Source of the DNA: an uncultured bacterium
Lineage (GTDB): Bacteria > Krumholzibacteriota > Krumholzibacteriia > Krumholzibacteriales > Krumholzibacteriaceae
NCBI GenBank assembly: GCA_963813815.1
Contig: CAWFAD010000009.1
Location: 6,851-70,850 of the forward strand
DNA: 64,000 nt
Reading direction: 5' to 3'
Shown here: piece after piece, positions 1 to 64,000 of the stretch
Numbering within the stretch: position 1 is the first letter of the stretch
Layout: the number at the start of each line of letters is the position of its first letter
Notes under the pieces: generated by a model
Told to the model about the DNA's origin: nothing
Seen by the model: the letters and a program-made list of their open reading frames with translations, nothing else
Database searches by the model: none
Made by a program: the position numbers and the translations under genes

Positions 1-1989
1 CACGAGCATCGTCGACATTCACCCGGACGGCGCGCGAGCGCTCGTCATGAAGCACTACGAGGATCTATCGCAGCGCCCGTACGGCGAGAGCGAGGTGCAC
101 GTCGTCGACCTCGAGGACGGGAGCTCGGAGCTCATCTGGAAAGGCGGCTGGATCGACGACGTCTCGTATTCCCCGACGGGGGAACGATCCTGTTCACGGC
201 GGGCCCATCGGCCTTCGGAGAGGCCGGCGTCAAGGTCCCCGAGGGAATGACGCCGAACGAGTACGACGGGCAGCTCTACCTCTTCGACCCCGCGACGAAG
301 CGCTCGGAGCCCCTGACGAGGGATTTCGATCCCGCGGTCCGGCACGCGCACTGGTCGAAGGCGGACGGTAACATCTATATCGTCGCCGAGGACCGCTCGC
401 GCACCGGGCTCTACCGCTGCGACCCGAAAACGAAGGCCATCCGGAGCATCCGGACGCCCTTCGAGGTCTCGCCGGAGTTCGATTTCGCCCTCGATCGCCC
501 CGCGGCCGTTTTCGTCGGAAGCGGCGCCGTCGATCCTCCCCGTCTCTACGCGACCGACCTCCGGAAGGGCATCTCCCGAATGATATTCGATCCGAACGCC
601 GAGAGGTTCGCGAACGTGATCCAGGGAGACGTCGTGCCGTGGACCTTCACCGCCTCCTCCGGGAAAACGATCGACGGTCACTACTACCTGCCGCCCGGCT
701 TCGATCCCGCCGGGAAGTACCCCTGCATCGTTTACTACTACGGCGGCACCTCGCCCGTCGACCGCAGCTACGGCGGCCGCTATCCGAAAAATCTCTGGGC
801 GGCGCACGGCTACGTGGTCTACGTGCTGCAGCCGAGCGGAGCGACGGGCTACGGACAGGAGTTTTCCGCGTACCACGTGAACGACTGGGGCGCCGTCGCC
901 GCCGGCGAGGTCATCGAGGGCGCGAAGAAGTTCGTCGAAGCGCATCCGTGGGTCGACGGGACGCGGCTCGGCTGCATCGGCGCTTCCTTCGGGGGATTCA
1001 TGACCCAGCTCGTCATCACCCGGACGGACCTCTTCGCCGCCGCGGTCTCGCACGCGGGAATCAGCTTCATCGGAAGCTACTGGGGCGAGGGGTACTGGGG
1101 CTACTCGTACAACGCCGTCGCAGCCGCGGGCAGCTTCCCCTGGAACCGGCGTGACATCTACGTCGACCGAAGCCCCCTCTTCAACGCCGACAAGGTCACG
1201 ACCCCGCTCCTCCTCACCCACGGCACCGCGGACACGAACGTCCCGCCGGGGGAGAGCGAGCAGATGTTCACGGCCCTCAAGCTCCTCGGGAAGACGGTCG
1301 AGTACCTGCGGGTGGAGGGGCAGAATCACTTCGTGCTGGAGCGCCCCAAGCGCGAGCTCTGGTCGAAATCGATCATCGCGTGGTTCGACCGGTTCCTCAA
1401 GAACGAGCCGGAGTGGTGGCACGAGCTCTACCCGTCCGGCAAGGCCGAGGGCTCGCCCGGCGGCGAGGCCCCCGGCGCGGCCAAGAGGGAGCCCGCGGCG
1501 CCCCCGGCCCCCCTCGGCCCCACGGTCATCGAAAAGACGGACGGCTCGAAGGTCGTCCTCGGCGAGGTCGCGCGCCGGGATATCGCCGACAACCTCGCCG
1601 GCTGGGATGCGGAGTACTTCGACTACCGCCCGGACGAATCGCTCCTCGGCGAGATCGCCGGCCGGCTCGGCGGAATCGAGATAACCGTCGTTCTCGGCAC
1701 CTGGTGCGGCGACTCGCGCCGGGAGGTGCCCCGATTCTGGAAGATCGCGGACGCCGTCGGGCTGGATCCCTCGGCGCTCCGGATGTTCGCCGTCGAAAGC
1801 TCGCGCGCCAAACCCGACTCCATCCTCACGCAACCCCTCCTCGACTGGTCCCAGAGCGTTCGGGCATGGTACGGCGTCAAGGCGGTGGAGAGCATCATCG
1901 TGTTTCGGGGCGGCCGGGAGATCGGCCGGATAGTCGAGGCTCCGGCGGTGTCGATCGAGGCGGATTTGCTCGAAATATTGAAAAAATAG
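1..1989 (+). CDS. S9-family serine peptidase (prolyl oligopeptidase / acylaminoacyl-peptidase-like: beta-propeller + alpha/beta hydrolase) fused to a C-terminal thioredoxin-like domain; 5'-partial; apparent frameshift in a C4/G5 run at ~171-182
   Basis: PD40-like SPDG repeats; catalytic triad motifs GASFGGF (Ser), HGTADTNVP (Asp), GQNHF (His); linker SGKAEGSPGGEAPGAAKREPAAPP; C-terminal ~150 aa Trx-like fold with WCGDS (monothiol CxxS). The ORF 47-250 is the same gene in another frame (frameshift). Confidence 0.8.
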   Translation, partial: HEHRRHSPGRRASARHEALRGSIAAPVRRERGARRRPRGRELGAHLERRLDRRRLVFPDGGTILFTAGPSAFGEAGVKVPEGMTPNEYDGQLYLFDPATKRSEPLTRDFDPAVRHAHWSKADGNIYIVAEDRSRTGLYRCDPKTKAIRSIRTPFEVSPEFDFALDRPAAVFVGSGAVDPPRLYATDLRKGISRMIFDPNAERFANVIQGDVVPWTFTASSGKTIDGHYYLPPGFDPAGKYPCIVYYYGGTSPVDRSYGGRYPKNLWAAHGYVVYVLQPSGATGYGQEFSAYHVNDWGAVAAGEVIEGAKKFVEAHPWVDGTRLGCIGASFGGFMTQLVITRTDLFAAAVSHAGISFIGSYWGEGYWGYSYNAVAAAGSFPWNRRDIYVDRSPLFNADKVTTPLLLTHGTADTNVPPGESEQMFTALKLLGKTVEYLRVEGQNHFVLERPKRELWSKSIIAWFDRFLKNEPEWWHELYPSGKAEGSPGGEAPGAAKREPAAPPAPLGPTVIEKTDGSKVVLGEVARRDIADNLAGWDAEYFDYRPDESLLGEIAGRLGGIEITVVLGTWCGDSRREVPRFWKIADAVGLDPSALRMFAVESSRAKPDSILTQPLLDWSQSVRAWYGVKAVESIIVFRGGREIGRIVEAPAVSIEADLLEILKK

Positions 1990-2347
1990 CCCCCCCGGGA
2001 GGGGTGGGCCGGACCCCAAAAATATTGCTGGCATAAAAAAGGGTTTGCACGTATACTCATAACATACCGTTCTTGTCTGTGGAGGGCTTGCAAGAAAGAA
2101 AGTTACGGTTTCCAAGATCGCGTGATGCACAAGACCTATCGAGACGCTTCGCTCCTGCCTATCTAACTCACCGGGACATGCTTCTTCGATACTTCTCTTG
2201 TGATATCCATGCATCCCGCGCCGAATCCACAGCGCGGACGGCGACGGAGGAAACCGAACGAAGGGAGTGATGATCGTATTCGGCCTTAAGACTCGCAGTT
2301 TATCGTAGTTCGTTTGGTACCTATGTTCGCGAAAGGACTCTCTTCGT

Positions 2348-2698
2348 ATGGCTAAGAAGATTTACGTCGGCAACTTGTCATTCAATACGACGGACGATGA
2401 CCTCTCCAAGCTTTTCCAGCCGTTCGGCCAGGTAAGCTCGGCCCGCGTCATCACCGACAAGTTCACGAACCGCTCCCGCGGCTTCGGCTTCGTCGAGATG
2501 GATAACAGCGAGGAGGCCGACAAGGCCATCGCCGAGCTCAACGGCAAGAGCGTCGACGGACGCGCCCTCAAGGTCAACGAGGCGCAGCCGCGCGAGGACA
2601 AGCCGAGAGGCGGCGGCGGCGGCGGCTTCGGTGGCGGTGGAGGCTTCGGCGGCGGCGGCGGCGGCGGACGGAGAGGCGGCGGACGCGACCGCTTCTAA
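2348..2698 (+). CDS. RRM-type RNA-binding protein with Gly-rich C-terminal tail (Rbp / cold-shock-like glycine-rich RNA-binding protein), copy 1
   Basis: RNP-2 IYVGNL and RNP-1 RGFGFVEM motifs; GGGFGGGG tail ending RRGGGRDRF; RBS AAGGA upstream within conserved GCGAAAGGACTC motif. Confidence 0.9.
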   Translation: MAKKIYVGNLSFNTTDDDLSKLFQPFGQVSSARVITDKFTNRSRGFGFVEMDNSEEADKAIAELNGKSVDGRALKVNEAQPREDKPRGGGGGGFGGGGGFGGGGGGGRRGGGRDRF

Positions 2699-2797
2699 TC
2701 CGGTTCGGCGTTGCAAATAGATTTGGACTGAAAGGGCCCGGGAGCCTTATCCGGGCGCCGGGCCTAGTATTGCAGGAAGCGAAAGGATTCCGTGACC

Positions 2798-3229
2798 ATG
2801 GCCAAGAAGATCTATGTTGGCAACCTGTCGTTCAATACGACGGACGATGACCTCTCCAAGCTTTTCCAGCCGTTCGGCCAGGTGAGCTCGGCCCGCGTCA
2901 TCACCGACAAGTTCACGAACCGCTCCCGCGGTTTCGGATTCGTCGAAATGGATAAAAATGAAGAGGCCGACAAGGCCATCGCCGAGCTCAACGGCAAGAG
3001 CTCCGACGGACGGGCTCTCAAGGTGAGCGAAGCGCAGCCGCGCGAGGACAAGCCGAGAGGCGGCGGCGGCTTCGGTGGCGGTGGAGGTGGAGGCTTCGGT
3101 GGCGGTGGAGGATTCGGGGCGGCGGCGGCGGCGGACGGAGAGGCGGCGGACGCGACCGCTTCTAGGGCGCGCAACGGCGTCCTTTTTGAAATAGAAACGT
3201 TTTCAGCAGTCAGCGAAAGGACTCGATAG
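2798..3229 (+). CDS. RRM-type Gly-rich RNA-binding protein, copy 2; C-terminus frameshifted inside the GGC repeat (expected stop TAG at 3163-3165)
   Basis: 91% identical to copy 1 over the RRM; after GGGGFGGGGGFG the reading frame slips (GAAAAADGEAAD...) instead of RRGGGRDRF*. Confidence 0.8.
   Translation: MAKKIYVGNLSFNTTDDDLSKLFQPFGQVSSARVITDKFTNRSRGFGFVEMDKNEEADKAIAELNGKSSDGRALKVSEAQPREDKPRGGGGFGGGGGGGFGGGGGFGAAAAADGEAADATASRARNGVLFEIETFSAVSERTR
3052..3150 (+). repeat. GGC/GGT trinucleotide (poly-Gly coding) repeat tract; equivalent tracts at 2608-2690 and 3490-3600
   Basis: Runs of ggcggcggcggc / ggtggcggtgga visible in all three rbp copies; slippage-prone. Confidence 0.8.
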
Positions 3230-3231
3230 TA

Positions 3232-3615
3232 ATGGCAAAGAAGATTTACGTGGGCAACCTCTCGTTCAACACGACCGACGATCAGCTGAACCAGCTGTTT
3301 GCTCCGTACGGTCAGATCACCTCCGCCCGGGTCGTGATGGACAACTTCACGAGCCGCTCGAAGGGCTTCGGCTTCGTCGAGATGGAAAAGCCGGAAGAGG
3401 CCGACAAGGCCATCGCCGAGCTCAACGGCAAAGAGGTCGAGGGCCGGGCCCTCAAGGTGAGCGAAGCTCGTCCCCGCGAGGATAGGCCGAGAAGCGGCGG
3501 CAACCGCTTCGGCGGCAGCGGCGGTAGCGGCGGCGGCGGCGGCTTCGGTGGCGGTGGAGGCTTCGGCGGCGGCGGCGGCGGCGGACGGAGAGGCGGCGGA
3601 CGCGACCGCTTCTAG
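3232..3615 (+). CDS. RRM-type Gly-rich RNA-binding protein, copy 3
   Basis: IYVGNLSFNTTDDQL, KGFGFVEM, Gly-rich tail ending RRGGGRDRF*; same GCGAAAGGACTC leader motif at 3212-3224. Confidence 0.9.
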   Translation: MAKKIYVGNLSFNTTDDQLNQLFAPYGQITSARVVMDNFTSRSKGFGFVEMEKPEEADKAIAELNGKEVEGRALKVSEARPREDRPRSGGNRFGGSGGSGGGGGFGGGGGFGGGGGGGRRGGGRDRF

Positions 3616-3644
3616 CACGACGCCTGTCGACGGTTGAATACCGA

Positions 3645-3680
3645 GGGCGCGGGGATTTCGTTCCCCGCGCCCTTTCTTTT
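3645..3680 (+). terminator. Rho-independent terminator of the rbp array
   Basis: GGGCGCGGGGA-tttcgt-TCCCCGCGCCC stem followed by TTTCTTTT. Confidence 0.7.
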
Positions 3681-3694
3681 CGCCTTCGCCGCGC

Positions 3695-3730
3695 AAAAAA
3701 AAGGCCCCGCGGCTTTCGCCGCGAGGCCTT
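3695..3730 (-). terminator. Rho-independent terminator downstream of tRNA-Asp (minus strand)
   Basis: On the minus strand: AAGGCCTCGCGGC-gaaa-GCCGCGGGGCC followed by T8. Confidence 0.6.
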
Positions 3731-3736
3731 CGAGTC

Positions 3737-3816
3737 TGGCGGGGCCGACGAGATTCGAACTCGCGACCTCCTGCGTGACAGGCAGGCGTTCTAACCAAAC
3801 TGAACTACGACCCCGC
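3737..3816 (-). tRNA. tRNA-Asp: tRNA-Asp (anticodon GTC), CCA encoded
   Basis: The reverse complement reads GCGGGGTCGTAGTTCAGTTTGGTTAGAACGCCTGCCTGTCACGCAGGAGGTCGCGAGTTCGAATCTCGTCGGCCCCGCCA; cloverleaf with anticodon loop CTGTCAC and T-loop GGTTCGAATC. Confidence 0.9.
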
Positions 3817-3889
3817 TGATACGATCATTGTACGAGCAAGCGGCGGGCCGGAAAACGAAAAAAGCCGACACCCTCCGCCAGCTTAATCA

Positions 3890-3918
3890 TTTATAACAGA
3901 CAAAAAAGGGCCTGTCAA
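3890..3918 (-). promoter_or_regulatory. Sigma-70-like promoter for tRNA-Asp (minus strand): TTGACA-N17-TATAAA
   Basis: Reverse complement of 3890-3918 is TTGACAggcccttttttgtctgtTATAAA; the -35 lies 5 nt beyond the nagZ stop. Confidence 0.55.
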
Positions 3919-3921
3919 TCG

Positions 3922-5427
3922 CTATTTGGCGATCTCAACGCCGAGCAGATCGGCGGCCGCGTCGTAGAGGCCGTAGGTGACGACCGCCCGGGCACCCGGC
4001 GGCAGGAGATCGGCCGCGTAGGGCCACCCGGCGACGACGACGAGGCGGGCGCCGGCCGAAAGGCGCGCGATCGTCTCTCCGTCGAGGGGCCGGCGGTTGA
4101 GAAAGAACACTGCGTCGGCCGGCGCTTCGGGTCCGGCCGCGCCGGGAAAGACGCGGGATTCGAGGCCGGGAGGGGCGCCGGCGGCCTCTCCCTCCCGCGG
4201 ACCGTCCGGGCGCTCCGCCGCGCCGAGGCTCCGGAGCGATCGCGCGATGAACCTTCTCACGGGGAATCGCTCGAACTCGCCCCGCTCGGCGTGGAACACC
4301 GCTTTGAACGCGCCCGAGGGGAAGTCCGCTCCCGCGAAATCCCCGATGAGCCGGATCGACCTTCGGGCGATCTCCCCGTAGACCGACGAGTCGCCCGGAA
4401 GCTCGAACTCCCTCTCCCTCGCCGCGGCGGCTTCGATGAGCCGCCGCACGCGCGCCGCGGATACGTCCGCCGCGCCGCTCCATTCCTCGCTCCACAGCCC
4501 TTCCGCGGGCGCGTCGGATCCGGGCGACCGAAGGGCCTCGAAAACCTCGACCGCCGGCTTCGAGAAGAGCAATACGTCGCACCCGGCCTCGAGCGAGAGC
4601 CTGCAGACCTCCGGCAGCGAGCGCGCGACGGCCCTCGCCCCCTCCATCTCGAGGGCGTCGGTCATGACGACCCCGTCGAATCCGAGCTCGCGGCGGAGCA
4701 GCCCTCCGATGATCTCGGGATCGAGAGAGGCCGGAAGCGAGCGGTCCCTCGGAGCGACATGTCCCATCATGACGCTCTCGGCGCCCGCCGCCGCTCCACG
4801 CGCGAAGGGGCGAACGTCCGATTTGCGGAGCTCGTCCACGGTGGCGGCGAGCGTAACGAACGCGAGATGCGAGTCGACGGCCGTGGCTCCGTGCCCGGGA
4901 AAATGCTTGAGACAGGTGAGGACTCCCTCCCGCCGCGCGGCGCTCACGGCCACGGCCGTGAGGTTCGAGACGAGAGAAACGTCCTCGCCGAAGCTGCGCG
5001 AGCCGATGACGGGGTTCCTGCTCTCAGAGTTGACGTCGGCGACGGGGCCGAGCAGCATGTTCACGCCGCAGGACCGCAGACGCCGGGCGTTCTCGGCGAA
5101 GAGCCGCTCGCAGAGCTCGGCCTTCCCCGTCCGCGCGGCCGCCATCTGCGTCGGCGGCACGCCGATCGCCCGCGCGAGGACCGAGATGATCCCGCCCTCG
5201 TGATCCGCGGCGATGACCGGCACCGCGCCCCGGGAGTCCCGGAAGACGCGGCGGATATCCTGCGTGAGCTCCATGAGCGCTCTGGCGCCGGCCACGTTGC
5301 GGTCGAAGAGAATCACGCCCGCGACGGGGTAGCGGGAGAGAATGGAGCGCTCCTCGTCCGTGAGCGCCGGCCCGGCGAGGCCGACGACGCAATGAGGGGC
5401 TATCGTATGCAGCGACGCATCGGTCAT
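3922..5427 (-). CDS. nagZ: beta-N-acetylhexosaminidase NagZ (glycoside hydrolase family 3)
   Basis: GH3 N-terminal domain motifs incl. KHFPGHG, GFDGVVMTDALEM; 501 aa. Confidence 0.85.
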   Translation of the reverse strand: MTDASLHTIAPHCVVGLAGPALTDEERSILSRYPVAGVILFDRNVAGARALMELTQDIRRVFRDSRGAVPVIAADHEGGIISVLARAIGVPPTQMAAARTGKAELCERLFAENARRLRSCGVNMLLGPVADVNSESRNPVIGSRSFGEDVSLVSNLTAVAVSAARREGVLTCLKHFPGHGATAVDSHLAFVTLAATVDELRKSDVRPFARGAAAGAESVMMGHVAPRDRSLPASLDPEIIGGLLRRELGFDGVVMTDALEMEGARAVARSLPEVCRLSLEAGCDVLLFSKPAVEVFEALRSPGSDAPAEGLWSEEWSGAADVSAARVRRLIEAAAAREREFELPGDSSVYGEIARRSIRLIGDFAGADFPSGAFKAVFHAERGEFERFPVRRFIARSLRSLGAAERPDGPREGEAAGAPPGLESRVFPGAAGPEAPADAVFFLNRRPLDGETIARLSAGARLVVVAGWPYAADLLPPGARAVVTYGLYDAAADLLGVEIAK

Positions 5428-5430
5428 GTA

Positions 5431-6792
5431 TCACCGGTAGAGGGCGACGATCCGCGTTCCCGGGTAATAGTGCGCGATGATCTCCTCGCCCGAGTAGCCG
5501 AGCTCGGCCATGCGTATCGCTCCCGTCTGGCACATCCCGACGCCGTGGCCGTTGCCGCCGCCGAGGAGCTCGACGGAGGCCACGCGATCGCCCATGCGCG
5601 ACACCTCGACGTTGAAGAGGGTGCTCCGGAGGATGGCGTCGGAGTCGGGATCGGGTTTCAAGACCCATCTCGTCCGGTCCCCTTGAACCGTGAAGCTTCC
5701 GCGATCGGTCGCGATCTCGATCCCCGGAACCCTGCCGTCCCGGCCGCGGCCGAGCGGGCGGAGGTCGAGAAACTTGCCGACGTTCTTCGAGGAAGAGCCG
5801 AGCTCCCGGGGGATCGTTCGCCTGAGAATGCCGCCGAGAGAAGCCGCGCTCCAATGCACCCGCCACCGGAAATGCCGCGAGCCCCGGCAGAGCGACTCGC
5901 CGGGAGCCTCGGGAACCGTGTCCCGCACGCCGTAGAGGTATGGGTACGGCGTTTTCCACGGCCAGACGACGCGGATATCGGCGGTGTGCCCGCCGCAGCA
6001 AGCGCAGTAGAAGGCGCGCGCCGGCTCGCCCAGAAAGGCGCAGACGAGCCCCCGGGTCTCTTCGACGGCGCGATTGCCGGCCTCGCTCTCGCCCGAGACG
6101 CCTTTGTACACCTGATCCATCACCGTCGCGTTGAGATCGTAGAGCTCGCCGCTCTTTTCGCCGAGCTTGCTCAGGGCGTACGACCGGGCCGCGATCGCCT
6201 GCGCGCGGAACGCCTGATACTGCTCTTCCTTGAGATACCCGATCTCCGAGGGAAGCACGCCCTTGAGATACGCGTCTATGTCGAGGACGTTGATCGCCGC
6301 GACCCCCTTCTTCGACGCGACGAAGAGAATCTCTCCGCGATACATCTCGCCGTTGAGGGAAGAGACGTCGTTTCCTTCGGGGACGACGCGCAGCCGCCGG
6401 GCGGAGGCGATCCTGCGCCGCCCGTCGGAGAGCGCCACTTCGCCGTCCGCGAGGCGAACGGAGAGATCGCCCCCCCGCTCCGCGCGGACCGCGCTCCCGC
6501 CGGGAGAGTCGAGAACGGCCTCGTATGCCCCGGGAAGGTGAAGCCGAAGCGGGCCCCGGCCTTCGAGAACGAGAACACGCACGAGAGGAGGCCGTTCGAG
6601 GAGCGCCACTCCCTCGGGCTCCGGCGGCTCGATGACGACGGGAACCGCGATTTCCGCCGGAGGCGGCGCGGCGTCCGGCGCCTCGAGGGCGTCCGCCGGC
6701 GCATGGGCGGCCGGGCGCCTCTCGGCGCAGCCGGCCGCGAGCAGCGCGCATAAAAAGAACGCCGGCGCGAGACGGCGATCAAACGGTTTCAT
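5431..6792 (-). CDS. SpoIID/LytB-domain lipoprotein (amidase-enhancer / lytic transglycosylase-like)
   Basis: Lipobox LLAAGC; SpoIID-like core YQAFRAQAIAARSYAL ... GNGHGVGMCQTGA; stop overlaps nagZ start by 4 nt. Confidence 0.8.
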   Translation of the reverse strand: MKPFDRRLAPAFFLCALLAAGCAERRPAAHAPADALEAPDAAPPPAEIAVPVVIEPPEPEGVALLERPPLVRVLVLEGRGPLRLHLPGAYEAVLDSPGGSAVRAERGGDLSVRLADGEVALSDGRRRIASARRLRVVPEGNDVSSLNGEMYRGEILFVASKKGVAAINVLDIDAYLKGVLPSEIGYLKEEQYQAFRAQAIAARSYALSKLGEKSGELYDLNATVMDQVYKGVSGESEAGNRAVEETRGLVCAFLGEPARAFYCACCGGHTADIRVVWPWKTPYPYLYGVRDTVPEAPGESLCRGSRHFRWRVHWSAASLGGILRRTIPRELGSSSKNVGKFLDLRPLGRGRDGRVPGIEIATDRGSFTVQGDRTRWVLKPDPDSDAILRSTLFNVEVSRMGDRVASVELLGGGNGHGVGMCQTGAIRMAELGYSGEEIIAHYYPGTRIVALYR

Positions 6793-6850
6793 ACGCCCAT
6801 TTCCCGGAAATCATCGCTCCCCCGGCGAGCGTCGGCGCTCCGGCGCGCCC

Positions 6851-7561
6851 TCACCGCGGAAAGAAGAACTCCCCGCAGAGACACGACCTGCCGTCCGCGA
6901 CCGGGGAACGAAGCGTTTTGGCGGCGGAGGCTTTCCCGGCGCCCTTCTTCGCCGCGGCGGAGGGGGCGCGGCCGATGATCGTTCCATCGCTGAAAATCGC
7001 CTCGTTCGTGAGAAGCGCCACGGTGACAGCCTCCCGCGCCTCGTCCCCGACGGCGAATCGCTCGATCATCCCGCTCACGATCCCCTTGAGAAGCGGCTCC
7101 CGCACGGCGAGAAAGTCGCCGGCCGGGTCGTCCGTGCCGATGCGGAAGCGGCTCGCCACGACGCGGTCGGTCATTTCGCTCAGGCCCGCCGGATCCTCCG
7201 GGAACGCGTGCGGGCCTATCTCGAGACACTTGAGACCGATGATATCGATCTCCTCCCCCGCGGCGTCCGCGACGGCGAGCACCTCGTCGTAGAGCTTCGT
7301 AAGGTCGTGGAGGACGAGGAAGTTGATGCCGGCGAGCTCGTCCGAGCTGAACTTCTCCTTGCGCTCGAGAGCCCCGAGAGCGGCCTGGAGGTCGCGGTTC
7401 ACCCCGCGCGATTCGAAGCCGAGAACGGCGAGCACCGTTTCGTCCCCGCTGCCCGATACCTCGACGAGAACCGCGCCGAGCTTCCCCGGCGCGCTCCCCG
7501 TCTCCATGCCGATGATGAGCCGCTTCTCTTTCTTCCTGAGAGCATCGAGACGTTTTTTCAA
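6851..7561 (-). CDS. ASKHA-fold (sugar-kinase/actin-like) protein resembling the N-terminal part of anhydro-N-acetylmuramic acid kinase (AnmK); only ~237 aa; TTG start with GGAGG RBS
   Basis: GMETGSAPGKLGAVLVEV resembles the AnmK G(V)MSGTSLDGxDxALxEI phosphate-1 motif; EIDIIGLKCLEIGPH resembles DIVAIGCHGQTVWHEP; the conserved GGxGAPL region is lacking. Adjacent to nagZ/spoIID. Low certainty. Confidence 0.35.
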   Translation of the reverse strand: MKKRLDALRKKEKRLIIGMETGSAPGKLGAVLVEVSGSGDETVLAVLGFESRGVNRDLQAALGALERKEKFSSDELAGINFLVLHDLTKLYDEVLAVADAAGEEIDIIGLKCLEIGPHAFPEDPAGLSEMTDRVVASRFRIGTDDPAGDFLAVREPLLKGIVSGMIERFAVGDEAREAVTVALLTNEAIFSDGTIIGRAPSAAAKKGAGKASAAKTLRSPVADGRSCLCGEFFFPR

Positions 7562-7685
7562 CGAATACCTCCGGCTGATCCCGGGGTCGCTGACCGGAGC
7601 GCCCTTCGCCCCGCGGCGAAACGGGCGCTTCCGCTCGAGGCGATTGTACGGAAGGCCATCGGAGGAGGTAAAGATATTTTTACGG

Positions 7686-10600
7686 CTACTCGAGCTTGAC
7701 GATCTTCCCCTCGATATCGATGCTCCGTCCCCCGCGATCGACCCGCAGAACGTAGATGTAGGTTCCGTTCGCGACGCGGTCTCCCGCCAGATCGCGCCCG
7801 TCCCATACGATCGAATGGGGGCTGATGAAGCTCGCCGCGAGAAGATCTCCCGTCCCGAGGGCAAAGCTTCTCACGAGAACGCCGCTCACGTTGTAAATGT
7901 CGATGCGGCCGGCGTCGGCGGCGAGATTCATCGTGTAGACGATGTTGGTCTCGCCCCTGAACGGGTTCGGGAAGTTGAAAACGTCGACGACGAGCGCGTC
8001 CCCGGTGACGGCGAAGACGATGTCCCGCGAGAACTCCCCGGTCTTCACCGTGAAAACGCGCGTTCCCGCCGGGAGCGTGCGCTCGAAGGAGGCCTCCCAG
8101 CGGAGCGAGTCGGCCGGATCCGGGACGACGAAATGAACGCCGTCCTCCGGGATGCCGTCGATGGAAAGCGTCGGCGGAGACGCGAGATAGGCCGGGAAAT
8201 CCGCCGTGACGGTGAAGGTTCCCGTCGGCGGGCTCTCCACGCCCGGCAGTATCTCGAGGTAGTCGTTGTAAAAGAGACGAATCTGCGTCGCGATCGAGAC
8301 CTCGAGCCTCCCCGCCTCTTCCCCCTCCGGCGTCGCCACGCCCCACACGAGGAGCTCGTCGGCCGGATCGATCGTGTACCGCACGTCCGCCCGGTACGAG
8401 CGGGAGAAGGTCTCGTTCGTGTCGAGCAGCGCGGTGATCCCGAGCGAATCCGACCAGCTCTCGCCGTCGATCGCGAGGGAGACCGGCCCGATCGCGACGA
8501 CGTCGCTCGCGGTGAGGCGCAACGCCACCTCGTTCGTGCCGTTTCGGGCCCGGAGCGTTCCGGTTCCGACGGGCTCGAACCCCTCGCCCCAGTCCGCCTC
8601 GAGGCGGAGCAGCGGCGGGCCCGGATCCACCCGCAGCATGGGATCGCCGAGGAGATGGTAGCGCAGAATCTGATCGACCCCGAACGATGTCTGTCCCATG
8701 TGCTCGATCTCGGCCTGGGTAATCATCTCCCCGAGAATCCAGTGGGCCCCCGTGTACTCGTTGAGCGGCGCGACCGAATCGACGGGGGGGCGCTTGAACA
8801 CGTTCTCGATGAGACATTCGGCGAGCTCGGAGTTCTGCGAGAGGTACTCGAACGCGCCGCTCGCGTACGTGGAGATCGCGCCGCCGCCCGGCTTGAAGAG
8901 CAGCTGCTCGCTCATGCAGTCGCCCTGCTGCCCGACGTACGACGAGTAGGAGAGCTCCTGCCAGACGGAGAAATCGCTGATGTGGCAGCCGAACGCGCCG
9001 AAGACGAACGGAATGGCGGTCCGCAGGCTGTCGATGTCGTTGTAGAACTGGAGAGCGAAGGCCGACTCCGTCGTGAGGACGGCGCGGTTCGCGTGCCCCT
9101 GATACAGGTGCAGCAGACAGCCCCTGTTGAGCGCCGCGACGAGCGCCGGCGTGAACGTCCGGCGCGTCAGATCGCGGGCGCGCGAGAACACCTCGCTCCC
9201 GTATTCATCCAGATTGGGATGGGCGGGGGCCGTATAGGGAGCGAGAAAGAGCCGGTTGACCTCGAATCCTCCCGGGAGCGAGCGCTCGACGATGGCGCCG
9301 CAGGAATCGGTGCTCCACTCGAACTCGAGCTCGTACGGACGGTACCGGTAATCGCCGCCGGTACCCGACCAGGCGTCGTCCGAAAAGAGCACGACGCGCC
9401 GGCGCCAGAGGTCGTCCGGCTCGGCGCTCTCGTCGCGATAGAGCTTGGTGAGGAGGGCGCGCAGCTCCACGTCGCGCCCGACCGGGAACCGCCCGATGAA
9501 AACGTCCGGATAGGCGTCGGCGCCCGGATTGCCGTCGAGAAAGGCGTACCACTTGTCGGACGAAACGGTCTCGTCGTCGTACGATCCGGTGACGCTCTCC
9601 ACGTAGCTGTACGAGGGCACGTAATCGGGCGGAGAGCCGCGCAGATCTCCATCCGGGTAGGCATAGATACGCTTGTGATCCTCGCTCGCGTCCCCCACGA
9701 GCAGCACGTATTCGACGCCCCAGCGGTCGAAGGCGTCCTTGATGAATCGCTTGATCGCGGCCGCGTGCGGCCTGCCGCCGTTGTACTCGTCGAAGACGTC
9801 CTCGACGTCCGCGGTAAAGACGCGGTATCCCTGCGCCCTCCGCCAATCGACGTACTCTCCGATCCGCTGCAGGAAATCCCCGTGCGAGACGACGAGCGTT
9901 TGATAGCTCCCCGGCGTCGCGCGAAGCGCGGACGGCGCGTCCACCTCCGCCGCCCGAGCGGGAAACGCGGTTCCGGCGAGACCCCCGAGCGCGATGAAAC
10001 GGCGCGGCGAATAGCTCTCCTCGAGGTTGAGAGCGAGCTTCCACCCTCCGCTCCCGTCCTCCGCGAAATCGGACGCGCCGAGCTCGCGATACACGGGATG
10101 CCGCGCGTCGGTGATCTCGACGAGAAGGCCCGAGGAAACGGTGAATCCGGCTATTTCGATTCCCGCGGCTCCGCCCGCCGGATCGAGCGTGAACTCGAGT
10201 GCGTTCCCGCTCGCGACGAACCGGCCGGGATGCTCGACCGTAAAATCGTTCACGAGGTGCGCGAAGTCCGCGTCGCAGACGACGACGAGCTCGTTCTGGC
10301 CGTCGGCGAGCCAGATGGCCGGAAGGTCGGCGAAGTGAAAGGTCTTCGCCTCCTTGGCGCCGAAGCCTCCGGCGCCGATGAGATGCGTGCCGGCGCCGTT
10401 ACGCAGGCTGAAGGAAATCGTATGGTCGTAGCCGAGCCCGTCTCCCCCCTGGATCCTGATCGTGATCGCCCAAACCCCCGTCGAGGAGGGCTCGTGCAGA
10501 TCGAAGGGGATCGCGTACTCCCGGTAGTCCTTCCCCTTGCGAAAATAGAAATCGAATGTTCCCGGCACGGCGTTTTTCATGAACGCCGTGTCCTCGCGCT

Positions 10601-11735
10601 CCAGCTTCACGGCCCGGTACGACGAGACGGGGACCTCGTAGGAGGGGGCGAGCGGTATCCCGGAGCTCATGAGCGCGCCCGCCGAGCCCTCCTCGAGCCA
10701 GAGAACGTTGTCGCCGGTATAGAGAGCGTCCCGATCTCCCGCGAGCGAGTCGTCCTTGACGCCGAGCGCGTAGAAGTAGAGGCGATCGTCTCCGTCGAGC
10801 ACGCCGGCGCTTCCGCCCGCTCCCTCGCGCACGAGGAGCGGCACGTCGACCGCGCGAACGAAGCCGGGCGCCGCCGCGTCGTAGTAGCGCTTTCGGAGCG
10901 CAATCTCTCCCGGCGCGAGCCCCGGAGAGAGCCCCGCGGCGATGAGGGAGTCGGCGCGGATGACGTAGAGCCCCGTATCCGGCACGCGGAGCTTGAGGCA
11001 CTTCCCCTCGAGCGCCGGCGCGGCGGCGGCGAGCCCCGAGGGGAGAGGCAGACGATAGGCCGAAACGTCGGCGGGGTTGACGAGCAGGTTGCCGTAGAGC
11101 CGTTTCCATCCTCCCGAGAGGGGCGTCTCGACGGCCCCCGCTTCGCCGAGCGGCGCGCGCGGCGCCTCGAAGCTCACCGTGAGAAGGATGCGGCGGGCGA
11201 GGCGCGCCTCCCCCCGCTCGTCGATCGAGAGAGGATTCACCCTCACGGGGAGAACGCGCTGGCGTCCCATGAAGGACGGCTCGAGCGCCGAGGCGAGCGG
11301 CGGCGCGTCCCCCGCGCGCCACGGATCGGGCGGAAGGTATCGCTCGGACGAGGGGAGGCCGTCGCGCCCCTCGACGAGCCGCTCGCCGTACACGCGGGCG
11401 AGAGCCACGCGCCCGAGGCTCTCCTCCTCGAGCACGGAAAACGATAAACGCGAGGCGCCCGCGGCGGGTATCGCCACGTGATACGTCCTGCCGGGGAGCT
11501 CCGCCGCTCCCGGAGGCGAGAACGTTCCGAATCCGTCGATGAGAACCCGAACCGCCCCATCTTCCGCCCGCTCGATGCGGGGGGAGGGAATCGCGATCTC
11601 GAAGGTCAGCGAGCCGCGGCCCGACGAAACGAGACGGGCTCCCTCCGGGGAAGCCGCGGCGCGCCCCGGCATGGCGCACACGACAACGCAGAGGGCGCCT
11701 GCGACGAGCGCCGCTCGACTCACCTGTCCGATCAC
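7686..11735 (-). CDS. Large secreted peptidase C25 (gingipain-like) family protein with C-terminal FlgD-Ig / T9SS-type sorting-like domain
   Basis: Signal peptide ALVAGALCVVVCAMPGRAAA after GTG start with GAGGTGA RBS; C25 catalytic His (LYQGHANRAV) and Cys (FGAFGCHISDF) motifs; propeptide/Ig-like regions; CTD FNFPNPFRGETNIVY...GTYIYVLRVDRGG...KIVKLE. The upstream portion of the 1636-aa ORF belongs to a separate frameshifted small gene. Confidence 0.75.
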   Translation of the reverse strand: MIGQVSRAALVAGALCVVVCAMPGRAAASPEGARLVSSGRGSLTFEIAIPSPRIERAEDGAVRVLIDGFGTFSPPGAAELPGRTYHVAIPAAGASRLSFSVLEEESLGRVALARVYGERLVEGRDGLPSSERYLPPDPWRAGDAPPLASALEPSFMGRQRVLPVRVNPLSIDERGEARLARRILLTVSFEAPRAPLGEAGAVETPLSGGWKRLYGNLLVNPADVSAYRLPLPSGLAAAAPALEGKCLKLRVPDTGLYVIRADSLIAAGLSPGLAPGEIALRKRYYDAAAPGFVRAVDVPLLVREGAGGSAGVLDGDDRLYFYALGVKDDSLAGDRDALYTGDNVLWLEEGSAGALMSSGIPLAPSYEVPVSSYRAVKLEREDTAFMKNAVPGTFDFYFRKGKDYREYAIPFDLHEPSSTGVWAITIRIQGGDGLGYDHTISFSLRNGAGTHLIGAGGFGAKEAKTFHFADLPAIWLADGQNELVVVCDADFAHLVNDFTVEHPGRFVASGNALEFTLDPAGGAAGIEIAGFTVSSGLLVEITDARHPVYRELGASDFAEDGSGGWKLALNLEESYSPRRFIALGGLAGTAFPARAAEVDAPSALRATPGSYQTLVVSHGDFLQRIGEYVDWRRAQGYRVFTADVEDVFDEYNGGRPHAAAIKRFIKDAFDRWGVEYVLLVGDASEDHKRIYAYPDGDLRGSPPDYVPSYSYVESVTGSYDDETVSSDKWYAFLDGNPGADAYPDVFIGRFPVGRDVELRALLTKLYRDESAEPDDLWRRRVVLFSDDAWSGTGGDYRYRPYELEFEWSTDSCGAIVERSLPGGFEVNRLFLAPYTAPAHPNLDEYGSEVFSRARDLTRRTFTPALVAALNRGCLLHLYQGHANRAVLTTESAFALQFYNDIDSLRTAIPFVFGAFGCHISDFSVWQELSYSSYVGQQGDCMSEQLLFKPGGGAISTYASGAFEYLSQNSELAECLIENVFKRPPVDSVAPLNEYTGAHWILGEMITQAEIEHMGQTSFGVDQILRYHLLGDPMLRVDPGPPLLRLEADWGEGFEPVGTGTLRARNGTNEVALRLTASDVVAIGPVSLAIDGESWSDSLGITALLDTNETFSRSYRADVRYTIDPADELLVWGVATPEGEEAGRLEVSIATQIRLFYNDYLEILPGVESPPTGTFTVTADFPAYLASPPTLSIDGIPEDGVHFVVPDPADSLRWEASFERTLPAGTRVFTVKTGEFSRDIVFAVTGDALVVDVFNFPNPFRGETNIVYTMNLAADAGRIDIYNVSGVLVRSFALGTGDLLAASFISPHSIVWDGRDLAGDRVANGTYIYVLRVDRGGRSIDIEGKIVKLE

Positions 11736-11869
11736 GCGGGGTTCACCTCGTTTCCAGGGGCGCTGCGATGGAGAGCGCGGGAGACGGCGAGGAGCCGCCA
11801 TGTCCTGCATTGAATCTATTTTCCCGCTCCCGAAAAGACAAGCCGAAAATGGCGAAGGCCGAAAACGCC

Positions 11870-11895
11870 GATGGGGACCCATCAGGGTCCCCATC
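11870..11895 (-). terminator. Hairpin terminator after small secreted protein paralog 1
   Basis: GATGGGGACCC-atca-GGGTCCCCATC perfect 11-bp stem. Confidence 0.6.
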
Positions 11896-11927
11896 GGCTT
11901 CACTATGCGCACCGAGTAAGAGCGTTT

Positions 11928-12467
11928 AGAAAAGGCTCTTAATTGCGCCCCAGCTCGACTCTTCAGTCGCCACGCCGCACGGCTGGTTGAGATACAGCTG
12001 GGTGAGAATCGTGAGAGGATAAATCGGGATAACCGAGCTCGCAGCTCGCGATCTGGAGAAGGTAGGGCAGGCTGAGCGGCTTGCCTTCGACCTTGATGAT
12101 CGAGGCGGTCGGAGTCGCGATGCTCATGCAGGTAATCTTCTGCGCCCAGACCCAATCCATCCAGCAGCTCGCGTAGGACACGCTGATGCCGGCGGCCCAG
12201 TCGCCGAGGGTGAGGTTGATGTCGGGGTTCGTCGTCGTGCCCGTCGAAATGATCCCGGCCGGAAGGATGACACGGTACTCGGCGGCCCGAATGCCGGTGC
12301 CGTCCTGGTTGACCATGAACACGTAGCAGTCGAACGGCGTGTACATGCCGGTGGCTCACGGAGCACAGGCTGTGCGCCGCATCGCTGTAAAGCCCTACGT
12401 ATTTCGCTGCGTTCGCGGAGCCGGTGATGAGCAGAAGCATCGTTCCAAGGATGAGCGCCTTTTTCAT
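11928..12467 (-). CDS. Small secreted Cys-containing protein, paralog 1 (two apparent frameshifts in C-runs at ~12026-12029 and ~12348-12354)
   Basis: Signal peptide MKKALILGTMLLLITGSANA with GGAGG RBS; reconstructing two single-base indels restores ~75% identity to paralog 2, including the identical C-terminus SWGAIKSLF*. Confidence 0.6.
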
Positions 12468-12691
12468 GTTGTCTTTCCTCCGAACTAGTGTTGCGGCGAG
12501 CCGGTCTCTGATTCTGGCTGCCATGCTAACCAATTTATTTGTTCGCCGTTTCCTTTCCGGATTACTCCTTTCCGCCGTCAAGGCCGCTGAGCTCAATTGG
12601 TAGTTAACAAACCGCTATTTCTGACACACGACAATTGTACCATACCCGGGAAATTTTGTAAAGCGGCATGAGCGGGAAATGATAAAAAAAT

Positions 12692-12718
12692 GATGGGGAC
12701 CCAAATCGGATCCCCATC
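12692..12718 (-). terminator. Hairpin terminator after paralog 2
   Basis: GATGGGGA-cccaaatcgga-TCCCCATC; same stem as the paralog-1 terminator. Confidence 0.55.
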
Positions 12719-12744
12719 ATTATCAATCAGTTAGAGCCGCTGTC

Positions 12745-13278
12745 TTAGAAAAGGCTCTTTATCGCGCCCCAGCTCGTTTCCTCGGTGCCGATAACACACG
12801 AGCAGTTGAGGGCCAGGTGGTTGAGAACCTTGAGCGGGTAGATCGGGAAACCGAGCTCGCAGCTCGCGACCTGGAGGAAGTAGGGCAGGCTGAGCGGCTT
12901 GCCTTCGACCGTGATGAATCCCGGCGCCGCCACTCCGAGGCTCAGGCAGCTGATGTGCTGCGGCCACACCCACGTCTGCCAGCAGGTCATGAACGACACG
13001 CTGATGCCAGCGGCCCAGTCGCCGAGGGTGAGGTTGATGTCGGGGTTGGTCGTCGTGGCCGTCGAAATGATACCGGCCGGAAGAATGAGTCTGTACTCGG
13101 CCGCCTGAATGCCCCGCTCGGGATAGCTCATGAGAACCCAGCACTCGAAGGGCGTGTAGGGCATAACGGTCACGCTGCAGCTGACGCGGCCCGCGTCGGC
13201 GTAGAGACCGACGTACTGCGCGTTCGCGGCGCTCGCGAGGACGAGAATCGCGCTGGCAATCAAAAGCACCTTCTTCAT
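12745..13278 (-). CDS. Small secreted Cys-containing protein, paralog 2 (177 aa, unknown family)
   Basis: AAGGAG RBS; signal peptide MKKVLLIASAILVLASAANA; motifs GLYADAG, NPDINLTLGDWAAGISV, ASCELG shared with paralog 1. Confidence 0.65.
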   Translation of the reverse strand: MKKVLLIASAILVLASAANAQYVGLYADAGRVSCSVTVMPYTPFECWVLMSYPERGIQAAEYRLILPAGIISTATTTNPDINLTLGDWAAGISVSFMTCWQTWVWPQHISCLSLGVAAPGFITVEGKPLSLPYFLQVASCELGFPIYPLKVLNHLALNCSCVIGTEETSWGAIKSLF

Positions 13279-13417
13279 TTCCTTCAACTCCTTCTCTGCT
13301 TTTCGGTGAAGGTGGTTGGATGAGCGCGGATGCGCCCACCCAACCACAATCCCTACTTCATAACTCAACGACCCGATCCACGGTCTGCTTCTTGCGCTTC
13401 GATCTTCAGCGTTCGCC

Positions 13418-14083
13418 CTAGAAGCAGCGGTGCTGATAGTGCGTTCCCATGAGCGCGAAATCGCTCAGGTTGACCGTGTTGTCGTCGTTGAAATCGGCGC
13501 AGGCGTTGTAACCCGTGGCGCCGAGGCTCTTGTTGAACGTGGCGGCAAACGGAATGATATCGGACAGATCGTTCTTGCAGTCAGGCAAGCCGCCAGCACC
13601 GGTCATGTCCGGACCCTTCACGATGATAGCGATACAGAGCGGGTTCGGGTTCGGGCACGGTTTTGCCTTGATAACCTTGCCCTGAATGGCCCACCAAATA
13701 CCGGCTGTGAGAGAGCAACCGCCGCCGGCAACGCGACCGGTGAAGGTCGTGCGGCCGTTGATGCCCGTCAACGAATCGGCAACGACGGGCTGCGAGCACA
13801 GGCAGAACGACTTCGCTGCGTCGCACGAGTTCAGCCAGTAATCCGTCCAGGGAATGCCCTGAATCGCAAGGTTCGAGGCATCTCTCGCTTCGACCCAGAT
13901 GTAGTCTGCCGCGCCGCCGCAGGCAGTGCGGATGTACTCGAAATCGCCGGCCGGGCAAATCGAAAGCTTCATAGTCGTGCAGCTCACGCCAGCGTTGCTG
14001 TAACAGTCATCCACATCACCGGCAAAAGCGGAGGTTGCCATCAGGAGCATCAATGCGAAAGCAACCACTTTTCCTTTGAACAT
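13418..14083 (-). CDS. Secreted Cys-rich protein with dockerin-like Ca-binding motif at the C-terminus
   Basis: Signal peptide MFKGKVVAFALMLLMATSAFA; about 15 Cys; DFNDDNTVNLSDFALM matches the dockerin/EF-hand-like DxNxDxxVNxxD pattern. Confidence 0.55.
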   Translation of the reverse strand: MFKGKVVAFALMLLMATSAFAGDVDDCYSNAGVSCTTMKLSICPAGDFEYIRTACGGAADYIWVEARDASNLAIQGIPWTDYWLNSCDAAKSFCLCSQPVVADSLTGINGRTTFTGRVAGGGCSLTAGIWWAIQGKVIKAKPCPNPNPLCIAIIVKGPDMTGAGGLPDCKNDLSDIIPFAATFNKSLGATGYNACADFNDDNTVNLSDFALMGTHYQHRCF

Positions 14084-14360
14084 CGCGTTAACCTCCTAAA
14101 CCTCCTACAAAGGTTCGGGGACGTACAGAAACAGGCCTTGGGGGTAGCGTCAACCTCCTTCCGCCGGAACAGTGTTGGAGATACCATCACTTACTCGACA
14201 GGGGATATTTTATCATATGCGAAGCAATTATGTCAATGCCAAATGCCGGATTCGGGGGGCTCGCGCCCGGCCGCCCGGGGCTCGTCGAACCCCGGACGGC
14301 GGCGCATTCTAACCTATTGTGGAATAAGTAGATGGTTGGCGTTTGCCGGGGGTGGTCCGG

Positions 14361-17300
14361 CTATCCGGCGGCCCGCTCCCGCCGGCCGGCCACGGTCACC
14401 CCGTCAAATATTGTATAGGCCACCGGAACGATGAAAAGCGTAAAGAAGGCCGAAATGACGACGCCGCCTATTTGCACGACGGCCATCGGAGCCCGGAACT
14501 CGTACCCCGCCGCGCCGCCCACGATCTGCGGAATCATTCCCACGACGATCGCGAGGTTTGCCATGATGATCGGCCGCAGCCTCGTCGAGCATGCCTCGAG
14601 GAGCGCCTCCTTGATCTTTTTCCCCTGCGAGCGCAGCTGAGCCGTGTAGTCGAGCATGAGAATGGCGTTGTTGACGACGATGCCGGTGAGCATCACGACC
14701 GACATGAGCGAGAAGATGTTGATCGTCTGGCCGGAGAAAAACAGCGACACGGCCACGCCGATGAGGGCGAGGGGCAGCGTGAGCATGATCGTCACCGGAT
14801 GCACGAAGCTTTCCATGATGGCGGCCATCACGATGTAGAGGAGCACGATCGCGAGCACGAGGGCCGTGAAGATCGAGGCGAACGATTCGTCCTGCATCTC
14901 GGACATTCCTCCGTGGCGGACCGTGACGTCGCGCGGCACGCCCATCTCCGCGAGCTCCGCGTCGAAAAGGGCGCGGACCTCGCTCAGGGAGCCGGCGGCG
15001 ATGTTCGCGTTGACCGTAACGAGCCGCTGTTTGCTCTTGTGCTGTATCTGCGACTCTCCCGAGCGGACGGCGAGGTCGCCGATCTCCGAGAGCGGCACGT
15101 CTCCCGAGGACGTGGCGACCGGCATGTCGGCGATGAACGCGGGGTCGGCCCTATCCGAGGCCGCGAACTTGACCCAGATCTCGTACTCCTCACCCTTCTC
15201 CCGGTACGCCCCCGCCTCGATCCCCTCGTACGCGGCCCGCATGAGGCCGCCCATGGCGGACGCGCTCACGCCGCGCTCGGCGAGATCGTTGCGCCGGGGC
15301 GTGACGGCGATCTCGGGCTTGCCCGCCTCCCGGCTCGACTGAACCTCGACGAGGCCGGGAATGCGGCGCATGATGCGATAGACGGAATCGGCGACCGCGT
15401 CGAGATGGCGTTGATCCGAGGAGAGCACTTCGATGACGAAATCCGCCTCGCCCCCGCCGGAGAAGCCCGTCTCGGTCGAGAGCCGGATATCGGCGTCGGG
15501 AATCCCCGCGAGCGCGGGGCGAAGGACGTTGAGGAACTCGGTCGCGTGGAGCGACCGGCGCTCGGGAGGAACGAGCTGGGCGATGATGTCGGCGTCCTCG
15601 ACGCCCCGCTGCTGGCCGCCGATCTTGACGACCGTCCCCTCGATCTCCGGACGGGAGGCGAGAACCTCCTCGACGAAAGCGGCGGCTTCCCGCGTGCGCT
15701 CGATGCTCGTTCCCGGCGGGAGCTCGAGGGTAATGATGACGACGTTCTGGTCGACGCGCGGTATGAACTCGCCGCCCACGAATCCGAAGAGCAAGAGGGC
15801 CCCGGCGAAGATGATCGCGGTGGCGAGAATCGGCCATCGGCGCCGGTCGAGAAACCGCCCGAGGACGCGGCGGTAGCGCGCGGAAAGGGCGTCGTAGAAG
15901 CCGTCCCACTTCCGGCAGAGCGTCGCGAACCGCCCGCAGGCCGCGCCGCTGCGCTCCTGCGCCTGCGGCTTGATGAGGCGCGCCGAGAGCATCGGAACGA
16001 TCGTGTAGCTCACGACGATGGAAAAGATCGTCGCGTAAACGACCGTGAGGCCGAACTGGACGAAGAACCTCCCGATGATGCCGCTCATGAACGCGATCGG
16101 CGTGAAGACGACGATGTTCGTGAGCGTCGAGGCCGCGACCGCCACGGCGACCTCGGAGGTTCCCTTGACGGCCGCCTCCTCGGGATCCATGCCGAGGTGG
16201 ACGTGCCGGGTGATGTTCTCGATGATGACGATCGAATTCGTCACGAGCGTCCCGATCGAAATGCCGAGTCCGAGGAGCGACATGACGTTGAGCGAGAACC
16301 CGGACCGCTCCATGAGGAGGAAGGTCGCCACCACGGAGACGGGCATCGAAAGCGCCGCGACGAGCGTCTGCTGCCAGTTGTGGAGAAAGATGAGGAGGAG
16401 GAGCGCCGTGAGCACGATTCCGATCATCACGTTGCCGAGCACGTCGCTCACGGCCGCCTTGACGAAGGGAGCGGAGTCGTTCGTGATCTTGACGTCGATG
16501 TCGTCATCGAGCGTTTTCCGCAGCTCGTCGAGGGCGGCGTACACGTCTTCGGCGACCTGAACGGTGTTGCCGTCGGACCGCTTGATGATCGAGAGCCCGA
16601 TGACCGATTTGCCGTTGTACGTGGACGACTCCCGGAGCTCCTCGACCGTATCGAGCACCTCCGCCACCTCCGAGAGCGGCACGGTGCCGCCCGAGCGGAG
16701 CGGCAGCCGGAGCCCGGCGATCTCGCCGGGGCTCGACACCTCGCCCATCATGCGGAGCGTGATCTCTCGGGGGCCCCGCGTGATGTGTCCAGCGGGAACG
16801 TTCACGTTCTCGGCGGCGATCGCGCCGACGACGTCGAGAAGGCTCAGACCGTACGCGCGCAGCTTCGCCGGCGAAACCTCGACGCGGATCTGACGCTCGC
16901 GCTTGCCGGTGACGTCGACCGAGGCCACGCCGTTCACGCGGCTGAGGCGCTCCCGGATCACCTTGTCCGCCACCCGGTAGATATCCTCGAGCGGGCGCGG
17001 CGCGGAGACGGCGATCTCGATAACGGGGTAGGCGCTGAAGTCGAACTTGCTGATGGCCGACGCTTCGGCGTTCTCCGGCATGTCGTACTGGATCGCGTCG
17101 ACCTTGTCCTTCACGTCGATCGCGTCGAGGTCGACGTTGGTCTCGAGCTCGAACTCGATGAAGACCTGCGAGAGGTTCTCCTGCGAGATCGAGGTGAGGG
17201 TCTTCACGTTGGCGATCGTCGAGACGGCGTCCTCGATCTTCTTCGTGACCTGCGTCTCGACCTCGCCCGGCGAGGCCCCCGGGTAAACCGTCGTGACGAT

Positions 17301-17435
17301 AACGAAGGGAAACTCGATGTTCGGCATGAGCTCGATCGGCATGCGCCCGTACGAATAGAGTCCGAGCACGATGAACGCGAGCGTGATCATCGTCGTGAGG
17401 ACCGGGCGCTTGACGAAGATGCGAATGATGTTCAT
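14361..17435 (-). CDS. RND (HAE1/AcrB-family) efflux transporter, inner-membrane pump
   Basis: 1024 aa; 12-TM AcrB architecture; N-terminus MNIIRIFVKRPVLTTMITLAFIVLGLYSY. Confidence 0.9.
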   Translation of the reverse strand: MNIIRIFVKRPVLTTMITLAFIVLGLYSYGRMPIELMPNIEFPFVIVTTVYPGASPGEVETQVTKKIEDAVSTIANVKTLTSISQENLSQVFIEFELETNVDLDAIDVKDKVDAIQYDMPENAEASAISKFDFSAYPVIEIAVSAPRPLEDIYRVADKVIRERLSRVNGVASVDVTGKRERQIRVEVSPAKLRAYGLSLLDVVGAIAAENVNVPAGHITRGPREITLRMMGEVSSPGEIAGLRLPLRSGGTVPLSEVAEVLDTVEELRESSTYNGKSVIGLSIIKRSDGNTVQVAEDVYAALDELRKTLDDDIDVKITNDSAPFVKAAVSDVLGNVMIGIVLTALLLLIFLHNWQQTLVAALSMPVSVVATFLLMERSGFSLNVMSLLGLGISIGTLVTNSIVIIENITRHVHLGMDPEEAAVKGTSEVAVAVAASTLTNIVVFTPIAFMSGIIGRFFVQFGLTVVYATIFSIVVSYTIVPMLSARLIKPQAQERSGAACGRFATLCRKWDGFYDALSARYRRVLGRFLDRRRWPILATAIIFAGALLLFGFVGGEFIPRVDQNVVIITLELPPGTSIERTREAAAFVEEVLASRPEIEGTVVKIGGQQRGVEDADIIAQLVPPERRSLHATEFLNVLRPALAGIPDADIRLSTETGFSGGGEADFVIEVLSSDQRHLDAVADSVYRIMRRIPGLVEVQSSREAGKPEIAVTPRRNDLAERGVSASAMGGLMRAAYEGIEAGAYREKGEEYEIWVKFAASDRADPAFIADMPVATSSGDVPLSEIGDLAVRSGESQIQHKSKQRLVTVNANIAAGSLSEVRALFDAELAEMGVPRDVTVRHGGMSEMQDESFASIFTALVLAIVLLYIVMAAIMESFVHPVTIMLTLPLALIGVAVSLFFSGQTINIFSLMSVVMLTGIVVNNAILMLDYTAQLRSQGKKIKEALLEACSTRLRPIIMANLAIVVGMIPQIVGGAAGYEFRAPMAVVQIGGVVISAFFTLFIVPVAYTIFDGVTVAGRRERAAG

Positions 17436-17436
17436 C

Positions 17437-18552
17437 CTACCGGCCCTCCCCGCCCTTGACGATCTTGACGAGGTCGCCGTCCTCGAGCATGGTCTGGCCG
17501 AAGAGCACGACGCGGTCGCCGGCGCTCACGCCCGATCTGATCTCGACTTCGTCGGTGGTGCGGAGCCCCGGTTGCACCGCCCGCAGGCGCGCCACGGAGC
17601 GGGAGCTGTCGTCCTGCGCCACGACGTACACGTGCGGCTCGCCCCGCACCTCGAACAGGCTTTCCGCGGGGACCTTCACGACGCCTCTCCGGAAACCCGC
17701 GAGAACGTCGAACGAGAGAAGAATCCCCGGCATGAGCTTGCCGTTCGCGTTCGGAAACGAGGCCTCGCCGCGGACGAGGTGGCTCTCCGGATCGGCCGCC
17801 AGATCGAGCTTGCTGACGATCCCCGAGCCGGAGGCGCCGTTCGACGCGGAGCGCCAGACGGCCTTCTGTCCCCGCGCGAGGATCATCGCCTGACGGCTGC
17901 CGGCCTCGAAGCTCACGCGCACCGAGTCGGTGCGGGCCACCCACATGAGCGGCGAATAGGCGGGCGCCATCTCCCCTTCCTTCACGAGCACGATCGTGAC
18001 GATCCCGGCGTGCGTCGCGAGCAGGCTCGTGCTCTGCCGGGCGTTCGAGAGATCGGTCTTCGCGACCGCGACCGCGAGCTCCGCCTTTTCGAGCGCCTGC
18101 TGCGACACGGCCCCTTCCTTGAAGAGGTTTCGCATTCTCTCGACGTCGGCGAGGGCGTCCTGATACACGGCGAGGGAACGGTCGTAGGAGTGGAGCATCG
18201 GATTGGGCGCCGCCGTCTCGAGGCGAATGAGCACGTCCCCCTTCTTCACGCGGTCCCCCTCCCGCTTCGGCACGCCGACGATCGTGATCGAGTTCGTGGA
18301 GATCACGGGGTACTGCAGCGAGCCTTCGACGGTGCCGGCGAGGGTCGTCCACGAATCGAGATCGCCCGCCGCGGCGACGACGACCTCGACCGGCTTCCCA
18401 TCGCGCGCCTGAATCTCGGTGATGCTCGCGTAGCTCTTTCGCTCGCCGATCTGCAGAAACCGCAGAACGAAGATCATTGCGATGACGGCGACCGCGGCCG
18501 GCGCCGCCCAGCGGGCGAGCCCTCGTTTTCCGCCTCTCGACCGTTCTTCCAT
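17437..18552 (-). CDS. RND efflux membrane fusion protein (HlyD/AcrA family periplasmic adaptor)
   Basis: N-terminal TM anchor; lipoyl-like KKGDVLIRLE; beta-barrel/MP domains; AAGGAAG RBS. The 620-aa ORF extends upstream in frame but starts at MEERSRGG. Confidence 0.85.
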   Translation of the reverse strand: MEERSRGGKRGLARWAAPAAVAVIAMIFVLRFLQIGERKSYASITEIQARDGKPVEVVVAAAGDLDSWTTLAGTVEGSLQYPVISTNSITIVGVPKREGDRVKKGDVLIRLETAAPNPMLHSYDRSLAVYQDALADVERMRNLFKEGAVSQQALEKAELAVAVAKTDLSNARQSTSLLATHAGIVTIVLVKEGEMAPAYSPLMWVARTDSVRVSFEAGSRQAMILARGQKAVWRSASNGASGSGIVSKLDLAADPESHLVRGEASFPNANGKLMPGILLSFDVLAGFRRGVVKVPAESLFEVRGEPHVYVVAQDDSSRSVARLRAVQPGLRTTDEVEIRSGVSAGDRVVLFGQTMLEDGDLVKIVKGGEGR

Positions 18553-18632
18553 TCCTATTCTTCCTTTCGATAATGCCGGTTCGGCTTTCTTGCCCGCCGG
18601 AAACCGGCTCTGTTCATCCGGTGCGTCCGGCC

Positions 18633-20033
18633 TCATTTCGGGCCGGCGAGAGCTTCCGTTCCGACGGCGAGCTCGAGATACGCCTCGGCCATGCGCGATG
18701 AAAAGAGCGCCTCGACGAGCTGGGCCCGCGCCGTCGTCATCGCGAGCTCGGCGTCGAGCCGCTCGAGCGGGGTGGCGAGCCCGTTCGTGAGCCGCACGAG
18801 GGCGATCCGGTAGGTCTCCTCGGCGAGCGCCACCGATTCCTCGCGCCCCTCGAGCGCCGAAAGGGCGTTCTCGAGATTGCGGTACGATTGCCGCACGGCG
18901 AGGTCCTTGTCCCGCGTGACGCGCTCGAGCTCGAGCTCCGCGCCGCGCAGGTCGGCCGCGGCTTTTCCGATCTTTCCCTTGGCGCTGAATCCGTCGAATA
19001 TCGGTATCTGAAATCCTATCTGAACCGCTGCGGACTTGGCGACGAGGTCCTGAGGCGGCAGCCATTCGTTCGACCACTGGGTCTGCACCGCGTAGTAGGC
19101 GTCGAGGCTCAGCATCGGGTAGCGGTCGGCCTTCGCGATGCGCAGAAACTGTTTCTCGGCGCCGACGGCGCTCCGCAGGGCCTGAATCTCGGGGCTCGAA
19201 GCGAGCATCGCCGCGAGCACGGCGTCGATCCCCGCCGGAGGCGCGCCCGCGGAGAGCGAGTCGGTGAGCGTCACGGCATCCCCCGCGTCGATGCCGCACC
19301 GGCGGCGCAGCGTGAGGAGCGCCTGATCGTAATCGTTTCGCGCCTTGACGAGGGGCGCCTTCCGGTTCGCGAGCTCGACTTCGGCGCGCAGCCTGTCGTA
19401 CCGGCTCACGACTCCCTCGTCGAACCCGACGCGCGCGATGCGCGCCGCCTCGGCGACCGTTTCGGAGGCCTTCTCCTCGATGCGAAGAAGCTCGGCGGCG
19501 AGGAGAACGCCGTAGTACGCCTCCTTGACGCTGAACCGCACGTAATCCGACGCCGCGCTCTCCCGGTACCGGGCCGAGGCCAGATAGTGCTTCGCGGCCT
19601 CGAGCCCCGCCGACACGCGCCCGGCCGCCCAGAGCACTTGGCTCACGGAAGCGGCGGCCTGAAAGTCGTTGTCTTCCCCGATCTCGATCTTGACGGAGCC
19701 CGAGCCCTCCCCGAAGAACGCGGCCGGAAGGAAGAACGATGGCCGCAGGAGATTGCGCCCGTACTGCCCGGAAACCGACAGGTGCGGCAAGGCGTTCGCC
19801 CGCGCTTCCATGACCTGCCCCTCGGCTCCCGCCACCGCCTGCGTCACCTGCCGGAGCATCTCGTCGTTCTGGATGCCGAGATCGATCGCCTTCTCGAGGC
19901 CGAGGCTCATCTCCCCGGCGCCCGCCGAGGAGGGGCCCGGCCCGGCGAGTATCGCGCCGCCGATGAGAAGCGCCGCCGCGGCGCGCAACGGGGCGCCCCG
20001 CAGGCCGCTACGGCCGCCTGCTGTCACCGTCAT
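18633..20033 (-). CDS. TolC-like outer membrane efflux protein (OMF family)
   Basis: Signal peptide; two OEP repeats with coiled-coil regions (LELERVTRDKDLAVRQSYRNLENALSALEG...). Confidence 0.8.
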   Translation of the reverse strand: MTVTAGGRSGLRGAPLRAAAALLIGGAILAGPGPSSAGAGEMSLGLEKAIDLGIQNDEMLRQVTQAVAGAEGQVMEARANALPHLSVSGQYGRNLLRPSFFLPAAFFGEGSGSVKIEIGEDNDFQAAASVSQVLWAAGRVSAGLEAAKHYLASARYRESAASDYVRFSVKEAYYGVLLAAELLRIEEKASETVAEAARIARVGFDEGVVSRYDRLRAEVELANRKAPLVKARNDYDQALLTLRRRCGIDAGDAVTLTDSLSAGAPPAGIDAVLAAMLASSPEIQALRSAVGAEKQFLRIAKADRYPMLSLDAYYAVQTQWSNEWLPPQDLVAKSAAVQIGFQIPIFDGFSAKGKIGKAAADLRGAELELERVTRDKDLAVRQSYRNLENALSALEGREESVALAEETYRIALVRLTNGLATPLERLDAELAMTTARAQLVEALFSSRMAEAYLELAVGTEALAGPK

Positions 20034-20037
20034 TTCG

Positions 20038-20718
20038 TCATTCCTTTCCCTGAAGTTCCGGCCGCCCAAGAAGCGGCTCGATGATCAAACGGTCTATGAC
20101 CCCCGGAACGTCGTCGAAGCACTCGACGTTCCGCCGCGTCATGTACAAGTGCAGTAGCTCGTGCACGGCGCCCACGAGGATGGCCGCGAGCACGGCGGGA
20201 TCCATGCGCCGGACATCCCCCCGCTCCATCGCCTTCTTGCAGAGAACCTCTATTGTTTCGCGGTTTCGCTCGATCTCGCCGCGAATGCTCCCTTCGAGGT
20301 ATATCGGGCACTCCTTCGTGTAGATCAGGAAAAAGTCGAGGTGCTTCTTGAAATGCCTGATCGCCGCCGCCAGCCGGCACCGGAGCTGCTCGACGGGAGG
20401 GTCGTCCGGACGACAGGAGGCGTCCCCCTCGCGGCGCATCTCCTCCACGTATGTCTCGAGGAGCTTCCGGAATATTTCCTCTTTGCCGGTGAAGTACGAG
20501 TAGAGCTTTCCCACGGACATGTCGGCCCGATCCGCAATGTCCTTCATGCTCGTTTTCTGATACCCCTGATGGCCGATCAGTTCAACGGCGGAGGCGAGAA
20601 TGATCTCCCGGCATCTTCGACGCTCGCGGTCTCGTCGCGTGCTGTGGCTATCATCCCCCGCATGGAGCGCGCCCGACTTCACGATAGATCCTCCGGGTTC
20701 GGCCGATACCGGCGCCAT
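20038..20718 (-). CDS. TetR/AcrR-family transcriptional regulator, likely repressor of the downstream OMF-MFP-RND operon
   Basis: HTH ILASAVELIGHQGYQKTSMKDIADRADMSVGKLYSYFTGKEEIF; 4 nt from the OMF start. Confidence 0.8.
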   Translation of the reverse strand: MAPVSAEPGGSIVKSGALHAGDDSHSTRRDRERRRCREIILASAVELIGHQGYQKTSMKDIADRADMSVGKLYSYFTGKEEIFRKLLETYVEEMRREGDASCRPDDPPVEQLRCRLAAAIRHFKKHLDFFLIYTKECPIYLEGSIRGEIERNRETIEVLCKKAMERGDVRRMDPAVLAAILVGAVHELLHLYMTRRNVECFDDVPGVIDRLIIEPLLGRPELQGKE

Positions 20719-20796
20719 GAATACAAATTCGAAATATGAATATACATTCTGAATCGTAGTACGCAAGCAAAATACCAGCGGAGCCCGAATGCGCCG

Positions 20797-20822
20797 AGGG
20801 CGATGGATCATGCTCCATCGCC
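20797..20822 (-). terminator. Strong hairpin (10-bp stem) downstream of the ankyrin-MBL gene, in the TetR promoter region
   Basis: GGGCGATGGA-tcatgc-TCCATCGCCC. Confidence 0.45.
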
Positions 20823-20882
20823 CTCTATCCGCGGGTCACACCCTCACGTGGTGCTATCTATTCATTCGACAAGCTATTTCCT

Positions 20883-22814
20883 CTAAATACTCGACAGCTT
20901 GCCGTTCTTGTAGAGGAATCTGTCTCCCCGCGCCAGCGGAAGTCCCTGCGGCACGACGCACCCGGCCTTCCGCGCATCCCCCTCGAAGTCGTAGTAGCGC
21001 TTGCAGCTGCTGCCGCCGTGCATCGGAAAGATGCACTCGGGGCTCAGCTTGTTCACGGCGAAATAGACGCCTTTCTTGACGATCTCCTGATCGCCGAACC
21101 CGCACCCCGAGACGGGGAAGAACGCGAAATCGATCTCGCGGCCGAGCCCCGCGAGGTAATCGATCTCGGCGGCGTAGGCGCCGTCGACGTTGGCGTCGCG
21201 GTTATGATGGTCGCCCGAGTGCAGGAAGGTGACGCCGTCGACCGTGACGAGGAATCCGACGCCGGCGTCGGTCGAGCGGATCGCCGTCACGTCGATCCCG
21301 CCGATGCTCTTCGTTTGACGCGGATCGATGCGCTCGCACGCCACGTTCGTATCCGGCTCCTGCCCAAACACCCACGTGATGCCGTCGAGCCCCTCGTTCC
21401 ATTTGAAATTCGCCTTGTTGTAATGATCGACGTGCGACGTGTGCGAAACGAAAGCCGTCACCTTCTTGCCCCGCAGATCCCCGGGGTTGACGCAGCCGTT
21501 GAGAAGGCTCGGCGAATCGGGGGCGCGGCCGTCCTGAAAATAGTCGAAGATCATGACGTTGCTCTTCGTCTGCACGATCCAGCCGGAGTGACCCGTGTAG
21601 TATACGATCGCTTCTCCGTCGCCGAGCTTCTTCGAGAGGAGCGCGGCCGCCGAGGCTTCCTTGCCGGCGCCCTTTCCACCCTTCGCCTTGATGGCGCGCG
21701 CCACTGACGCGTTGCCGTGCCTCGCCGCGTAGTGGAGCGGCGTGTTTCCGAAGCGATCCTCGACGTTCAGGGACGCTCCCTTCTCGATGAGCAGCTCCGC
21801 GACGTCCCCATACCCCTTGGCCGCCGCCAGATGCAGCGCCGTGGCGCCGAAGTTGCCGTCGAGGGCGTCCATTTTCGCTCCCGCCGAAATGAGATATCGC
21901 GTTAAATCGGGGTTCCCCCGTTCGGCCGCGATGAGCAGAGGGGTGAGCCCCTCGTTGTTCACGAGATCGATCTCGCACCCTTTCTCCACGAGGAGCCGCG
22001 CGAGTTCGGCGCTGCCGCGATACGCGAGACGGTGCAGAGCGTTGTTGCCGAAAGGATCGACGCCTTTCGCGTCCGCTCCCCGCGCGAGGAGGAGCTCGAT
22101 GAGATCGCTCGATCCCGCGATCATGGACACCGCGAGCGGAGATTGACCGTTGTGGCTCGTTTCGTTCGGATCGGCGCCGTTGTCGAGGAGATAGGCGGCC
22201 ATCTCCGTCCGGCCGCGCATGGCGGCCGCTACGAGTGGCGTGTTGCCGAACTGATCGCAGCCGGCGGCGAGAGAAGCCCCATTCGACACGAGCTCCTTGA
22301 GGGCGGCGACGTCGCCGCGATAGCAGGCGAAATGAACGAGCGACGATCCCTGCGTCGTCCGGTCGTCGAGCTTTCCGCCCTTCGAGGCGAGATAGCGCAC
22401 CAGCTCGAACCTGCCGCGCGAACCGGCGAACAGCACGGCGGTCATGCCGTTATCGTCCTTCGAGTTTATATCGACCCCACGCGAGAGAATAAGATCCAAT
22501 ATCTCCCGGCTTTCGCCGCATGCCGCCAGATGCAACGCGTTGCTGTTCTCGTTGTCGCCGAGATTCGGGTCGGCGCCCCTGTCGAGAAGAAGACGCGCGG
22601 CCTCCACGTTGCCGATGATGATCGCCACGTGAAGCGGCGGGTTGCCGTCCGCGTCTTTGAGACCGAGAACGGATTTGTCGGCCGCGACGAGACGCTCGAT
22701 CGTCCCGACGTCCCCGAGGCGGACCGCCTCGTGGATCTCTCCCGCCATGAGCCCGGCGGCCGAGCCGAGAACGGCGAGAGCGAGCAAACATATACGCATG
22801 ATACGCATGGGCAC
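20883..22814 (-). CDS. Secreted ankyrin-repeat protein fused to a C-terminal metallo-beta-lactamase-fold hydrolase domain
   Basis: Signal peptide MRICLLALAVLGSAAG; about 10 ANK repeats (DADGNPPLHVAIIIGNVEAARLLLDRGADPN, etc.); MBL motifs SHTSHVDH and SGDHHNRD. Confidence 0.8.
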   Translation of the reverse strand: MPMRIMRICLLALAVLGSAAGLMAGEIHEAVRLGDVGTIERLVAADKSVLGLKDADGNPPLHVAIIIGNVEAARLLLDRGADPNLGDNENSNALHLAACGESREILDLILSRGVDINSKDDNGMTAVLFAGSRGRFELVRYLASKGGKLDDRTTQGSSLVHFACYRGDVAALKELVSNGASLAAGCDQFGNTPLVAAAMRGRTEMAAYLLDNGADPNETSHNGQSPLAVSMIAGSSDLIELLLARGADAKGVDPFGNNALHRLAYRGSAELARLLVEKGCEIDLVNNEGLTPLLIAAERGNPDLTRYLISAGAKMDALDGNFGATALHLAAAKGYGDVAELLIEKGASLNVEDRFGNTPLHYAARHGNASVARAIKAKGGKGAGKEASAAALLSKKLGDGEAIVYYTGHSGWIVQTKSNVMIFDYFQDGRAPDSPSLLNGCVNPGDLRGKKVTAFVSHTSHVDHYNKANFKWNEGLDGITWVFGQEPDTNVACERIDPRQTKSIGGIDVTAIRSTDAGVGFLVTVDGVTFLHSGDHHNRDANVDGAYAAEIDYLAGLGREIDFAFFPVSGCGFGDQEIVKKGVYFAVNKLSPECIFPMHGGSSCKRYYDFEGDARKAGCVVPQGLPLARGDRFLYKNGKLSSI

Positions 22815-22904
22815 CCCTTTCTTTATAAAGGGATATACGACGCGAGCTCACAAAAGTGCCGCGATACCTCAAAAATGAGGAAACAATTGTGGACGGTCGA
22901 GCGT

Positions 22905-22940
22905 ACTACTGTTAAGTTAGCGATAGTGTTAAATTAACAA
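22905..22940 (+). promoter_or_regulatory. Candidate PadR operator: inverted repeat TGTTAA-A-TTAACA with adjacent direct TGTTAAG copy
   Basis: ctGTTAAGttagcgatagTGTTAAaTTAACAat lies 20-55 nt upstream of the padR TTG start. Confidence 0.4.
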
Positions 22941-22960
22941 TATTCGGTGGAGGTGCGCAA

Positions 22961-23329
22961 TTGATTGAAAAACCGCCGGATAAGAAGTTCCAGAAGGAGC
23001 TCAACGCCGGGACCGCCGCGCTCGTGCTCCTCGGAGTCCTCGAGAGGAGCCGCGAGCCGATGTACGGGTATCAGCTCGCGAAGCTCATCTCCTCGTCGAG
23101 CGACGAGACGCCGATGATGAAGCAGGGCGCCCTGTACCCGGTGCTCCGCTCCCTCGAGCGGAGCGGCCTGCTCGAGAGCTCCGTCGAAACCTCCGTCTCC
23201 GGTCCGCCCCGCCGGTACTACGTCATAACCGGGGCGGGGCGCGAAACGCTCGCGCGCTGGATCGAGATGTGGAAGGGAAGCAGGGATTTCGTCGACTCGA
23301 TTCTCAGGGGGGTGCACGATGAATCATGA
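22961..23329 (+). CDS. PadR-family transcriptional regulator (TTG start)
   Basis: Winged HTH GYQLAKLISSSSDETPMMKQGALYPVLRSLERSGLLES; GGAGG RBS. Confidence 0.85.
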   Translation: MIEKPPDKKFQKELNAGTAALVLLGVLERSREPMYGYQLAKLISSSSDETPMMKQGALYPVLRSLERSGLLESSVETSVSGPPRRYYVITGAGRETLARWIEMWKGSRDFVDSILRGVHDES

Positions 23330-24203
23330 GATTGGGGAGTACTTGGAAAGGCTCAAGGCCGCGCTCCGGGGAGCCGACCCGGCGACGATCCAGGACGCCC
23401 TCGCCGACGCCGAAGAGCATCTCACCTTGGCTGCGCAGCGGGAGAGCGCCGGCGGAGAGGCCCGCTCGTTCGAGGGAATCATCGCGGAATACGGATCGCC
23501 CGAGGAAATCGCCTCGGCCTATCGCGAGCTCGAGGCGAAAAGCCCCGTGCCGTTCCCGGCCATCGCGCCCGCCGCGAACGGCCGCTCCTTCTGGAAGAGG
23601 TTTTTCGGCGTCACCGTCGATCTGCGGGCGTACGCCGCGCTCATCTATCTCTTCGCGTCGATCGCGCTCGGCGTTCTCTACTTCACGATCGCCACGACGG
23701 GCGTCAGCCTGTCGCTCGGTCTCATCGTCCTCATCATAGGCGTTCCCTTCGCCGTCGGATTCCTCACCTCGGTGCGCGGGATAGCCGTCCTCGAGGGGCG
23801 CATCGTCGAGGTCCTCCTCGGCGTGCGCATGCCGCGATTGCCGGTATTTCTGCGGAAGGACCTCAAGTGGCATCAGAGAATCGGAAAGATCTTCTCCGAC
23901 AGGAGCACGTGGACCGCGCTGCTCTATCTCGTGCTCATGCTCCCCCTCGGGATCGTCTACTTCACGCTGGCGATCGTGCTGCTGACGATCTCCCTCGCCC
24001 TATTCGTTTCGCCATTCTACCTGTACGTGCTGGGGTTCCCGCTCTACGAGATGAACCGGTACGCGTACTTCCCTCCGGGATGGATGCTGCCGCTCTTCGT
24101 CGCGGCGGGGGCTCTCCTTTTCATCCTGACGCTCCATTTCGCGAAATGGCTCGGCGGAGTCCACGGCCGGTACGCGAAGGCGATGCTCGTGAAGACGGAA
24201 TAA
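23319..24203 (+). CDS. PadR-associated membrane protein (DUF1700/HAAS-like N-terminal helical domain plus multi-TM region)
   Basis: ATGA overlap with padR; N-terminus MNHEIGEYLERLKAALRGADPATIQDALADAEEHL typical of DUF1700; about 4 TM helices. Confidence 0.55.
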   Translation: MNHEIGEYLERLKAALRGADPATIQDALADAEEHLTLAAQRESAGGEARSFEGIIAEYGSPEEIASAYRELEAKSPVPFPAIAPAANGRSFWKRFFGVTVDLRAYAALIYLFASIALGVLYFTIATTGVSLSLGLIVLIIGVPFAVGFLTSVRGIAVLEGRIVEVLLGVRMPRLPVFLRKDLKWHQRIGKIFSDRSTWTALLYLVLMLPLGIVYFTLAIVLLTISLALFVSPFYLYVLGFPLYEMNRYAYFPPGWMLPLFVAAGALLFILTLHFAKWLGGVHGRYAKAMLVKTE

Positions 24204-24262
24204 AGGGCCTCCGCGACCCGCTCCGAATGCGGGCCGATAAATGGCATTCTGATCTCGGGAAA

Positions 24263-24277
24263 ATGGCATTTTGCCAT
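24263..24277 (+). promoter_or_regulatory. Perfect palindrome ATGGCA-ttt-TGCCAT upstream of GAF gene 1; preceded by direct repeat AAATGGCATT at 24237
   Basis: Visible in sequence, ~215 bp upstream of the sigma-54 -24 element; candidate enhancer/UAS. Confidence 0.35.
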
Positions 24278-24490
24278 GGGCGAGGGCGCTCAGGTCCGCG
24301 CGCGGGCGGGCCCGGGGCGGCGCCGCCCGCCGCAATCGACGGCGCCTTCGGGACCCCAAAGACGCAACCCATTGCCAATTAGTCAATTAGAGGCCAAAGC
24401 GGCGTCCGAGGGGACGCCGGGAAACGCTCCCCGCCGCGCGGGCCATCGTCCCGTCCGGCGGGGTCGCGGCCCGGCGTTTCGAACCATTCT

Positions 24491-24505
24491 TGGCACCAGT
24501 GTTGC
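24491..24505 (+). promoter_or_regulatory. Sigma-54 (RpoN) promoter, -24/-12: TGGCACcagtgTTGC
   Basis: Exact match to the TGGCAC-N5-TTGC consensus, ~50 nt upstream of the GAF gene 1 start. Confidence 0.75.
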
Positions 24506-24567
24506 GTTCACCGTTCATTGGAGGCAACACGGGCCGCCCACCGGGGCGCGGCGCCGGTTGAATAACC

Positions 24568-25503
24568 ATGAATGAACCGCTTTCGAGGAACGGGGATTGC
24601 ATTCCGATGCCGGAAAGTCATGACGCCGAAGGCGTGGATTCCGGCGACGCTCCGCGGATCTCGCGGAGCCGGCAGCTCTATAGCAGCATCTGGCACAACT
24701 GGCTCATGCTCATCTCGGTGATGTGCATCTCGACGTTCGGTCTCGTCGCCGCGATCCCGCCGCTTCTCGGCGGGCCGGCCGCGACGGAGTGGCCGTGGGC
24801 GATGACCGATCGATTCCTGCTCGTCGCGCTCTCTCTCCTCGTGCTGGGGGCCGCCGCATACCTCACCCGTCATCAGCGGCGCATCATAGAGCTCCACCGC
24901 GAGCTCACTATCCTCCGCGAGGATTCGGACAAGCTGATCCGCCAGCATACGACGAGGCTCTTCGCGCTCTCGAGCATCAATCGCATGATCAGCGTCGAAA
25001 CGGACCTCCAGAAGGTCTTCGACCGAATCACCAAGATGTGCGTCGAGAACTTCAACTGCCATCGAGCCTCGCTCATGTTGCACGACGCGGACGGCGGCGA
25101 CCTGATCATCCGATCGGTATGCGGCCAATCGAACGCTGGCATGCTGAACACCCGGCAACGAATTGGAGACGGGATCGCCGGATATGCCGCCGAGCGTCGC
25201 AAATCGGTGCTCATCTCGAGACCGGCCGATTCGACCCGATACTCCGGCCTCGAGCTCAAGGACCCCTCCCTCACTTCCGCCATGGTCGTTCCGATCGTCG
25301 TTCGGGATGAGCTCGTCGGCGTCATCAATGTCAGCAGCCGTTCGGCCGATACCGTCTACGACGATAACGACCTCCTCATGCTCGAGGCCTTCGCCTCGTG
25401 CGCCGGCGCATGCATCCGGCATACGGAGCATGTGAACTGGATGCGGCACATGGTGCCGCAGCTCTGCGGCGAGGTGGGCGACGACGCGGCGCGGGAGAGA
25501 TGA
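24568..25503 (+). CDS. Membrane-anchored GAF-domain protein (2 TM + GAF, no output domain), paralog 1
   Basis: TM helices WHNWLMLISVMCISTFGLVAAIPPLL and LLVALSLLVLGAAAYL; GAF core ...RIGDGIAGYAAERRKSVLIS...MVVPIVVRDELVGVINVSS. Confidence 0.75.
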   Translation: MNEPLSRNGDCIPMPESHDAEGVDSGDAPRISRSRQLYSSIWHNWLMLISVMCISTFGLVAAIPPLLGGPAATEWPWAMTDRFLLVALSLLVLGAAAYLTRHQRRIIELHRELTILREDSDKLIRQHTTRLFALSSINRMISVETDLQKVFDRITKMCVENFNCHRASLMLHDADGGDLIIRSVCGQSNAGMLNTRQRIGDGIAGYAAERRKSVLISRPADSTRYSGLELKDPSLTSAMVVPIVVRDELVGVINVSSRSADTVYDDNDLLMLEAFASCAGACIRHTEHVNWMRHMVPQLCGEVGDDAARER

Positions 25504-25597
25504 TCGCCCGGCCGGCGCCGACGAACCCGTCGATGATCGTTCCGCGAGCAACCGTCTCGGGCCCCCCGCGCATGGCGGCATTCCGACCGAAGGCGAA

Positions 25598-25610
25598 TGG
25601 CAATTTGCCA
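25598..25610 (+). promoter_or_regulatory. Palindrome TGGCA-att-TGCCA (same TGGCA-N3-TGCCA core as 24264-24276)
   Basis: Visible in sequence, in the 740-bp intergenic region between the two GAF paralogs. Confidence 0.3.
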
Positions 25611-26168
25611 GAAAGAACCGCGCGTCGCGACTCGCGGACCGGGCGCAAGGGTGCTCGGACCGGCGCGATCCAAGAATTCGCGGCGGCCGATAGCGGCGCG
25701 CTGTCGTCTCCCGTGGACGACAAACGGCGACACCCCGCGAGACTGCCATGGAAACCGCGCGCCGAAGCACCGATGCCGCACGGGAAGGCGGGCGACCCAT
25801 CCGAGCGGATGCACGAGCGATGAAAGAGCCTTCCGTATACGCGGAATCGAGGATCGTACCGCCGCGGATAGGGGCGCGCCGGGCGCCATTCATGGGTTGA
25901 TAGACCTGTGTTTCATGCTCGTCCTCGTGTCAACGGCCGCGACGCGAATTATTTGACGATATATTGGGCGATTGTTCCCGACTATTCCGCATACGTCCCC
26001 CGATTGTAAAGAGCCGGCGACACTCTCGACATACCTGTAAACGAATCCGGTGCCGAACCGTTGACAAGGGCCCTAAAACAGGGCGGCGGACAGTCAAGAA
26101 ACGCCGACGCTCCGCGCCGTTTGCGCCTCGCCCCGACCGCGCGGCGGCGCCGGGCCGCGGGCCGCCTT

Positions 26169-26183
26169 TGGCACCAGTGTTGC
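26169..26183 (+). promoter_or_regulatory. Sigma-54 promoter, second copy: TGGCACcagtgTTGC
   Basis: Identical 15-mer to 24491-24505, ~62 nt upstream of the GAF gene 2 start. Confidence 0.75.
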
Positions 26184-26245
26184 GTTTGCCGTCCGTCGGA
26201 GGCGACACGGGCCGCCCGCTGCGGCGCGGCAACGGTTGGAGAACG

Positions 26246-27184
26246 ATGAACGAGTCGATTTCGAGGGATACGGAACGCACGGCCATGACGCAGGACGATC
26301 ACGCCGGCGGCGGCGGGGGATGCGGCGACGCGCCGCAGAACGCGCGGAGCCGTCAGCTCTATCGCAGCATCTGGCACAACTGGCTCATGCTCGCGTCCGT
26401 GCTGTGCATATCGACGTTCGGCCTCGCCGCCGCGATCCCGCCTCTCCTCAGCGGGGAAGGGGTGACGCGGTGGCCGTGGGGGATAACCGATCGAGCGCTG
26501 CTCGTGGCGCTCTCGCTCCTCGTCATCGCGGCCGTCGCCTACCTCACCGATCAGCAGAGGCGCGTCATCGCGATGCACGGCGAGATCACCATTCTCCGCG
26601 AGGAGTCGGACAGGCGGATTCGCCAGCATACGACGAGACTCTTCGCGCTTTCGAACATCAGCCGCATGATCAGCGTCGAAACGGACCTTCACAATATCTT
26701 CGATCGAATCACCCGGATGTGCGTCGAGACCTTCAGCTGCTATCGGGCCTCGCTCATGCTGTACGACGCCAAACGCGAAGACCTCGCCGTCCGATCGGTG
26801 TGCGGGCACTCGGACGCGGGAATACTGAACGCACGGCAGCGGATCGGGGAGGGGATCGCTGGCTATGCCGCCAAGCGTCGCGAACCGATACTCCTCTCCG
26901 GCCCTGCCGATTCGACCCGATACCCCGGTCTCGAGCTCAAGGATCCGTCCCTGACCTCCGCCATGGTCGTGCCGATCATCGTCCGGGACGAGCTCGTCGG
27001 GGTTCTCAACGTGAGCAGCCGCTCTCCGGAGGTCGTCTACGACAAGAACGACCTCCTCGCCCTCGAGGGCTTCGCCTCGAGCGCCGGCGCCTGCATCCGG
27101 CATACCGAGCACGTGAACTGGATGCGGCACATGGTGCCGCAGCTCTGCGGCGAGGGGCGAGGCGACCCGGCGCGGACGCGCTGA
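26246..27184 (+). CDS. Membrane-anchored GAF-domain protein, paralog 2 (~80% identical to paralog 1)
   Basis: Same architecture and near-identical C-terminus (...CIRHTEHVNWMRHMVPQLCGE); preceded by the same CGGTTG..ATGAA leader. Confidence 0.75.
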   Translation: MNESISRDTERTAMTQDDHAGGGGGCGDAPQNARSRQLYRSIWHNWLMLASVLCISTFGLAAAIPPLLSGEGVTRWPWGITDRALLVALSLLVIAAVAYLTDQQRRVIAMHGEITILREESDRRIRQHTTRLFALSNISRMISVETDLHNIFDRITRMCVETFSCYRASLMLYDAKREDLAVRSVCGHSDAGILNARQRIGEGIAGYAAKRREPILLSGPADSTRYPGLELKDPSLTSAMVVPIIVRDELVGVLNVSSRSPEVVYDKNDLLALEGFASSAGACIRHTEHVNWMRHMVPQLCGEGRGDPARTR

Positions 27185-27282
27185 TCGCCGGGCCCGGCGG
27201 CGCGCGCCGGACGAAATTACCGATTACGCGGGAGCATTGGAAACCACACTCCTCCCTGCCGCCCCCGAACGACGCGGGAAGC

Positions 27283-27326
27283 GGCAGGGATCTCCCGCTT
27301 TTGGCGGCAGGGATTTCCCGCTTTTG
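27283..27326 (+). repeat. Tandem direct repeat (2 x ~22 bp) GGCAGGGATYTCCCGCTTTTG, each unit with an internal GGGA-N2-TCCC dyad and T-run (terminator-like)
   Basis: Visible in sequence ~100 nt downstream of the GAF gene 2 stop. Confidence 0.5.
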
Positions 27327-27452
27327 ACGGCCGCCCGATTTTTCCCCGCAGCGCCGCGCATTCTCCGTTGACAGCTCGATCGGTTTACCTTTCAATGAAG
27401 GCGGGGCAATGGATCATCCCATTCGGCGCGGCCCGCAGGCCGCGAAGGGACC

Positions 27453-28262
27453 GTGCGGATCTTCGATTTCGAAAGAATCGCGCGAAGCGACCGCACCGCG
27501 GAGCGGTATCTCCTCGACTCAATCGTCAAGACGGGCCCCATCGCCTGTCCCCAATGCCGGGCGGAGAAGCTGTACGCCATCGAGGGCGGAGCGCGCCGCA
27601 GATGCGTCCGTTGCGGACACTCGTTTCATCCATGGAACGGCCGCTGGATCGGCGAGGTGAAGATCTCCGCGAAAAAATGGCTCTGGATAGTGAAGTTCTT
27701 CGAGCTCGAGATGCCCGCATCGAAAATCAGCGCTGAAACCGGCGTCAGCTATCCCACCTGCCTCAAGGCTCTCAACGTCGTCAGACGATCTCTCGCCGCT
27801 CCCGCCGCGGACGAGGTGCTCGACCGCTCTCCGGCGGCCGGAACCGAGCCGGTCATCGGCACGCTCGAGACCCGCGACGGCGGCGCCGAGATTTATGGAG
27901 CCGTTTCGCCGGAGGCCATCCGGTGCATTCTGCGGATGGCCGGCGGCTACCTCGTCGCGGTCGATCGCTCGCTCGCCTACGCGAGCATGCACTACCGCGG
28001 GCAGGAGCTCGCGATCGTCGACAAGGGCGATAGATTCCCGTTCTGGCGCGTGTACTGCTCGGGCAAGCCGGGCGTCTGGCATGCCGCGAAGACCGGCCTC
28101 GTCCGGCACCACGGCGTCTCCGGCGCGAAGCTTCCGCTCTACATCCGGGAGATGGAGTTCCGGTACCTCAACCGCCACCGAGACCTCTTTGACCTCATCG
28201 TGGAGCGGATCTGCGGCCCCGCGGCGCCGGCGGACCGGAGTTTGGCTTTGATTTCGGTCTGA
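27453..28262 (+). CDS. IS1595-family (ISXO2-like) transposase-like protein, probably degenerate/truncated (GTG start)
   Basis: N-terminal transposase zinc-ribbon CPQCRAEKLYAIEGGARRRCVRCGH followed by HTH-like KKWLWIVKFFELEMPASKISAETGVSYPTCLKAL; DDE region weak (IGTLETRDGG instead of VEIDETYIGG); 269 aa. Confidence 0.5.
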   Translation: MRIFDFERIARSDRTAERYLLDSIVKTGPIACPQCRAEKLYAIEGGARRRCVRCGHSFHPWNGRWIGEVKISAKKWLWIVKFFELEMPASKISAETGVSYPTCLKALNVVRRSLAAPAADEVLDRSPAAGTEPVIGTLETRDGGAEIYGAVSPEAIRCILRMAGGYLVAVDRSLAYASMHYRGQELAIVDKGDRFPFWRVYCSGKPGVWHAAKTGLVRHHGVSGAKLPLYIREMEFRYLNRHRDLFDLIVERICGPAAPADRSLALISV

Positions 28263-28286
28263 GGCTCTGCTACGTTCGCGGCGGCG

Positions 28287-29264
28287 ATGAGATTCAAGAA
28301 ACCCTTCATAGTCCTGAACGCGGCGGCGGGCAGGGGCTCGTCCGGCGAGGCCCGGGCCGCCCTCGTCCGGCATTTCGCCGCGGCGGGCGGCGATGCGCCA
28401 ATCCACGAAGCCGCCCATGGCGAGCGGATCGACGAAACCGTCCGCGCGGCCGTCGCGGGCGGATGCGACGTCGTCGTCGCGGCGGGGGGCGACGGAACCG
28501 TCTCGGCCGCCATGACGGGAGTGGCCGGAACCGCGATCCCGCTCGGGATCGTCCCCACCGGGACCACGAACCTCATCGCCCGCGAGCTCGGCATTCCCCT
28601 CGATCCGGCGGCCGCCGCCGCGCTCGCCGCGAGCGGCGACGCGACGCGGAGCATCGACGGCATGGCGATCGCGGGCCGCCACTATTTCCTGCAGGTGGGG
28701 GTGGGACTCACGGCGCTCGCCGTCGACGGAGCGACGCGCGAGCTCAAGAGCCGCTTCGGCGTCCTCGCCTACGTCGGGACGGCCGCGCGGCGCCTCGTCG
28801 GGCTTCGCCCGAGCCGCCTCGAGATCGAGGTGGACGGAGAAACGCATCGCGTTCACTCGATCGAAGCGACCGTCGCCAACAACGGCATCCTCGCGAGGGC
28901 GTTCTTCCGCAAGGGCCCCGACGTCCGCATGGACGACGGACGGCTCGACGTGTGCGTGCTCGTCACGAGGACGCTGCTCGACTACCCGCGGCTCGCCTTC
29001 GACCTCGTCACCGGCCGCCACGGCGCGCCGGGCGTTCTCTTCCTCGCCGCCGGGCGCAGCGTCGCGATACGGAGCCGGACGCCGCTCGTCGTCCAGGCGG
29101 ACGGCGACCTCATCGGCACGACGCCGGTCGAGATCGAGGTCGTTCCCCGCGCCGTCACGGTCATCGCTCCGGAGGCGCTCGAGAGGGCCGCCGAGCGGCC
29201 TCTCGCCCGCTCTCTCATTCTCGATCCGTACCTCGCCGATCTCAGGAAGCAATGGAGCACCTGA
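28287..29264 (+). CDS. YegS/BmrU-like lipid kinase (diacylglycerol kinase catalytic domain family)
   Basis: DAGK_cat motifs VVVAAGGDGTVS and PLGIVPTGTTN. Confidence 0.8.
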   Translation: MRFKKPFIVLNAAAGRGSSGEARAALVRHFAAAGGDAPIHEAAHGERIDETVRAAVAGGCDVVVAAGGDGTVSAAMTGVAGTAIPLGIVPTGTTNLIARELGIPLDPAAAAALAASGDATRSIDGMAIAGRHYFLQVGVGLTALAVDGATRELKSRFGVLAYVGTAARRLVGLRPSRLEIEVDGETHRVHSIEATVANNGILARAFFRKGPDVRMDDGRLDVCVLVTRTLLDYPRLAFDLVTGRHGAPGVLFLAAGRSVAIRSRTPLVVQADGDLIGTTPVEIEVVPRAVTVIAPEALERAAERPLARSLILDPYLADLRKQWST

Positions 29265-29397
29265 CCGGGGGCGAACCTCCCGGAACGCACTGGCGGGTGG
29301 CGCTCTCCCGGCCGGTGTGCTATCTTTCTTGCCGCCCGATCCGCGCGGCGCGCGCCGCGCGGGAAAACCCACCGGCACGACGAGAAAGAGAGAGGTC

Positions 29398-30381
29398 ATG
29401 GCTGATCTATCGACGAAATACCTGGGGCTCCGGCTCGCCAACCCCTTCATCGTCGCGAGCTGCGGCCACACGAAGACCGTCGAGGGCGTCCAGAAGTGTG
29501 CCGAGGGCGGCGCCGGCGCCGTCGTCCTCAAGTCCCTCTTCGAGGAGCAGATCCTCGCCGACATGCGCCAGAGCGAAATCCAGAAGGAGCAGCTCTGGCA
29601 TCCCGAGGCGCTCGATTACGTGCAGCGGATGGGGCTCGAGCTCGGTCCCGCCGAATACCTTCGGCTCGTGCGGGGCGCCAAGAAGGCCGTATCGATCCCC
29701 GTCATCGCGAGCCTCCACTGCGTGACGCCGAATCTCTGGATCGACTACGCGCGCAAGATCGCCGACGCCGGGGCCGACGCGATCGAGCTCAACATCTCCC
29801 TCATGCCGAGCGACCCGAAGCGGACCCCCGCCGACATCGAGAAACGGCACCTCGACATCGTCGAGGGGGCCGTTCGCGCGGTCGGGATTCCCGTGGCCGT
29901 GAAGATCGGCCCGAGCTTCACGTCGATCGCGTACATGGCGAACGAGATCTGGAAGCGCGGAGCCTCCTCTCTCGTGCTCTTCAACCGCTTCTACCAGTTC
30001 GACGTCGATCTCGAGAAGCTCGAGCTGCGGGGCGCCTACCGCCTCAGCACGCCGTTCGAGATCGCCCTGCCGCTGCGATGGATCGCGCTCCTCTCGGGCA
30101 GGGTGCAATGCGACCTCTCCGCCTCGACCGGCGTCCATGACGCCTCCGGGGCGATCAAGATGCTGCTCGCGGGAGCGACCACCGTTCAGCTCTGCTCGAC
30201 CCTCTACCTCAAGGGCCTCGGACAGATCGCCGTCATCCGGGACGGAGTCTCTATGTGGATGGACGCCCACGGCATGAAATCGCTCGACGGCATGCGGGGG
30301 AGCATGAGCCAGATGCGGAGCGGCGCCCCGGAGCTCTACGAACGCCTCCAGTACATCAAGGCGCTCGTCGGAATCGACTAG
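29398..30381 (+). CDS. Dihydroorotate dehydrogenase-like (class 1 DHOD / dihydropyrimidine dehydrogenase PreA-like) TIM-barrel flavoprotein
   Basis: GLRLANPFIVASCGHT, IPVIASL, ELNISLM, VAVKIGPSF; RBS GAGAGAGG. Confidence 0.65.
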   Translation: MADLSTKYLGLRLANPFIVASCGHTKTVEGVQKCAEGGAGAVVLKSLFEEQILADMRQSEIQKEQLWHPEALDYVQRMGLELGPAEYLRLVRGAKKAVSIPVIASLHCVTPNLWIDYARKIADAGADAIELNISLMPSDPKRTPADIEKRHLDIVEGAVRAVGIPVAVKIGPSFTSIAYMANEIWKRGASSLVLFNRFYQFDVDLEKLELRGAYRLSTPFEIALPLRWIALLSGRVQCDLSASTGVHDASGAIKMLLAGATTVQLCSTLYLKGLGQIAVIRDGVSMWMDAHGMKSLDGMRGSMSQMRSGAPELYERLQYIKALVGID

Positions 30382-30417
30382 AGGACCGGACACCCGAACC
30401 GAGGAGGATCGCGGATC

Positions 30418-32517
30418 ATGAAATGCCTGTCCGTGCTCGCCCTGTTGCTCTGTCTCGCGGTTTCGGCCGCGCGGACGGAAACGAACCCCCTGATCGAGGA
30501 ATGGAAGACCCCCTTCGGCGCGCCGCCCTTCGATCGAATCCAGAACGCGCACTACGCGCCGGCCGTCCGAGAGGCGATGCGCCGGCAGCGGGAGGCGATC
30601 GCCGTCATCGCGGCCGATCCGGCGGCGCCGACCTTCGTCAATACGATCGCGGCTCTCGAGCGGAGCGGCGAGCTCCTCGCCCGAGTCGGCAACGTCTTCC
30701 GTTCGATGATCTCGGCGAACACGAGCGACGAGATACAAGGGATCGCGCGCGAGCTCGCCCCCGAGCAATCCGCGCACGCTGACGCGATCCTCTTCGATGC
30801 GGGGCTCTTCGCGAGGATCAAGGTCGTCTACGACTCGCGGGACGGGCTCTCCCTCTCGCCCGAAGAGCGGCGACTCCTCGACCTGACGTACCGCACGTTC
30901 GTCCGGGGCGGCGCCCTTCTCGACGAAACGAAGAAAAAACGGCTCGCCGGGATCAACGAGGAGCTCTCGCTCCTCGGCCTCCGCTTCGCGGAGAACCTGC
31001 TCGAGGAAACGAACAAGTTCGAGCTCGTCATCGATTCGAAGAGCGATCTCGCGGGCCTTCCCCCCTCCGCGGTGGAGGCGGCGGCGGAGGCGGCCGCGCG
31101 GCGCGGCCGCCCCGGGGCGTGGATCTTCACCCTCCACAAGCCGAGCCTCGTGCCCTTCCTCCAGTACGCCGAGCGGCGCGATCTGCGGGAGAGGATATTC
31201 AAGGGATACGTCGGGCGGGGCGACAACGGCGGCGAGCTCGACAACAACGCCCTGTGCTCCCGCATCGCCGCGCTGCGGGCCGAGCGCGCGAAGCTGCTGG
31301 GGTACGAGACGCACGCGCATTACGTACTCGAGGAGAACATGGCGAAGGAGCCGAAGCGCGTGTACGAGTTCCTCGACCAGCTCTGGACCCCCGCCCTCGC
31401 CCGCGCGAAGGACGAAACGAGAGCGCTCCAGGCCATCATCGACAAGGAAGGGGGCGCGTTCAAGCTCGAGCCGTGGGACTGGTGGTACTACGCCGAGAAG
31501 CTCCGCAAGGCCGAGTACGAGCTCGACGACGAGATGCTCCGCCCGTACTTTCAGCTCGAGAACGTCATCGCGGGCGCCTTCGGCGTCGCGACGAAGCTCT
31601 GGGGAATCACCCTGAGCGAGCTCTCCGGCATGCCCGTCTACAACGACGAGGTCCGGGTCTACGAGGTCAAGGAAGCGGACGGAAGCCATATCGGAGTCCT
31701 CTACACCGATTACTTCCCTCGCGAGAACAAGCGGGGCGGGGCCTGGTGCGGCGAGTTCCGCGGCGGGTCCGCGATGGACGGCGTCCCCGTGACCCCGATC
31801 ATCACGAACTGCGGGAACTTCACCCGCCCGTCGGGAGAAACCCCCTCGCTCCTCAACTTCGACGAGGTCACGACGCTCTTCCACGAGTTCGGCCACGCCC
31901 TGCACGGGCTCTTGACCGAATGCGTCTATCCGACCCTCGCGGGAACGGCGGTCGCGACTGATTTCGTCGAGCTTCCCTCGCAGATCATGGAGAACTGGGC
32001 GCTCCAACCCGAGGTGCTGCGCTCGTACGCCCGGCACTACGAAACGGGCGAGACGATCCCGCCGGCGCTCGTCGACAGGATCAAGAAATCGGGCTTCTTC
32101 AATCAGGGATTCGCCACGGTCGAGTACCTCGCGGCGTCCTACCTCGACATGGACTGGCACACGCTCGGCGAGCCGAAGGAGCGCGACGCGGCGGCGTTCG
32201 AAGCGGCCTCGCTCGGACGGATCGGCCTCATCCCCGAGATCGTGACGCGGTACCGGAGCCCCTATTTCAACCACGTTTTCGGCGGGGGCGGGGGATACGC
32301 GGCGGGCTACTACAGCTACATCTGGGCCGAAGTCCTCGACGCCGACGCCTTTCAGGCGTTCGAGGAGACGAGCCTCTTCGACCGCGCCGCCGCGGAGTCG
32401 TTCCGGAAGAACATTCTCGCGATGGGCGGGGCGGCCGATCCGATGGAGCTCTACAAGCGATTCCGCGGCCGCGAGCCGAGGATCGAGCCGATTCTCGAGC
32501 GGCGGGGCCTGAAATAG
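30418..32517 (+). CDS. M3-family zinc metallopeptidase (peptidyl-dipeptidase Dcp / oligopeptidase A-like), secreted
   Basis: Signal peptide MKCLSVLALLLCLAVSAA; HEFGHALHG zinc motif; 699 aa. Confidence 0.85.
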   Translation: MKCLSVLALLLCLAVSAARTETNPLIEEWKTPFGAPPFDRIQNAHYAPAVREAMRRQREAIAVIAADPAAPTFVNTIAALERSGELLARVGNVFRSMISANTSDEIQGIARELAPEQSAHADAILFDAGLFARIKVVYDSRDGLSLSPEERRLLDLTYRTFVRGGALLDETKKKRLAGINEELSLLGLRFAENLLEETNKFELVIDSKSDLAGLPPSAVEAAAEAAARRGRPGAWIFTLHKPSLVPFLQYAERRDLRERIFKGYVGRGDNGGELDNNALCSRIAALRAERAKLLGYETHAHYVLEENMAKEPKRVYEFLDQLWTPALARAKDETRALQAIIDKEGGAFKLEPWDWWYYAEKLRKAEYELDDEMLRPYFQLENVIAGAFGVATKLWGITLSELSGMPVYNDEVRVYEVKEADGSHIGVLYTDYFPRENKRGGAWCGEFRGGSAMDGVPVTPIITNCGNFTRPSGETPSLLNFDEVTTLFHEFGHALHGLLTECVYPTLAGTAVATDFVELPSQIMENWALQPEVLRSYARHYETGETIPPALVDRIKKSGFFNQGFATVEYLAASYLDMDWHTLGEPKERDAAAFEAASLGRIGLIPEIVTRYRSPYFNHVFGGGGGYAAGYYSYIWAEVLDADAFQAFEETSLFDRAAAESFRKNILAMGGAADPMELYKRFRGREPRIEPILERRGLK

Positions 32518-32552
32518 GGAGCGGCCGGCGGCCCGAGCCCGGAGGAAACGCG

Positions 32553-33239
32553 ATGATATCGTGGATACCGTTCGGCTGTTTGCCGTTCGTCGTTCTCATC
32601 GGTCTCGTCGTTCTCTTTCCGATCATGCTCGCCGATCTCATGGCGACCGCTCTCGGAAAGCTCGGGCTCGGCGCCGCCCAATCGCTCCTCGTCATGCTGG
32701 CGATGCTCGCCGGCGGGCTCGTGAACATTCCCGTGCGGAAGATTCCGCGCGTGCTCTCGGTCGACGCCAAACCGCCCGGGCTCTACGGGTTCGAGCGTCT
32801 CTTTCCGGGCCTTTTCCGCGAGAGCCCCTACACGGTCATCGCGGTGAACGTCGGCGGCTGCGTCATCCCCTGCGCGATCGTGGCGTACGAGCTCGTCCGC
32901 ATCGCCTCGCGAGGTCCGGCCGCGCTCTGGCTCACGCTGCTCGCGGTCCTCATCAACGCGGCCGTCTGTTTCCGGCTCGCCCGCCCCGTGCCGAACGTCG
33001 GCATAGCTCTTCCCGCGATCATTCCGGCGCTCGTGTCGGCGGCGAGCGCGTACCTCCTCGTGCGGGATTTCGCCCCTCCCGTCGCGTTCACGGCGGGGGT
33101 GCTCGGGACGCTCATCGGCGCCGACATCCTGCATCTGCGCTCCATCGGCAGGATCAGCACGGGAATGGCGAGCATCGGGGGCGCCGGCACCTTCGACGGC
33201 ATCGTGCTCTCGGGGCTCGCCGCCACGCTCCTCTCCTGA
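32553..33239 (+). CDS. DUF1614 family integral membrane protein
   Basis: Multi-TM; conserved GGCVIPCAI segment. Confidence 0.55.
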   Translation: MISWIPFGCLPFVVLIGLVVLFPIMLADLMATALGKLGLGAAQSLLVMLAMLAGGLVNIPVRKIPRVLSVDAKPPGLYGFERLFPGLFRESPYTVIAVNVGGCVIPCAIVAYELVRIASRGPAALWLTLLAVLINAAVCFRLARPVPNVGIALPAIIPALVSAASAYLLVRDFAPPVAFTAGVLGTLIGADILHLRSIGRISTGMASIGGAGTFDGIVLSGLAATLLS

Positions 33240-33249
33240 AAAAAAAGAC

Positions 33250-33292
33250 CCGGCTGCCGGATCCGCCGCGGATTCGACAGCCGGGGTCTCCT
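33250..33292 (-). terminator. Terminator hairpin with T8 on the minus strand, downstream of the 33319-35568 gene
   Basis: AAAAAAAA-GACCCGGCTG...CAGCCGGGGTC on the plus strand. Confidence 0.5.
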
Positions 33293-33318
33293 GGGAGCCG
33301 AGTCGTCCGGGATTCGCT

Positions 33319-35568
33319 CTACCGGACGAGCGTGATCTTTTGCGTCAGCGCGAAATCCCCCGCCTCGAGGCGGCAGAAGTATAGACCGCTCGCGAGCCCG
33401 GTCGCCGTCCAGCGCACGACGTGTTCGCCCGCGGGCCGTATCTCGTCGACGAGCACCGCCACGAGCCGCCCCGAAACGTCGAAGACGGAGATGCGGACTC
33501 TCCCGCTCTCGGGCAGCCAGTACGACACGCTCGTCGAAGGATTGAACGGGTTCGGCGACGCCGCGTTGAGACGGGGCTTGCGATCGCGATACCGGTCCTC
33601 CCTGTCGGGATTCCCGACGAAGACGACGCAGTCCCCGGCCTCGAACGCCGTGCCGTCGGCGAGCGAGCCGGTGAGCGTCAGCGCGCGCGTTTCGCCCCGA
33701 ACGAGCGGTCCCGCCGCGGCGAGCGCGAGGGCGATCTCCTGATTGCTGAACTTGAGCGAGAGATCGAGGTAGCCGTCGCCGCCGTCGGTCGTGCACGCGC
33801 ACGGGGAGGCATCCGCGACCGGCCGCGAGACGTCCTCGTACTGCGCTTCCTTGTCGAGGGGCGCCACCCCCTCGAGACGCACCGTGGCGATATCGATGTC
33901 GCCCGCGTCGAAGCCCTCGCCCCCGAGTATCGCCACCGGCAGCACGCCGCCCTTCTTCGGGTTGTCGCCGGCCGCGAAATCGAGCGCGATCATGTTGAAT
34001 GGATTGGGACAGGAGCCCGGACGGATGTCCATCCCGGCTTCGATGACGAGCGGCTCCCCGAGCGCCCAATGAACCTGCGTCTCGTCGCCGCCGACGCCGG
34101 TCCTGAAGAGGAGGCTGTCGGCTGCGTCGTAGAGGCAGGTCGCGAGATACGTCTCTTCCCTCTCGCAATCGGCGTTGACCCACGCGATCGCGCCCGCGGG
34201 GACGTCGATGGGAGTCGCGAGCTCCGGCCGGCATTTGTCCACGACGACGCCCGCCGCGGGGCCGTACACGGGCGACTCTCTCCCGTCGATCCCGGTCATG
34301 GCGTTTCGATCGACGTCGTACCACGTTCCGTCGTAGAGACGCTGCGCGCTCGCGGCGTTCTCGAGCATTCCCGCGAGGCCGGCTCCGGCGACGAATCCGA
34401 AGCTCAGCTCGATCGACTCTCCGGGCCGGAGCCTCGGGAAGGGTCCCACGCTCATGAGCCCGCGGTAATCCCCCGGAGCGAGGAGGTTCCTGTCGATGCG
34501 CCCCGACGCCAGCACCTCGTAGCGCTGAAAATCGTTCGCGGGGTCCCCGCCGTTTTCGTACGGCTGAGTGCCGCTCATGACGCGGTAGGTTCGAACCTTC
34601 ACCTGGGCGGGAGCCGAGATCCCGAGCGGATCGACGGTATGCCCGAGAAGCATGCAACCGAGATACCCCGGCGTCTTGCCGGCGTCTCCATCGGCGTCGT
34701 AACCGTACATGACGTTGAGCGACGCGGGGCCGATATCGGTGCACTTCGGCCCGAACCAGGAGCTGATGAGGTCATCCGTCCAGTAGTCGGCGGTGGTTCG
34801 CGCTCCCGCGTCGAAATCCGCGAAGAGCCCGAGGTACATCTGCTCGATCGCCACATCCCCCCTGTTGGTGATTTTCAGGGTGACCCCGACGAAATCGTCG
34901 AAGCGCGGATCGTCCCACTGGTAGCTCTCCTGCTCCACGACGATGCCGAGCGGTCTGTGCTGGGGATACAGCTGCGCGGACGCCGGCTCGTAATCGTTGT
35001 ACCAGCTCGTGAACATCTGCTTCGAGATCGCGGCGAAATCCTCGTCGACGAAGCCGTCGCCGTCGTTGTCGCGCCCGTCGAGGCGATCCTCGTCGATCGA
35101 TCCGTCGCGGTCGTCGTCCGCGCCGGGAAACGGAAAGCGGGCGCCGCCCGGGGCGCCGGCATACGTCCGATAGATGATGTCGATCGGATCGGCGGTCGGT
35201 CTGAGCTCCATCTCGAACAGGGAAGTCGATACGGATGGAACCCCGCCCACGATCCCTCCGATCCAGACACCGGCCGCGTAGAGATACTCGACGCCGCTCC
35301 CCGCCGGCCACTCGGCCGATGGAGCGAACGAAAATGGAAACGTCGCCGACGGCATCGAACCGAAGAGGCCCCAGTTGCTCATGTGCATCCGGAGCATCCC
35401 GGCGTCGTGAACGAAGCTCCCGTCGAGAACGAGCGCGCGAGCCGGATCGGCGAGGTCCTTGTCCGCGGGCTCGACGGCCGCCTCCCGCGCGAGCGCGCGG
35501 TCCGCCGCGACCTGAAGCATGACGATGAAAATGAGCGCGATGCCGAGAATCAGCGTGCGTTTCTTCAT
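33319..35568 (-). CDS. Secreted protein with Asp-rich Ca-binding (thrombospondin-type-3-like) repeats and C-terminal FlgD-Ig / T9SS-type sorting-like domain
   Basis: Signal peptide MKKRTLILGIALIFIVMLQVAA; DDDRDGSIDEDRLDGRDNDGDGFVDED; CTD SPNPFNPSTSVSYWLPESGRVRISVFDVSGRLVAVLVDE...GLYFCRLEAGDFALTQKITLVR. Confidence 0.65.
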   Translation of the reverse strand: MKKRTLILGIALIFIVMLQVAADRALAREAAVEPADKDLADPARALVLDGSFVHDAGMLRMHMSNWGLFGSMPSATFPFSFAPSAEWPAGSGVEYLYAAGVWIGGIVGGVPSVSTSLFEMELRPTADPIDIIYRTYAGAPGGARFPFPGADDDRDGSIDEDRLDGRDNDGDGFVDEDFAAISKQMFTSWYNDYEPASAQLYPQHRPLGIVVEQESYQWDDPRFDDFVGVTLKITNRGDVAIEQMYLGLFADFDAGARTTADYWTDDLISSWFGPKCTDIGPASLNVMYGYDADGDAGKTPGYLGCMLLGHTVDPLGISAPAQVKVRTYRVMSGTQPYENGGDPANDFQRYEVLASGRIDRNLLAPGDYRGLMSVGPFPRLRPGESIELSFGFVAGAGLAGMLENAASAQRLYDGTWYDVDRNAMTGIDGRESPVYGPAAGVVVDKCRPELATPIDVPAGAIAWVNADCEREETYLATCLYDAADSLLFRTGVGGDETQVHWALGEPLVIEAGMDIRPGSCPNPFNMIALDFAAGDNPKKGGVLPVAILGGEGFDAGDIDIATVRLEGVAPLDKEAQYEDVSRPVADASPCACTTDGGDGYLDLSLKFSNQEIALALAAAGPLVRGETRALTLTGSLADGTAFEAGDCVVFVGNPDREDRYRDRKPRLNAASPNPFNPSTSVSYWLPESGRVRISVFDVSGRLVAVLVDEIRPAGEHVVRWTATGLASGLYFCRLEAGDFALTQKITLVR

Positions 35569-35743
35569 ATCGATAGCCCCCCTTTTCCTCCAGACGGATC
35601 GACGGCCTCTATCTCGAATGCGACGAGGCGCCGCATTACATTATAGCAGAAGGGGAGGACGCGGTTTTGTGCGGGGGGGTCTCCTGCCTTCAATATGAAG
35701 ATCGGAAAGGCCTCGCGGCAAGCGATTCCTCGGGCCGCCGCCG

Positions 35744-36796
35744 CTACTTCTCGAAGAGCTTCAGGTACTTTCCGTACCCCTCTTTTTCGAGATCTTCCCG
35801 GGGAATGAACCGGAGCGACGCGGAGTTGACGCAGTAGCGGAGATTCGTCGGCTTCGGCCCGTCCGGGAAAACGTGTCCGAGGTGCGAGTCGCCGGCGGCG
35901 CTCCGCACCTCGACGCGAGCCATGCCGTGGCTTGTGTCCGGCCGCTCGACGACGCTCGCCGGCTCGATCGGCTTCGTGAAGCTCGGCCAGCCCGTGCCGC
36001 TGTCGAACTTGTCGCGCGAGCTGAAGAGCGGCTCTCCCGACACGGCGTCGACGTAGATCCCCTCGCGGTGGTTGTCCCAGTAGGCGTTCGCGAAGGGCGT
36101 CTCGGTGCCGCAGAGCTGCGTCACCCGGTACTGCTCGGTGTCGACGCCGCGCGGCACGGTCGCGCCGTTCTTCCAGGCGTCCTTGATGAACCGGTCGCGC
36201 CCCGAGCCCTCGCGGTAGAGACGGTAGTTGACCGAGCACGTCCGGTGGTAGTCCTGATGGTACTCTTCCGCCTCGAAGAACTCTTCCGCGGGACGGATGG
36301 CGGTCACGATCGGCCGGTCGAAAATTCCCGAGGCCTCGAGGGCGGCTTTCGAGCGCGCGGCGAGACGCTTCTGCTCCTCGTCGTGATAGAAGATGACGCT
36401 TCGATACTGCGGACCGCGGTCGGCGAACTGTCCGAGCGCGTCCGTGGGATCGACGTGCTTCCAGTACACCTCGAGCAGGTCCTCGTAGCTCGCCTTCGAC
36501 GGATCGTAGTGAACCTGCACCGCCTCCACGTGCCCCGTCGTCCCGGCGCACACCTGCTGGTAGGTCGGCCGCGGCACGCTGCCGCCGGTATATCCCGAAA
36601 CAGCCTTGACGACGCCGGGAACCTTGTCGAACTCGGCCTCCGTGCACCAGAAGCAGCCTCCGGCGAACGTGGCGACCTTCTCGGCAATTGCAGCATCGGC
36701 CATATTCGAACGTCCTCCTCCCCATCCCGTCGCCGCGTGGGCGCCGAGGACGGCGAATGCGATCATGAGAGCCCGTCGTATCGAGATTCGCGCCAT
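35744..36796 (-). CDS. msrAB: Secreted bifunctional peptide-methionine sulfoxide reductase MsrA-MsrB fusion
   Basis: Signal peptide; MsrA GCFWC; Msr[24 protein letters not shown]; GGAGG RBS. Confidence 0.85.
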
Positions 36797-36828
36797 AGCG
36801 TACCTCCCCGCTCCGGCATCCATGGCGG

Positions 36829-38070
36829 CTAGATCATCCTCCTCAGACGAACGGCCATCTCGCTCTCCTCCTCGCCGCGTTTCACGGTGAGGCGCACGGT
36901 CTCTCCGTCCCGCTGGAGGTAATCCCGAAGGCCGTCCTTCGTGTAGGACGCCGGCGGGCGGCCGTCGATCGCCGTTACGAGGTCGCCCTCTTTGACGCCC
37001 GCCTCGGCGGCCGGCGAGCCCTCGTAGATCGCAAAGACCCTGTACGCGTCGAACCGCTCGCCCTCCATGACGAAGCGTATGCCGCACATGTCGAACTCGA
37101 AGGGAGCTGCGAAGGCGCCGTTTTTCTCGAGAACGATCTGCGATCTCTTGTAGTCGAGCACGAGGGTGAACCGGCTCAATATGTCGGCGCCGATGATTCC
37201 CGAAAAATCGGGAGACGCGAGCACCCCCGTCGTGTCGGTCGAGAAATCGACGACGGGATTCTCGATGCGCTGAGAGCCGATACGGATCTCCTTCACGCGG
37301 CCGATGACGCCGCGGCTGAGGCCGCCGAGGCCGAACCCCGTCACACCCGTCACGGTCGCCGGGCTTTGGCCCGCGAGCCCGTGCTCCTTCGAGAATGGAG
37401 TGTTGAAGAGGGTCATCCGGACGCCCGTGTCGAGCATCATGAAAGCGCTCACGGGCTCGTCCGCGCCGTACGGCACGAGCCCCACCTCGAGAAAGAGGTA
37501 ACCGCCCATCACCTGCACGGGGATTCGCTCGCCGGGTCCCTCGTACTCGTAGGACGTGGCGTCGTGGAACGCGAGCTTCGCGCGCTCGTAATCGATCACC
37601 GTCACGAGCGTCGAGAGCAGGTCTCCGCCGACGAGTCCGTCCTTGCGCTTTCCCCAATGGGGGTCCATCCGGTGGAGCGGAATGCCCGCGACGATGCGCG
37701 GATCGAAGGCGAGCCCCTCGAGCGCGACGGCGGCGGAATCGACCCGGAAGATGTCGACCGCGTCCTCTCCCGCGCCGCCCCCCTTCATGAGGAGCGACTG
37801 GCGCAGCCCGATGAGAGAGGCGACCGAGTAATCGAGCGCGGAGAGCGCCCCCGCCCCCGTGTCGAGCACGAACGTGAAGGGGCCGACCCCGTTGACCGAG
37901 GCCGGCAGGTACACGATCCGGTCGAAAAGCTCCATGCCGGCGACCTCGACGCTCTTCCCGCGCTCGAACCGCGGGACGGCCGCGGGCTGTTCGAGCTGGG
38001 CCCGCGCGGACGCGCCGCACAGGATGACGGAGAGACAGATGACGCACACAAACGCTGCCGCCGACTTCAT
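36829..38070 (-). CDS. Secreted retropepsin-like aspartic protease (two DTG-type lobes) with C-terminal PDZ domain
   Basis: [10 protein letters not shown] and [12 protein letters not shown]; [23 protein letters not shown]; signal peptide. Confidence 0.65.
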
Positions 38071-38216
38071 GAGACGCCCTCCTTCGAACCCGAGTTCCCC
38101 GCGACCAGCCGAAACCAGAAACTTTTCGCCTGGACATGCATATGAATAATAGAGAATTTATGGTACCTTGTGAATCTGTTTCAAACGCGCCACGACGAAC
38201 GATTGGAACGTAATCT

Positions 38217-39410
38217 ATGAAAAGACCCGTCGTTATCATCCCGCTCGTCATCCTCGCCGCCGCGCTCGCCGTGCGCATCGGCTTCTTTCTGGCCAAGGGC
38301 TCCGGGGACGCGGGGAGAGGCGAGCTTCCTCCCGTGGCGGTCGAGGTGGACAGCGTCCGTTTCGGGCCCATCGAAGAGGTCCGCGAGTTCACCGGGTCCG
38401 TCTTTCCCTACAACCAATATATCGTCGCGCCGAAGGTGTCCGGGCGCCTCGTCGAGATCCGCAAGCGCATCGGCGATAGAGTTCGCGCGGGCGAGCTCAT
38501 CGCCCGCATCGACGACGCCGAGTTCCTGCAGGCTCTCCGGGAGGCCGAGGCGAACCTCAAGATCGCGGTGGCCTCGGTCGCCGAGGCCGAGAGCCAGCTC
38601 GAGCTCGCGAGGGATCAGAAGGAGCGGATGGAATCGCTCAGCGAGAAGGACCTCGCCTCCTCCGCCGAGCTCGACGCGGCGCTCACCGATTTCGCGGCGA
38701 AGCGGTCGCGCCACGAGCTCTCCCGCGCGCAGGTGGAGCAGCGCGAGGCGGCGCGCGAGGCGGCGCGCATCCGTCTCGGGTACACGAGGCTCTCCGCGAC
38801 GCGGGCCGGATACGTCGGCGAGAGGTTCGTCGACGAAGGGGCGCTCCTCGCTCCGAACGCCGCCATCGTTTCCGTCATCGAGATCGGCTCGGTGATCGTG
38901 CGGACCGCCGTCACCGAGCGGGATTACCGCCTCGTGAAACCGGGGCAGACCGCGGAGGTGCTCGTCGAAGCTCTTCCCGAGCGGACCTTTGCGGGGCGCG
39001 TCTCCCGCATAGCTCCGATGCTCCGGGAGACCTCCCGCATGGCCGAGCTCGAGGTGGAGGTCCCGAACGCCGGGCTCCTCCTCAAACCGGGCATGTTCGC
39101 GCGGATTCGAGTCATGATCGCCTCGCGCGACAGGGCGCAGGTCGTCCCGAGCCGGTCCGTCGTGAGCACCGCCGCGGGAACCGGGCTCTTCGTCGTTCGC
39201 GACGGCGAGAGCGTGGCCCGCTTCGTTCCGGCCGAGATCGGAATCGCGACGCCGGATCTCGTCGAGGTCGTCTCCCCCGTGCTCGACGGGCGCGTGGTCA
39301 CCCTCGGGCAGCACCTCCTCGCCGACGGCAGCCCCGTGCTGCTCCCCGGAGGCTCGCCGGCCGGCGCGGGAGCCCCCGATGCGCCGGAGGGCGAGAAGGC
39401 GGGCCGATGA
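38217..39410 (+). CDS. RND efflux membrane fusion protein (HlyD/AcrA family), second system
   Basis: TM anchor; lipoyl motif; coiled coil; overlaps the downstream RND start by 4 nt. Confidence 0.85.
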
Positions 39411-42400
39411 ACCTCGCGCGGGGACCGATCGAGCGTCCCATCCTCACGGCGATCATCTACCTCGTCGTCATCACGCTCGGCATCGTTTCGTGGAGCCGCC
39501 TCTCGATCGACCTCATGCCCGAGGTCACCTACCCCACGATCTCCGTCATCACGAGCTACGGCAACGTCGGCCCCGAGGAGATGGAGGAGTCGGTCACCCG
39601 GCCGATCGAGGAAGCGCTCGCGGCGGTGCAAGGAGTGGAGGAGATCACGTCGGTCTCCACCGAGGGAACGAGCCAGGTGCGGGTCTCCTTCTCGTGGGGA
39701 ACCGACCTCGACGTCGCGGCGAACGACATCCGCGACCGCATCGACCGCGTGCTCGGGCAGCTCCCCGAGGACATCACGCGCCCGATGATCCGCAAGTTCG
39801 ACCTCTCAGCGTTTCCGATCATGATGATCGGGCTCTCGGGCGATTTGAACCCCCTCGACCTGCGGCGCATCGCCGAGGATCAGGTGAAATACCGCCTCGA
39901 GCGCGTGCCCGGGGTGGCCTCCGTCGACATACGGGGCGGCCTCTACCGCGAGATCCACGTCAACCTGCGCGCCGCCAAGCTCAAGGCGATCGGCATTTCG
40001 ACGGAAGCGGTCCTCGCCGCGCTCCGGAACGAAAACCGCAACGTCCCGGCCGGGCTCTACGAGCAGGGGAACCTCGAGGTCCTCGTGCGGACGCAGGGCG
40101 AGTACCGCGATCTCGACGAGATCCGCAACACGGTCGTCGCCATGCGCGGGGGCTCGCCGGTCCGCGTCGGGGACATCGCGAGCGTCGAGGACTCATGGGA
40201 GGAGGTCCGCCAGATCGTCCGCATCGACGGACGCCCGGGGCTTCGCGTGTCGGTGAGCAAGCAGTCCGGAGCCAACACGGTCGCCGTCGCCGAGGGCGTG
40301 CGCGCCGAGATCGCCCGCATCAACCGCGACATCCCGCAGCTCGAACTCACCCCCCTCATGGACAGCTCGACGTACATCGAGCGATCGATCGGCAACACGG
40401 GCCTGACGCTCCTTCTCGGCGGAGCGCTCGCGATTCTCATACTCTTTCTCTTTCTCCGCAACGTGTCGAGCACGCTCATCATATCGACCGCCATTCCCAT
40501 CTCGATCATCGCCACCTTCGCTCTCATGTACTTCGGCGGCTTCACGCTCAACATCATCACCTTCGGCGGCCTCGCGCTCGGCATCGGCATGCTCGTCGAC
40601 AACGCGATCGTCGTGCTCGAGAACATCTACCGGCACCGCGAGGCGGGCGCCTCGCCCGTTCAGAGCGCGATGGACGGCACGGCCGAGGTCTGGTCGGCCA
40701 TCCTCGCGAGCACGCTGACGACGCTCGTCGTCTTTTTTCCCGTCGTCTTCATCCGCGGCATGTCGGGGATCATGTTTCAACAGATGGCGCTCGTCGTGAG
40801 CTTTTCGCTCCTCTGCTCGCTCATCGTGGCGCTCACGCTCGTCCCGATGCTCGCCTCCCGCTTTCTCCGGTTCCAGAGCGCCGAGCACTACCGGAACGAG
40901 AGCCGCCTCCACCGCGTCTACGCGCGGAGCGAGGAGACGTTCCGCCGCGTCGAGGAGCTCTACTCGCGGCTCCTCACCTGGGCGCTCGGACGCAAGCGCC
41001 TCGTGGTGTTCGCCATGTTCGGCCTCTTCGCGCTCTCCCTCGTGCTCATCCGGTTCGTCGGCGTCGAGCTCATGCCCGCGGCGGACGAGGGCGAGGTGCG
41101 CGTCAGCCTCGAGATGGCGGTCGGCACCAAGCTCGCGCTCATGGACGAGACGACGCGCGCGGTCGAGGATATCATCCGGGAGAAGGTGCCCGAGATGACC
41201 TCCATCGTTTCCTTCGCCGGAAGCGGCGGGTGGGGCGCCTCGGGGGGCCACACGGCCGAGATCCGCATGAGCCTCGCGCCGCGCGGCGAGCGGAGGCGCA
41301 GCAGCGAGCAGGTGGCGAACGATCTGCGGCGCGCGCTCGCCGGTCTACCCGGGGTCACGGTCCGCACGAGGGCGGGGCAGGGGCTCTTCATCCTCCGCAT
41401 GGGCGCCCAGTCGCAAACCGCGCTCACGCTCGAGGTCCGCGGCTACGACCTCGAGACGGCGCACGCGCTCGCGCGGCGGGTGAACGAGGTCGTCGGCGGC
41501 GTCCGGGGCATCACCGATACGCGGATCAGCCGCGAGGAGGGAAACCCCGAGCGCACCGTGCGGATCAATCGCGCCAAGGCCGCCGATCTCGGGCTCGGCG
41601 TCTCGCGCGTCGGCGACGCCCTCGAGACGGCCGTCGGCGGCACCCGCGCCTCCATCTTCCGCGAGGGCGGCAAGCAGTACAACATCCTGCTGCGGCTCGC
41701 CGAGGAAGACCGCAAGAGCCTCGGCGACATTCTCGATCTCACCGTCGTCAACAGCCGCGGCGAGCCCGTCGTGCTCCGCAACGTCGTCGAGGCCGAGCAG
41801 GACGAGGGTCCCGTCCGGATCGAGCGAAAGGACCAGGAGCGCATCATCACGATCGAGGCGAACTACACCGGCCGCGACATGGGCTCGATCATCCGCGACG
41901 TTCGGCGCGAGCTGCGCGCGGTGCCGGTGCCGAAGGATTTCGCGGTTCTTTTCGGCGGCGACTACGAAGAGCAGCAGAAGGCCTTCCGCGAGCTCCTCAC
42001 CGGCCTCGTGCTCGCCATTTTCCTCGTCTACATGGTCATGGCGGGACAATTCGAGTCGTGGCGCGACCCGCTCGTCGTGCTCTTCTCGATACCGATGGCG
42101 GTCATCGGCGTCACGATCGTCATGATACTCACCGGCACCATCTTCAGCATGCAGGCCTTCATCGGGTGCATCATGCTCGCCGGCATCGTCGTCAACAACG
42201 CGATCCTGCTCGTCGACTACACGAACCGGCTCCGCCGCATCGACGGGATGGAGCTCGACGAGGCGATACGCACGGCCGGATCGCGGCGCCTCCGCCCCAT
42301 CCTCATGACCACCCTCACGACGGTTCTCGGCCTTCTCCCCCTCTCCTTCGGCCTCGGCGAGGGAGGCGAGGCGCAGGCGCCTCTCGCCCGCGTCGTGATC

Positions 42401-42502
42401 GGAGGGCTTCTCAGCTCCTCGCTCATCACCCTCGTGCTCGTGCCCGTCGTGTACGCGGTTTTCGAGAAGAGACTCAAGCGGAAATCGAACGTCGGATCGT
42501 AA
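39407..42502 (+). CDS. RND (AcrB/HAE1-family) efflux transporter, second system (no adjacent OMF)
   Basis: 1031 aa, typical AcrB TM/porter topology. Confidence 0.9.
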
Positions 42503-42519
42503 GTCGGCGCCGCCGGGCC

Positions 42520-43758
42520 CTACGGTTGCCGGTATACCCGCCAGAGGAGCGCCGCGTTTTCGTCGCCGTCCGTAAAGAGACGAATGGCGTTCTCTCCGAC
42601 CTTCACGAGCCCGTCGCGCAGCCGCACCGTCCGCGGGGCGAAGCCGGCCGAGTCATACGGAGCGCGCCGGTACTCGAACGCGAGCTCCCCGTTGATCCAC
42701 GCCGCGGCCGTGTCGACGACGGCCGGAAGGGGCCACTCGAAGGGCGGCGGCGCGACGTCGAGATAGTACGAATACACGACCGTCAGAAGCGACGGCGGAC
42801 TGACGAAGGTCGCGTTGAGCTCGAAGCTCGTGACGGTTGCCGGCCCCACGAGAACCGGCCCGAAGAGAACCTCGGGAACGGGCGCCAGAATCGGGAAGAG
42901 CCCGAAATGCGCGCTCACGTAGTTCTGAACGACGCCGTCGCGCTCGACGAGGGTGACGAGCAGCGGATTGGCGGTCGTCACCTCCCAGACGTCCTCGCGG
43001 GCGGCGACCATGACCTTGTACACTCCCGCCGCGAGCCCCCCGAAACGGTACCGGCCGAGCGAGTCCGTCCGCGAGAGAAGCATGACCGTACCGGTCGAGA
43101 GGGGCTGCTCGATGGCGACCGTGATGCCCGGGATGCCCGGCTCCTGCACGCCGTCGCAGCGATCGAACTCGCCGTCTCGATCGGCGTCGAGATACACGAT
43201 CCCGTAGATCGTACCCTCCCCCTCGGCGGGCCCGACGTCGATCCGGTATCCGATGGCGAACGACCGCGCCGTGACCGTGTGGAACTTCATCGCGACCGGA
43301 GCCGTGCGCTCCTCGGGCGAGAAGAGATCGTCATCGCCGAGCGCGTCGCTGAAATCGTAGAACGGAAATCCGTCGGGCGAGCTTCCGTCGGGCCGGACGA
43401 CCGCGATGTCCGCCGGCGCGACGCTCGTGATGACGAAACGAATCGGCGCCGGAATGACGACGAGGCTCCTGTTCACGAGCTCGACGTCGAACGAAACGAT
43501 CCCCGTCTCCTCGTCGAACGCGAGGTCCTTCGCCCAGATTTCGATGCGCCCGGGCGTCAGCTCGGCGTTCGACACCGAACCGAGGAGAAAATCGCCCGGC
43601 GTCTCGGGATCGATCGCGCCGGTTCCGGAGAGGTCGCCCACGATCTCGTCGTAGAGGATCGACGACTCCTGATCGCATGAGAGCGTAAAGACCAGCGTCG
43701 CCGAAAGCAGCAGGAGAACGATGAGCGAGGCGATGGAGAAACGATTGTGACGCGCCAT
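42520..43758 (-). CDS. Lipoprotein with SdrD-B-like / Cna-B-type (carboxypeptidase-regulatory-like) Ca-binding domain
   Basis: GGAGGT RBS; lipobox LVFTLSC; GIVYLDADRDGEFDRCDGVQEPGIPGITVAI...GRYRFGGLAAGVYKVMV. Confidence 0.55.
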   Translation of the reverse strand: MARHNRFSIASLIVLLLLSATLVFTLSCDQESSILYDEIVGDLSGTGAIDPETPGDFLLGSVSNAELTPGRIEIWAKDLAFDEETGIVSFDVELVNRSLVVIPAPIRFVITSVAPADIAVVRPDGSSPDGFPFYDFSDALGDDDLFSPEERTAPVAMKFHTVTARSFAIGYRIDVGPAEGEGTIYGIVYLDADRDGEFDRCDGVQEPGIPGITVAIEQPLSTGTVMLLSRTDSLGRYRFGGLAAGVYKVMVAAREDVWEVTTANPLLVTLVERDGVVQNYVSAHFGLFPILAPVPEVLFGPVLVGPATVTSFELNATFVSPPSLLTVVYSYYLDVAPPPFEWPLPAVVDTAAAWINGELAFEYRRAPYDSAGFAPRTVRLRDGLVKVGENAIRLFTDGDENAALLWRVYRQP

Positions 43759-43902
43759 GGCTGGCACCTCCGGAACGGCGGGTTTTCTCGAGGAGTCTCT
43801 CCATAAACATAGCACGAGCGCCGGCGGATTCAAAGAGGCTCTGCCGCCCGCCGCGTCCGCGTTCTTGACCGGGGCGGCCGATTCGGGTATACCAAAGGCG
43901 CC

Positions 43903-45072
43903 ATGAGCGGCAAACGCGCGATCTTCCAGAACCTTCTCCTCTTCTTCGGCGGGCTCGCCGCGGCCGTGCTCCTCTGCGAGGCGGCGCTCCGGATCGCGGA
44001 TTTCTCCTCCCCGCATTTCTACACGTTCGACGACACCGTTGGCCATCGCCTGCTCCCCGGCGCCCGCGGGTGGTACCGCGGGGAGGGACACGCGCTCGTC
44101 GAGATAAACGGCGACGGTCTCCGCGACCGGGAGCACGCGATCGCGAAGCCTCCGAACACGCTCCGGATCGCCGTGCTCGGCGATTCCTTCGCCGAGGCGC
44201 TGCAGGTCTCGCGCGAGGAGGCCTTCTGGGCGGTCATGGAGCGGCGGCTCGATTCCTGCATGGCGACCCGCGGCGCGCGCGTCGAGGCGTTGAACTTCGG
44301 CGTGTCGGGCTACGGGACGACCGAGGAGCTTCTCACGCTCCGCGACCGGGTCTGGAAATACGACCCCGACATCGTGCTTCTCGCCTTTCTCACGGCGAAC
44401 GACGTGCAGGATAACTCGAAGCGCCTCCAGCCTCCGGGCTACCCCCGCCCCTACTTCGTCGCGAGCGGCGACTCGCTCGCGCTCGACCTGTCGTTTCGAG
44501 ACGACCCGGCCTACCGGCGAAAATCGGGAGCGCTCTGGCCCGTTCGTCTCGCCCTCATGCGCTGGTCGCGGACGTATCAGCTTCTCGTCCGCGTCCTGAA
44601 GCGCGCCAAGGCCCCGAACCGCGCGCCTTCCGGAGTCGCCGGCGACGAGCCCGGGCTCGAGATCGCCGTCTACGCGGAGCCCTCGACCGGCGAATGGCGC
44701 GAGGCGTGGGCGATAACGGAGGGCGTTCTGAAATCGATGCGGGACGAGGCCGCCTCGCACGGCGCTCGGCTCGTCGTCGCCACGCTCTCGAACGGCATCC
44801 AGGTTCATCCCGACGCCGAGGCCCGGCGACGGTTCATGGAGCGTTACGGGCTCGAGGAGCTCTTCTACCCCGACGAGCGGATCGCGCGGTTCTGCGAGGC
44901 GCAAGGGATCGAGGTCGTCACGCTCGCGCCGCCCCTCCGGCGGTACGCCGAGGAGCGCGGAGCGTTTCTGCACGGTTTCGAGGGCCATCCGCCGGGCACG
45001 GGCCACTGGAACGTCGAGGGGCACCGGGCCGCGGGAACGTTCATCGCCGATTATCTCTGTCGGGCCGAATAA
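43903..45072 (+). CDS. SGNH/GDSL-family hydrolase with N-terminal TM anchor
   Basis: Block I RIAVLGDSFAE; block III/V consistent (..GHPPGTGHW). Confidence 0.6.
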   Translation: MSGKRAIFQNLLLFFGGLAAAVLLCEAALRIADFSSPHFYTFDDTVGHRLLPGARGWYRGEGHALVEINGDGLRDREHAIAKPPNTLRIAVLGDSFAEALQVSREEAFWAVMERRLDSCMATRGARVEALNFGVSGYGTTEELLTLRDRVWKYDPDIVLLAFLTANDVQDNSKRLQPPGYPRPYFVASGDSLALDLSFRDDPAYRRKSGALWPVRLALMRWSRTYQLLVRVLKRAKAPNRAPSGVAGDEPGLEIAVYAEPSTGEWREAWAITEGVLKSMRDEAASHGARLVVATLSNGIQVHPDAEARRRFMERYGLEELFYPDERIARFCEAQGIEVVTLAPPLRRYAEERGAFLHGFEGHPPGTGHWNVEGHRAAGTFIADYLCRAE

Positions 45073-45135
45073 GCGGGCGTTCGCCCCTGTAATCCGCTAG
45101 TATAGAGACGTCATTCGCCAACAAAGGAGGCTGCT

Positions 45136-46035
45136 ATGCTGTATTTTGTCATCGGAGCCGTCGTCCTCTTCCTGTTTCTCGTCGGCGTCAGGGTCGTGCG
45201 GCCGACCCACCGCGGGCTCATCGAGCGGATGGGAAAATACCAGCGGTTCGCCCAGCCGGGCTTTCACTGGGTCATTCCGATCGTCGAGCGGATGATCAGG
45301 GTCAACGTCACCGAGCAGATGATCGACGCCGAGCCGCAGGAGATCATCACGAACGACAACCTCAACGCTCGGGTCGACGCGCAGGTCTACTTCAAGGTGA
45401 AGGCCGACGAGGAGAGCGTGAAGTCCTCGCAGTACAACGTCAACAGCTACGAGTACCAGATCGTGAACCTCGCCCGCACGACGCTGCGCAACATCATCGG
45501 CACGCTCACGCTGAAGTCCGCGAACAGCGAGCGCAACAGGATCAACGGCGACCTCCTCTCGACGCTGGCCCACGAAACGCAAAGCTGGGGCATGGAGATC
45601 GTGCGCACCGAGCTCAAGGAGATCGACCCGCCGAAGGACGTGCAGGAGACGATGAACAAGGTCGTGAAGGCCGAGAACGAGAAGGTCGCCTCGCTCGATT
45701 TCGCGAACGCGCGGGAGCGCGAGGCCGACGGTATGAAGCGCGCCGAGATCAAGAAGGCCGAGGGAATCAAGCAGGGGCAGATCCTTCAGGCCGAGGGCCA
45801 GGCGGAGGCGATCCGGCTCGTCAACGAGGCCGCGAACAAGTATTTCATCGGGAACGCCCAGCTTCTGAGAAAGCTCGAGACGGTCGAGCGTTCGCTCAAA
45901 GACAACGCCAAGATCGTCATCCCGGCCGAATCGGAGCTCGTGAACGTCATCGGCGATCTCTCGGGCGTGCTGCCGCTTCGCCGCGGCGAGCGCGAGGAGC
46001 GCGCCGAGCAGCGCGAGCCCGGCCGGCAGGCGTAA
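45136..46035 (+). CDS. SPFH/band-7 (stomatin/prohibitin-like) membrane protein
   Basis: N-terminal TM; SPFH core RGLIERMGKYQRFAQPGFHWVIPIVE...; AAAGGAGG RBS. Confidence 0.85.
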   Translation: MLYFVIGAVVLFLFLVGVRVVRPTHRGLIERMGKYQRFAQPGFHWVIPIVERMIRVNVTEQMIDAEPQEIITNDNLNARVDAQVYFKVKADEESVKSSQYNVNSYEYQIVNLARTTLRNIIGTLTLKSANSERNRINGDLLSTLAHETQSWGMEIVRTELKEIDPPKDVQETMNKVVKAENEKVASLDFANAREREADGMKRAEIKKAEGIKQGQILQAEGQAEAIRLVNEAANKYFIGNAQLLRKLETVERSLKDNAKIVIPAESELVNVIGDLSGVLPLRRGEREERAEQREPGRQA

Positions 46036-46102
46036 CGCGCCGAAGAAATCTCCCGCCGTATCGAGCAAGGGCCGCCGTGCGCGACAGCCGCGCACGGCGG
46101 CC

Positions 46103-46507
46103 TCACCGTCGCTTCCACTGATATCGTTTCAAATCGATCCCGCCGTCGGCGTCGAACCTCACGCCTTCGATCTCGAGTCTCACGCGCTGCTCGTCCTCTC
46201 CGTCGGGATCAATCGAACCGAGGCTGATGCGCCCCCTCGCGTTTACGACGCGGTGCCACGGCACGTCCGATCCTGCCGGCAGGGCGTGCAGCGCATACCC
46301 CACGCGCCGGGCGTGCCCGGGGATGCCCGCGAGCTCGGCGATCTGCCCGTACGTCGCCACGCGCCCGCGCGGTATGCGGCGGACGAGCGAGTAAACGTCT
46401 TCATAGCTGCTGCTCATAATTTGTTCGCGCGCCTGGCGCCAGTATGGGGAAGCGGCGGCTCGGCCATCAAGGGCAATCTGGCATCCGTCGAAAGTCGGCT
46501 TGCGCAA
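46103..46507 (-). CDS. Alkyltransferase-like (ATL) protein: MGMT/Ogt DNA-binding domain with Trp replacing the active-site Cys (PWHRV)
   Basis: YGQIAELAG...PWHRVVNARG; the same PCHRV-to-PWHRV substitution as E. coli YbaZ / S. pombe Atl1. Confidence 0.7.
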   Translation of the reverse strand: MRKPTFDGCQIALDGRAAASPYWRQAREQIMSSSYEDVYSLVRRIPRGRVATYGQIAELAGIPGHARRVGYALHALPAGSDVPWHRVVNARGRISLGSIDPDGEDEQRVRLEIEGVRFDADGGIDLKRYQWKRR

Positions 46508-46614
46508 CCCGCCGCAACTTATTATTATTCGCCGAGTCTACGAGAACTCGGGCCGCGGGTTTCCGGGCCCGGTTCTGTTTTTTTATGGTCTTCCGAGCGG
46601 CGGTTCGTGCCAGT

Positions 46615-48528
46615 ATGACGTCGGTCAAACACATACGCAACCTCGCGATCATCGCGCATATCGATCACGGCAAGACGACGCTCATCGACTCCATCTTTCG
46701 CGCGACCCGCACGTTCCGCGACAACGAGCAGGTCGCCGAGCGCCTCATGGACAACAACGACCTCGAGCGCGAGCGCGGCATCACGATCCGGGCCAAGCAC
46801 TGCACGGTCAACTGGAACGGATACCTCATCAACATCATCGACACGCCGGGGCACGCCGATTTCTCGGGCGAGGTCGAGCGGGTGCTCTCGATGGTCGACG
46901 CGGTTCTCTTGCTCGTCGACGCCAACGAGGGGCCGATGCCGCAGACCCGGTACGTGCTCATGCGCTCGCTGCGGCTCGGACTCCGACCCATCGTCATCGT
47001 CAACAAGGTCGATCGCCCGCACGCGCGCCCCGATCACACGCTGAACAAAACGTTCGACCTCTTCCTCGACCTCGGCGCGAGCGACGAGCAGGCGCACTTC
47101 CCCGTTCTCTACGGCTCGGGGCTCGACGGCTGGCTCGTGCGGGACCTCGAGAAGGACGCGCACGAAGGCATGGACGCTCTCTTCGAAACGATCGTCGAGC
47201 ACGTGAAGCCCCCGAAGGTCGACCGGCATGGCCCCTTTCTCATGCAGGTGAGCACGCTCGCCTGGAGCGACTACATAGGCCAGATCGGCTGCGGCCGCGT
47301 GCTGCGCGGCACGCTCGCGAAGGGCGGCGAGTTCACGCGGTTCGTGACGCGTTGGAAGAACGCCGCCGATCAGGACGCCGGCTGGGACGTGACGGGCGCG
47401 GCCAAGGAAAAGAGCGTGCAGCTCTGGGTGACCCGCGGCCTGCAGCGCGTCGAAGTGGACTCCATCAGCGCGGGCGATATCGTCTGGCTCGCCGGGCCGC
47501 GCGAGATCGGCATCGGAGACACCTTCTCGACCATCGAAGACCCCGCGGCGGCTCTCAAGCCCCTCGAGATCGAGGAGCCGACGGTGTCGATGTTCTTTCT
47601 CGTCAACACGGGGCCCTTCTCGGGAAACGACGGCACGGCCATCACGCTGCGACAGCTCAAGGAGCGCCTCCAGCGGGAGCTGCGCACCAACGTGGCGCTC
47701 CGCATGGAGGATCTCGGACGATCCGACGGCGTAAAGGTGCTCGGCCGGGGCGAGCTGCACCTCGCCATTCTCATCGAGGAGATGCGGCGCGAGGGGCTCG
47801 AGATCTGCGTCTCCCGCCCCGAGGTCATCACGCACCGCGACGCGGACGGCAACCTTCTCGAGCCGATCGAGCAGCTCATCATCGACGTCCCCGGCGAGCA
47901 TCAGGGGATCATCATCGAGAAGCTCGCGCGCCGCAAGGCGGAGCTTCGAACCGTCGAGAACTCGGGCGCCGCGGTCGTGCGGATCGAGTTCGAGATACCG
48001 ACCCGCGGGCTCATCGGATACCGGTCCGAGTTTCTGACGGACACCCGCGGCCTCGGAATCATGTCCTCCCGCTTCCTCGCGTACGGGCCCTGGCGGGGCG
48101 AGATCGCCTCGCGCAACCGCGGCTCGCTCGTGAGCATCGCCACGGGATCGGCGACGGGGTACTCGATCGAAGCGCTCCAGGAGCGCTCGGTGATCTTCGT
48201 GCAGCCGGCCGAAAAGGTCTACACCGGGCAGGTCGTGGGCGAGAACTCGCGGGGCGACGATATGGAGTGCAATCCGACGAAGCAAAAGCACCTCACGAAC
48301 CACCGCTCCTCCACGAAGGACATCGCGGTCGCGATCAACGTGCCGCGCTCGATGTCGCTCGAGCAGGCGCTCGGTTGGATCGCCGCCGATGAGCTCGTGG
48401 AAGTCACGCCGAAGGCGATTCGGATGCGCAAGGCGATACTCGACGCCCTGCAGAGAAAACGCTCGCAGAAGACGCAGAACGCCTCCGCGAGGGAGATCGG
48501 CGCGCCGCCGGTTCAGCCGGCCGCCTGA
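46615..48528 (+). CDS. typA: Translational GTPase TypA/BipA
   Basis: G1 [10 protein letters not shown]3 DTPGHADF, G4 NKVD; EF-G-like domains; 637 aa. Confidence 0.9.
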
Positions 48529-48540
48529 TCCAACGACCCT

Positions 48541-50896
48541 CTACAGCCTGAAGAAATACTGCATTTTGAAAAACAGGTGCCACTCGGTCGGCTCGAAGCC
48601 TTGATGGGGATTCCCGGGTTCGGGGCCGAAGCGCGCGAAATCGAAATAGTTCGATCCGCCGCCGACGTAGAAAACGCTGAACGGGTTGATCTGGTACGTG
48701 AGCAGCGGCTCGACGTCGAGATCGCCCGTGAAATCGTCGTACTGAACGACGAACCGAAGAAACAGCTCGCGATTGAACTGATAGTTGATCCGCGTTCTCA
48801 GTATATAGCCGTCGAACACCTCTTCGCCCGTGTCCTTGCGGGAGAGCTCTGAATAGGTGAGGATCGGCTCTACCACGAGCCGCTGAGCGAGCTTGATCGT
48901 GGCCCAGGCATCGACGTGGGAGCCCTCTCCCAGCGCGGGAGGGCTTTCCGTGCGGGCTATCCTGTCTCCCAGGCCCAGCCAGAATCCGCACTGAAGATTG
49001 TCGCTGAAGGCGGTTCTCATCTCCGTGTAGAACAGCCGTATATCGTCGAAAAAGACTTCCCGGAAGCGCTCGGCGTAGAAATCGTACCCCACCATCACGC
49101 TGGTTTGCCGCTTGAACACCACCTCCACCCAGTTTTCCACCGACTGGGCCTTGTAGACGCTGAACGCGTTCCATCTCCGGCTGTACTCGTTCGTCGGGAT
49201 GATCTCGTCGAGCCACCGGTTGTCCAGGTAGAACACGTACGAGTTGCTCCATTCGACGCGGCGGTCGCTGTTGCGGAACACGAACCCGTTGTCCGCGCGA
49301 AAGGTCGGGCTCGAATCCCAGAAATCGAGGCTCGACCGCCAGCGCCGCGCGTCGCGTTCGAGGCCCACGTACGCTCCGTACCCCGTGTACGATTCGCCGT
49401 CGAGCGCGACGGTGTAATCCCCGCGGTCGAAGGTGGCGTCTCCGGCGTCCTCGACGAGCGCGGGATTGTCGGGCTCGCGCGTGATGCTCAGAAGCCCCTG
49501 TGTCTTCAGCGCGTAGTTCTGCTTGAAACGTACCAAGCCGTCGAGTCCCGCGACGGTTCCCGAGCCGCCGTCGTCGTACCCTCGGCTCGTCGCGACCGCG
49601 CCGAGATAGCTATCGTCCTTGAACGACCTGCGGAAACGCACGATGCCGCACGTGCTCTTGCCCGCGTCCGCCACGAGGCTGTATTCCTCAAAGGGGAGAA
49701 TGAGGGGCGTATGCTCGTCCCTCGCCGCCAGAGCGACGAATCCCGTCTTGCTCGTCCTTCCCGTGACCTTGGCCGCGAGCGACGGATCGTTGATGGTTCG
49801 CGTGTACACCGCGTTCCACCAGGTTCGGAAGAGATCGCTCCCCTCCTGAAAGAACGGCCTCCGCTCCGGAAAGAAAAGGGCGAAGGTCGTGTTCACGTCA
49901 ATCTGGGCGACGTCGGATTCGACCTGGCTGAAATCGGGATTGAGAGCGAGCTCGGCCCCGACGCTCGAGCTGATGCCGTAGCGGATGCCGAGAGACGGAT
50001 CGACGTCGAAATCGCGATTGTCGAATCCCGAGTCGGGATCCTCGCCGTCGCGAAGCGCTCCCGATTGCGAGCCGACGATCGTGGGAAGGAACTCGAACGA
50101 GCTTCCGGGCCGGACTCCGCTGATGCCGCTCAGCGTTCCCAGCTGGCAGAGAATGCAGGGGTTGTCGCGGAGCACCGCGGCCCACGAGTAGCTCCTCCTG
50201 CTGTCGCGCGGGTGATTGCGCCAGAAGGTGATGCGCCAGCTCTGATCTTCGCGGTCCGGGAATCTGAGGCTCTTGAACGGAATGGCGATCTCCACCTGAT
50301 AGCCGTCGGGCGTAATCCGCCCGGCGGAATCGAACACGACGTCGAATCCCAGGTCTTCATACCCCTTTCCTGATGGCCTGGCCGCCGGCTCCGTACTCGA
50401 CGTCCGAGCCCTCGTCCTCTTCCGAAAGCGTCCACCGCTTGTCCCCCTGGATGCCGAGCGGGTTGACGAACAGCTCGTACGCCCAGGCGGTGTTGTCGTA
50501 CGTGTCGAGGATGATGCCGACGTAGTCGTCGTTGAATATTTCGTCGCGGGCCCGCAACGTCGCCCGAATCGCCGAAGGATCGTCATGGGCGAAAAAGGCG
50601 ATATACAAGCGGCTCCGGTCGTAGGTCACGAGAACCTCGGTGTCGGCCTGGGGCCGCACCTGATCTCCGGGGGAGATTTCGGCGAAATTGCCCGCGCGGG
50701 CGGCGTTCTTCCATCCGTCGTCGTCGAGGAGCCCGTCGATGCGGATAGCGCCATCGATCGGCGCGACGCGAAGCGCCGGCCGCACGTTCGGGCTGAACGA
50801 AGCGGCCTCCTCGCCCGCGACCGCGACGGAGGATAAAACTCCAAGCGCCGCGCAAAACGCAAGAATACTTCTCAAAGGACAACGCCTCATCTGCAT
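48541..50896 (-). CDS. DUF5916 / CBM9-like-domain outer-membrane beta-barrel-type protein (C-terminal Phe); frameshift in a C4/G4 run at ~50362
   Basis: The 189-aa ORF (50357-50926: signal peptide + CBM9-like domain ...DDYVGIILDTYDNTAWAYELFVNPLG) and the 681-aa ORF (...SAGRITPDGYQVEIAIPFKSLRF...YFFRL*) are one gene; removing 1 nt rejoins them. Confidence 0.5.
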
Positions 50897-51089
50897 ATAA
50901 ATAGAAATGCGGATAGATCCTGGCACCGTCCCCAGTCTGGCCGATTCGCCGGAAGCGTGTCAATAGTTTTAGGAGCGCGGCTCGCGAAAGCGCATTTGAC
51001 ACATGTGTCAACATTTGTTAACGTAGTCGCCAGGCGATAGCTCCAACGCACAGCTTCTCCACTGCATCCGACCGGCAGAGGTCTCGCCC

Positions 51090-53697
51090 ATGGACTCTCT
51101 CGTCGGCAAAATCGTCTCGCACTACAGAATCATCGAGAGAATCGGCGCCGGCGGCATGGGCGTCGTGTACAAGGCCGAGGACACGAAGCTCGGCCGCACC
51201 GTCGCCCTCAAGTTTTTGCCCCCCGAGATGACCCGCGACCGCAAGGCCAAGGAGCGCTTCGTGGCCGAGGCGCGGGCGGCCTCCGCGATAGAGCATTCCA
51301 ACATCTGCACGATATTCGAGGTCGACGAGATCGAGGACGACCGGATATTCATCTCGATGGCCTATTACCAGGGCAAGACGCTGAGAGAGCGCATCGCCGA
51401 GGGGCCGCTCGGGCTCGCGGAAGCGCTCGACGTCGCCTCGCAGACCGCCCACGGGCTCGCCAAGGCCCACGCCCACGGGATCGTGCACAGGGACATCAAA
51501 CCGGGCAACATTTTCCTCACGGATGACGGCGCGGTGAAGATCGTCGACTTCGGGCTCGCCAAGCTCGCCGGGCAGGCGAGGCTCACGACCTCGGGGAAAA
51601 CGATGGGCACCGTCTCGTACATGTCCCCCGAGCAGGCGCGGGGCGAGGAGACGGGCCCCCGGACGGACGTCTGGGCCTTGGGAGTCGTGCTCTACGAAAT
51701 GGTGACGGGCGAGCTGCCGTTTCGGGGCGACTACGACGTCGCGGTCATCTACTCGATCTTGAACGAGACGCCCCCGGCGATGAGCGCCGTCCGCCCCGGC
51801 ATACCGGAGGAGCTCGAGAAGATCGTCGAGAAGGCGCTCGCGCGCGACGAGGCCGGGCGCTACGAGGACGCGGGCGCGCTCCATTCGGATCTCGCCGCGC
51901 TCAAACAGCAGCTCGATTTCAGCACGTTCACGGGCGCGCACGAGTGGAATTTCAAAGGCGGGAAAAGGAGGCGGATAATGGCTCTCGTGGGCGCGGCGGT
52001 CGCCGTCGCGGCCCTCGCCGTCGTCTGGCGGACCGCGGGCGAAAGGCGAGGCCCCGCGCCCGGGCTGCCCGGTCAGGCCCGCAAGGTCACGAGCGGCGAC
52101 GCATGGCAGGGCGATCCCGCCCTCTCGCCGGACGGAAGCAGAATCGCGTACTCCTCGGACGAATCAGGCAACAAAGACATCTACATCACGAACGCGAGCG
52201 GAGAGAGCAACCTGAGGCTCACGAACGACCCCGCTCCCGATTATTACCCGGCGTGGTTTCCCGACGGAGAGGCGATCGTCTTCGTCTCGGAGCGGAGCGG
52301 CATCCCCTCGATCTGGAAAATGAGCTCGCTCGGTGGCGGCGCCACCTTGCTCGTCGAGAACGCCATCGATCCCGCGATATCGCCCGATGGCGCGCGGATC
52401 GCGTTCACGACGCTCTTGCCGGGAGGGGATCAGTTCATCGCCGTCGCTTCGCTCGCCGATGCCGGAAAGGTGACGCTTCTCACGGGGCCGTCGGACGGGC
52501 TGTGGGACCACCGAAAGCCGGCGTGGTCTCCCGACGGAAGAACGATCTGCTACGCCAGCGCGGCAGGACCTCTGGACCGTATCCGCTTCGGGCGGTCCGG
52601 CCATGCGTCTGACGAGAGAGGGGGAGAACGACACGAGCCCCGCGTGGTCGAGCGACGGCAAGCGCGTGTACTTCTCCTCCGAGCGCGAAGGGACGCTCGC
52701 CCTTTGGCGCATCGACGTCAGGGGGGCCGCGCTCACGAGGCTCACGCAGGGACCGGGGTACGAGTACGACCCGAGCGTCAGCGGGGACGGCTCGCGAATC
52801 GCCTACGCGACGCGGAGAGAGCCGGGGGCGCTGTACCTCAGGGATATGAGGGCGAAGACGGACACGAAGCTCGCCGGGATACGGGGCGACTGTCTCGCCG
52901 CCATCGCGCCGGACGGGAGCAAAATCGTGTTCGCGTCGGATCGCGGAGGCGTGATGTTCGATCTCTGGATGCAGCCGCTCGAAGGCGGACTCCCCTCGGG
53001 GCAGCCGCAGCGCCTCACCGAGGACTCGGCGCACGCCTCGTGCCCGATGTTCTCGCCCGACGGCAAGTGGATCGCGTACTACCGGCTTCTCGGCGAGCAG
53101 CGCGACGTCTATACGATTTCGGCCTCGGGCGGCCAGCCGATCAGGTTCACCGACGATCCCGCGTCCGACGTCCAGCCGGCGTGGTCTCCGGACGGCTCCA
53201 AGATCGCTTTCGCCTCGGAGCGCGGCGGCCGCTTCGACATCTGGATCGCTCCGGTGGCCGAGGGACGACCCACCGGCCCGCCGCTGCGCCTCACGAGCGC
53301 TCCCGCGGACGCCATCGCTCCCGTCTGGTCGCCCGATGGAACGCGCATCGCGTACGTCGGCGACACCGAGAGCGGCCCCGACGTCTGGATCGTGCCGGCG
53401 GACGGCAAGGCGCCGGGGAAAAGAATCACATCGGGGGCGAACGTGGAGACGGTTCGGTGGGACCCCCTCGCCGGGGCGCTCCTCGCGAGCGGAAGATGGG
53501 GCGAGGACGAGCTGAGCATTCGCCGGGTCTCGCCCGAAGGAGGGGCGGTTTCGCCGATCGATCCGCCCATCGTTCTCGGCCCCGCGCCGACGACCGCGTT
53601 ATTCGACGTCACGCTCGACGGAGGTCTCGTGCTCTTTCCTCGCGAGAACAAGCGGGGAAACATTTGGGCGCACGAGGCGAAGAAGGGAACGTTCTGA
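51090..53697 (+). CDS. Ser/Thr protein kinase - TM - TolB-like (PD40/WD40 beta-propeller) fusion; frameshift at ~52563-52572
   Basis: Hanks kinase motifs GAGGMGVVYKA, HRDIKPGN, DFGLA, SPEQ; TM IMALVGAAVAVAALAVVW; 10+ PD40 repeats (SPDGSRIAY, WSPDGSKIAF...). Continues in ORF 52603-53697 after a 1-nt shift. Confidence 0.8.
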
Positions 53698-53720
53698 CTC
53701 TGACGAAAAGGAGGGACGAC

Positions 53721-54146
53721 ATGGTAGCGCGAAAACCGGCGCCCCGGGCTCTGGCCGCGAGGCGCGAGACGCGGAAGGCGCTCTTGGAGGCGCTCGCCTC
53801 CATCCGCGCGGCGAAGAGGGCCATCGTCAAGACGGGAGCGATGAGGACGACCGTCTACCCCGCGGTATTCCCGCCGCAGACGCCGACGAGCGTTTGCAAG
53901 ACGATCACCACGGATTCCATCGTCCTGAACCCGCCCTACGTGCCGTTCACCAAGTGCAGGGCCTTCTATCCTCCGAGGGTTCCGTTCAAAATATGCGGCA
54001 TTCCGCCGCGTGGGATCGATGTGACGAGGGAAGATTTCAGGAAGGGGCTCGAGGCGATCGAGCTGTGGATACGGTACGTGCAGAAGGTCTTCGACACGGC
54101 CGCTTCGAAGAGACCGGCGCTGCCCAAACCGAAAGCCCGGCGGTAA
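53721..54146 (+). CDS. Small (141 aa) Pro/Cys-repeat protein: candidate RiPP precursor or rSAM substrate (three PPxxPxxxC repeats)
   Basis: Strong GGAGGG RBS; helical N-terminal region; core PPQTPTSVC / PPYVPFTKC / PPRVPFKIC (53871-54020); 15 nt upstream of the rSAM/SPASM gene. Confidence 0.55.
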   Translation: MVARKPAPRALAARRETRKALLEALASIRAAKRAIVKTGAMRTTVYPAVFPPQTPTSVCKTITTDSIVLNPPYVPFTKCRAFYPPRVPFKICGIPPRGIDVTREDFRKGLEAIELWIRYVQKVFDTAASKRPALPKPKARR

Positions 54147-54161
54147 GGGCGGCGGAAGAGC

Positions 54162-55385
54162 ATGTCCCCCCTCGAGCGTATCGAGGCGCTCACCCTCATC
54201 CTCACGTCGCGCTGCAACATGCGCTGCGCCTACTGCTACCAGAGCGCGAAACGGCCGGCGAGCGCGTCGTGGAGGACGATCGGCGCCGCGATCGACCTCG
54301 CGATGGACGGCGGGCGCGGGGAGATCGACATCGGGTTCTGCGGGGGCGAGCCGCTTCTCGAGTTTCCCCTCATGCGACGCGCGGTCGCGCGCGCCGAGGG
54401 GAAGCGGCCGGGCGGACGGGGCGCGACGTACTACATCAGCACGAACGGCACGCTCCTCACTGAGGAGATCGCCGCCTTTCTCGAAGAGCATCGCTTCGAG
54501 ACGCAGATCAGCTTCGACGGCGTCGCGGCCGCTCAGGACCTTCGAGGACGCGGCACCTTCCGGACTCTCGACCGGCTGCTCGCGCGGTTGCGAATAAGGC
54601 ACGCCGGGTTCTACGAGAGCAACGTCTCGATCGCCCTCACCGTGACCCCGCGCAACCTCGCGCAGCTCGCCGAGTCGGTCTCCTACTTTCTCGACATGGG
54701 CGCGTCGAGAATCGTGATCGCGCCGGCCATCGCCTCGGACGCCGAGTGGAGCGACGATCTCATGGGCGGGCTCGACGCGCAGCTCGCCTCGGCGTTCGAG
54801 AGAAGCCTCGCGTACTACGAGGAAACGGGAGAGATACCGGTTCAAATGTTTCGCGGCGGGGACGCGCCCTCGAGCGCGCCGAGAGGGCGGCCACTCTGCG
54901 GCGCCGCTCGCGCGGCGGGCATCACGGTCGACGTCGACGGCGAGGTCTACGGATGCTCCATGTTCGCTCGCTCCTACCTCGACGTCGAATCGCCGCTCCT
55001 TCGCGCGTGCGTGGAGGCGATGCGCCTCGGGAGGATCGACGATCCCGGTCTCTCCCGCCGCCTCGCCTCCCACCCCGCGGCGGTGCGGCGGGCGGGGATA
55101 TTCCACCGCAAGGACCGAAAGCGCTCGGCGCACGCGAGGTGCGCCGAGTGCCGCTATCTCGATCGCTGCTTCGTCTGCCCCGCGTGCATCGCCTTCGCGC
55201 CCGGGAACGGCGACCCCGACAGGATCTCGGACTTCTGCTGCGCCTTTAATCAAGCGGCGCTGAAATATCAGGACCGCTTCCCGCGCGAGGCGGCGGCCGG
55301 CGACGCGCTCCTCGCGCCCCCCGGCGCCGCGGCCGAGATGGAGCGCTGGAGGATTCTCGCCGGCGGAGCGCCGCGCCCCGCATAG
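54162..55385 (+). CDS. Radical SAM enzyme with C-terminal SPASM domain (anSME / peptide-maturase-like)
   Basis: CNMRCAYC (CxxxCxxC) cluster; GGEPLL SAM-binding motif; C-terminal Cys cluster CAECRYLDRCFVCPAC. Confidence 0.85.
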   Translation: MSPLERIEALTLILTSRCNMRCAYCYQSAKRPASASWRTIGAAIDLAMDGGRGEIDIGFCGGEPLLEFPLMRRAVARAEGKRPGGRGATYYISTNGTLLTEEIAAFLEEHRFETQISFDGVAAAQDLRGRGTFRTLDRLLARLRIRHAGFYESNVSIALTVTPRNLAQLAESVSYFLDMGASRIVIAPAIASDAEWSDDLMGGLDAQLASAFERSLAYYEETGEIPVQMFRGGDAPSSAPRGRPLCGAARAAGITVDVDGEVYGCSMFARSYLDVESPLLRACVEAMRLGRIDDPGLSRRLASHPAAVRRAGIFHRKDRKRSAHARCAECRYLDRCFVCPACIAFAPGNGDPDRISDFCCAFNQAALKYQDRFPREAAAGDALLAPPGAAAEMERWRILAGGAPRPA

Positions 55386-55495
55386 CCCGCATCCTCGTAG
55401 CCCGCATCCACTTCAAAGCCCGCTCATTCGACGATATTTGGCGGATGCGACATATGGTATCCTGCATCCGCACGATGCGAGAAAGGAGCGCCGCT

Positions 55496-57794
55496 TTGAA
55501 ACGACATGGTCCTCACGGCTCAATCGTCGCGGCCGCCGCGGCCGCGTTGCTGCTCGTCTCGTTCGCCTCGGCGCCGGGACGCGCGGGCGAGGTCTCCTCG
55601 CTCGCCATCGAGAACGGCGTCATCCGCTGCTCGATCGAGCTCGAGCGAGGCGCGCTTCGATCCGAGCGCATCGAGCTTCTGCCGGGAGAGTCTCGGGGGC
55701 GAGGCGCGGGCGCGCTTCCCGCGATCGAGCTCGACGCGGATTTCGCGATCGACGTCATGTACACGGACTGGTCGGCGCCGGGCAAGATCGACAACGCCGA
55801 CAACCCCGTCCTCCTCTCGAAATCGAGCTTCACGGTCCTCTCGAGCGAGACGCGCGAAGAGGGGGGCGCCAAGGAGCTCACGCTCCTCTGCCGCGGAGCG
55901 GATCATCCGATCGAGCTTCGTATCACTTACCGCCTCGAGCCCGAGGCCTTCTACGTAAAGCGCTGCATCGCCGTGCGCGACACGACGTCCGGCCGCCATT
56001 TCTTGAGGCGGCTCTGGCCGAGGAGCGGCGAGGTCCGCGGAATCGCCTCGATCGTGAAGCCGGGCGGCTTCGGCCAGCCCGTCGCGGCGCTTCATTCCAA
56101 GGGGCGGGGCCTTCTTCGGCGTCGAGTACCCGGCCGCCGAGAACCATATCGAAGCCGCGGCAGGCGGGAGATACACCCTCCGCTGCGGGCAGGAGCACGG
56201 CGCGATCATCGGCCGGGACTGGCTCGCGAGCGACTGGGTCGTCGCGGGCCTCTCGCCCGACGGGCACGTGAAGCGATGGTTCTTCGAGTACCTCGACCGC
56301 GTGCGCGTCGCGCCGCTTCGCCCCTACGCCCTCTACAACACGTGGTACGACCTCCGCTCCCCCGAGTACCCGAAATGGTCCGCCGATCGCGTCATGAGCG
56401 AGGCGACGTGCCTCGCGATGGCCCGCGTTCTCCGCGAGCAGATGGAGCGGCACGGCATCCGTCTCGACGCCTTCGTGCTCGACGACGGCTGGGACGTCTA
56501 CGAGAGCGATTGGGTCATTCGAAAGAAGCAGTGGCCGGCGGGCTTCAAGCCGCTCTCCGACGAGCTCGCGAAGTCAGGCACGAGCCTCGGCGTCTGGTTC
56601 GGGCCGACGGGAGGCTACTGTTCCACGAGAGCGCCTCTCGTGGATGAAAGCGCACGGCTACGAGACCGTGGGGGATATGCTCTGCGTCGCGGGCGGGAAA
56701 TACGGCGGCGCTCCTTCGCCGCCGCGTCGAGCGATCTCGTCGAGCGCGACGGCGTCGGATATTTCAAATGGGATGGAATTCAGTTCTCGTGCAGCGAGCC
56801 GGGCCACGGACATCCGACGGACGTCTACTCCCGCAGGGCCGTCATGGAGTCCGTGGCCGCCATGTGCCGCGCCGTGCGCGAGAGGCGGCCGGACATTTTT
56901 CTCAATATCTCGTCGGGCACGTGGCTCAGCCCGTGGTGGGTGCGCTACGCGAACACGATCTGGATGCAGGGGATGGACTACGGCTTCGCCGACGTGCCGT
57001 CCATGAGCCGGCGCGACGGCTCCATCACGTACCGCGACTTCGTGCTCTACGACGACTTCCGCGTGCAGGACCGGTGGTTTCCCATCGCGAACCTCATGAC
57101 CCACGGCATCATCAAGGGAAAGGATTTCTCGGTCGGCGTCGAGAGCGAGCCGCTCGACAAGTTCACCGACGACGTGCTCCTCTACTTCGCGCGAGGCGTC
57201 GCCGATGTACGAGCTCTACATCTCCCCCGACATCCTGAGCGAGGGAGAATGGGCCTCGATCTCGAGGTCGATGGCGTGGGCGCGCGACCGTTTCCCGATC
57301 CTCATGAGCACGAGATGGTGGGCGGGAATCCCATGAAGGGGGAGCCGTACGCGTACGTCCACTTCAAGGGCTCGCGAGGAATCGTCGCCGCGCGAAACCC
57401 CGTCATGCGGCCCGCGGCCATCGAGGTCGGGCTCGAGACCGCGCACGGCCTCGACGCCGGGGCCTCCTCCCTCGTGCTCGAGCGCGTCTATCCGACGCGC
57501 TGGATCTCGCCGAGGCTCCACCGGGCGGGAGAGCGGATCGACATCGCGCTCGACGGATTCGAAACGGCCGTCTACGAAATCTATCCGCTGGGCGAGGCGA
57601 CGGAGCCGCTCGTCGCGGGGGTCGTCTTCGACGTCGTCTCGGAAACTGAAACGCGGCGCGTCATACGCTATCGCGACGCCTCGGCCAAGGCCACCGTGCT
57701 CAATCCGGCGTCCGTCGTCTCGGCGACCCACGAGGAAAGCCCGCGGCGGTCAAGCGAATCCCCTTCGCCCGCGACAGGGCGATCGATCTCGTGA
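55496..57794 (+). CDS. Secreted GH-D-clan alpha-galactosidase-like glycoside hydrolase (GH27/GH36-like), disrupted by at least 4 frameshifts (possible pseudogene or error-dense region)
   Basis: TTG start with AAGGAG RBS and signal peptide; motifs AFVLDDGWD, GVWFGP, YFKWDG, NISSGTWLSPWW. Reading frame switches at ~56105 (GGGGCGGGG), ~56600-56650, ~56770 and ~57790; a C-terminal extension is possibly present to ~58250. Confidence 0.45.
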
Positions 57795-58257
57795 GCGGCG
57801 TCTCTCTCGCGCCCGATAAGGCGGACGGATCGAAGGCGGCGGTGCGCTGCGAGGTATCGCCGGATGCGGCGGGCGCGACGCTCGCGATCCTCCTCTCCCC
57901 CGCCGAGAGCTGCACGGCGAAGGAGAAGCCCGCGCTCGCGGTCGAGCTCGACGGCGCCGCGATCGAGGCCGGCACCGAGCCGCAGGAGAGGGGCTCGCAG
58001 TGGTGGACGCTCCCGATACCGACCGGACGCCACGAGGCGCTCCTGCGCGTGAAGCCCGGAGCGGGGGACGGCGAATGGAGAGGCTCGATGCAGGTCTGGC
58101 TCGTCGCGATGGAGAAGCGCGCGGGGCGCGAGATCGTCCTCGAGCTCGCGAATCCGCCGCGGGCGAGACCGCTCCCGCCCCGGCCGTGGGAGCCCGGAGA
58201 AACGCGCCGGAATATTCCGCTCGGAGAGGCGCGAACTTCCGGCAAAGGAGAGCCCGC

Positions 58258-59000
58258 GTGGATATTCGCGGACGAGATCGTAGTCGCGTCAAGGGCCGCG
58301 TCATCGTCGAGGTTTGCCTCGACTCGGTCGAGTCGGCCGTCGCGGCCCGCGACGGAGGAGCCGACCGCATCGAGCTCTGCTCCGACCTCGCGAGCGGGGG
58401 ACGACGCCGAGCGCCGGATTGATCGAGGAGGTGCGCGCCGCCTGCGGCATCCTCCTTCACGTGCTCATCCGCCCGAGACTCGGGGACTTCCTCTACTCCC
58501 GCGAGGAGCTTCGCGTCATGGAGCGCGACATCGAGAGCGCGAAGCGGGCCGGCGCGGACGCGGTCGTTCTCGGCGTGCTCGACCGCGACCGATCGGTCGA
58601 TAGCTCCCGCGCTCGCGCCCTCATCGAGCTCGCCCGCCCCATGCGAGCGACGTTCCACCGGGCGTTCGACGCCGCGCGCGATCCGCTCGCCGCGCTCGAA
58701 GACGTGATCGAGGCGGGCGCCGAGACGCTCCTCACGTCCGGACAACGCCCCACGGCCCAAGAGGGCGCCGGAGCTCATCGCCGGATCTCGTCCGGCGCTC
58801 GGCCGGCCGCCTCGAGATCATGGCCGGCGCCGGGCTCACGGCGGCGAACGCCGCGCGCGTGCTCGGAAGCCACGGGGGTTCGGGCAATTGCACGTGGGAG
58901 GAGGCGTGAGCCGGGTGGAAACGAGCGACGCGCCCGCTCTTCTCGTCGACGCGGCGCATCGTGACGACCGAGGCGGTGCGATCCTTCCGCGCCGCTCTGC
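58258..59000 (+). CDS. cutC: Copper homeostasis protein CutC, with about 3 frameshifts (~58420, ~58760, ~58885)
   Basis: GTG start with AAAGGAG RBS; [28 protein letters not shown], ...[14 protein letters not shown]..., [25 protein letters not shown] spread over three frames. Confidence 0.6.
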
Positions 59001-59227
59001 GAGCGTAGCTTCGAGCGCCGGGCGCGCTCGGGATCGCGCCCGAGCGGTCTCAGGCCCCTTTCTCCCGCTCCTTGAGCCGCCGGAACATCTCTCTTATGTC
59101 GAGCTGAGCCGCGGATCGCCACGTAGACGGTGACGGTCGAGTACCACACGAGAACGGCGATCGTGAGGAGCCCCCAGAAGGGATGGTCTTTCAGCATTTC
59201 AACGAGCATCATGAGCGCTTCCCCCGC

Positions 59228-60803
59228 TCAGGCCCGCTTCGCCGCGGGCTTCAGGAGCGATCCGACGACCATCGCCACGGCGACCGCGGCGTAGGTCCCG
59301 ATGTTGACGAAATTGTCGCCGATATGGTATCTCGCCCAGCCCATCGTCTGCGTCAAGGACCCGGCCGTCCTCGCATGACCTCGCCGCCCGGCCTCGTCGA
59401 GAAGCGGCACCGTCGACCTGCACGAAGATATTCAAGCGCAGCGACAGCACCGGCAGCGCCGCGCCGATGACGATCGCCGCGATCGCGCCCCAGCTGTTCG
59501 CCCGCTTCCAGTAGCAGCAGGTGATGAGCAGCACCGACATGCTCGCGAGATAGATCGTGCCCGTCGTCTGGCAGTACTCCCAGAGGTTTCCCTCGAGCTT
59601 GTACCAGAGCCCCCAGAAGAGGAGAAAGACGCCGATTATGGCGATGATGCACCGGTTCCAGAGGATGCCCTTCTTCTCCGACCAGGGTTTCCTCCTGCGG
59701 AGCGGCGCGAGGATATCGTTGTAGATGACGCTCCCCCACGTGAGCATGTAGGAGGAGTCGGTGCTCATGTCGGCCGCGAGCATCGCCGCGACGAGGAGCC
59801 CCATCATGCCGGCGGGAAGAATCTGGCTCAGAAGATACGGCATGGCGAAAAGAGAGCCGTCCCTCTCGCCGAACTGGAGGCCGATGCGCGCGAGCACGTC
59901 GGGAGCGACCATGGCGAGAGCGGCGATGCCCCAGATCGCCGGGATCACCCAGCGCGCCACGAAGAAGAAGGCCGTTCCCGTGTAGACCCGCCGGCCCGTC
60001 GCGCTGTCCTTCGCCGCGAGGAGCCGCGCGATGATCGTCTGCCACGTGAGGACGGCCGCCGTGTTCGTGAGAATGTTCGAGAGGACAAACGGCCACCCGA
60101 GCCCCGGAGCCACGAACGGGTTGAAGCCCCCCGCGCCGTAGCTCGCGCCGACGGTGGCCGTGAGCCTGCTCCACCCCACGGCGCCGAGAATGAGGAACGT
60201 CACGACGAGGAGCCCCGCGCTCATCACGACGAACTGGAGAAAGTCCGTCACGAGCACGGAGAGCATGCCGCCGAGAATCGTGTACACCATGACGGCGAGA
60301 AGGAGGACGGTCATGGCGAGCTCGAGATACTCGAGGTTCATGCCGGTCGCGACCACGAGAAACTGCCCGCCGACCCGGAGAAAGACCCCCATGTTGAGAA
60401 GCCCGCCGAGAACGATCACGACGCCCGCGAGCCAGCGGACGAAGGGGCCGAACCGCTGCTCGAAGAGCTCCGGGATCGTCATGACGTTCGAGTCGCGGAG
60501 CGGCTTCACGCAGAATCCCGTGTATCCCACGAGGAACATTGCCGCGCACTGGCAGAGCCCCGGGATCGTCCCGGCGAAGCCGCGGGTGTATCCGGCCTGC
60601 GCCGTGTACATGCAGGTCACGATGCCGAACTCGGTCGCGGCCAGGGAGGCGATGCCGAGGTAGACGTTCATCTCGCGGCCGGCCACGATGAAGTGCTCCA
60701 CCTTGACCACGTACTTGCGGACCATGACGCCCGCGACCATCGTGGCGAGGAGGTAGAGCCCGACGATGCCGCCGTCGATGAGCATGTTGAAGTCGCTGTT
60801 CAT
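59228..60803 (-). CDS. Sodium:solute symporter family (SSF) transporter; frameshift near 59410-59420
   Basis: 13-TM SSF-like sequence MNSDFNMLIDGGIVGLYLLATMVAG...; the C-terminal TM is encoded in ORF 59228-59410 in another frame. Confidence 0.7.
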
Positions 60804-60835
60804 GGAACCCGCCGCGGCGCAGGAGCGGCCCGAAT

Positions 60836-61688
60836 CACCCGTTCTTGCGCTCCGGATAAAACTCGACCTTCTCGTCGAGCATGCGTAGGTGCACCGTATC
60901 GCGTCCGCGGTCCCGACGAGCTTGAGCTCGCCCCTCCCGATCCGCGTTCTCTTGAGAAGGCCCTCTCTCAGCAGCCTTTCCTGCAGCAGCGTCGTCCTTC
61001 TCGTGGAGTAGATCCTCTCGGGATACACGTATGAGCTCACGACGATGGTCTCCCCTTGGTAGCTCACGACCTTCGCCGGAAGGGGCTTCTCGGTGTAGAG
61101 CGGCACGGACAGCCTATCCCTGATGAGGTGCTCGATATGGTGGAAGAAGGTGAAGGGAAAGGCCACGTCGTAGAACAGGACCTTCCCGTTGAGCGTTTTG
61201 AGCTTGTCGAAGGGGCTTCCTTCGCCGCATGGATAGACGCACCTCTCGTGCCCTTCGACGATCCAGGCGCTCTTCTCTCCGAAGGCGAGAATGGGATGGA
61301 CCGGGTTCAGACTTCTCATCACGCCGTTTCTTCTTCTAAAGAGCTCCGATATGAGACCCATCATCGACGGCGTCTTCCTCACGTCGAACGTCGGTTGCGT
61401 CATCAGATACTCCAAGGAGGAGGAGCCGTAGGGCAAGGAGACCATGAGAAGGTTGCCGCTCGGCCCGACCGCCTCGAGCAGGCACTCGATAATGTCCTGC
61501 GCGGCGCCCTTGAAGCCGTTGTTGCTCTTGAACGAGCTGTGCACCATCACCGTATCCCCGGGAGCCACTCCGACCTTTCGAAGCGCCGCCATGAACGCGC
61601 CTTTGTCGTAGCCGAAGAAGCGATCGGCGATCATTTTGTCCAGCTTGTTATAGCGCCTCTTTATCGCGAGCTTCCTCTTGACGCTCAT
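60836..61688 (-). CDS. AAC(3)-family aminoglycoside N3-acetyltransferase-like protein; frameshift at ~60890 so the ORF reads through into the SSF gene
   Basis: GDTVMVHSSFKS...LLEAVGPSGNLLMV...; natural C-terminus ...DTVHLRMLDEKVEFYPERKNG* found in the -1 frame; lower GC than the bulk of the window. Confidence 0.55.
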
Positions 61689-61806
61689 GTTGCGCCATAT
61701 CCAGCTCTGGGCGATGACTTTCTTCAGCAACTCGCACCCCTTTGGCTCTAGCTCGAAACCGCTTTCCTCGAATCTTCTCTGAATATCGTTCTCGCCGCGT
61801 TCTCGC

Positions 61807-62821
61807 TCAGTATCCGTATGCAAGCGCATCGTCGGATTTCACGCCCGCTCGCTCGAGGGCGTACAGCAACCGCATGCCCATCGCGATCTCGCTCGCGTAG
61901 AGCGCGTCGGACCCGAAGAGCACCCTCTCAGGCTCCACATTGGTCAGAAGCGCCACAATGGCGCTCTCTTGAAGCCCCGATATGTCGATGTGCACGTTCC
62001 CATAGGCGCGGAGCAGCTTCTTCAAAGCGGGGACGACCGCGTCGTCGATTTCCGATGGAGTCATTCCATAGGCGCCTCCATGGGCGATTATCACCGGCGA
62101 GGACGACTGGAAATCGATGTCCGCGAGATTCGACATTTCCGCGAAATGCGCGTTCGCGTCGCCGAGGATCTCGCTTCTGCCGCCATGAATGACGACGGGA
62201 AGGCCGAGGCCGCCGCTCGCCGCGACGATGCATTCGACCCGTTCCTTCCCCTCGGGAGCGGCCAGATCGATTCTCGGTGACGTTCGGATGGATCTTGACC
62301 GCGACGATGCCGTAGTCCTCGACCTGGCCCTTTAAATACGAGGCGACATCTTCGTTTCTCACCGTGTTGGGAACGGCGCCGGCGAGCCGAAAGCGATCGT
62401 CGCCCTTGAACATCCGGAACGACGCGTCCATCTGCTCATCCATCGTTCCCGTCGCCGGGGCCACCGGCAGGAGCAGCGCCTTGTCTATGCCCAGAATATC
62501 GAAATAGTCCCCGAACACCTTGGGGCCCGTGTGGGAGTAGATCCGGCGAAGCATCATCGGCAGTATCCGCCGGTACTCCTTCGCCGCGTAGTTCGCGTCC
62601 TTCTCCTCATGCCCCTGCTTGAAATCGGCCAAGGAAGGGCTTCGATACGCCGCCGTGCCGAGCCCGAACAACCCCTTGGCCTCCGGGCGCTCCTCGTAGC
62701 TATGCACCCCGAAGATGACTTCCGTCGGATGCACGTGCGCATCGTACGTCTTGAAGGCCTTGTGGACCTCCTTGAGCTTCCCGATGTACCTGTCGATGTC
62801 TTTGTTCCAGGGAGGAGTCAT
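61807..62821 (-). CDS. Amidohydrolase-2-family TIM-barrel metal-dependent hydrolase; frameshift between ~62140 and 62280
   Basis: YDAHVHP at the N-terminus (ORF 61928-62821) and LFGSDALY at the C-terminus (ORF 61807-62136) in different frames. Confidence 0.55.
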
Positions 62822-62841
62822 TGCACCTGAGCGATAGGGAG

Positions 62842-64000
62842 CTATCGCGGATTCGCGAACGTTTTCATCAGCTTCTGCCGGTCGACTTTTCCGTTTTCCG
62901 TTCTCGGCAGCTTCTTCAAAGCTTGAAATTTCGTCGGAAGCATGTACTTGGGCACTCTCTTTTTCAGCTCCTCGAGAATGCCCTCCACATCCGGCTCCCC
63001 GTCCGACTCGATGAAGGCCACTATCTCCGGATTGTCCTCGGCCGCCCCTTGGGCCGCGATGACCGCCGCGTCCTTGACGCGCGGCAGAGACTGAAGCGCA
63101 TGCTCGATTTCGCCGAGCTCGATCCGATAGCCCTGGTACTTTATCTGAGTGTCCTTCCGCCCGATGAAGACGTAGTTGCCGTCCGGCATCTGCTTCACGA
63201 GGTCGCCGGTTTTATAGATGATGTCCGTGCCGGAGCTACTCAGCGGATTCTGTATGAAATATTCCTTCGTCCGCTCGGCGTCGTTCCAGTAGCCACGGCT
63301 CAGCGACGAGCCCCTGATAAAGAGCTCCGCCGCCTCGCCGGGCTTCGCCAAGCTCCCGTCCTCGTGCAGGGCGAATATCTCCGTGTTGGCGCAGGCCTTT
63401 CCGATGGGAATGGGAACCTGGGGGTCCGAGGGAACATCCTCGATCCTGTAGCACGTCGATATCCCGGTGCACTCCGTCGGCCCGTAGGCGTTGAAGAACT
63501 TCTTCTCGGGACACTTTCTCATCCACTCGATGAGGTACTTGGTCGGCAGGTTCTCGCCGCTGAAGATGACCTTCTCGAGGCTCTTCATCTTATCCGGATA
63601 AGGTCCCCCGACGTTCACGATGTACGAGAGGAGCGACGATACGCCCTTCCATATCGTGATCCCCCTCTTCTCGATGAGCTCGACGAGTCGTATGGGGAAT
63701 ATGAGGAGCTGCTCCGGAACCAGCGTGAGGCTCGCTCCGGTCTGCAGCGGGCAGAAGACATCGAATATCGACATGTCGAAGTGAAGAGGCGAGGTGCTGA
63801 GCACGTTGTCTCTCGAGCCGATTTGAAAATAGTCGACGGCCCACGCGATGTAGTTGAACACGTTCAAATGCGAGATCATGACGCCCTTGGGCTTGCCCGT
63901 CGATCCCGAGGTGTAGAGAATGTAGGCGATATCCTCGTCGATATTGAGATACTCTGGCTCGCTCGCGTCTTCCCCGTCGTCCTGGGCGTCCAGAACCGCG
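62842..64000 (-). CDS. AMP-binding adenylation-domain protein (NRPS-like / acyl-CoA-synthetase superfamily), 3'-complete, runs off the window end
   Basis: A3 YTSGSTGKPKGV (from 63900-64000), A5 NAYGPTEC, A7 YKTGD, A8 GRKDTQIKYQGYRIELGEIE, A10 PKYMLPTKF...LPRTENGKVDR; ~47-50% GC. Confidence 0.8.
   Translation of the reverse strand, partial: AVLDAQDDGEDASEPEYLNIDEDIAYILYTSGSTGKPKGVMISHLNVFNYIAWAVDYFQIGSRDNVLSTSPLHFDMSIFDVFCPLQTGASLTLVPEQLLIFPIRLVELIEKRGITIWKGVSSLLSYIVNVGGPYPDKMKSLEKVIFSGENLPTKYLIEWMRKCPEKKFFNAYGPTECTGISTCYRIEDVPSDPQVPIPIGKACANTEIFALHEDGSLAKPGEAAELFIRGSSLSRGYWNDAERTKEYFIQNPLSSSGTDIIYKTGDLVKQMPDGNYVFIGRKDTQIKYQGYRIELGEIEHALQSLPRVKDAAVIAAQGAAEDNPEIVAFIESDGEPDVEGILEELKKRVPKYMLPTKFQALKKLPRTENGKVDRQKLMKTFANPR

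Follow-up and report, generated by a model that had tools for sequence, protein, structure and literature searches.

A Candidate Structured 5' Leader of Tandem RRM Protein Genes in an Uncultured Krumholzibacteriaceae Bacterium

Introduction

What does a long AT-rich stretch of DNA do in front of a row of RNA-binding protein genes, and does it take part in setting their expression? This question is raised by positions 1990-2347 of the window analysed here, a stretch of 64,000 nt from an uncultured bacterium of the Krumholzibacteriaceae (contig CAWFAD010000009.1 of assembly GCA_963813815.1). The initial annotation of this DNA suggested that the stretch could be a regulatory leader or a small RNA, compared it with the cold-responsive 5'-UTRs of cyanobacterial rbp genes, and read a disrupted frame in the second of the genes behind it as slippage in a GGC tract. 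These proposals are examined below by homology searches, covariance models and RNA folding across related lineages.

The rbp Genes and Their Predicted Transcription Unit

The ORF list and the translations of the window contain three RRM/Gly-rich genes, arranged head-to-tail on the + strand, in agreement with the tandem of rbp paralogs described by the initial annotation: rbp1 (2348-2698; 116 amino acids), rbp2 (2798-3229 as the ORF is given, or 2798-3165 if one base is restored; see below) and rbp3 (3232-3615; 127 amino acids). All three exceed the cutoff of the Pfam RRM_1 profile (PF00076; 20.7 bits), with 93.8, 89.4 and 93.6 bits for rbp1, rbp2 and rbp3, respectively, and in each protein the match comprises residues 5-75 and profile positions 1-70 of 70. 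In RRM domains, the RNP2 consensus reads I/V-Y/F-V-G-N-L and the RNP1 consensus K/R-G-F-G-F-V-x-F/M; correspondingly, the motifs IYVGNL and RGFGFVEM (KGFGFVEM in rbp3) are found in all three translations. The RRM is followed by a Gly/Arg-rich tail in rbp1 and by a longer Gly-rich tail in rbp3, both composed of G/F repeats and a final RRGGGRDRF, an arrangement that rbp2 shares only with one base restored. The last 88 nt of rbp3 are identical to those of rbp1 (2610-2697 and 3527-3614; 100%). The nearest named relatives of the window are Candidatus Krumholzibacteria MAGs; orthologues of rbp1 are 94-95% identical, and the closest rbp proteins outside Krumholzibacteria reach at most 62% identity. 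The sources label this protein class 'cold-inducible RNA-binding protein'.

Only one sigma-70-like site is predicted within 1800-4000. It lies on the + strand at 2028-2057 and consists of a -35-like CTGGCA (2028-2033), an 18-nt spacer and the -10 sequence TATACT (2052-2057), which would place the transcription start near 2064. A TAnnnT -10 box occurs at the aligned position in 18 of the 18 leader lineages inspected; among the leader lineages aligned, conservation of the -35 element is limited to the window group. At the other end, an intrinsic terminator (3643-3684, + strand), made of a 13-bp GC-rich hairpin (3643-3674) and a T-rich tail, is kept in orthologues with compensatory changes in its stem. 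In this way, the three rbp genes are enclosed by a single promoter-like site and a single + strand terminator, and terminator prediction returned no + strand terminator-like site within 2064-2347. The same prediction did not score as a terminator the GC-rich hairpin that can be read in the rbp1-rbp2 spacer (2735-2764, + strand; GGCCCGG/CCGGGCC), which has no U tract after it and is retained in orthologues with other stems (GCCGCGG/CCGCGGC in L032, CCCGGG/CCCGGG in L035). Jointly with the cis-regulatory reading of the leader developed below, it is rather probable that 2028-3684 forms a single transcription unit, with the transcription start and the cotranscription of the three genes as predictions.

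A Single-Base Frameshift in rbp2

As given, rbp2 encodes 143 amino acids with an out-of-frame Ala-rich tail and, as the initial annotation had observed, it lacks the RRGGGRDRF end; with one base restored, it encodes 122 amino acids and regains this end. The alignments place the lesion at 3116-3119 (+ strand), where rbp2 reads TTC GGGG CGG and its paralogues TTC GGC GGC GG. It is a single-base loss in a G run, adjoining an extra in-frame 24-nt repeat, and not the slip of a GGC unit that had been proposed.

A biological origin of this frameshift, be it a mutation that recently inactivated the gene or swapped its tail, or frameshifting in the Gly tract that is programmed or phase-variable, is possible but rather unlikely. 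In the sequence as given the RRM domain is unbroken, and 36 more codons can be read in the shifted frame before a stop at 3227-3229, which is separated from the rbp3 ATG by 2 nt. The Gly tract also truly varies in length, as illustrated by the extra 24-nt repeat of rbp2 and by in-frame differences in tail length among paralogues and lineages. However, the rbp2 orthologues of four assemblies (L032, L033, L035 and L036) are intact, and the sole other frameshifted copy, rbp1 of L034, contains an ambiguous base (N) and is intact in L035 and L036, whose rbp2 protein is identical to that of L034. About 3 kb upstream in the same window, an otherwise conserved peptidase gene is broken by another 1-nt deletion, this one in a C run. 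Moreover, the shifted tail is not conserved, no heptameric slippery site is found in the sequence at the deletion (TTCGGGGCGG), and, with relatives in frame and a change of 1 nt instead of a repeat unit, the site resembles neither a programmed frameshift nor a phase-variable repeat. Because the orthologues are intact and the nearby peptidase gene carries a similar deletion, the frameshift of rbp2 most likely arose as an error of 1 nt in sequencing or assembly. The variability first attributed to the Gly tail holds for its length, which varies in frame, but not for its frame, which is intact in the orthologues. The case also calls for caution, in that single-base frameshifts in GC-rich, repetitive Gly tracts need read-level support before they are given a biological reading.

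Composition, Conservation and Distribution of the Leader

The predicted 5'-UTR of the rbp operon covers about 284 nt (2064-2347, + strand). The AT-rich region that includes it had been described as about 350 bp of some 45% GC; it is indeed the lowest-GC stretch of a window with 65.6% GC overall, but its measured GC content is higher (0.517 for 1990-2347), with a minimum of 0.483 for the 358-nt segment starting at 2021 and less than 0.5% of such segments below 0.51. Among the three closest lineages, the leader is 77-89% identical, whereas four-fold sites in the genes on either side reach 57-69%.

Homology to positions 2079-2341 was found by nhmmer in 39 places (21 distinct sequences), each match ending 5-10 nt before an rbp ATG. 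In the full set of 24 distinct sequences, which come from three NCBI Krumholzibacteria MAGs and from metagenomes, the homologous element spans about 275 nt and always lies directly upstream of the rbp start. When metagenomes were scanned blindly with a pattern, 15 loci emerged, of which 13 were the leader upstream of an rbp gene and 2 were chance matches. In line with this distribution, an rbp gene adjoins all 39 nhmmer matches and all 6 matches of the covariance model R1 (see below) in the held-out loci L070-L074 and L076, and leader homologues are absent from the other phyla sampled. The covariance search with Infernal and Rfam that the initial annotation had suggested was carried out, and no Rfam family matches the leader, either over the whole window at gathering threshold or over 1900-3950 at E <= 10.

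Two purine blocks stand out within the leader. The 5' block, GGAGG (2081-2085, + strand), has its counterpart in other lineages in a near-invariant GGAG within CCGAAGGAG, and the pairing test across lineages found no covarying partner for it. The 3' block, ACGAAGGGAGU (2259-2269, + strand), corresponds to a near-invariant GAAGGAGAGGUGA elsewhere and resembles an extended Shine-Dalgarno (SD) sequence.

A Predicted Three-Way-Junction Domain

The core of the leader (2106-2256, + strand) is predicted to form a three-way-junction domain of about 150 nt, with a closing helix (P1), a long arm (P2-P3-P4) and a variable GC-rich arm (P5), and the same layout was obtained in independent minimum free energy (MFE) folds of three lineages. 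The covariance model R1, built on 20 leader sequences (161 positions, 49 bp), scores 83 bits against the window (E = 4e-19), whose group is the poorest fit, with shifted registers in P2, P4 and P5. Searches with R1 also recovered leaders that had been held out (99.7-161.7 bits); these belong to three NCBI Krumholzibacteria MAGs and are located some 100 nt upstream of rbp genes, and the held-out L073 leader lies in a different gene neighbourhood, still next to rbp.

P1 joins CGGUUUCC (2106-2113, + strand) to GGAAACCG (2249-2256, + strand) by eight contiguous Watson-Crick pairs and is spelled with different letters in other lineages (AAUCC/GGAUU, GAUUCAAA/UUUGAAUC, GCAAG..UCUC/GAGA..CUUGC). In an arm-swap test, cognate P1 arms averaged -11.3 kcal/mol, compared with -8.0 +/- 0.62 after permutation, with 0 of 5000 permutations as good. 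In the model-fitted alignment A12, model helix 1, which comprises P1 and an inner GAUC/GAUC stack (P1b), has 13 pairs, of which 7 change on both sides. Likewise, a GC-rich imperfect hairpin with differing stem sequences occupies the position of P5 in every lineage; in the window (2216-2247, + strand), it could pair CCGCGCCG (2216-2223) with CGGCG(A)CGG (2239-2247), or CCGCGC (2216-2221) with GCGCGG (2232-2237). Cognate P5 arms averaged -22.3 kcal/mol versus -17.7 +/- 0.96 for permuted ones (0 of 5000 as good), with changes on both sides in 11 of 15 pairs of A12, and single-sequence tests of P5 stem length and MFE gave no significant result (Fisher p = 0.29). Eight other candidate long-range pairings, which serve as a control, failed the arm-swap test.

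Over the whole structure, 80.1% of cells pair in the unfitted MAFFT alignment A8 (76.9% after shuffling), with 44 double-change cells (24.3) and a covariation of 0.159 (0.119), values attained in 0 of 500 shuffles each; in A12 the corresponding figures are 82.7% versus 78.0%, 62 versus 27.6 and 0.185 versus 0.118, with 32-53% of cells paired in slid controls, the shuffles of both alignments removing phylogenetic signal only in part. By MFE, the leader is not thermodynamically unusual in three lineages (z = -0.24, +0.41 and +0.47).

The long arm is far less variable. P2 would pair CACAAGA (2128-2134, + strand) with UCUUGUG (2196-2202, + strand) over seven pairs, the TCTTGT block of the latter being nearly invariant. 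Elsewhere, UGCAAGA/G faces an unchanged UCUUGUG; because these wobble-compatible changes are one-sided, with zero double changes, sequence conservation and complementarity argue only weakly for this helix. P3 would pair UAUCGAG (2137-2143, + strand) with UUCGAUA (2185-2191, + strand); its TATCGA and TCGATA do not vary among the 20 model-building leaders, and the held-out L073 departs at two P3 pairs. The extension of P3 covaries (95.7% of cells paired), as the window group has GG/CC or GC/GC where most lineages have CAG/CUG. The P4 hairpin (2153-2176, + strand), predicted with moderate confidence, would join the CU-rich UCCUG (2153-2157) to CGGGA (2172-2176) within an invariant CCGGGAC, in a register that differs by 2 nt between lineage groups (79% of cells paired). 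With so little sequence variation in P2, P3 and the loops, covariation does not prove pairing there; at P1 and P5, the compensatory changes indicate selection on RNA pairing. Conserved above neutral sites, always associated with rbp and endowed with a covariation-supported RNA structure, the AT-rich region bears out its early description as a candidate regulatory leader.

Ribosome-Binding Sites and the Initiation Region

The sequence GCGAAAGGAYTC occurs exactly three times in the 64 kb (2329, 2779 and 3213), 8-9 nt before each rbp ATG, where shuffles expect 0.03 occurrences; the shared element embedding the ribosome-binding site (RBS) that had been noticed at all three copies is thus real. On the + strand it reads GCGAAAGGACTC before rbp1 (2329-2340), with the SD core GAAAGGA at 2331-2337 invariant across leaders, GCGAAAGGATTC in the SD region of rbp2 (2779-2790) and again GCGAAAGGACTC in that of rbp3 (3213-3224). 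However, little of the regulatory meaning attached to this conserved motif survives beyond the RBS. Among more than 40 related rbp genes, its only invariant core is GAAAGGA, and the flanking bases are common only to recent paralogues and orthologues; SD-like 4-mers are also enriched before the long ORFs of the window in general (12 of 36; background 0.17). Judged by these comparisons, the 12-nt 'leader motif' is essentially a ribosome-binding site, close to the explanation by the RBS alone that the initial annotation had itself named as the one speaking against it. A further upstream motif ascribed to copies 2 and 3 stands as AAATAGA (2715-2721 and 3189-3195; 6 occurrences in the window versus 1.3 expected), without the leading G originally included, as the preceding base in copy 2 is C. 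Spacer 1 retains ATAGA in each of the three orthologous lineages and spacer 2 in only two of them, a suggestive pattern noticed after the fact.

With regard to translation initiation, in the fold of the window 11 bp (-20.8 kcal/mol) can join the 3' purine block ACGAAGGGAGU to positions 2337-2347, which lie between the SD sequence and the AUG, a pairing that shows no covariation across lineages (p = 0.37). The pairing test across lineages found no covarying partner of the translation-initiation region, and no conserved helix sequestering the SD sequence or the AUG was found. Equilibrium folding of 13 lineages predicted SD accessibilities of 0.11-0.92 at 37 C, with no consistent shift at 15 C. 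Alternative pairings can also be drawn within the leader, whose palindromic AUCGAU-type blocks (CAAGAUCG, CCUAUCGA, UCGAUA, ACGAUC and GUAUCG) are mutually complementary and whose two CAAGA copies compete for UCUUG; these lack covariation support because they are built from invariant blocks. Finally, in the alignment, most lineages have a GUG after the GAAGGAG block and an in-frame stop 30 nt on. In the window, this mini-ORF runs from an ATG at 2270 to a TAG at 2306-2308 (TAA in L034); its start lies about 2 nt from the SD-like block, substitutions at codon positions 1 and 2 are as frequent as at position 3, and the peptide is not conserved.

Proposed Regulation and Comparison With Known Systems

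On balance, the leader is probably a cis-acting 5'-UTR exerting post-transcriptional, presumably autogenous and/or cold-linked, control of the operon, as analogy with other systems suggests. The rbp mRNA would start at the predicted promoter with the leader of about 284 nt, continue through the three rbp genes, each with its own GAAAGGA, and end at the one intrinsic terminator. Within the leader, P1 would close the junction, the P2-P3-P4 arm would display the invariant CCGGGAC, AUCGA and UCUUG, and P5 would complete the fold, with the SD-like purine blocks flanking the junction on either side. The leader RNA could then set the amount of Rbp in cis, after transcription, most likely by Rbp binding to its own leader (autogenous feedback) and altering translation initiation and/or mRNA decay, and such control would permit induction upon temperature downshift, as in the rbp genes of Bacteroides and in E. 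coli cspA. Both the binding of Rbp to the leader and the temperature response are only inferred, by analogy with such systems. More tentatively, 2106-2256 may represent a new structured RNA class ('rbp leader'), apparently confined to Krumholzibacteriota among the phyla sampled, offering a specific, high-affinity platform on which RRM/Gly-rich proteins would gauge how abundant they are and possibly also the temperature; less likely, it is an orphan riboswitch that controls an RNA chaperone.

The best functional model for the window would be the rbp 5'-UTRs of Bacteroides. In B. thetaiotaomicron, rbpA, rbpB and rbpC are cold-induced, carry 5'-UTRs of 122-155 nt and are subject to feedback via promoter and 5'-UTR (Lee, Basu and Vanderpool, 2026, PMC13370968). 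The Bacteroides RRM-1 proteins are redundant and cold-shock-like, and the authors leave open whether the rbp 5'-UTRs are structured sensors (PMC13370968). Here too, a long 5'-UTR precedes paralogous RRM-1 genes in a host of the FCB group, whereas the Bacteroides 5'-UTRs are shorter than the ~284 nt predicted in the window and have no reported conserved structure, and their genes are dispersed rather than joined in a predicted three-gene operon. In the single Bacteroidales rbp locus examined (L001), neither nhmmer nor the covariance model found similarity to the leader.

Another parallel is Chlorobi-RRM, an element located in presumed 5'-UTRs of RRM-protein genes and commonly guessed to mediate autoregulation by the RRM protein. 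This RNA (RF01697), whose name refers to RRM genes, was reported from Chlorobi as a candidate cis-regulatory RNA and tabulated as RNA 'y', cis-regulatory 'y' and switch 'n' (Weinberg et al., 2010, PMC2864571). Like the rbp leader, it is a structured candidate cis element next to RRM genes in a phylum of the same FCB superphylum, but this placement is a shared context and not evidence of homology. The two differ in phylum (Chlorobi versus Krumholzibacteria) and in the three-way junction of ~150 nt inside a leader of ~285 nt found here, and RF01697 has no match in the window leader (1900-3950, E <= 10) or in L059, L073, L076, L038 and L064 (E <= 1).

The E. coli cspA 5'-UTR, in the account cited by the Bacteroides study, is the long leader of a cold-inducible chaperone gene under autoregulation and post-transcriptional control (Giuliodori et al., 2010, cited in PMC13370968). 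It likewise precedes the gene of a small, abundant nucleic-acid chaperone, albeit one of an unrelated fold (CSD versus RRM), and the Rfam cspA thermoregulator has no match in the window, leader included, or in five other leader loci. The cyanobacterial analogy drawn by the initial annotation was reasonable as an idea and misplaced as to taxon, given the Krumholzibacteria relatives of the window; the Bacteroides rbp 5'-UTRs and Chlorobi-RRM are closer. According to Sato and colleagues, conserved rbp 5'-UTR sequences are reportedly implicated in cold regulation of Anabaena rbpA1. Cyanobacterial Rbp proteins likewise combine an RRM with a Gly-rich tail and occur as multiple paralogues, in a different phylum. 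Lastly, ribosomal-protein leaders are also structured 5'-UTRs with invariant loops and covarying variable stems before genes of RNA-binding proteins. They exert autogenous control by target mimicry; the proteins encoded behind the rbp leader are not ribosomal.

Alternative Explanations

The leader could instead be mainly a cspA-type RNA thermosensor, with folds that differ between low and high temperature and affect translation or stability without a protein. This is unlikely, even if the downstream genes belong to a class labelled 'cold-inducible', and even if Bacteroides RRM-1 proteins act as cold-shock proteins and the thermosensor question has been raised for their 5'-UTRs (PMC13370968). 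The AUCGAU-type blocks and CAAGA copies could support alternative folds, but these pairings come from invariant blocks and show no covariation, and the accessibility of SD and AUG does not change consistently between 37 and 15 C across the 13 lineages, as far as equilibrium folding goes. In addition to the absence of an Rfam cspA thermoregulator match, the near-invariant loops are more readily explained by sequence-specific recognition than by a switch that is purely thermodynamic.

It is quite improbable that the conservation reflects DNA-level elements (promoter, UP element, operators), a separate small RNA or a short uORF in place of a structured cis-acting 5'-UTR. The A/T-rich stretch and the conserved -10 box at the 5' edge would suit a DNA-level function, and the repeated palindromic ATCGAT-like boxes resemble operator half-sites; however, conservation extends ~280 nt downstream of the -10 box, up to the SD sequence, and the compensatory changes in P1 and P5 point to RNA pairing. 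A separate small RNA is at odds with the lack of a terminator between the leader and rbp1. The GUG and in-frame stop that follow the GAAGGAG block in most lineages would agree with a uORF, against which stand its nonconserved peptide, the ~2-nt distance of its start from the SD-like block and the absence of a third-position substitution bias.

Least probable of all is that the junction is a riboswitch aptamer through which a small molecule or ion controls rbp, as its aptamer-like pattern of conservation (a compact 5'-UTR junction with covariation in P1 and P5, near-invariant loops and junctions, and variable peripheral stems) is tied to a single gene class, that of RNA-binding proteins with no obvious metabolite link, lies ~90 nt from the SD sequence and comes with no expression platform that could be found, be it a leader terminator or a conserved or covarying SD-sequestering helix.

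Significance

Bacterial RRM proteins are emerging as Hfq- and CspA-like RNA chaperones of the FCB group. For these proteins, the leader described here provides a concrete, covariation-supported fold with invariant loops that is exclusive to rbp genes, and a candidate target for recombinant-protein binding and reporter work, despite its uncultured host. To our knowledge, no structured RNA family of its own has been described for Krumholzibacteriota, and the leader would give this phylum one. If the proposed recognition by Rbp is true, it would constitute the first defined RNA target, with CCGGGAC, AUCGA and GAAGGAG as recognition motifs, for a bacterial RRM protein family outside cyanobacteria.

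Organization of the rbp Array

Three head-to-tail genes on the + strand (window positions 2348-3615) encode small RRM proteins with Gly/Arg-rich tails: rbp1 (2348-2698, 116 aa), rbp2, which starts at 2798, and rbp3 (3232-3615, 127 aa). Each protein matches the full Pfam RRM_1 domain with 89-94 bits (cutoff 20.7), which, together with the reading of the genes, bears out the initial annotation of three tandem RRM/Gly-rich paralogs. Exact-protein look-ups with rbp1 and rbp3 found no record; the nearest Rbp proteins are metagenomic and 94-95% identical, and relatives at 76-83% identity are named Candidatus Krumholzibacteria or Krumholzibacteriaceae by NCBI. Among the matches listed in an rbp1 search of genome contigs, identity in other phyla is at most 62%, and these distant rbp genes served only as a negative set. 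JGI, ENA, and NCBI assemblies yielded contigs with the same synteny (peptidase, rbp genes, then GH3 glycosidase and SpoIID), and the array is ordinary for this lineage.

Upstream of the array, a peptidase S9 family gene ends at 1989, and downstream lies a tRNA-Asp gene (3737-3814, - strand). Within 1800-4000, the only sigma-70-like site is a promoter-like CTGGCA-18-TATACT (2028-2057, + strand), and the only convincing + strand terminator follows rbp3 (3643-3674). The intergenic spacers (99 and 66 nt) each contain a Shine-Dalgarno sequence, and no terminator was found in either. From this layout of one promoter site, one terminator, and terminator-free spacers we infer a three-gene operon, rbp1-rbp2-rbp3. 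A sigma-54 reading of TGGCA-N10-TTGCA was ruled out by its wrong spacing. No T tract follows the GC hairpins at 1990-2017 (+ strand), which were rejected as a terminator, and the terminator-like call near the same positions lies on the - strand, where there is no gene to terminate.

The rbp3 terminator stands back to back with a second terminator hairpin (3700-3731, - strand) in the interval between rbp3 and the convergent tRNA-Asp; both are kept in orthologues, with compensatory changes in the former. The rbp1-rbp2 spacer carries a GC-rich hairpin without a U tract (2735-2764), retained with differing stem sequences in three orthologous lineages (the L032, L034, and L035 spacers); it could serve in processing or stability, or attenuate weakly between the cistrons. 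Additionally, the last 88 nt of rbp1 (2610-2697) and rbp3 (3527-3614) are 100% identical in genes that are only ~76% identical overall, a pattern suggesting that the Gly/Arg tail has undergone gene conversion or evolves in concert.

The Interrupted Tail of rbp2

As given, rbp2 runs to 3229 and lacks the RRGGGRDRF tail, which the initial annotation attributed to an indel in the GGC tract. Translation and alignment with the paralogues place the lesion more narrowly: the G run 3116-3119 is one base short, a 1-nt deletion accompanied by an extra in-frame 24-nt repeat, and with the base restored the protein ends in RRGGGRDRF at 3165, as its paralogues do. The rbp2 orthologues are in frame in four other loci (L032, L033, L035, and L036), and the proposed hypervariable reading frame is not supported; tail length, by contrast, truly differs in frame among paralogues and lineages. 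A sequencing or assembly error is probably the cause of the frameshift; a real recent mutation is less likely, and programmed frameshifting is very improbable.

The sole other shifted copy is the rbp1 orthologue of L034 (3558-3926, GCA_002403295.1), whose frame is broken in the Gly tract and whose translation contains an ambiguous base (X); the gene is intact in L035 and L036, whose rbp2 protein is identical. The Gly/GGC tracts of the paralogues appear prone to assembly errors. The conserved upstream peptidase S9 gene is likewise broken within 165-250, where a C run (TTCCCCGACGGGGG, ~172-181) is one nucleotide shorter than in its orthologues; residues 394-453 of the orthologue match frame +2, and residues 451-1052 match frame +1. 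Assembly indel errors are the suggested cause, a pseudogene being less likely.

Short Motifs Shared by the rbp Genes

The leader motif GCGAAAGGAYTC, proposed as a shared element embedding the ribosome-binding site, is indeed present three times in the 64 kb, exclusively at the three rbp ribosome-binding sites (0.03 copies expected from shuffles). However, its only invariant part across all leaders and all rbp paralogues is GAAAGGA, 8-11 nt before the ATG, and only copies that are orthologous or arose by recent duplication share the additional bases (GC.......YTC); the ribosome-binding site therefore accounts for the motif. Shine-Dalgarno-like 4-mers are enriched before the long ORFs of the window, so the organism appears to use Shine-Dalgarno sequences.

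An upstream motif common to copies 2 and 3 also exists, but it is AAATAGA (six occurrences in the window versus 1.3 expected, partly kept in orthologous spacers) rather than GAAATAGA. The form (A)ATAGA recurs upstream of rbp starts in both spacers of the window (2715-2721 and 3189-3195) and in spacer 1 of all orthologues, and most other leaders carry GCATAGA ~55-85 nt before the ATG; the leader of the window group (this lineage and its closest relatives) lacks the motif. The spacers were also considered as retaining the 3' part of an ancestral leader (ATAGA...SD), a view discarded because an HMM of this module does not align ATAGA and matches the three ribosome-binding sites via GAAAGGA only (E = 0.2-0.4).

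A Conserved Leader Ahead of rbp1

The region 1990-2347 had been described as ~45% GC and as a possible regulatory leader. Its measured GC content is 51.7%; relative to its surroundings it is nonetheless AT-rich, being the lowest-GC stretch of a window with 65.6% GC. The second lowest (12468-12730) lies upstream of a very large - strand ORF, listed as 7686-12596, whose likely start is an ATG at 12467 preceded by GGAGGAAAG; read from there, its N-terminus (MKKALIL) looks like a signal peptide.

Iterated nhmmer searches seeded with 2020-2347 recovered a ~275-nt element (2079-2341) in 39 places, representing 21 distinct sequences, and every match stops 5-10 nt short of an rbp start codon. Some lineages with two tandem rbp genes (L038, L055) have a leader copy before each gene, others have it before the second gene only, and a single leader precedes three genes in the window lineage and its two closest relatives. 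The first gene of the two-gene loci has its own ~320-nt upstream region (L047 1887-2210, L037 2892-3221, L061 2191-2330, L064 1092-1176), undetected as leader or detected weakly over its 3' part (15-16 bits); this region may represent a second kind of rbp leader that has diverged.

A blind scan of 241 million metagenome records with a pattern of four invariant leader blocks returned 15 loci, 13 of which are leaders in front of an rbp gene; the other two (L063 and L065) are chance matches inside an unrelated coding region. Among the three closest lineages, leader identity is 77-89%, compared with 57-69% at four-fold degenerate sites in the neighbouring peptidase and GH3 genes. More distant lineages keep a series of invariant or nearly invariant blocks (GGAG, CAAGATCG, CCTATCGA, CCGGGAC, TCGATA, TCTTGT, GAAGGAGAGGTGA, and GAAAGGA), and all lineages inspected keep a TAnnnT -10 box at the corresponding alignment position. 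Reading the sequence that follows GAAGGAG as a mini-ORF was discarded, given a start codon only ~2 nt from the SD-like block and substitutions that are not coding-like in the alignment.

Rfam has no match to the leader, whether the whole window was searched at the gathering threshold, 1900-3950 at E <= 10, or five other leader loci at E <= 1; all these searches returned tRNA matches and noise only. At 43148-43240 (- strand), ARAGORN calls a 93-nt tRNA-Arg(ACG) that the Rfam tRNA model does not match at the gathering threshold; the call may be a false positive or a tRNA of atypical form or unusual length.

Predicted Structure and Covariation

Independent MFE folds of three divergent leaders have a central layout in common. 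A long-range helix, P1 (2106-2113/2249-2256), closes a domain with a long arm built of P2 (2128-2134/2196-2202), P3 (2137-2143/2185-2191), and, at its tip, P4 (2153-2157/2172-2176), as well as a GC-rich arm of variable sequence, P5 (2216-2223/2239-2247). The sequences of P1 and P5 differ from lineage to lineage, and an alignment-free test compared the pairing of each lineage's own arms with that of arms exchanged between lineages. Cognate arms pair at -11.3 kcal/mol in P1 (permuted, -8.0 +/- 0.62) and at -22.3 kcal/mol in P5 (permuted, -17.7 +/- 0.96), with 0 of 5000 permutations as good in either case. Eight other long-range pairings, including those of the purine block, 5' region, or CU tract with the initiation region, did not reach significance, the sole exception being the CU tract with the initiation region, marginal at p = 0.028.

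Alignment-based measures agree in direction, with the proviso that the shuffle controls remove phylogenetic signal incompletely: in a plain MAFFT alignment (A8), 80.1% of cells are paired (76.9% shuffled), 44 are changed on both sides (24.3 shuffled), and the covariation score is 0.159 (0.119 shuffled), each at 0/500; after fitting to the model, the 23-sequence alignment A12 gives 82.7% versus 78.0%, 62 versus 27.6, and 0.185 versus 0.118. Sliding the 3' partner by 1-3 columns in A12 leaves 32-53% of cells paired. Both-side changes affect 7 of the 13 pairs of model helix 1 (P1 together with P1b, a GAUC/GAUC stack on its inner side) and 11 of the 15 pairs of P5. P2, P3, and the loops are nearly invariant, and support for P2/P3 pairing is limited to complementarity and to single changes that wobble pairs can accommodate.

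The resulting covariance model, R1, matched leaders on which it was not trained in three NCBI Krumholzibacteria MAGs (99.7-161.7 bits), one of them in another gene neighbourhood, between isoleucyl-tRNA synthetase and PNP/UDP phosphorylase family genes, and had no match in Kiritimatiellia or in 31 loci of other phyla. The window group is the poorest fit to R1, with shifted registers. In plain MAFFT alignments P1 and P5 are misaligned, so RNAalifold recovers no more than P3 and fragments; a column-wise helix scan is similarly limited. Whole-leader MFE z-scores of three leaders are ~0, i.e., without thermodynamic signal, and P5 stem length in single sequences is not significant against dinucleotide shuffles. 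Conserved above four-fold sites, linked to rbp genes, and supported by covariation, the region proposed as a regulatory leader is a previously uncatalogued structured RNA, specific to the rbp genes of Krumholzibacteria.

How the Leader May Act

The structured domain, with its invariant motifs, is followed after ~90 nt by an accessible ribosome-binding site and is found only before genes that encode RNA-binding proteins. Read most economically, this arrangement suggests that the leader may be a protein-binding platform for Rbp. In agreement with this reading, feedback on Bacteroides rbpA, rbpB, and rbpC, which are cold-induced and have 5'UTRs of 122-155 nt, was shown experimentally to act through both promoter and 5'UTR (PMC13370968), and the usual interpretation of the Chlorobi-RRM motif (RF01697; PMC2864571) is likewise consistent with it. 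A cspA-like kinetic thermosensor is a less likely alternative that could coexist with protein binding. Inside the leader, no terminator was found, nor any conserved helix hiding the Shine-Dalgarno sequence or AUG at 37 or 15 C, nor a covarying partner of the initiation region; thus there is no support for a classical attenuator, for a thermometer that melts, or for the expression platform of a riboswitch, and predicted accessibility at 37 versus 15 C lends no support to Shine-Dalgarno sequestration or a temperature switch.

In the window itself, the purine block ACGAAGGGAGU (2259-2269) could form 11 bp (-20.8 kcal/mol) with ACUCUCUUCGU (2337-2347), which sits between the Shine-Dalgarno sequence and the rbp1 AUG. 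L032 and L034 have a weaker form of this pairing and other lineages have none, so it may be a lineage-specific translational brake. The equivalent block of other lineages reads GAAGGAGAGGUGA and is similar to an extended complement to the 3' end of 16S rRNA.

If the leader is a platform for Rbp, the invariant motifs of the domain, presumably exposed, would be bound by the Rbp proteins in autogenous or cross-regulation, and this binding would act on translation or mRNA decay.

Follow-up and report, generated by a model that had tools for sequence, protein, structure and literature searches.

The locus described here may encode a three-part cell-envelope module of Candidatus Krumholzibacteriota-type bacteria, consisting of a dockerin protein, tagged cohesin-like receptors and a PorU-like peptidase; we propose this reading tentatively. 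The trio probably builds or anchors a cell-surface protein assembly. It is conserved across the whole candidate phylum and beyond, in every informative locus. In the window, the 64-kb stretch of DNA that was analysed, the gene order on the minus strand is a Cys-rich 221-aa protein (13418-14083), the small paralogs P2 (12745-13278) and P1 (11926-12467), and the C25 peptidase (7686-11735). All four genes were found on the minus strand, where a preliminary description made from the DNA alone had placed them, and the features given below lie on that strand as well. What that description observed is largely real, apart from the integrity of P1, the DNA identity of the 3' ends and the GC content of the window. 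An ORF of 1636 aa spanning 7686-12596 is an artefact, as the frameshifted start of P1 reads stop-free into the C25 frame. Exact-sequence look-ups of the locus proteins returned no informative names.

The small proteins are secreted. P2 is intact at 177 aa, with a predicted cohesin-like beta-sandwich at residues 22-160 and a flexible C-terminal tail, as determined with AF2 and Foldseek. P1, which had also been taken for an intact gene of about 180 aa, is broken: its 542 nt can be read through only with two +1 corrections of the frame, one near 12347-12353 and the other at about 12025, which had been overlooked, and it encodes a protein of about 178 aa once these are made. Public annotation holds only a 127-aa fragment of it (P0013). 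In the closest relatives both small-gene copies are intact. The corrected frames contain zero stop codons and keep the family-invariant residues; judged on its sequence, P1 therefore either became a pseudogene very recently or is damaged by an assembly error. The codon-position differences between P1 and P2 (42, 34 and 57 at positions 1, 2 and 3) fit both options alike. Put back in frame, P1 shares 63% protein identity with P2. The Sec-type signal peptides and common internal motifs reported for both paralogs were recovered; the signal peptides are of SPase-I type, end in ...ANA/QY or ...FA/AD and have no Cys at +1, and the LPAM_1 match of the small proteins lies below its cutoff. The family is large: clustering at 50% identity gives 2276 clusters, and the fetched loci contain at least 9-12 tagged proteins for each genome.

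The family had been called unrecognisable, which holds true for sequence libraries: P1 and P2 have no match in Pfam or NCBIfam, the Pfam cohesin model PF00963 does not match the small proteins at E up to 1, and a PDB sequence search with the family gave no match at E up to 10. The predicted fold, on the other hand, is cohesin-like. The AF2 model of P2 has a pLDDT of 87.9, above 90 over most of the core and 48-61 in the tail, and is a confident beta-sandwich. Its best 23 PDB fold matches are all cohesins (Foldseek E-values 2.4e-5 to 3.9e-4, probability 1.0), with TM scores of 0.55-0.71 when normalised by target length; these matches assign it to the nine-stranded jelly-roll fold. No sequence bridge from the family to the cohesins was obtained, since hhalign against a Pfam-positive cohesin aligns the tail only. 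According to the model, then, the small proteins are cohesin-like at the fold level only. The same cohesin-like domain sits at the distal tip of Ig-repeat surface proteins of 600-2466 aa that are T9SS cargo.

Both paralogs indeed end in SWGAIKSLF followed by TAA, at 12748-12774 in P2 and at 11929-11955 in P1. The identity of the 3' ends that had been reported holds for the protein, whereas the DNA agrees at only 30 of 33 nt. Across 36 homologs with an overall identity of no more than 30-85%, the residues W, A, I, K and S of this tag never vary and G hardly does, and 128 distinct tails yield the consensus [E/Q][E/D][S/T][S/T/N]-W-G-A-I-K-S-[L/M]-[F/Y]. The tag lies within 3-5 residues of the C-terminus and ends 3-5 residues past the conserved Lys. 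Its codons vary synonymously among copies, so selection acts on the protein sequence of the tag, and conservation of the 3' ends at the RNA level is ruled out. Small secreted proteins outside this family end in the tag as well, among them a Pfam-positive cohesin; so do a 230-aa family, a Temptin_C/CxxCH protein and a WOR-3 dockerin protein. The cohesin-like domain occurs in 142 short proteins, 138 of which carry the tag, and in 42 long ones, 30 of which have a T9SS-type C-terminal end; none has both.

The beta-sandwich of the small proteins is followed by only 9-17 residues, and no match to Por_Secre_tail, FlgD_ig or CHU_C, the signs of a T9SS C-terminal domain of 70-100 residues, was found in them. 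Nor is there a signal of the LPXTG, PEP-CTERM or GlyGly-CTERM type, as no hydrophobic helix or basic tail follows the tag, and the tag matches none of the NCBIfam sorting-domain models. A literature search with the motif returned unrelated matches only. In the P2 monomer model the tail is a short, low-confidence helix that is undocked. In a helical reading of the sequence, W, I, L and F of the tag would share one face, opposite G, K and S.

The Cys-rich protein had been called dockerin-like, and correctly so. It consists of a signal peptide, an Ig-like beta-sandwich at about residues 22-156 and a C-terminal, type-II-like dockerin module at residues 150-217 (13433-13636) with two Ca-binding-type loops, each followed by a helix. 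Its family profile matches the solved structures 4wi0_B (E 5.8e-6), 4u3s_B (8.6e-5), 2y3n_B (9.8e-5) and 5k39_B (3e-3); dockerin-containing chains make up seven of the eight PDB profile matches at E up to 10 and cover residues 150-217. Pfam Dockerin_1 (PF00404) does not match the protein of the window at E up to 1 and reaches only a subthreshold match in one of 30 family members (E 0.017); NCBIfam has no match for the dockerin protein. The dockerin pattern is two loops of the form D-x-[N/D]-x-D-x-x-x-[N/D]-x-x-D, each with a helix behind it; the helices here lie at 173-182 and 206-216. The second loop is canonical and nearly invariant (D197-x-N199-x-D201-x-x-x-N205-x-x-D208), while the first has a 5-residue insertion in the protein of the window and is canonical in shorter orthologs (D-I-N-A-D-C-F-V-N-L-S-D). 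Orthologs are 53-73% identical among the best 120 matches. The AF2 model (pLDDT 83) has the X-module-dockerin (XDoc) chains 4u3s_B and 4wi0_B as its best PDB fold matches, and the predicted layout of the protein resembles such an XDoc pair. Like the small proteins, it lacks a T9SS C-terminal domain. One JGI record names a homolog of this protein 'type 1 fimbria pilin' (P0242).

The peptidase is a PorU-like C25 cysteine peptidase of 1349 aa with a signal peptide. Its C25 domain (8628-9896) scores 207.8 bits with Pfam Peptidase_C25 (PF01364) versus a cutoff of 23 and covers profile positions 2-374 of 374. The catalytic residues His881 (9093-9095) and Cys917 (8985-8987) lie in QGH881ANR and FGC917H, whose aligned counterparts in RgpB are the GHG and AC motifs, and both are conserved without exception in 16 orthologs, at identities as low as 27%. 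The description as a gingipain-like C25 peptidase is right about the family and imprecise about the gingipain, as PorU is closer: the best NCBIfam model is that of the T9SS sortase PorU (NF033707), matched with 162.9 bits over model positions 4-732 of 1095 and below the equivalog cutoff of 420 bits, and the best solved relative is PorU 6za2_A (E 1.1e-13), ahead of RgpB 4ief_B (E 6.5e-3). The C-terminal domain (7749-7949) is of a putative FlgD_ig/T9SS type, with 28.4 bits for FlgD_ig (cutoff 27), 14.8 for Por_Secre_tail (cutoff 27) and 17.4 for TIGR04183 (cutoff 23), and this region aligns with the C-terminal domain of PorU. NCBI names its relatives plainly 'C25 family cysteine peptidase'. No cohesin-like or dockerin-like module was found within the peptidase, and no porV-like barrel gene was seen beside it in the window.

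The position of the small genes directly upstream of the C25 gene proved very robust. In all 24 fetched loci with both the Cys-rich and the C25 gene, 2-5 tagged genes lie between the two; they share the strand of their flanking genes, and their tail subtypes are position-specific and follow a conserved order. A search anchored on the peptidase placed tagged genes directly upstream of it in 16 of 16 orthologous loci (peptidase identity of 40% or more, 1.2 kb or more of DNA upstream). The dockerin gene is also present in 15 of the 15 peptidase-anchored loci with at least 3.3 kb of upstream DNA, which are nine orthologs and six relatives at 30-33% peptidase identity. Downstream, the p235, SpoIID and GH3 genes are syntenic among closer relatives; they were considered as members of the module and rejected, as they are lost at 30-33% peptidase identity, p235 and SpoIID among them, while the trio stays. 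Tagged family members occur without a C25 gene within 10 kb in about 50 of 83 fetched loci, and the C25 clade has one copy only per fetched locus. One candidate phylum accounts for most loci. In large T9SS cargo beside a Pfam cohesin (loci L016 and L055), dockerin-like segments were matched weakly by our own HMM (E-value of about 1e-4) and were discarded, with no confirmation by Pfam. Literature searches for Krumholzibacteria with cohesin, dockerin or T9SS returned nothing on the present system.

Putative signals for transcription are found around the small genes. A promoter-like site TTGACA-18-TAAAAT with an extended -10 (14207-14236, 11 of 12 matches) precedes the dockerin-protein gene, and TTGACA-18-TAnAAT likewise precedes the orthologous gene in loci L007 and L001. 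A second promoter-like site, TTTACA-17-TACAAT (12634-12662, 10 of 12 matches, TG present), lies upstream of P1. Hairpins follow both small genes: after P2 an intrinsic-terminator hairpin with a 14-bp stem and then a T-run (12689-12721), after P1, a short way ahead of the C25 gene, a perfect 14-bp stem whose T-tail is weak (11867-11898). The two fold with energies of -26 and -37 kcal/mol (z about -4.2 and -4.5). The terminators had been described as near-identical; the hairpins are indeed related (GATGGGGAYCC...GGGTCCCCATC), but a proper T-run follows only P2. There is no other such site in 64 kb (0 expected), so that a dispersed repeat element is ruled out. The duplication was said to reach into the flanks, which applies to the hairpin core, as it aligns past the stop, and to nothing else there.

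The segment 12600-14300 has a GC content of 58.0%, in agreement with the about 58% reported for it, but the mean of the window is 65.6% and not about 70%. P2 has a GC3 of 0.86, equal to that of the neighbouring genes, and orthologous loci show the same dip, which is therefore due to composition and intergenic DNA and not to foreign origin.

In the proposed mechanism each small protein would be a single-module receptor that binds the dockerin protein and perhaps further proteins with a dockerin. The C-terminal tag would sort or anchor these receptors in place of a T9SS C-terminal domain, and the neighbouring peptidase would recognise or cleave the tag in the fashion of a sortase, by which the receptors become fixed at the cell surface. 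Separate promoters and terminator hairpins could allow stronger expression of the small genes than of the peptidase. Binding between the cohesin-like proteins and the dockerin is plausible, if still tentative; the adjacency to the dockerin gene in the 24 and 15 loci lends support to such a role. Handling of the tag by the PorU-like neighbour is possible yet rather doubtful, and a surface location of the module is likewise inferred. The small proteins as substrates of the C25 peptidase, one of several roles that had been suggested for them, is a live option. PorU is a sortase-like transpeptidase that cuts at X/(G,S,A)(V,L,I), where T, D, E or N precedes the scissile bond (PMC4560394), strips the C-terminal signal and moves the cargo to anionic lipopolysaccharide (PMC4560394, PMC8545088). 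The tag junction [E/D][S/T]/S-W fits this specificity at P1 and P1' only, as V, L or I at P2' is absent. This mismatch speaks against the proposed mechanism, and so do the fold-only likeness to cohesins, the peptidase score well below the PorU cutoff, the about 50 loci with tagged genes and no C25 gene nearby, and the lack of a T9SS C-terminal domain that could take the small proteins and the dockerin protein across the outer membrane.

Several known systems share parts of this arrangement. ScaE of Ruminococcus flavefaciens is a single-cohesin protein; an LPXTG sortase signal serves to anchor it, and its binding partner is the XDoc of CttA (PMC12484212, PMC5934362). This type III cohesin-XDoc system likewise combines a single-cohesin surface protein with a C-terminal sorting signal and an XDoc partner, as predicted here, and has clustered genes and a cysteine transpeptidase that fixes the cohesin protein to the envelope, as proposed here. 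It differs in that our organism is Gram-negative (FCB group), the signal is a 9-residue WGAIK tag that lacks LPXTG, hydrophobic segment and basic tail, a PorU-like member of family C25 takes the place of sortase family C60 as the candidate enzyme, the cohesin likeness is one of fold only and the locus has no carbohydrate-active domains. With the type II cohesin-XDoc pairs ScaA-ScaB of Acetivibrio cellulolyticus and CipA-SdbA of C. thermocellum, the locus shares the dockerin profile match, the insertion in the first Ca-binding loop and the Ig-like module ahead of the dockerin; unlike these, the dockerin protein is a stand-alone Cys-rich protein of 221 aa and not the end of a scaffoldin, and its presumed partners lack detectable cohesin sequence similarity. 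The peptidase resembles PorU of Porphyromonas gingivalis in its C25 domain with a His/Cys pair and in its putative T9SS-type C-terminal domain, but scores far below the family cutoff, is about 200 residues longer, has no porV-like gene seen beside it and would act on substrates with a 9-residue tag instead of a folded C-terminal domain of 70-100 residues. LPXTG/sortase, PEP-CTERM/exosortase and GlyGly-CTERM/rhombosortase are similar in having a short lineage-restricted C-terminal motif on unrelated secreted proteins and several tagged genes beside a candidate processing enzyme; here the tag is not followed by a transmembrane helix or basic tail, the enzyme family is another one and there is no NCBIfam model.

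The boldest form of the proposal, which we consider rather unlikely, makes the tag a previously undescribed, lineage-restricted sorting signal that replaces the T9SS C-terminal domain in minimal form in Krumholzibacteriota and related FCB bacteria. A dedicated PorU-like C25 transpeptidase would recognise and cleave it, by which small proteins, cohesin-type receptors among them, become attached to the outer surface. An equally unlikely reading is that the peptidase is a general T9SS sortase for cargo with C-terminal domains, the tagged and dockerin proteins are partner or accessory surface components, and the tag is an uncleaved, non-covalent anchor, for instance a short amphipathic helix that binds the outer membrane, lipopolysaccharide or a receptor protein. 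T9SS-type cargo occurs commonly in these genomes, which makes a PorU-type enzyme necessary in any case; this, the single copy of the C25 clade per locus, the many tagged genes far from a peptidase and the low-confidence tail helix with its two faces all agree with such a reading. An invariant W-G-A-I-K-S in proteins with just 30% overall identity, however, is more than a generic membrane-binding helix would require, and the trio outlasts its other neighbours down to about 30% peptidase identity, which argues for a specific tie and not a loose co-location.

By analogy to type V pilins, which C25-family gingipains mature and which polymerise via conserved C-terminal strands, the small proteins could be subunits of a surface fibre or layer, with the tag docking on the next beta-sandwich, the dockerin protein as tip or adaptor and the C25 peptidase as maturation enzyme. 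Tandem genes for small beta-sandwich proteins with conserved C-termini next to a C25 peptidase are a likeness to type V pili, as are the 2-5 paralogs of position-specific subtype in conserved order; a promoter and a terminator hairpin of their own ahead of a large enzyme gene are typical of major-subunit genes, and the JGI pilin name of the dockerin-protein homolog points the same way. We nevertheless regard fibre subunits as improbable: the signal peptides are of SPase-I type and lack the lipoprotein (lipobox) cysteine of type V pilins, the fold matches are cohesins and not pilins, the peptidase is PorU-like and not Rgp-like, the tag also ends unrelated domains such as a cytochrome-like protein, which would be odd for a polymerisation strand, and the tail is undocked in the monomer model. 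Two further explanations are very improbable. Cognate inhibitors or chaperones of the C25 peptidase had been suggested for the small proteins, and their strict adjacency upstream of it is in line with this, but it fits poorly with a family of 2276 clusters and numerous copies in each genome, many of which are remote from C25 genes, with the occurrence of the same domain at the distal end of giant Ig-repeat T9SS cargo, and with a binding-module fold that is not a known fold of C25 prodomains or inhibitors. From the preliminary interpretation we keep the link to C25 and the dockerin call, and leave the inhibitors, chaperones and gingipain likeness. Gene order could also merely reflect inherited synteny in one lineage with no functional link, as most loci belong to one candidate phylum and the p235-SpoIID-GH3 genes are syntenic among closer relatives too; the trio is nevertheless kept where this downstream synteny is lost, and the number of tagged genes varies, yet they always lie between the dockerin and the C25 gene.

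The tag is a concrete and cheap experimental handle, as its sequence is invariant and common to unrelated secreted proteins, and it could become a new surface-display tag. An undescribed sorting signal, if true, would be a Gram-negative counterpart of sortase-anchored scaffoldins. If our reading of the module holds, a PorU-type C25 peptidase would be linked to substrates that lack a canonical T9SS C-terminal domain, more than 2000 clusters of 'hypothetical protein' would gain a fold, a context and a testable role, and cohesin-dockerin assembly would extend beyond the Gram-positive cellulosome producers to an uncultured Gram-negative phylum, as a conserved trait encoded in an operon.

The locus lies on the reverse strand, with an RND efflux operon upstream, and opens with a promoter-like site (14236-14207). 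This is followed, 5' to 3', by the gene of a Cys-rich secreted protein of 221 aa (14083-13418; hereafter the dockerin protein), P2 (13278-12745), an intact secreted protein of 177 aa, a strong terminator hairpin (12721-12689), a second promoter-like site (12662-12634), the P2 paralogue P1 (12467-11926), a second hairpin (11898-11867) and a C25 peptidase of 1349 aa (11735-7686), the start of which agrees with public protein P0308. Separate promoters and terminators fit abundant small components beside a scarce enzyme. Downstream come p235, a conserved protein of 237 aa with function unassigned, SpoIID and a GH3 enzyme. p235 (6851-7564, reverse strand), between the C25 gene and SpoIID, has neither a signal peptide nor a Pfam family; orthologues occupy this place in the closer relatives, among them L001, L003 and L007 (L numbers denote homologous loci fetched from other assemblies), and are gone from that position where C25 identity is 30-33%.

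The sequence features reported in the preliminary description are real, save that P1 is broken. P1 and P2 have signal peptides and long runs of sequence in common, and SWGAIKSLF (hereafter the tag) makes up the final nine residues of each. Their DNA is 74% identical and one 69-nt stretch reaches 94%, which hints at gene conversion. The hairpin core GATGGGGAYCC...GGGTCCCCATC is common to both paralogues and unique to these two sites within the window, and both hairpins are far more stable than shuffled sequence. P1, which had been taken as intact, covers 542 nt and requires two +1 frame corrections; public annotation contains only a 127-aa piece of it, and the closest relatives (L006-L008) have two intact copies of 175-176 aa. 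Since the corrected frames hold no stop codon and all family-invariant residues are retained, P1 must have become a pseudogene very recently or else reflect a mistake in the assembly. Several other assemblies likewise have tagged genes cut short or in pieces at this locus (L047 8830-10498, L012 10930-11325, L014 8850-9116), thus frameshifts in tandem tagged paralogues may recur through assembly or gene decay and need not be window-specific.

The 1636-aa ORF at 7686-12596 (reverse strand) is an artefact of high GC content, in which the frameshifted 5' part of P1 runs stop-free through intergenic DNA into the C25 frame; it would mislead ORF-based gene callers. The segment described as poor in GC indeed has 58.0% GC, but the window mean is 65.6% rather than about 70%. 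The low value does not point to horizontal transfer, because GC3 is normal in the segment and orthologous loci show a similar drop. Elsewhere in the window, an 876-aa ORF (59199-61829, reverse strand) with an aminoglycoside 3-N-acetyltransferase-like domain (Antibiotic_NAT) and a sodium:solute symporter may be a true fusion, or ORF calling may have run two genes together. A 643-aa protein (20883-22814, reverse strand) has many ankyrin repeats and a weaker beta-lactamase-fold (Lactamase_B_3) region, an unusual combination in a bacterium.

No Pfam or NCBIfam model matches the small proteins. A word-indexed search identified 38 homologues, all of 99-197 aa and mostly of 175-191 aa, and an exhaustive profile search yielded 2276 clusters at 50% identity, 837 of them with E <= 1e-10. 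In homologues that are 30-85% identical, W-x-A-I-K-S is invariant at the extreme C-terminus and the G after W nearly so; the consensus of 128 distinct tails is [I/V][G/A][T/V][E/Q][E/D][S/T][S/N/T]-W-G-A-I-K-S-[L/M]-[Y/F] plus 0-2 residues. AF2 models P2 as a confident beta-sandwich at residues 22-160 with a floppy tail (pLDDT 48-61), and all of the 23 best Foldseek matches of this model in PDB are cohesin modules. Because sequence methods found no connection between the family and cohesins, we describe the small proteins as predicted to be cohesin-like in fold and not as members of the cohesin family.

The dockerin protein deserves the name that it had been given. Searched against PDB sequences, its family profile matches dockerins only, namely the X-module-dockerin (XDoc) of A. 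cellulolyticus ScaA (4u3s_B and, at E 5.8e-6, 4wi0_B) and dockerins from B. cellulosolvens (2y3n_B) and C. thermocellum (5k39_B), over residues 150-217 with both Ca-binding loops included; the Pfam Dockerin_1 model alone would miss it. The AF2 model (pLDDT 83) is a beta-sandwich followed by two helices, with X-module-dockerin chains as best fold matches. The best 120 of 279 matches are orthologues 53-97% identical to it. Most fetched loci have one copy of the gene; tandem copies occur in some lineages, four in L063 (5116-8154) and three, two of them identical, in L044 (8559-9215, 10872-11528 and 13666-13941). One homologue, P0242, is named 'type 1 fimbria pilin' in a JGI record; all other records read 'hypothetical protein'.

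The peptidase matches Pfam C25 strongly, but is PorU-like rather than gingipain-like as first described: PorU is its closest solved relative (E 1e-13), with RgpB only marginal, and the T9SS (type IX secretion) sortase PorU is also its best NCBIfam model, at a score far below the cutoff. His881 and Cys917 are invariant in 16 orthologues, and the C-terminus is a FlgD_ig domain, probably of T9SS type. Orthologues of ~1350 aa form a tight clade of 45-76% identity, beyond which identity falls to 27%. A different, shorter C25 peptidase (806 aa) with a Por_Secre_tail domain was found in L084 (11757-14177, reverse strand), 3 kb from the dispersed small-protein family member P0038, in the company of S8 peptidases exported as T9SS cargo; C25 paralogues are therefore not limited to one in these genomes.

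Synteny was followed from both sides. The search anchored on the small proteins gave 78 genome loci. Bins of Candidatus Krumholzibacteriota or UBP1 account for nearly all of them, WOR-3 and Latescibacteria bins for a few and a Spirochaetota bin for one. Among 83 fetched loci, 32 have a C25 orthologue just downstream and 27 the dockerin gene upstream; where both are present (24 loci), 2-5 tagged genes on the same strand always lie between them, their tail subtypes in fixed order. The remaining loci are dispersed copies of the family, with no C25 gene nearby. The search anchored on the peptidase gave 80 metagenome loci. The earlier idea of synteny between small proteins and C25 peptidase survived its own refutation test. 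Tagged genes lie directly upstream in 16/16 orthologues with at least 1.2 kb of upstream DNA, and the dockerin gene is also present in 9/9 with at least 3.3 kb. A distant peptidase group (30-33% identity) always has three tagged genes, with tails TTWG[Q/K/G][V/I]K[A/S]LYR, and the dockerin gene in the six loci with enough upstream sequence, and has lost the p235/SpoIID neighbours. Among peptidase relatives at 25-29% identity, tagged genes lie 1.5-3 kb upstream in 11 loci and are absent from ~19. The conserved unit is thus the trio of dockerin protein, tagged genes and C25 peptidase.

Within the fetched loci several other kinds of protein end in the tag: a protein reaching the Pfam Cohesin cutoff (L055 17849-18391; ...SWGRVKALYK), a dockerin-bearing Cys-rich protein of a WOR-3 genome (L065; ...SSWGLIKSIYRK) and a Temptin_C/CxxCH protein (...GTWGILKSLFEE). 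Small CxxCH proteins of this kind in L029 (12224-12649), L030, L033 and L034, all on the reverse strand, match Temptin_C (E 4e-13), hold TSP3-like Asp-rich repeats and end in ...RGTWGILKSLFEE; they are putative cytochrome-like or Ca-binding proteins. An unrelated secreted family of ~230 aa (MKLLKL...CPIHPNPGIY...), without a match in Pfam, ends in ...STWGAIKSLYE (L016 17570-18256, L017 10599-11282, L024 1614-2351, L055 18697-19395); its L055 member adjoins the tagged Pfam-positive cohesin and a T9SS cargo protein with a beta-helix domain. Among 184 proteins with the cohesin-like domain, 138 of the 142 short ones (<= 260 aa) end in the tag. Of the 42 long ones, 30 terminate, after Big_5 Ig repeats, in a C-terminal strand of T9SS type and six in the tag; the two never occur together. 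Tag and T9SS C-terminal domain therefore seem to replace each other at the C-terminus of proteins sharing one binding module. A literature search for the tag motif found no description.

A close precedent for this combination is known from R. flavefaciens, where sortase attaches ScaE, which has one cohesin and an LPXTG signal, to the wall; the partners of ScaE are the XDoc modules of ScaB and the adhesin CttA (PMC12484212, PMC5934362). Its counterparts here are a protein with X-module and dockerin, proteins with one cohesin-fold module and a C-terminal tag, and a cysteine transpeptidase-type enzyme. Transfer to amine nucleophiles is reported for PorU. This enzyme is documented as sortase-like and cleaves at X/(G,S,A)(V,L,I) where T, D, E or N precedes the cut (PMC4560394). 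The tag junction [E/D][S/T]/S-W agrees with this site at P1 and P1', whereas P2' departs from it. Given this parallel and the documented nature of PorU, we propose that the small proteins may be receptors for the dockerin protein, that their tag would be a sorting or anchoring signal and that the PorU-like peptidase would handle it. We infer dockerin binding, tag cleavage and surface location alike, and the proposal does not account for how the small proteins would pass the outer membrane.

The weightiest alternative, in which the tag anchors the proteins non-covalently and the peptidase is the general T9SS sortase, is possible though rather unlikely. A fibre or layer formed by the small proteins and matured by the peptidase comes next and is distinctly improbable. 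The earlier idea of a dedicated inhibitor or chaperone of the peptidase is weak and deserves very little credence. Synteny without function is just as hard to credit. The proposed receptor and sorting scheme would be a variant of two known kinds of system, the assembly of cohesins with dockerins and the sorting of C-termini by a cysteine transpeptidase, with a tag that the literature searched does not describe.

Follow-up and report, generated by a model that had tools for sequence, protein, structure and literature searches.

Several described systems share parts of the organisation reported here. NreA of Staphylococcus carnosus is a soluble, stand-alone GAF protein of ~150 aa that binds nitrate and modulates the LuxR-type NreB–NreC system. 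Intramembrane-sensing kinases of the LiaS/BceS type have two transmembrane (TM) helices, a very short outer loop and a cytoplasmic functional part, and PgaD, which likewise has two TM helices, partners the PNAG synthase. At the level of transcription, the Vibrio qrr promoters carry LuxO sites with the consensus TTGCA-N3-TGCAA (PMC3352281). The tandem TM-GAF genes in the 64-kb stretch of DNA analysed here (the window) resemble the qrr/LuxO sigma-54 promoters in their exactly spaced −24 GG and −12 GC elements and in a conserved 5-N3-5 dyad upstream, and they too would require an activator encoded elsewhere. They differ in the sequence of the dyad (TGGCA-N3-TGCCA), in its distance (~560 bp rather than ~100–150 bp) and in having a second, non-dyad block at a fixed position of −119. 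On balance we favour, with some reserve, a reading in which the locus holds lineage-specific tandem paralogues that are sigma-54-driven, act as ligand-sensing membrane adaptors and are served by two upstream control sites.

The paralogues lie on the forward strand, W1 at 24568..25503 (311 aa from the first ATG) and W2 at 26246..27184 (312 aa). The second Met of each (24607 in W1, giving 298 aa, and 26285 in W2) is the likely true start because it aligns with Met1 of the orthologues, and a public protein collection records one copy from this position (P0001, 298 aa). The preliminary description was right in recognising two paralogues, but its figure of ~80% amino-acid identity was not borne out: the proteins are 72% identical, and it is the coding sequences, compared as nucleotides, that reach 81%. 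Of its two intergenic distances, 740 bp becomes 742 bp (gene 1 to gene 2) and 270 bp becomes 268 bp (beyond gene 2); a further gap of 364 bp precedes gene 1. Past the W2 stop codon, direct reading of the forward strand reveals a 10-bp inverted repeat, TCCCTGCCGC/GCGGCAGGGA, followed by two tandem copies of GCGGCAGGGATYTCCCGCTTTTG (27253..27326). The arrangement may mark a 3′ end or a terminator; a terminator scan did not call it.

The TM-GAF family was found only in Krumholzibacteriota and Latescibacteria-type assemblies. Two syntenic loci, L034 and L037, contain a single GAF gene together with PadR, HAAS/Sensor, an IS1595-like gene, DAGK and DHODH, indicating that the duplication is lineage-specific. 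The IS1595-like gene is directly 3′ of the GAF gene in L034 and several kb further away in L037. A neighbour-joining tree groups W1 with W2. Identity to the orthologues is 72–79% for W2 and 63–69% for W1; by this comparison W1 is the faster-evolving copy and W2 the closer to the single-copy orthologues.

Both genes lie 77 nt behind the same 19-mer, TTGGCACCAGTGTTGCGTT, on the forward strand (P1, 24489..24507; P2, 26167..26185). Both are assigned as sigma-54 (−24/−12) promoters by consensus match and orthologue conservation. Identity between the copies at this site covers 19 nt, and similarity breaks off sharply just 5′ of them. Both promoters match the core at 10/10 positions, with GG at −24 and GC at −12 exactly 10 nt apart. 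The earlier observation of an identical promoter before both paralogues holds, with TGGCACCAGTGTTGC at 24491 and 26169 providing the sole matches to TGGCAC-N5-TTGC in the window, where 0.01 would be expected by chance. The term 'perfect' applies to the core but not to the extended consensus YTGGCACG-N4-TTGCW, from which two flanking positions depart (C for G and G for W). No sigma-70-type promoter was found on the forward strand at the locus.

The element is widely retained among relatives. Of 31 loci taken from Krumholzibacteriota and Latescibacteria assemblies, 23 have a GG-N10-GC element at the same position before the homologue, against a background rate for this type of element of ~0.003 per 350 nt. 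When 583 kb from the 31 family loci were scored by matches to TGGCAC-N5-TTGCW, 25 sites reached the cut-off of at least 10; 15 of them lie <160 nt before a family gene and one further site precedes a LuxR+GAF operon. The cut-off was reached in 16 loci, weaker matches occur at the same place in seven more, and the remaining eight have no sigma-54-like site at the thresholds applied. Among the homologues GG, GC and the spacing are fixed, whereas the spacer is free (CAGTG, CGGGG, CGCGA, GCTAC, ACAAC and others). This retention of position and spacing across two candidate phyla strongly supports the sigma-54 assignment at the level of comparative sequence. Each copy would accordingly have its own sigma-54 promoter, and its expression would depend on RpoN together with an ATP-dependent enhancer-binding protein whose gene lies outside the window. 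Within the window, six-frame searches for GAFTGA and Walker A motifs and a tblastn search with a relative's enhancer-binding protein (bEBP) were both empty, in agreement with the earlier statement that none is encoded there, and no RpoN box was found. The Krumholzibacteriia relative L006 encodes a bona fide bEBP (Sigma54_activat, E=5e-68), which more likely serves its own divergent neighbour.

The leader between promoter and gene is ~80% identical in the W1 and W2 copies, similar to the coding sequence. It had been described as conserved, but the orthologues retain neither its sequence nor its structure (consensus energy −1.8 kcal/mol), and the resemblance is a by-product of duplication and not an RNA element. 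A structured leader or riboswitch was rejected on this consensus energy and the lack of a credible Rfam match.

Further upstream, the paired TGGCA-N3-TGCCA palindromes noted previously are the only two in the window (24264 and 25598; 0.02 expected). Each belongs to a distal island on the forward strand. For gene 1 (24242..24277) this consists of the half-site TGGCATTCTG (24242–24251) and the palindrome ATGGCA-TTT-TGCCAT (24263–24277), and for gene 2 (25576..25610) of the half-site CGGCATTCCG (25576–25585) and TGGCAA-T-TTGCCA (25598–25610). Outside the promoter and leader, the gene 1 island is the only block in common with the gene 2 upstream region (blastn, 76% over 34 nt). When the upstream regions of W1, W2, L034, L037, L039 and L041 are aligned, the 700–900 bp contain just three conserved islands, the palindrome among them, and are otherwise unalignable, which supports the palindrome being under selection. 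Five of the six regions keep it as GGCAA-W-TTGCCA, 556–570 bp 5′ of the promoter; measured from the palindrome centre, the distance is 565 bp for gene 2 and 221 bp for gene 1. Another block, TGCC(A/G)R...AYAAG, lies 118–120 bp upstream in all six regions; in the window it is represented by TTGCCAATTAGTCAATTAG (24372..24390) and GTGCCGAACCGTTGACAAG (26050..26068), each 119 bp 5′ of TGGCAC on the forward strand. This block, overlooked in the preliminary description, has no obvious dyad symmetry and occupies a more canonical enhancer position than the palindrome.

Both palindromes are positioned 60–95 nt past a same-strand stop codon, as are their counterparts in L034 and L037, so that they could be 3′-end or terminator hairpins of the preceding genes instead of regulatory DNA sites. 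We consider this very improbable: the stem is just 5–6 bp with an A/T-rich centre and no U-tract, the terminator scan makes no call at the palindromes, and the island in L039 and L041 follows no gene. The upstream neighbour in those two loci is a divergent TetR gene, indicating that it is the GAF gene, rather than the gene upstream, that the palindrome accompanies.

The candidate control sites would thus be the fixed block at 118–120 bp and the distal palindrome. The palindrome may be an enhancer-binding site, but its ancestral distance of 556–570 bp exceeds that of a typical upstream activating site (~80–200 bp). In W1 the upstream region is naturally shortened, bringing the palindrome from ~565 to 221 bp, and this suggests variable-distance action, as for enhancers. 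The atypical distance also leaves room for the palindrome, and possibly the fixed-distance block, to be the operator of a conventional regulator such as the LuxR/GerE-type protein co-operonic in relatives, the neighbouring PadR or the conserved IS1595-like Zn-ribbon/HTH protein. GerE-type partners recur next to the family gene, PadR-HAAS adjoins it in every palindrome-bearing locus, and the IS1595-like gene recurs within 0.2–7 kb in six lineages. However, the PadR promoter region has a different conserved motif (TGTTAAG repeats, TGTTAAATTAACA) and not GGCAA-N-TTGCC, the palindrome is retained without an adjoining GerE gene in the window locus, L034 and L037, and the 5-N3-5 dyad geometry matches a known type of bEBP site, that of LuxO (TTGCA-N3-TGCAA; PMC3352281). 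An operator is a possibility to be taken seriously, although we think it the less probable role.

The earlier assignment of two TM helices and a GAF domain with no output domain agrees with Pfam and AlphaFold2 and extends to all full-length relatives (234–400 aa), none of which has a fused output domain. W1 and W2 match only GAF (Pfam GAF_2, E=1e-17, residues ~145–284), at 65 bits against gathering cut-offs of 28.6 and 22.4 (PF13185/PF01590). The AlphaFold2 model (pLDDT 84) contains helices at 28–62, 77–143 and 266–310, with two long hydrophobic helices at the N-terminus. The ~300-aa protein is predicted to sit in the inner membrane with its N-terminus in the cytoplasm. An outer loop of ~15 aa with an invariant W-P-W motif links its two TM helices, and from TM2 a long helix leads into the only GAF domain, which is cytoplasmic. 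The protein closes with a conserved helix at the C-terminus (ACIRHTEHxxWMR) and has no enzymatic or DNA-binding output.

The nearest solved folds are the small-molecule GAF domains of PtsP, Lcd1-cAMP and free methionine-R-sulfoxide reductase (fRMsr), and the closest solved GAF by sequence is the cAMP-binding 5w10. Many homologues bear the JGI label 'putative methionine-R-sulfoxide reductase with GAF domain', in keeping with the fRMsr fold matches. That the protein is such an enzyme is nevertheless extremely unlikely: in a profile alignment with a hand-entered E. coli fRMsr sequence, the family has no Cys at any of the three catalytic Cys positions, C158, the only invariant Cys of the family, is located elsewhere, and neither membrane anchoring nor a sigma-54 promoter is a known feature of fRMsr. 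The GAF domain also recalls the N-terminal GAF domains of the sigma-54 activators NifA, whose GAF region is the best NCBIfam match (E=2.8e-10), and Aquifex Nlh1, which is among the PDB sequence matches; unlike these, the family has no AAA+ or HTH domain and its GAF is membrane-tethered. NreA likewise has a GAF without an output domain, and acts by protein–protein contact in a pathway ending in a LuxR-type regulator. The present family differs from NreA in its membrane anchor, its sigma-54 control, its long helical linker and the conserved helix at its C-terminus. Its two TM helices, short outer loop and cytoplasmic working part are shared with the LiaS/BceS type, although it lacks a kinase domain, and its two TM helices also with PgaD.

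Gene neighbourhoods suggest partners for such a protein. A GerE gene overlaps the family gene by 4 nt in L039 and L041 and adjoins it in L002, L004, L008 and L043; in L045 the 4-nt overlap is with a hybrid kinase gene. Neighbourhoods and architecture together suggest that the protein is most likely a dimeric, ligand-sensing membrane adaptor that would relay its own state through its helices to a partner regulator. In relatives both candidates are encoded by overlapping genes: a receiver-less LuxR/GerE HTH protein, and a soluble hybrid histidine kinase equipped with an Hpt and REC-GGDEF relay. The membrane adaptor idea of the preliminary description gains indirectly from these overlaps, but neither the window nor its closest relatives have a LuxR-type or kinase gene next to the GAF genes, and the partner model is therefore borrowed from homologues that are more distant.

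Across a large clade the family gene follows a PNAG-like exopolysaccharide operon with a sigma-54-type promoter. PgaC/TPR/PgaB-like synteny occurs in 11 loci, in four of which this operon has its own sigma-54-type promoter. The TM-GAF protein of the wider family might then regulate a PNAG-type synthase post-translationally, as a nucleotide-sensing PgaD-like subunit and not a transcription-linked adaptor. Its gene directly follows the PgaC-like, TPR/PgaA-like and PgaB-like genes in these loci, sigma-54-type promoters are found on both units, the two TM helices are as in PgaD, 5w10 binds cAMP, and L045 couples the family gene to a GGDEF relay. We regard this role as decidedly unlikely, given that the window has no PgaC-like gene, that the PNAG-type loci already have a separate ~130-aa two-TM ORF at the PgaD position (not recognised as PgaD by Pfam), and that in other lineages the gene's partners are HTH or kinase genes. 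The Pfam PgaD profile does not match W1 or W2.

Under the adaptor reading, the LuxR-type, kinase/GGDEF and PNAG-like neighbourhoods together point towards regulation of cell-surface or biofilm functions. A bolder proposal, which we hold to be unlikely as a whole, is that these proteins are the sensing half of a two-protein signalling system, so far undescribed, in Krumholzibacteriota and Latescibacteria. By way of its conserved C-terminal helix, the membrane GAF would govern either a receiver-less LuxR-type regulator or a soluble kinase/GGDEF relay, in a module sigma-54-gated by a remote (~560 bp) palindromic enhancer and the fixed −119 element and wired to PNAG-type exopolysaccharide production.

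This membrane-anchored GAF sensor family is uncharacterised, and to our knowledge sigma-54 regulons are almost unexplored in FCB-group candidate phyla. One protein family retaining a sigma-54 promoter across deep divergence provides a clean, comparatively validated case, and the two delimited upstream elements, together with the natural deletion variant W1, offer a system ready for use in tracing the activator and the site where it acts. The locus reveals no new principle of regulation and is useful chiefly as an annotated starting point. The neighbourhood pairings supply testable partners for a GAF-only membrane sensor, and the recurrent association with LuxR-type solo, kinase/GGDEF and PNAG-like genes is in keeping with published work that casts sigma-54 as controlling the cell exterior (PMC3162934).

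The two TM-GAF genes lie on the forward strand at 24568–25503 (W1, 311 aa) and 26246–27184 (W2, 312 aa), with gaps of 364 bp 5′ of W1, 742 bp from W1 to W2 and 268 bp 3′ of W2. They are 72% identical in amino-acid and 81% in nucleotide sequence, and 70% identical at four-fold degenerate sites. The core of the preliminary description (two genes, two promoters and two palindromes) is real, with numbers slightly off: its gaps of 740 and 270 bp were roughly right, and its ~80% amino-acid identity is in fact the nucleotide value. In L034 (GCA_002403075.1) and L037, which are the closest syntenic loci, a single GAF gene is found in the order PadR, HAAS/Sensor membrane protein, a 720–830 bp gap, GAF gene, IS1595-like gene, DAGK and DHODH, with the IS1595-like gene immediately 3′ of the GAF gene in L034 and several kb beyond it in L037. 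The gene order of the window is the same, except that there are two GAF copies instead of one. W1 and W2 group as a pair in a neighbour-joining tree. W1 is the accelerated copy, because it is only 63–69% identical to the single-copy orthologues compared with 72–79% for W2.

Two further features follow W2. Just past its stop codon, at 27253–27326, lie a 10-bp inverted repeat (TCCCTGCCGC / GCGGCAGGGA) and, after it, GCGGCAGGGATYTCCCGCTTTTG twice in tandem; this is possibly a 3′-end element, and it was not among the calls of the terminator scan. The IS1595-like Zn-ribbon/HTH protein (27453–28262, forward strand) scores 33 bits against a transposase family cut-off of 75. Orthologues, 38–64% identical, lie 0.2–7 kb from the TM-GAF gene in six lineages (besides the window: L034, 4471–5280; L037, 10906–11769; L041, from 16222; L045, 13826–14803, reverse strand; L004, ~3813–4565, reverse strand). 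The gene resembles a domesticated, conserved one more than a mobile element, and it may encode a regulator.

As first described, each paralogue is preceded by the predicted sigma-54 promoter TGGCACCAGTGTTGC, which lies at 24491 and 26169. These are the sole matches to TGGCAC-N5-TTGC in the 64 kb (0.01 expected). An ungapped comparison anchored on the promoters gives 19 identical bases (TTGGCACCAGTGTTGCGTT); identity is ~80% from the promoter down to the ATG and past it, and similarity collapses directly upstream. Four sources supplied homologues: a scan of species-representative genomes (L001–L012, from Krumholzibacteriia and Latescibacteria assemblies, 34–41% identity), exact-protein look-ups of closer relatives (L034–L046), a metagenome scan (L047–L059) and a protein database (202 matches). 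The metagenome members are distant (35–44%) and thus added no close orthologues for footprinting of the palindrome. GG-N10-GC sites on both strands of 31 family loci (583 kb) were graded by their agreement with TGGCAC-N5-TTGCW, and 25 sites scored at least 10. Fifteen of these are positioned 55–160 nt 5′ of a family gene, one drives a LuxR+GAF operon in L004, four lie 5′ of a neighbouring polysaccharide operon, and five are residual background (~0.003 per 350 nt). Seven further loci have a weaker site (score 8–9) at the same position 5′ of the family gene. The GG, the GC and the distance between them are fixed across the family, while the spacer varies freely (CAGTG, CGGGG, CGCGG, CGCGA, GCTAC, ACAAC, ATAAC, TCTCG and ATTCC, among others), which is the signature expected of a −24/−12 promoter. 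At the level of sequence, the sigma-54 assignment is sound and is now backed across the family.

No sigma-70-type promoter was detected on the forward strand of 24150–27500, and no intrinsic terminators were detected on that strand around W1 and W2. A TTGAC-type promoter is, by contrast, recognizable at the neighbouring PadR gene. This promoter of the PadR–HAAS/Sensor operon is conserved 5′ of padR in the window (22890–22960) and in L034, L037, L039 and L041, and is overlapped by TGTTAAG repeats, which in the window form the palindrome TGTTAAATTAACA; the repeats are a probable PadR auto-operator. At 20883–22814 (reverse strand) is a gene for a secreted-looking 643-aa protein in which many ankyrin repeats are joined to a domain of metallo-beta-lactamase fold; the protein is also kept in L037 (671 aa).

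The TGGCA-N3-TGCCA palindrome occurs in the window only at 24264 and 25598 (0.02 expected). Alignment of the regions upstream of W2 and of the family genes in L034, L037, L039 and L041, together with pairwise blastn, reveals only three conserved islands amid otherwise unalignable GC-rich DNA: a distal island containing the palindrome, a 19-bp block (TGCC(A/G)R...T.TT.AYAAG) and the promoter. The palindrome reads TGGCAATTTGCCA in W2, TGGCATTTTGCCA in W1, CGGCAAATTGCCA in both L034 and L037, AGGCAATTTGTCA in L039 and AGGCAATTGACCA in L041, usually with a GCATTCYG-like half-site on its 5′ side. Its centre is 565, 556, 558, 570 and 565 bp from TGGCAC in W2, L034, L037, L039 and L041, respectively, and 221 bp in W1. 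The 19-bp block lies 119, 119, 119, 120, 118 and 119 bp from TGGCAC in the six regions, W1 included. W2 retains the ancestral long upstream region, and ~340 bp has been lost between the two conserved elements 5′ of W1.

The palindrome is a poor hairpin with no U-tract. The upstream neighbour in L039 and L041 is a divergent TetR/RND operon and not the HAAS gene, so the distal island goes with the GAF gene and not with the 3′ end of the gene upstream. In these two loci the DNA upstream of the TM-GAF gene borders directly on the TetR gene, beside an AT-rich palindrome, TTCAGAATATGAATTCAGATTCTGAATAT, which is a probable TetR operator. The window itself encodes two RND efflux systems, at 14361–20811 (reverse strand) and 38217–42502 (forward strand), in which AcrB-type pumps are accompanied by membrane-fusion and outer-membrane partners; a TetR regulator is encoded at 20038–20811. 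By alignment, the TGGCA-N3-TGCCA palindrome is a real conserved element and a candidate regulatory site. Its proposed role as an enhancer site is qualified by the 19-bp block, which had escaped notice and which the same comparison places at the canonical activator distance.

The palindrome shares its 5-N3-5 dyad geometry with the site of the enhancer-binding activator (bEBP) LuxO, TTGCA-N3-TGCAA, a precedent for such dyads among bEBP sites (PMC3352281). A literature search for a regulator that binds TGGCA-N3-TGCCA found nothing relevant. PadR is weakly argued against as the binder, because its own promoter bears a different conserved motif. Read as an IHF-like site, the 19-bp block at −119 resembles WATCAA-N4-TTR only loosely, on the reverse strand. 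We also rejected a hidden ORF in the 742-bp gap, since tblastx of the orthologous gaps gave only nucleotide-level matches in several frames on both strands; tblastn with four GerE partners found no GerE remnant or pseudogene there.

The 64-kb window contains no bEBP or RpoN signature, in agreement with the original remark that no enhancer-binding protein is encoded there; we infer that rpoN is present in the source genome. A literature search on sigma-54 in Krumholzibacteriota found nothing relevant. The Krumholzibacteriia locus L006 encodes a typical activator (XylR_N-V4R-Sigma54_activat-HTH_8). This protein is unlikely to be the family activator, as no sigma-54 site lies 5′ of the L006 GAF gene and the site that is present faces a divergent gene. 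That site, AGGCACACCCCTTGCA (3966, reverse strand), points at the gene divergent from the activator; by sequence, the two are a textbook activator–target pair beside a TM-GAF homologue without a sigma-54 site of its own.

The leader, initially singled out as conserved, is nothing special: it is conserved no more than the coding sequence. We rejected a structured leader or riboswitch, as the orthologues share no structure (consensus energy −1.8 kcal/mol) and there is no credible Rfam match. Met1 of the orthologues aligns with Met14 of W1 and W2, and W1 begins at Met14 in a public protein collection (P0001, 298 aa). The leader may be partly coding.

W1 and W2 each match only GAF models in Pfam (GAF_2, E~1e-17, residues ~145–284). 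The AlphaFold2 model (pLDDT 84) consists of a TM1 helix (28–62), a short loop with an invariant WPW motif, a 67-residue helix (77–143) in which TM2 continues into a linker, a GAF fold (147–257) and a 45-residue C-terminal helix with invariant I-R-H-x-E and W/R positions. Arg-rich segments beside the cytoplasmic end of each TM helix predict a cytoplasmic GAF domain. Among solved structures, the closest relatives are ordinary GAF domains of the small-molecule type (PtsP, Lcd1 with cAMP, an HD-GYP protein, Nlh1 and fRMsr). We rejected the label ‘methionine-R-sulfoxide reductase’ given in databases, because the three catalytic cysteines of Escherichia coli fRMsr align to non-Cys residues. The 120 matches listed of the 202 in the protein database are all GAF-only proteins of 234–398 aa, and a search of 1.8 billion representatives yielded full-length members of 255–400 aa only, with no fused output domain. 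Model and searches agree with the initial reading of two TM helices and a GAF domain lacking an output domain. The protein is best described as an uncharacterized membrane GAF sensor, whose mechanism we read from architecture and neighbours alone.

In L039 and L041 the family gene overlaps by 4 nt a gene whose 160-aa product has a GerE/LuxR HTH at its C terminus and lacks a receiver domain, and a receiver-less GerE/LuxR gene also adjoins the family gene in L043, L002, L004 and L008. In L045 the overlapping gene encodes a soluble PAS-GAF-PAS hybrid kinase, and Hpt and REC-GGDEF genes come after it. Eleven loci contain PgaC-like, TPR/PgaA-like and PgaB-like genes and then the family gene, which faces an SDR gene. 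Four of these 11 PNAG-like loci have a second sigma-54-type promoter, GGGCAC(A/G)GGCATTGCA (L001, 1238; L007, 1452; L009, 623; L012, 946), ~70–90 nt 5′ of a ~130-aa two-TM ORF that heads the operon in the PgaD position, suggesting that the Latescibacteria-type PNAG-like cluster is sigma-54-dependent too. No GerE, kinase or PNAG-type partner adjoins W1 or W2 in the window. The neighbourhoods in relatives support, but do not prove, a sensor-adaptor role linked to control of surface polysaccharide or biofilm. Such a role would agree with the proposal, as outlined in PMC3162934, that sigma-54 governs the cell exterior. The W1/W2 locus is an ordinary to moderately interesting regulatory module of poorly studied phyla rather than a new kind of system.
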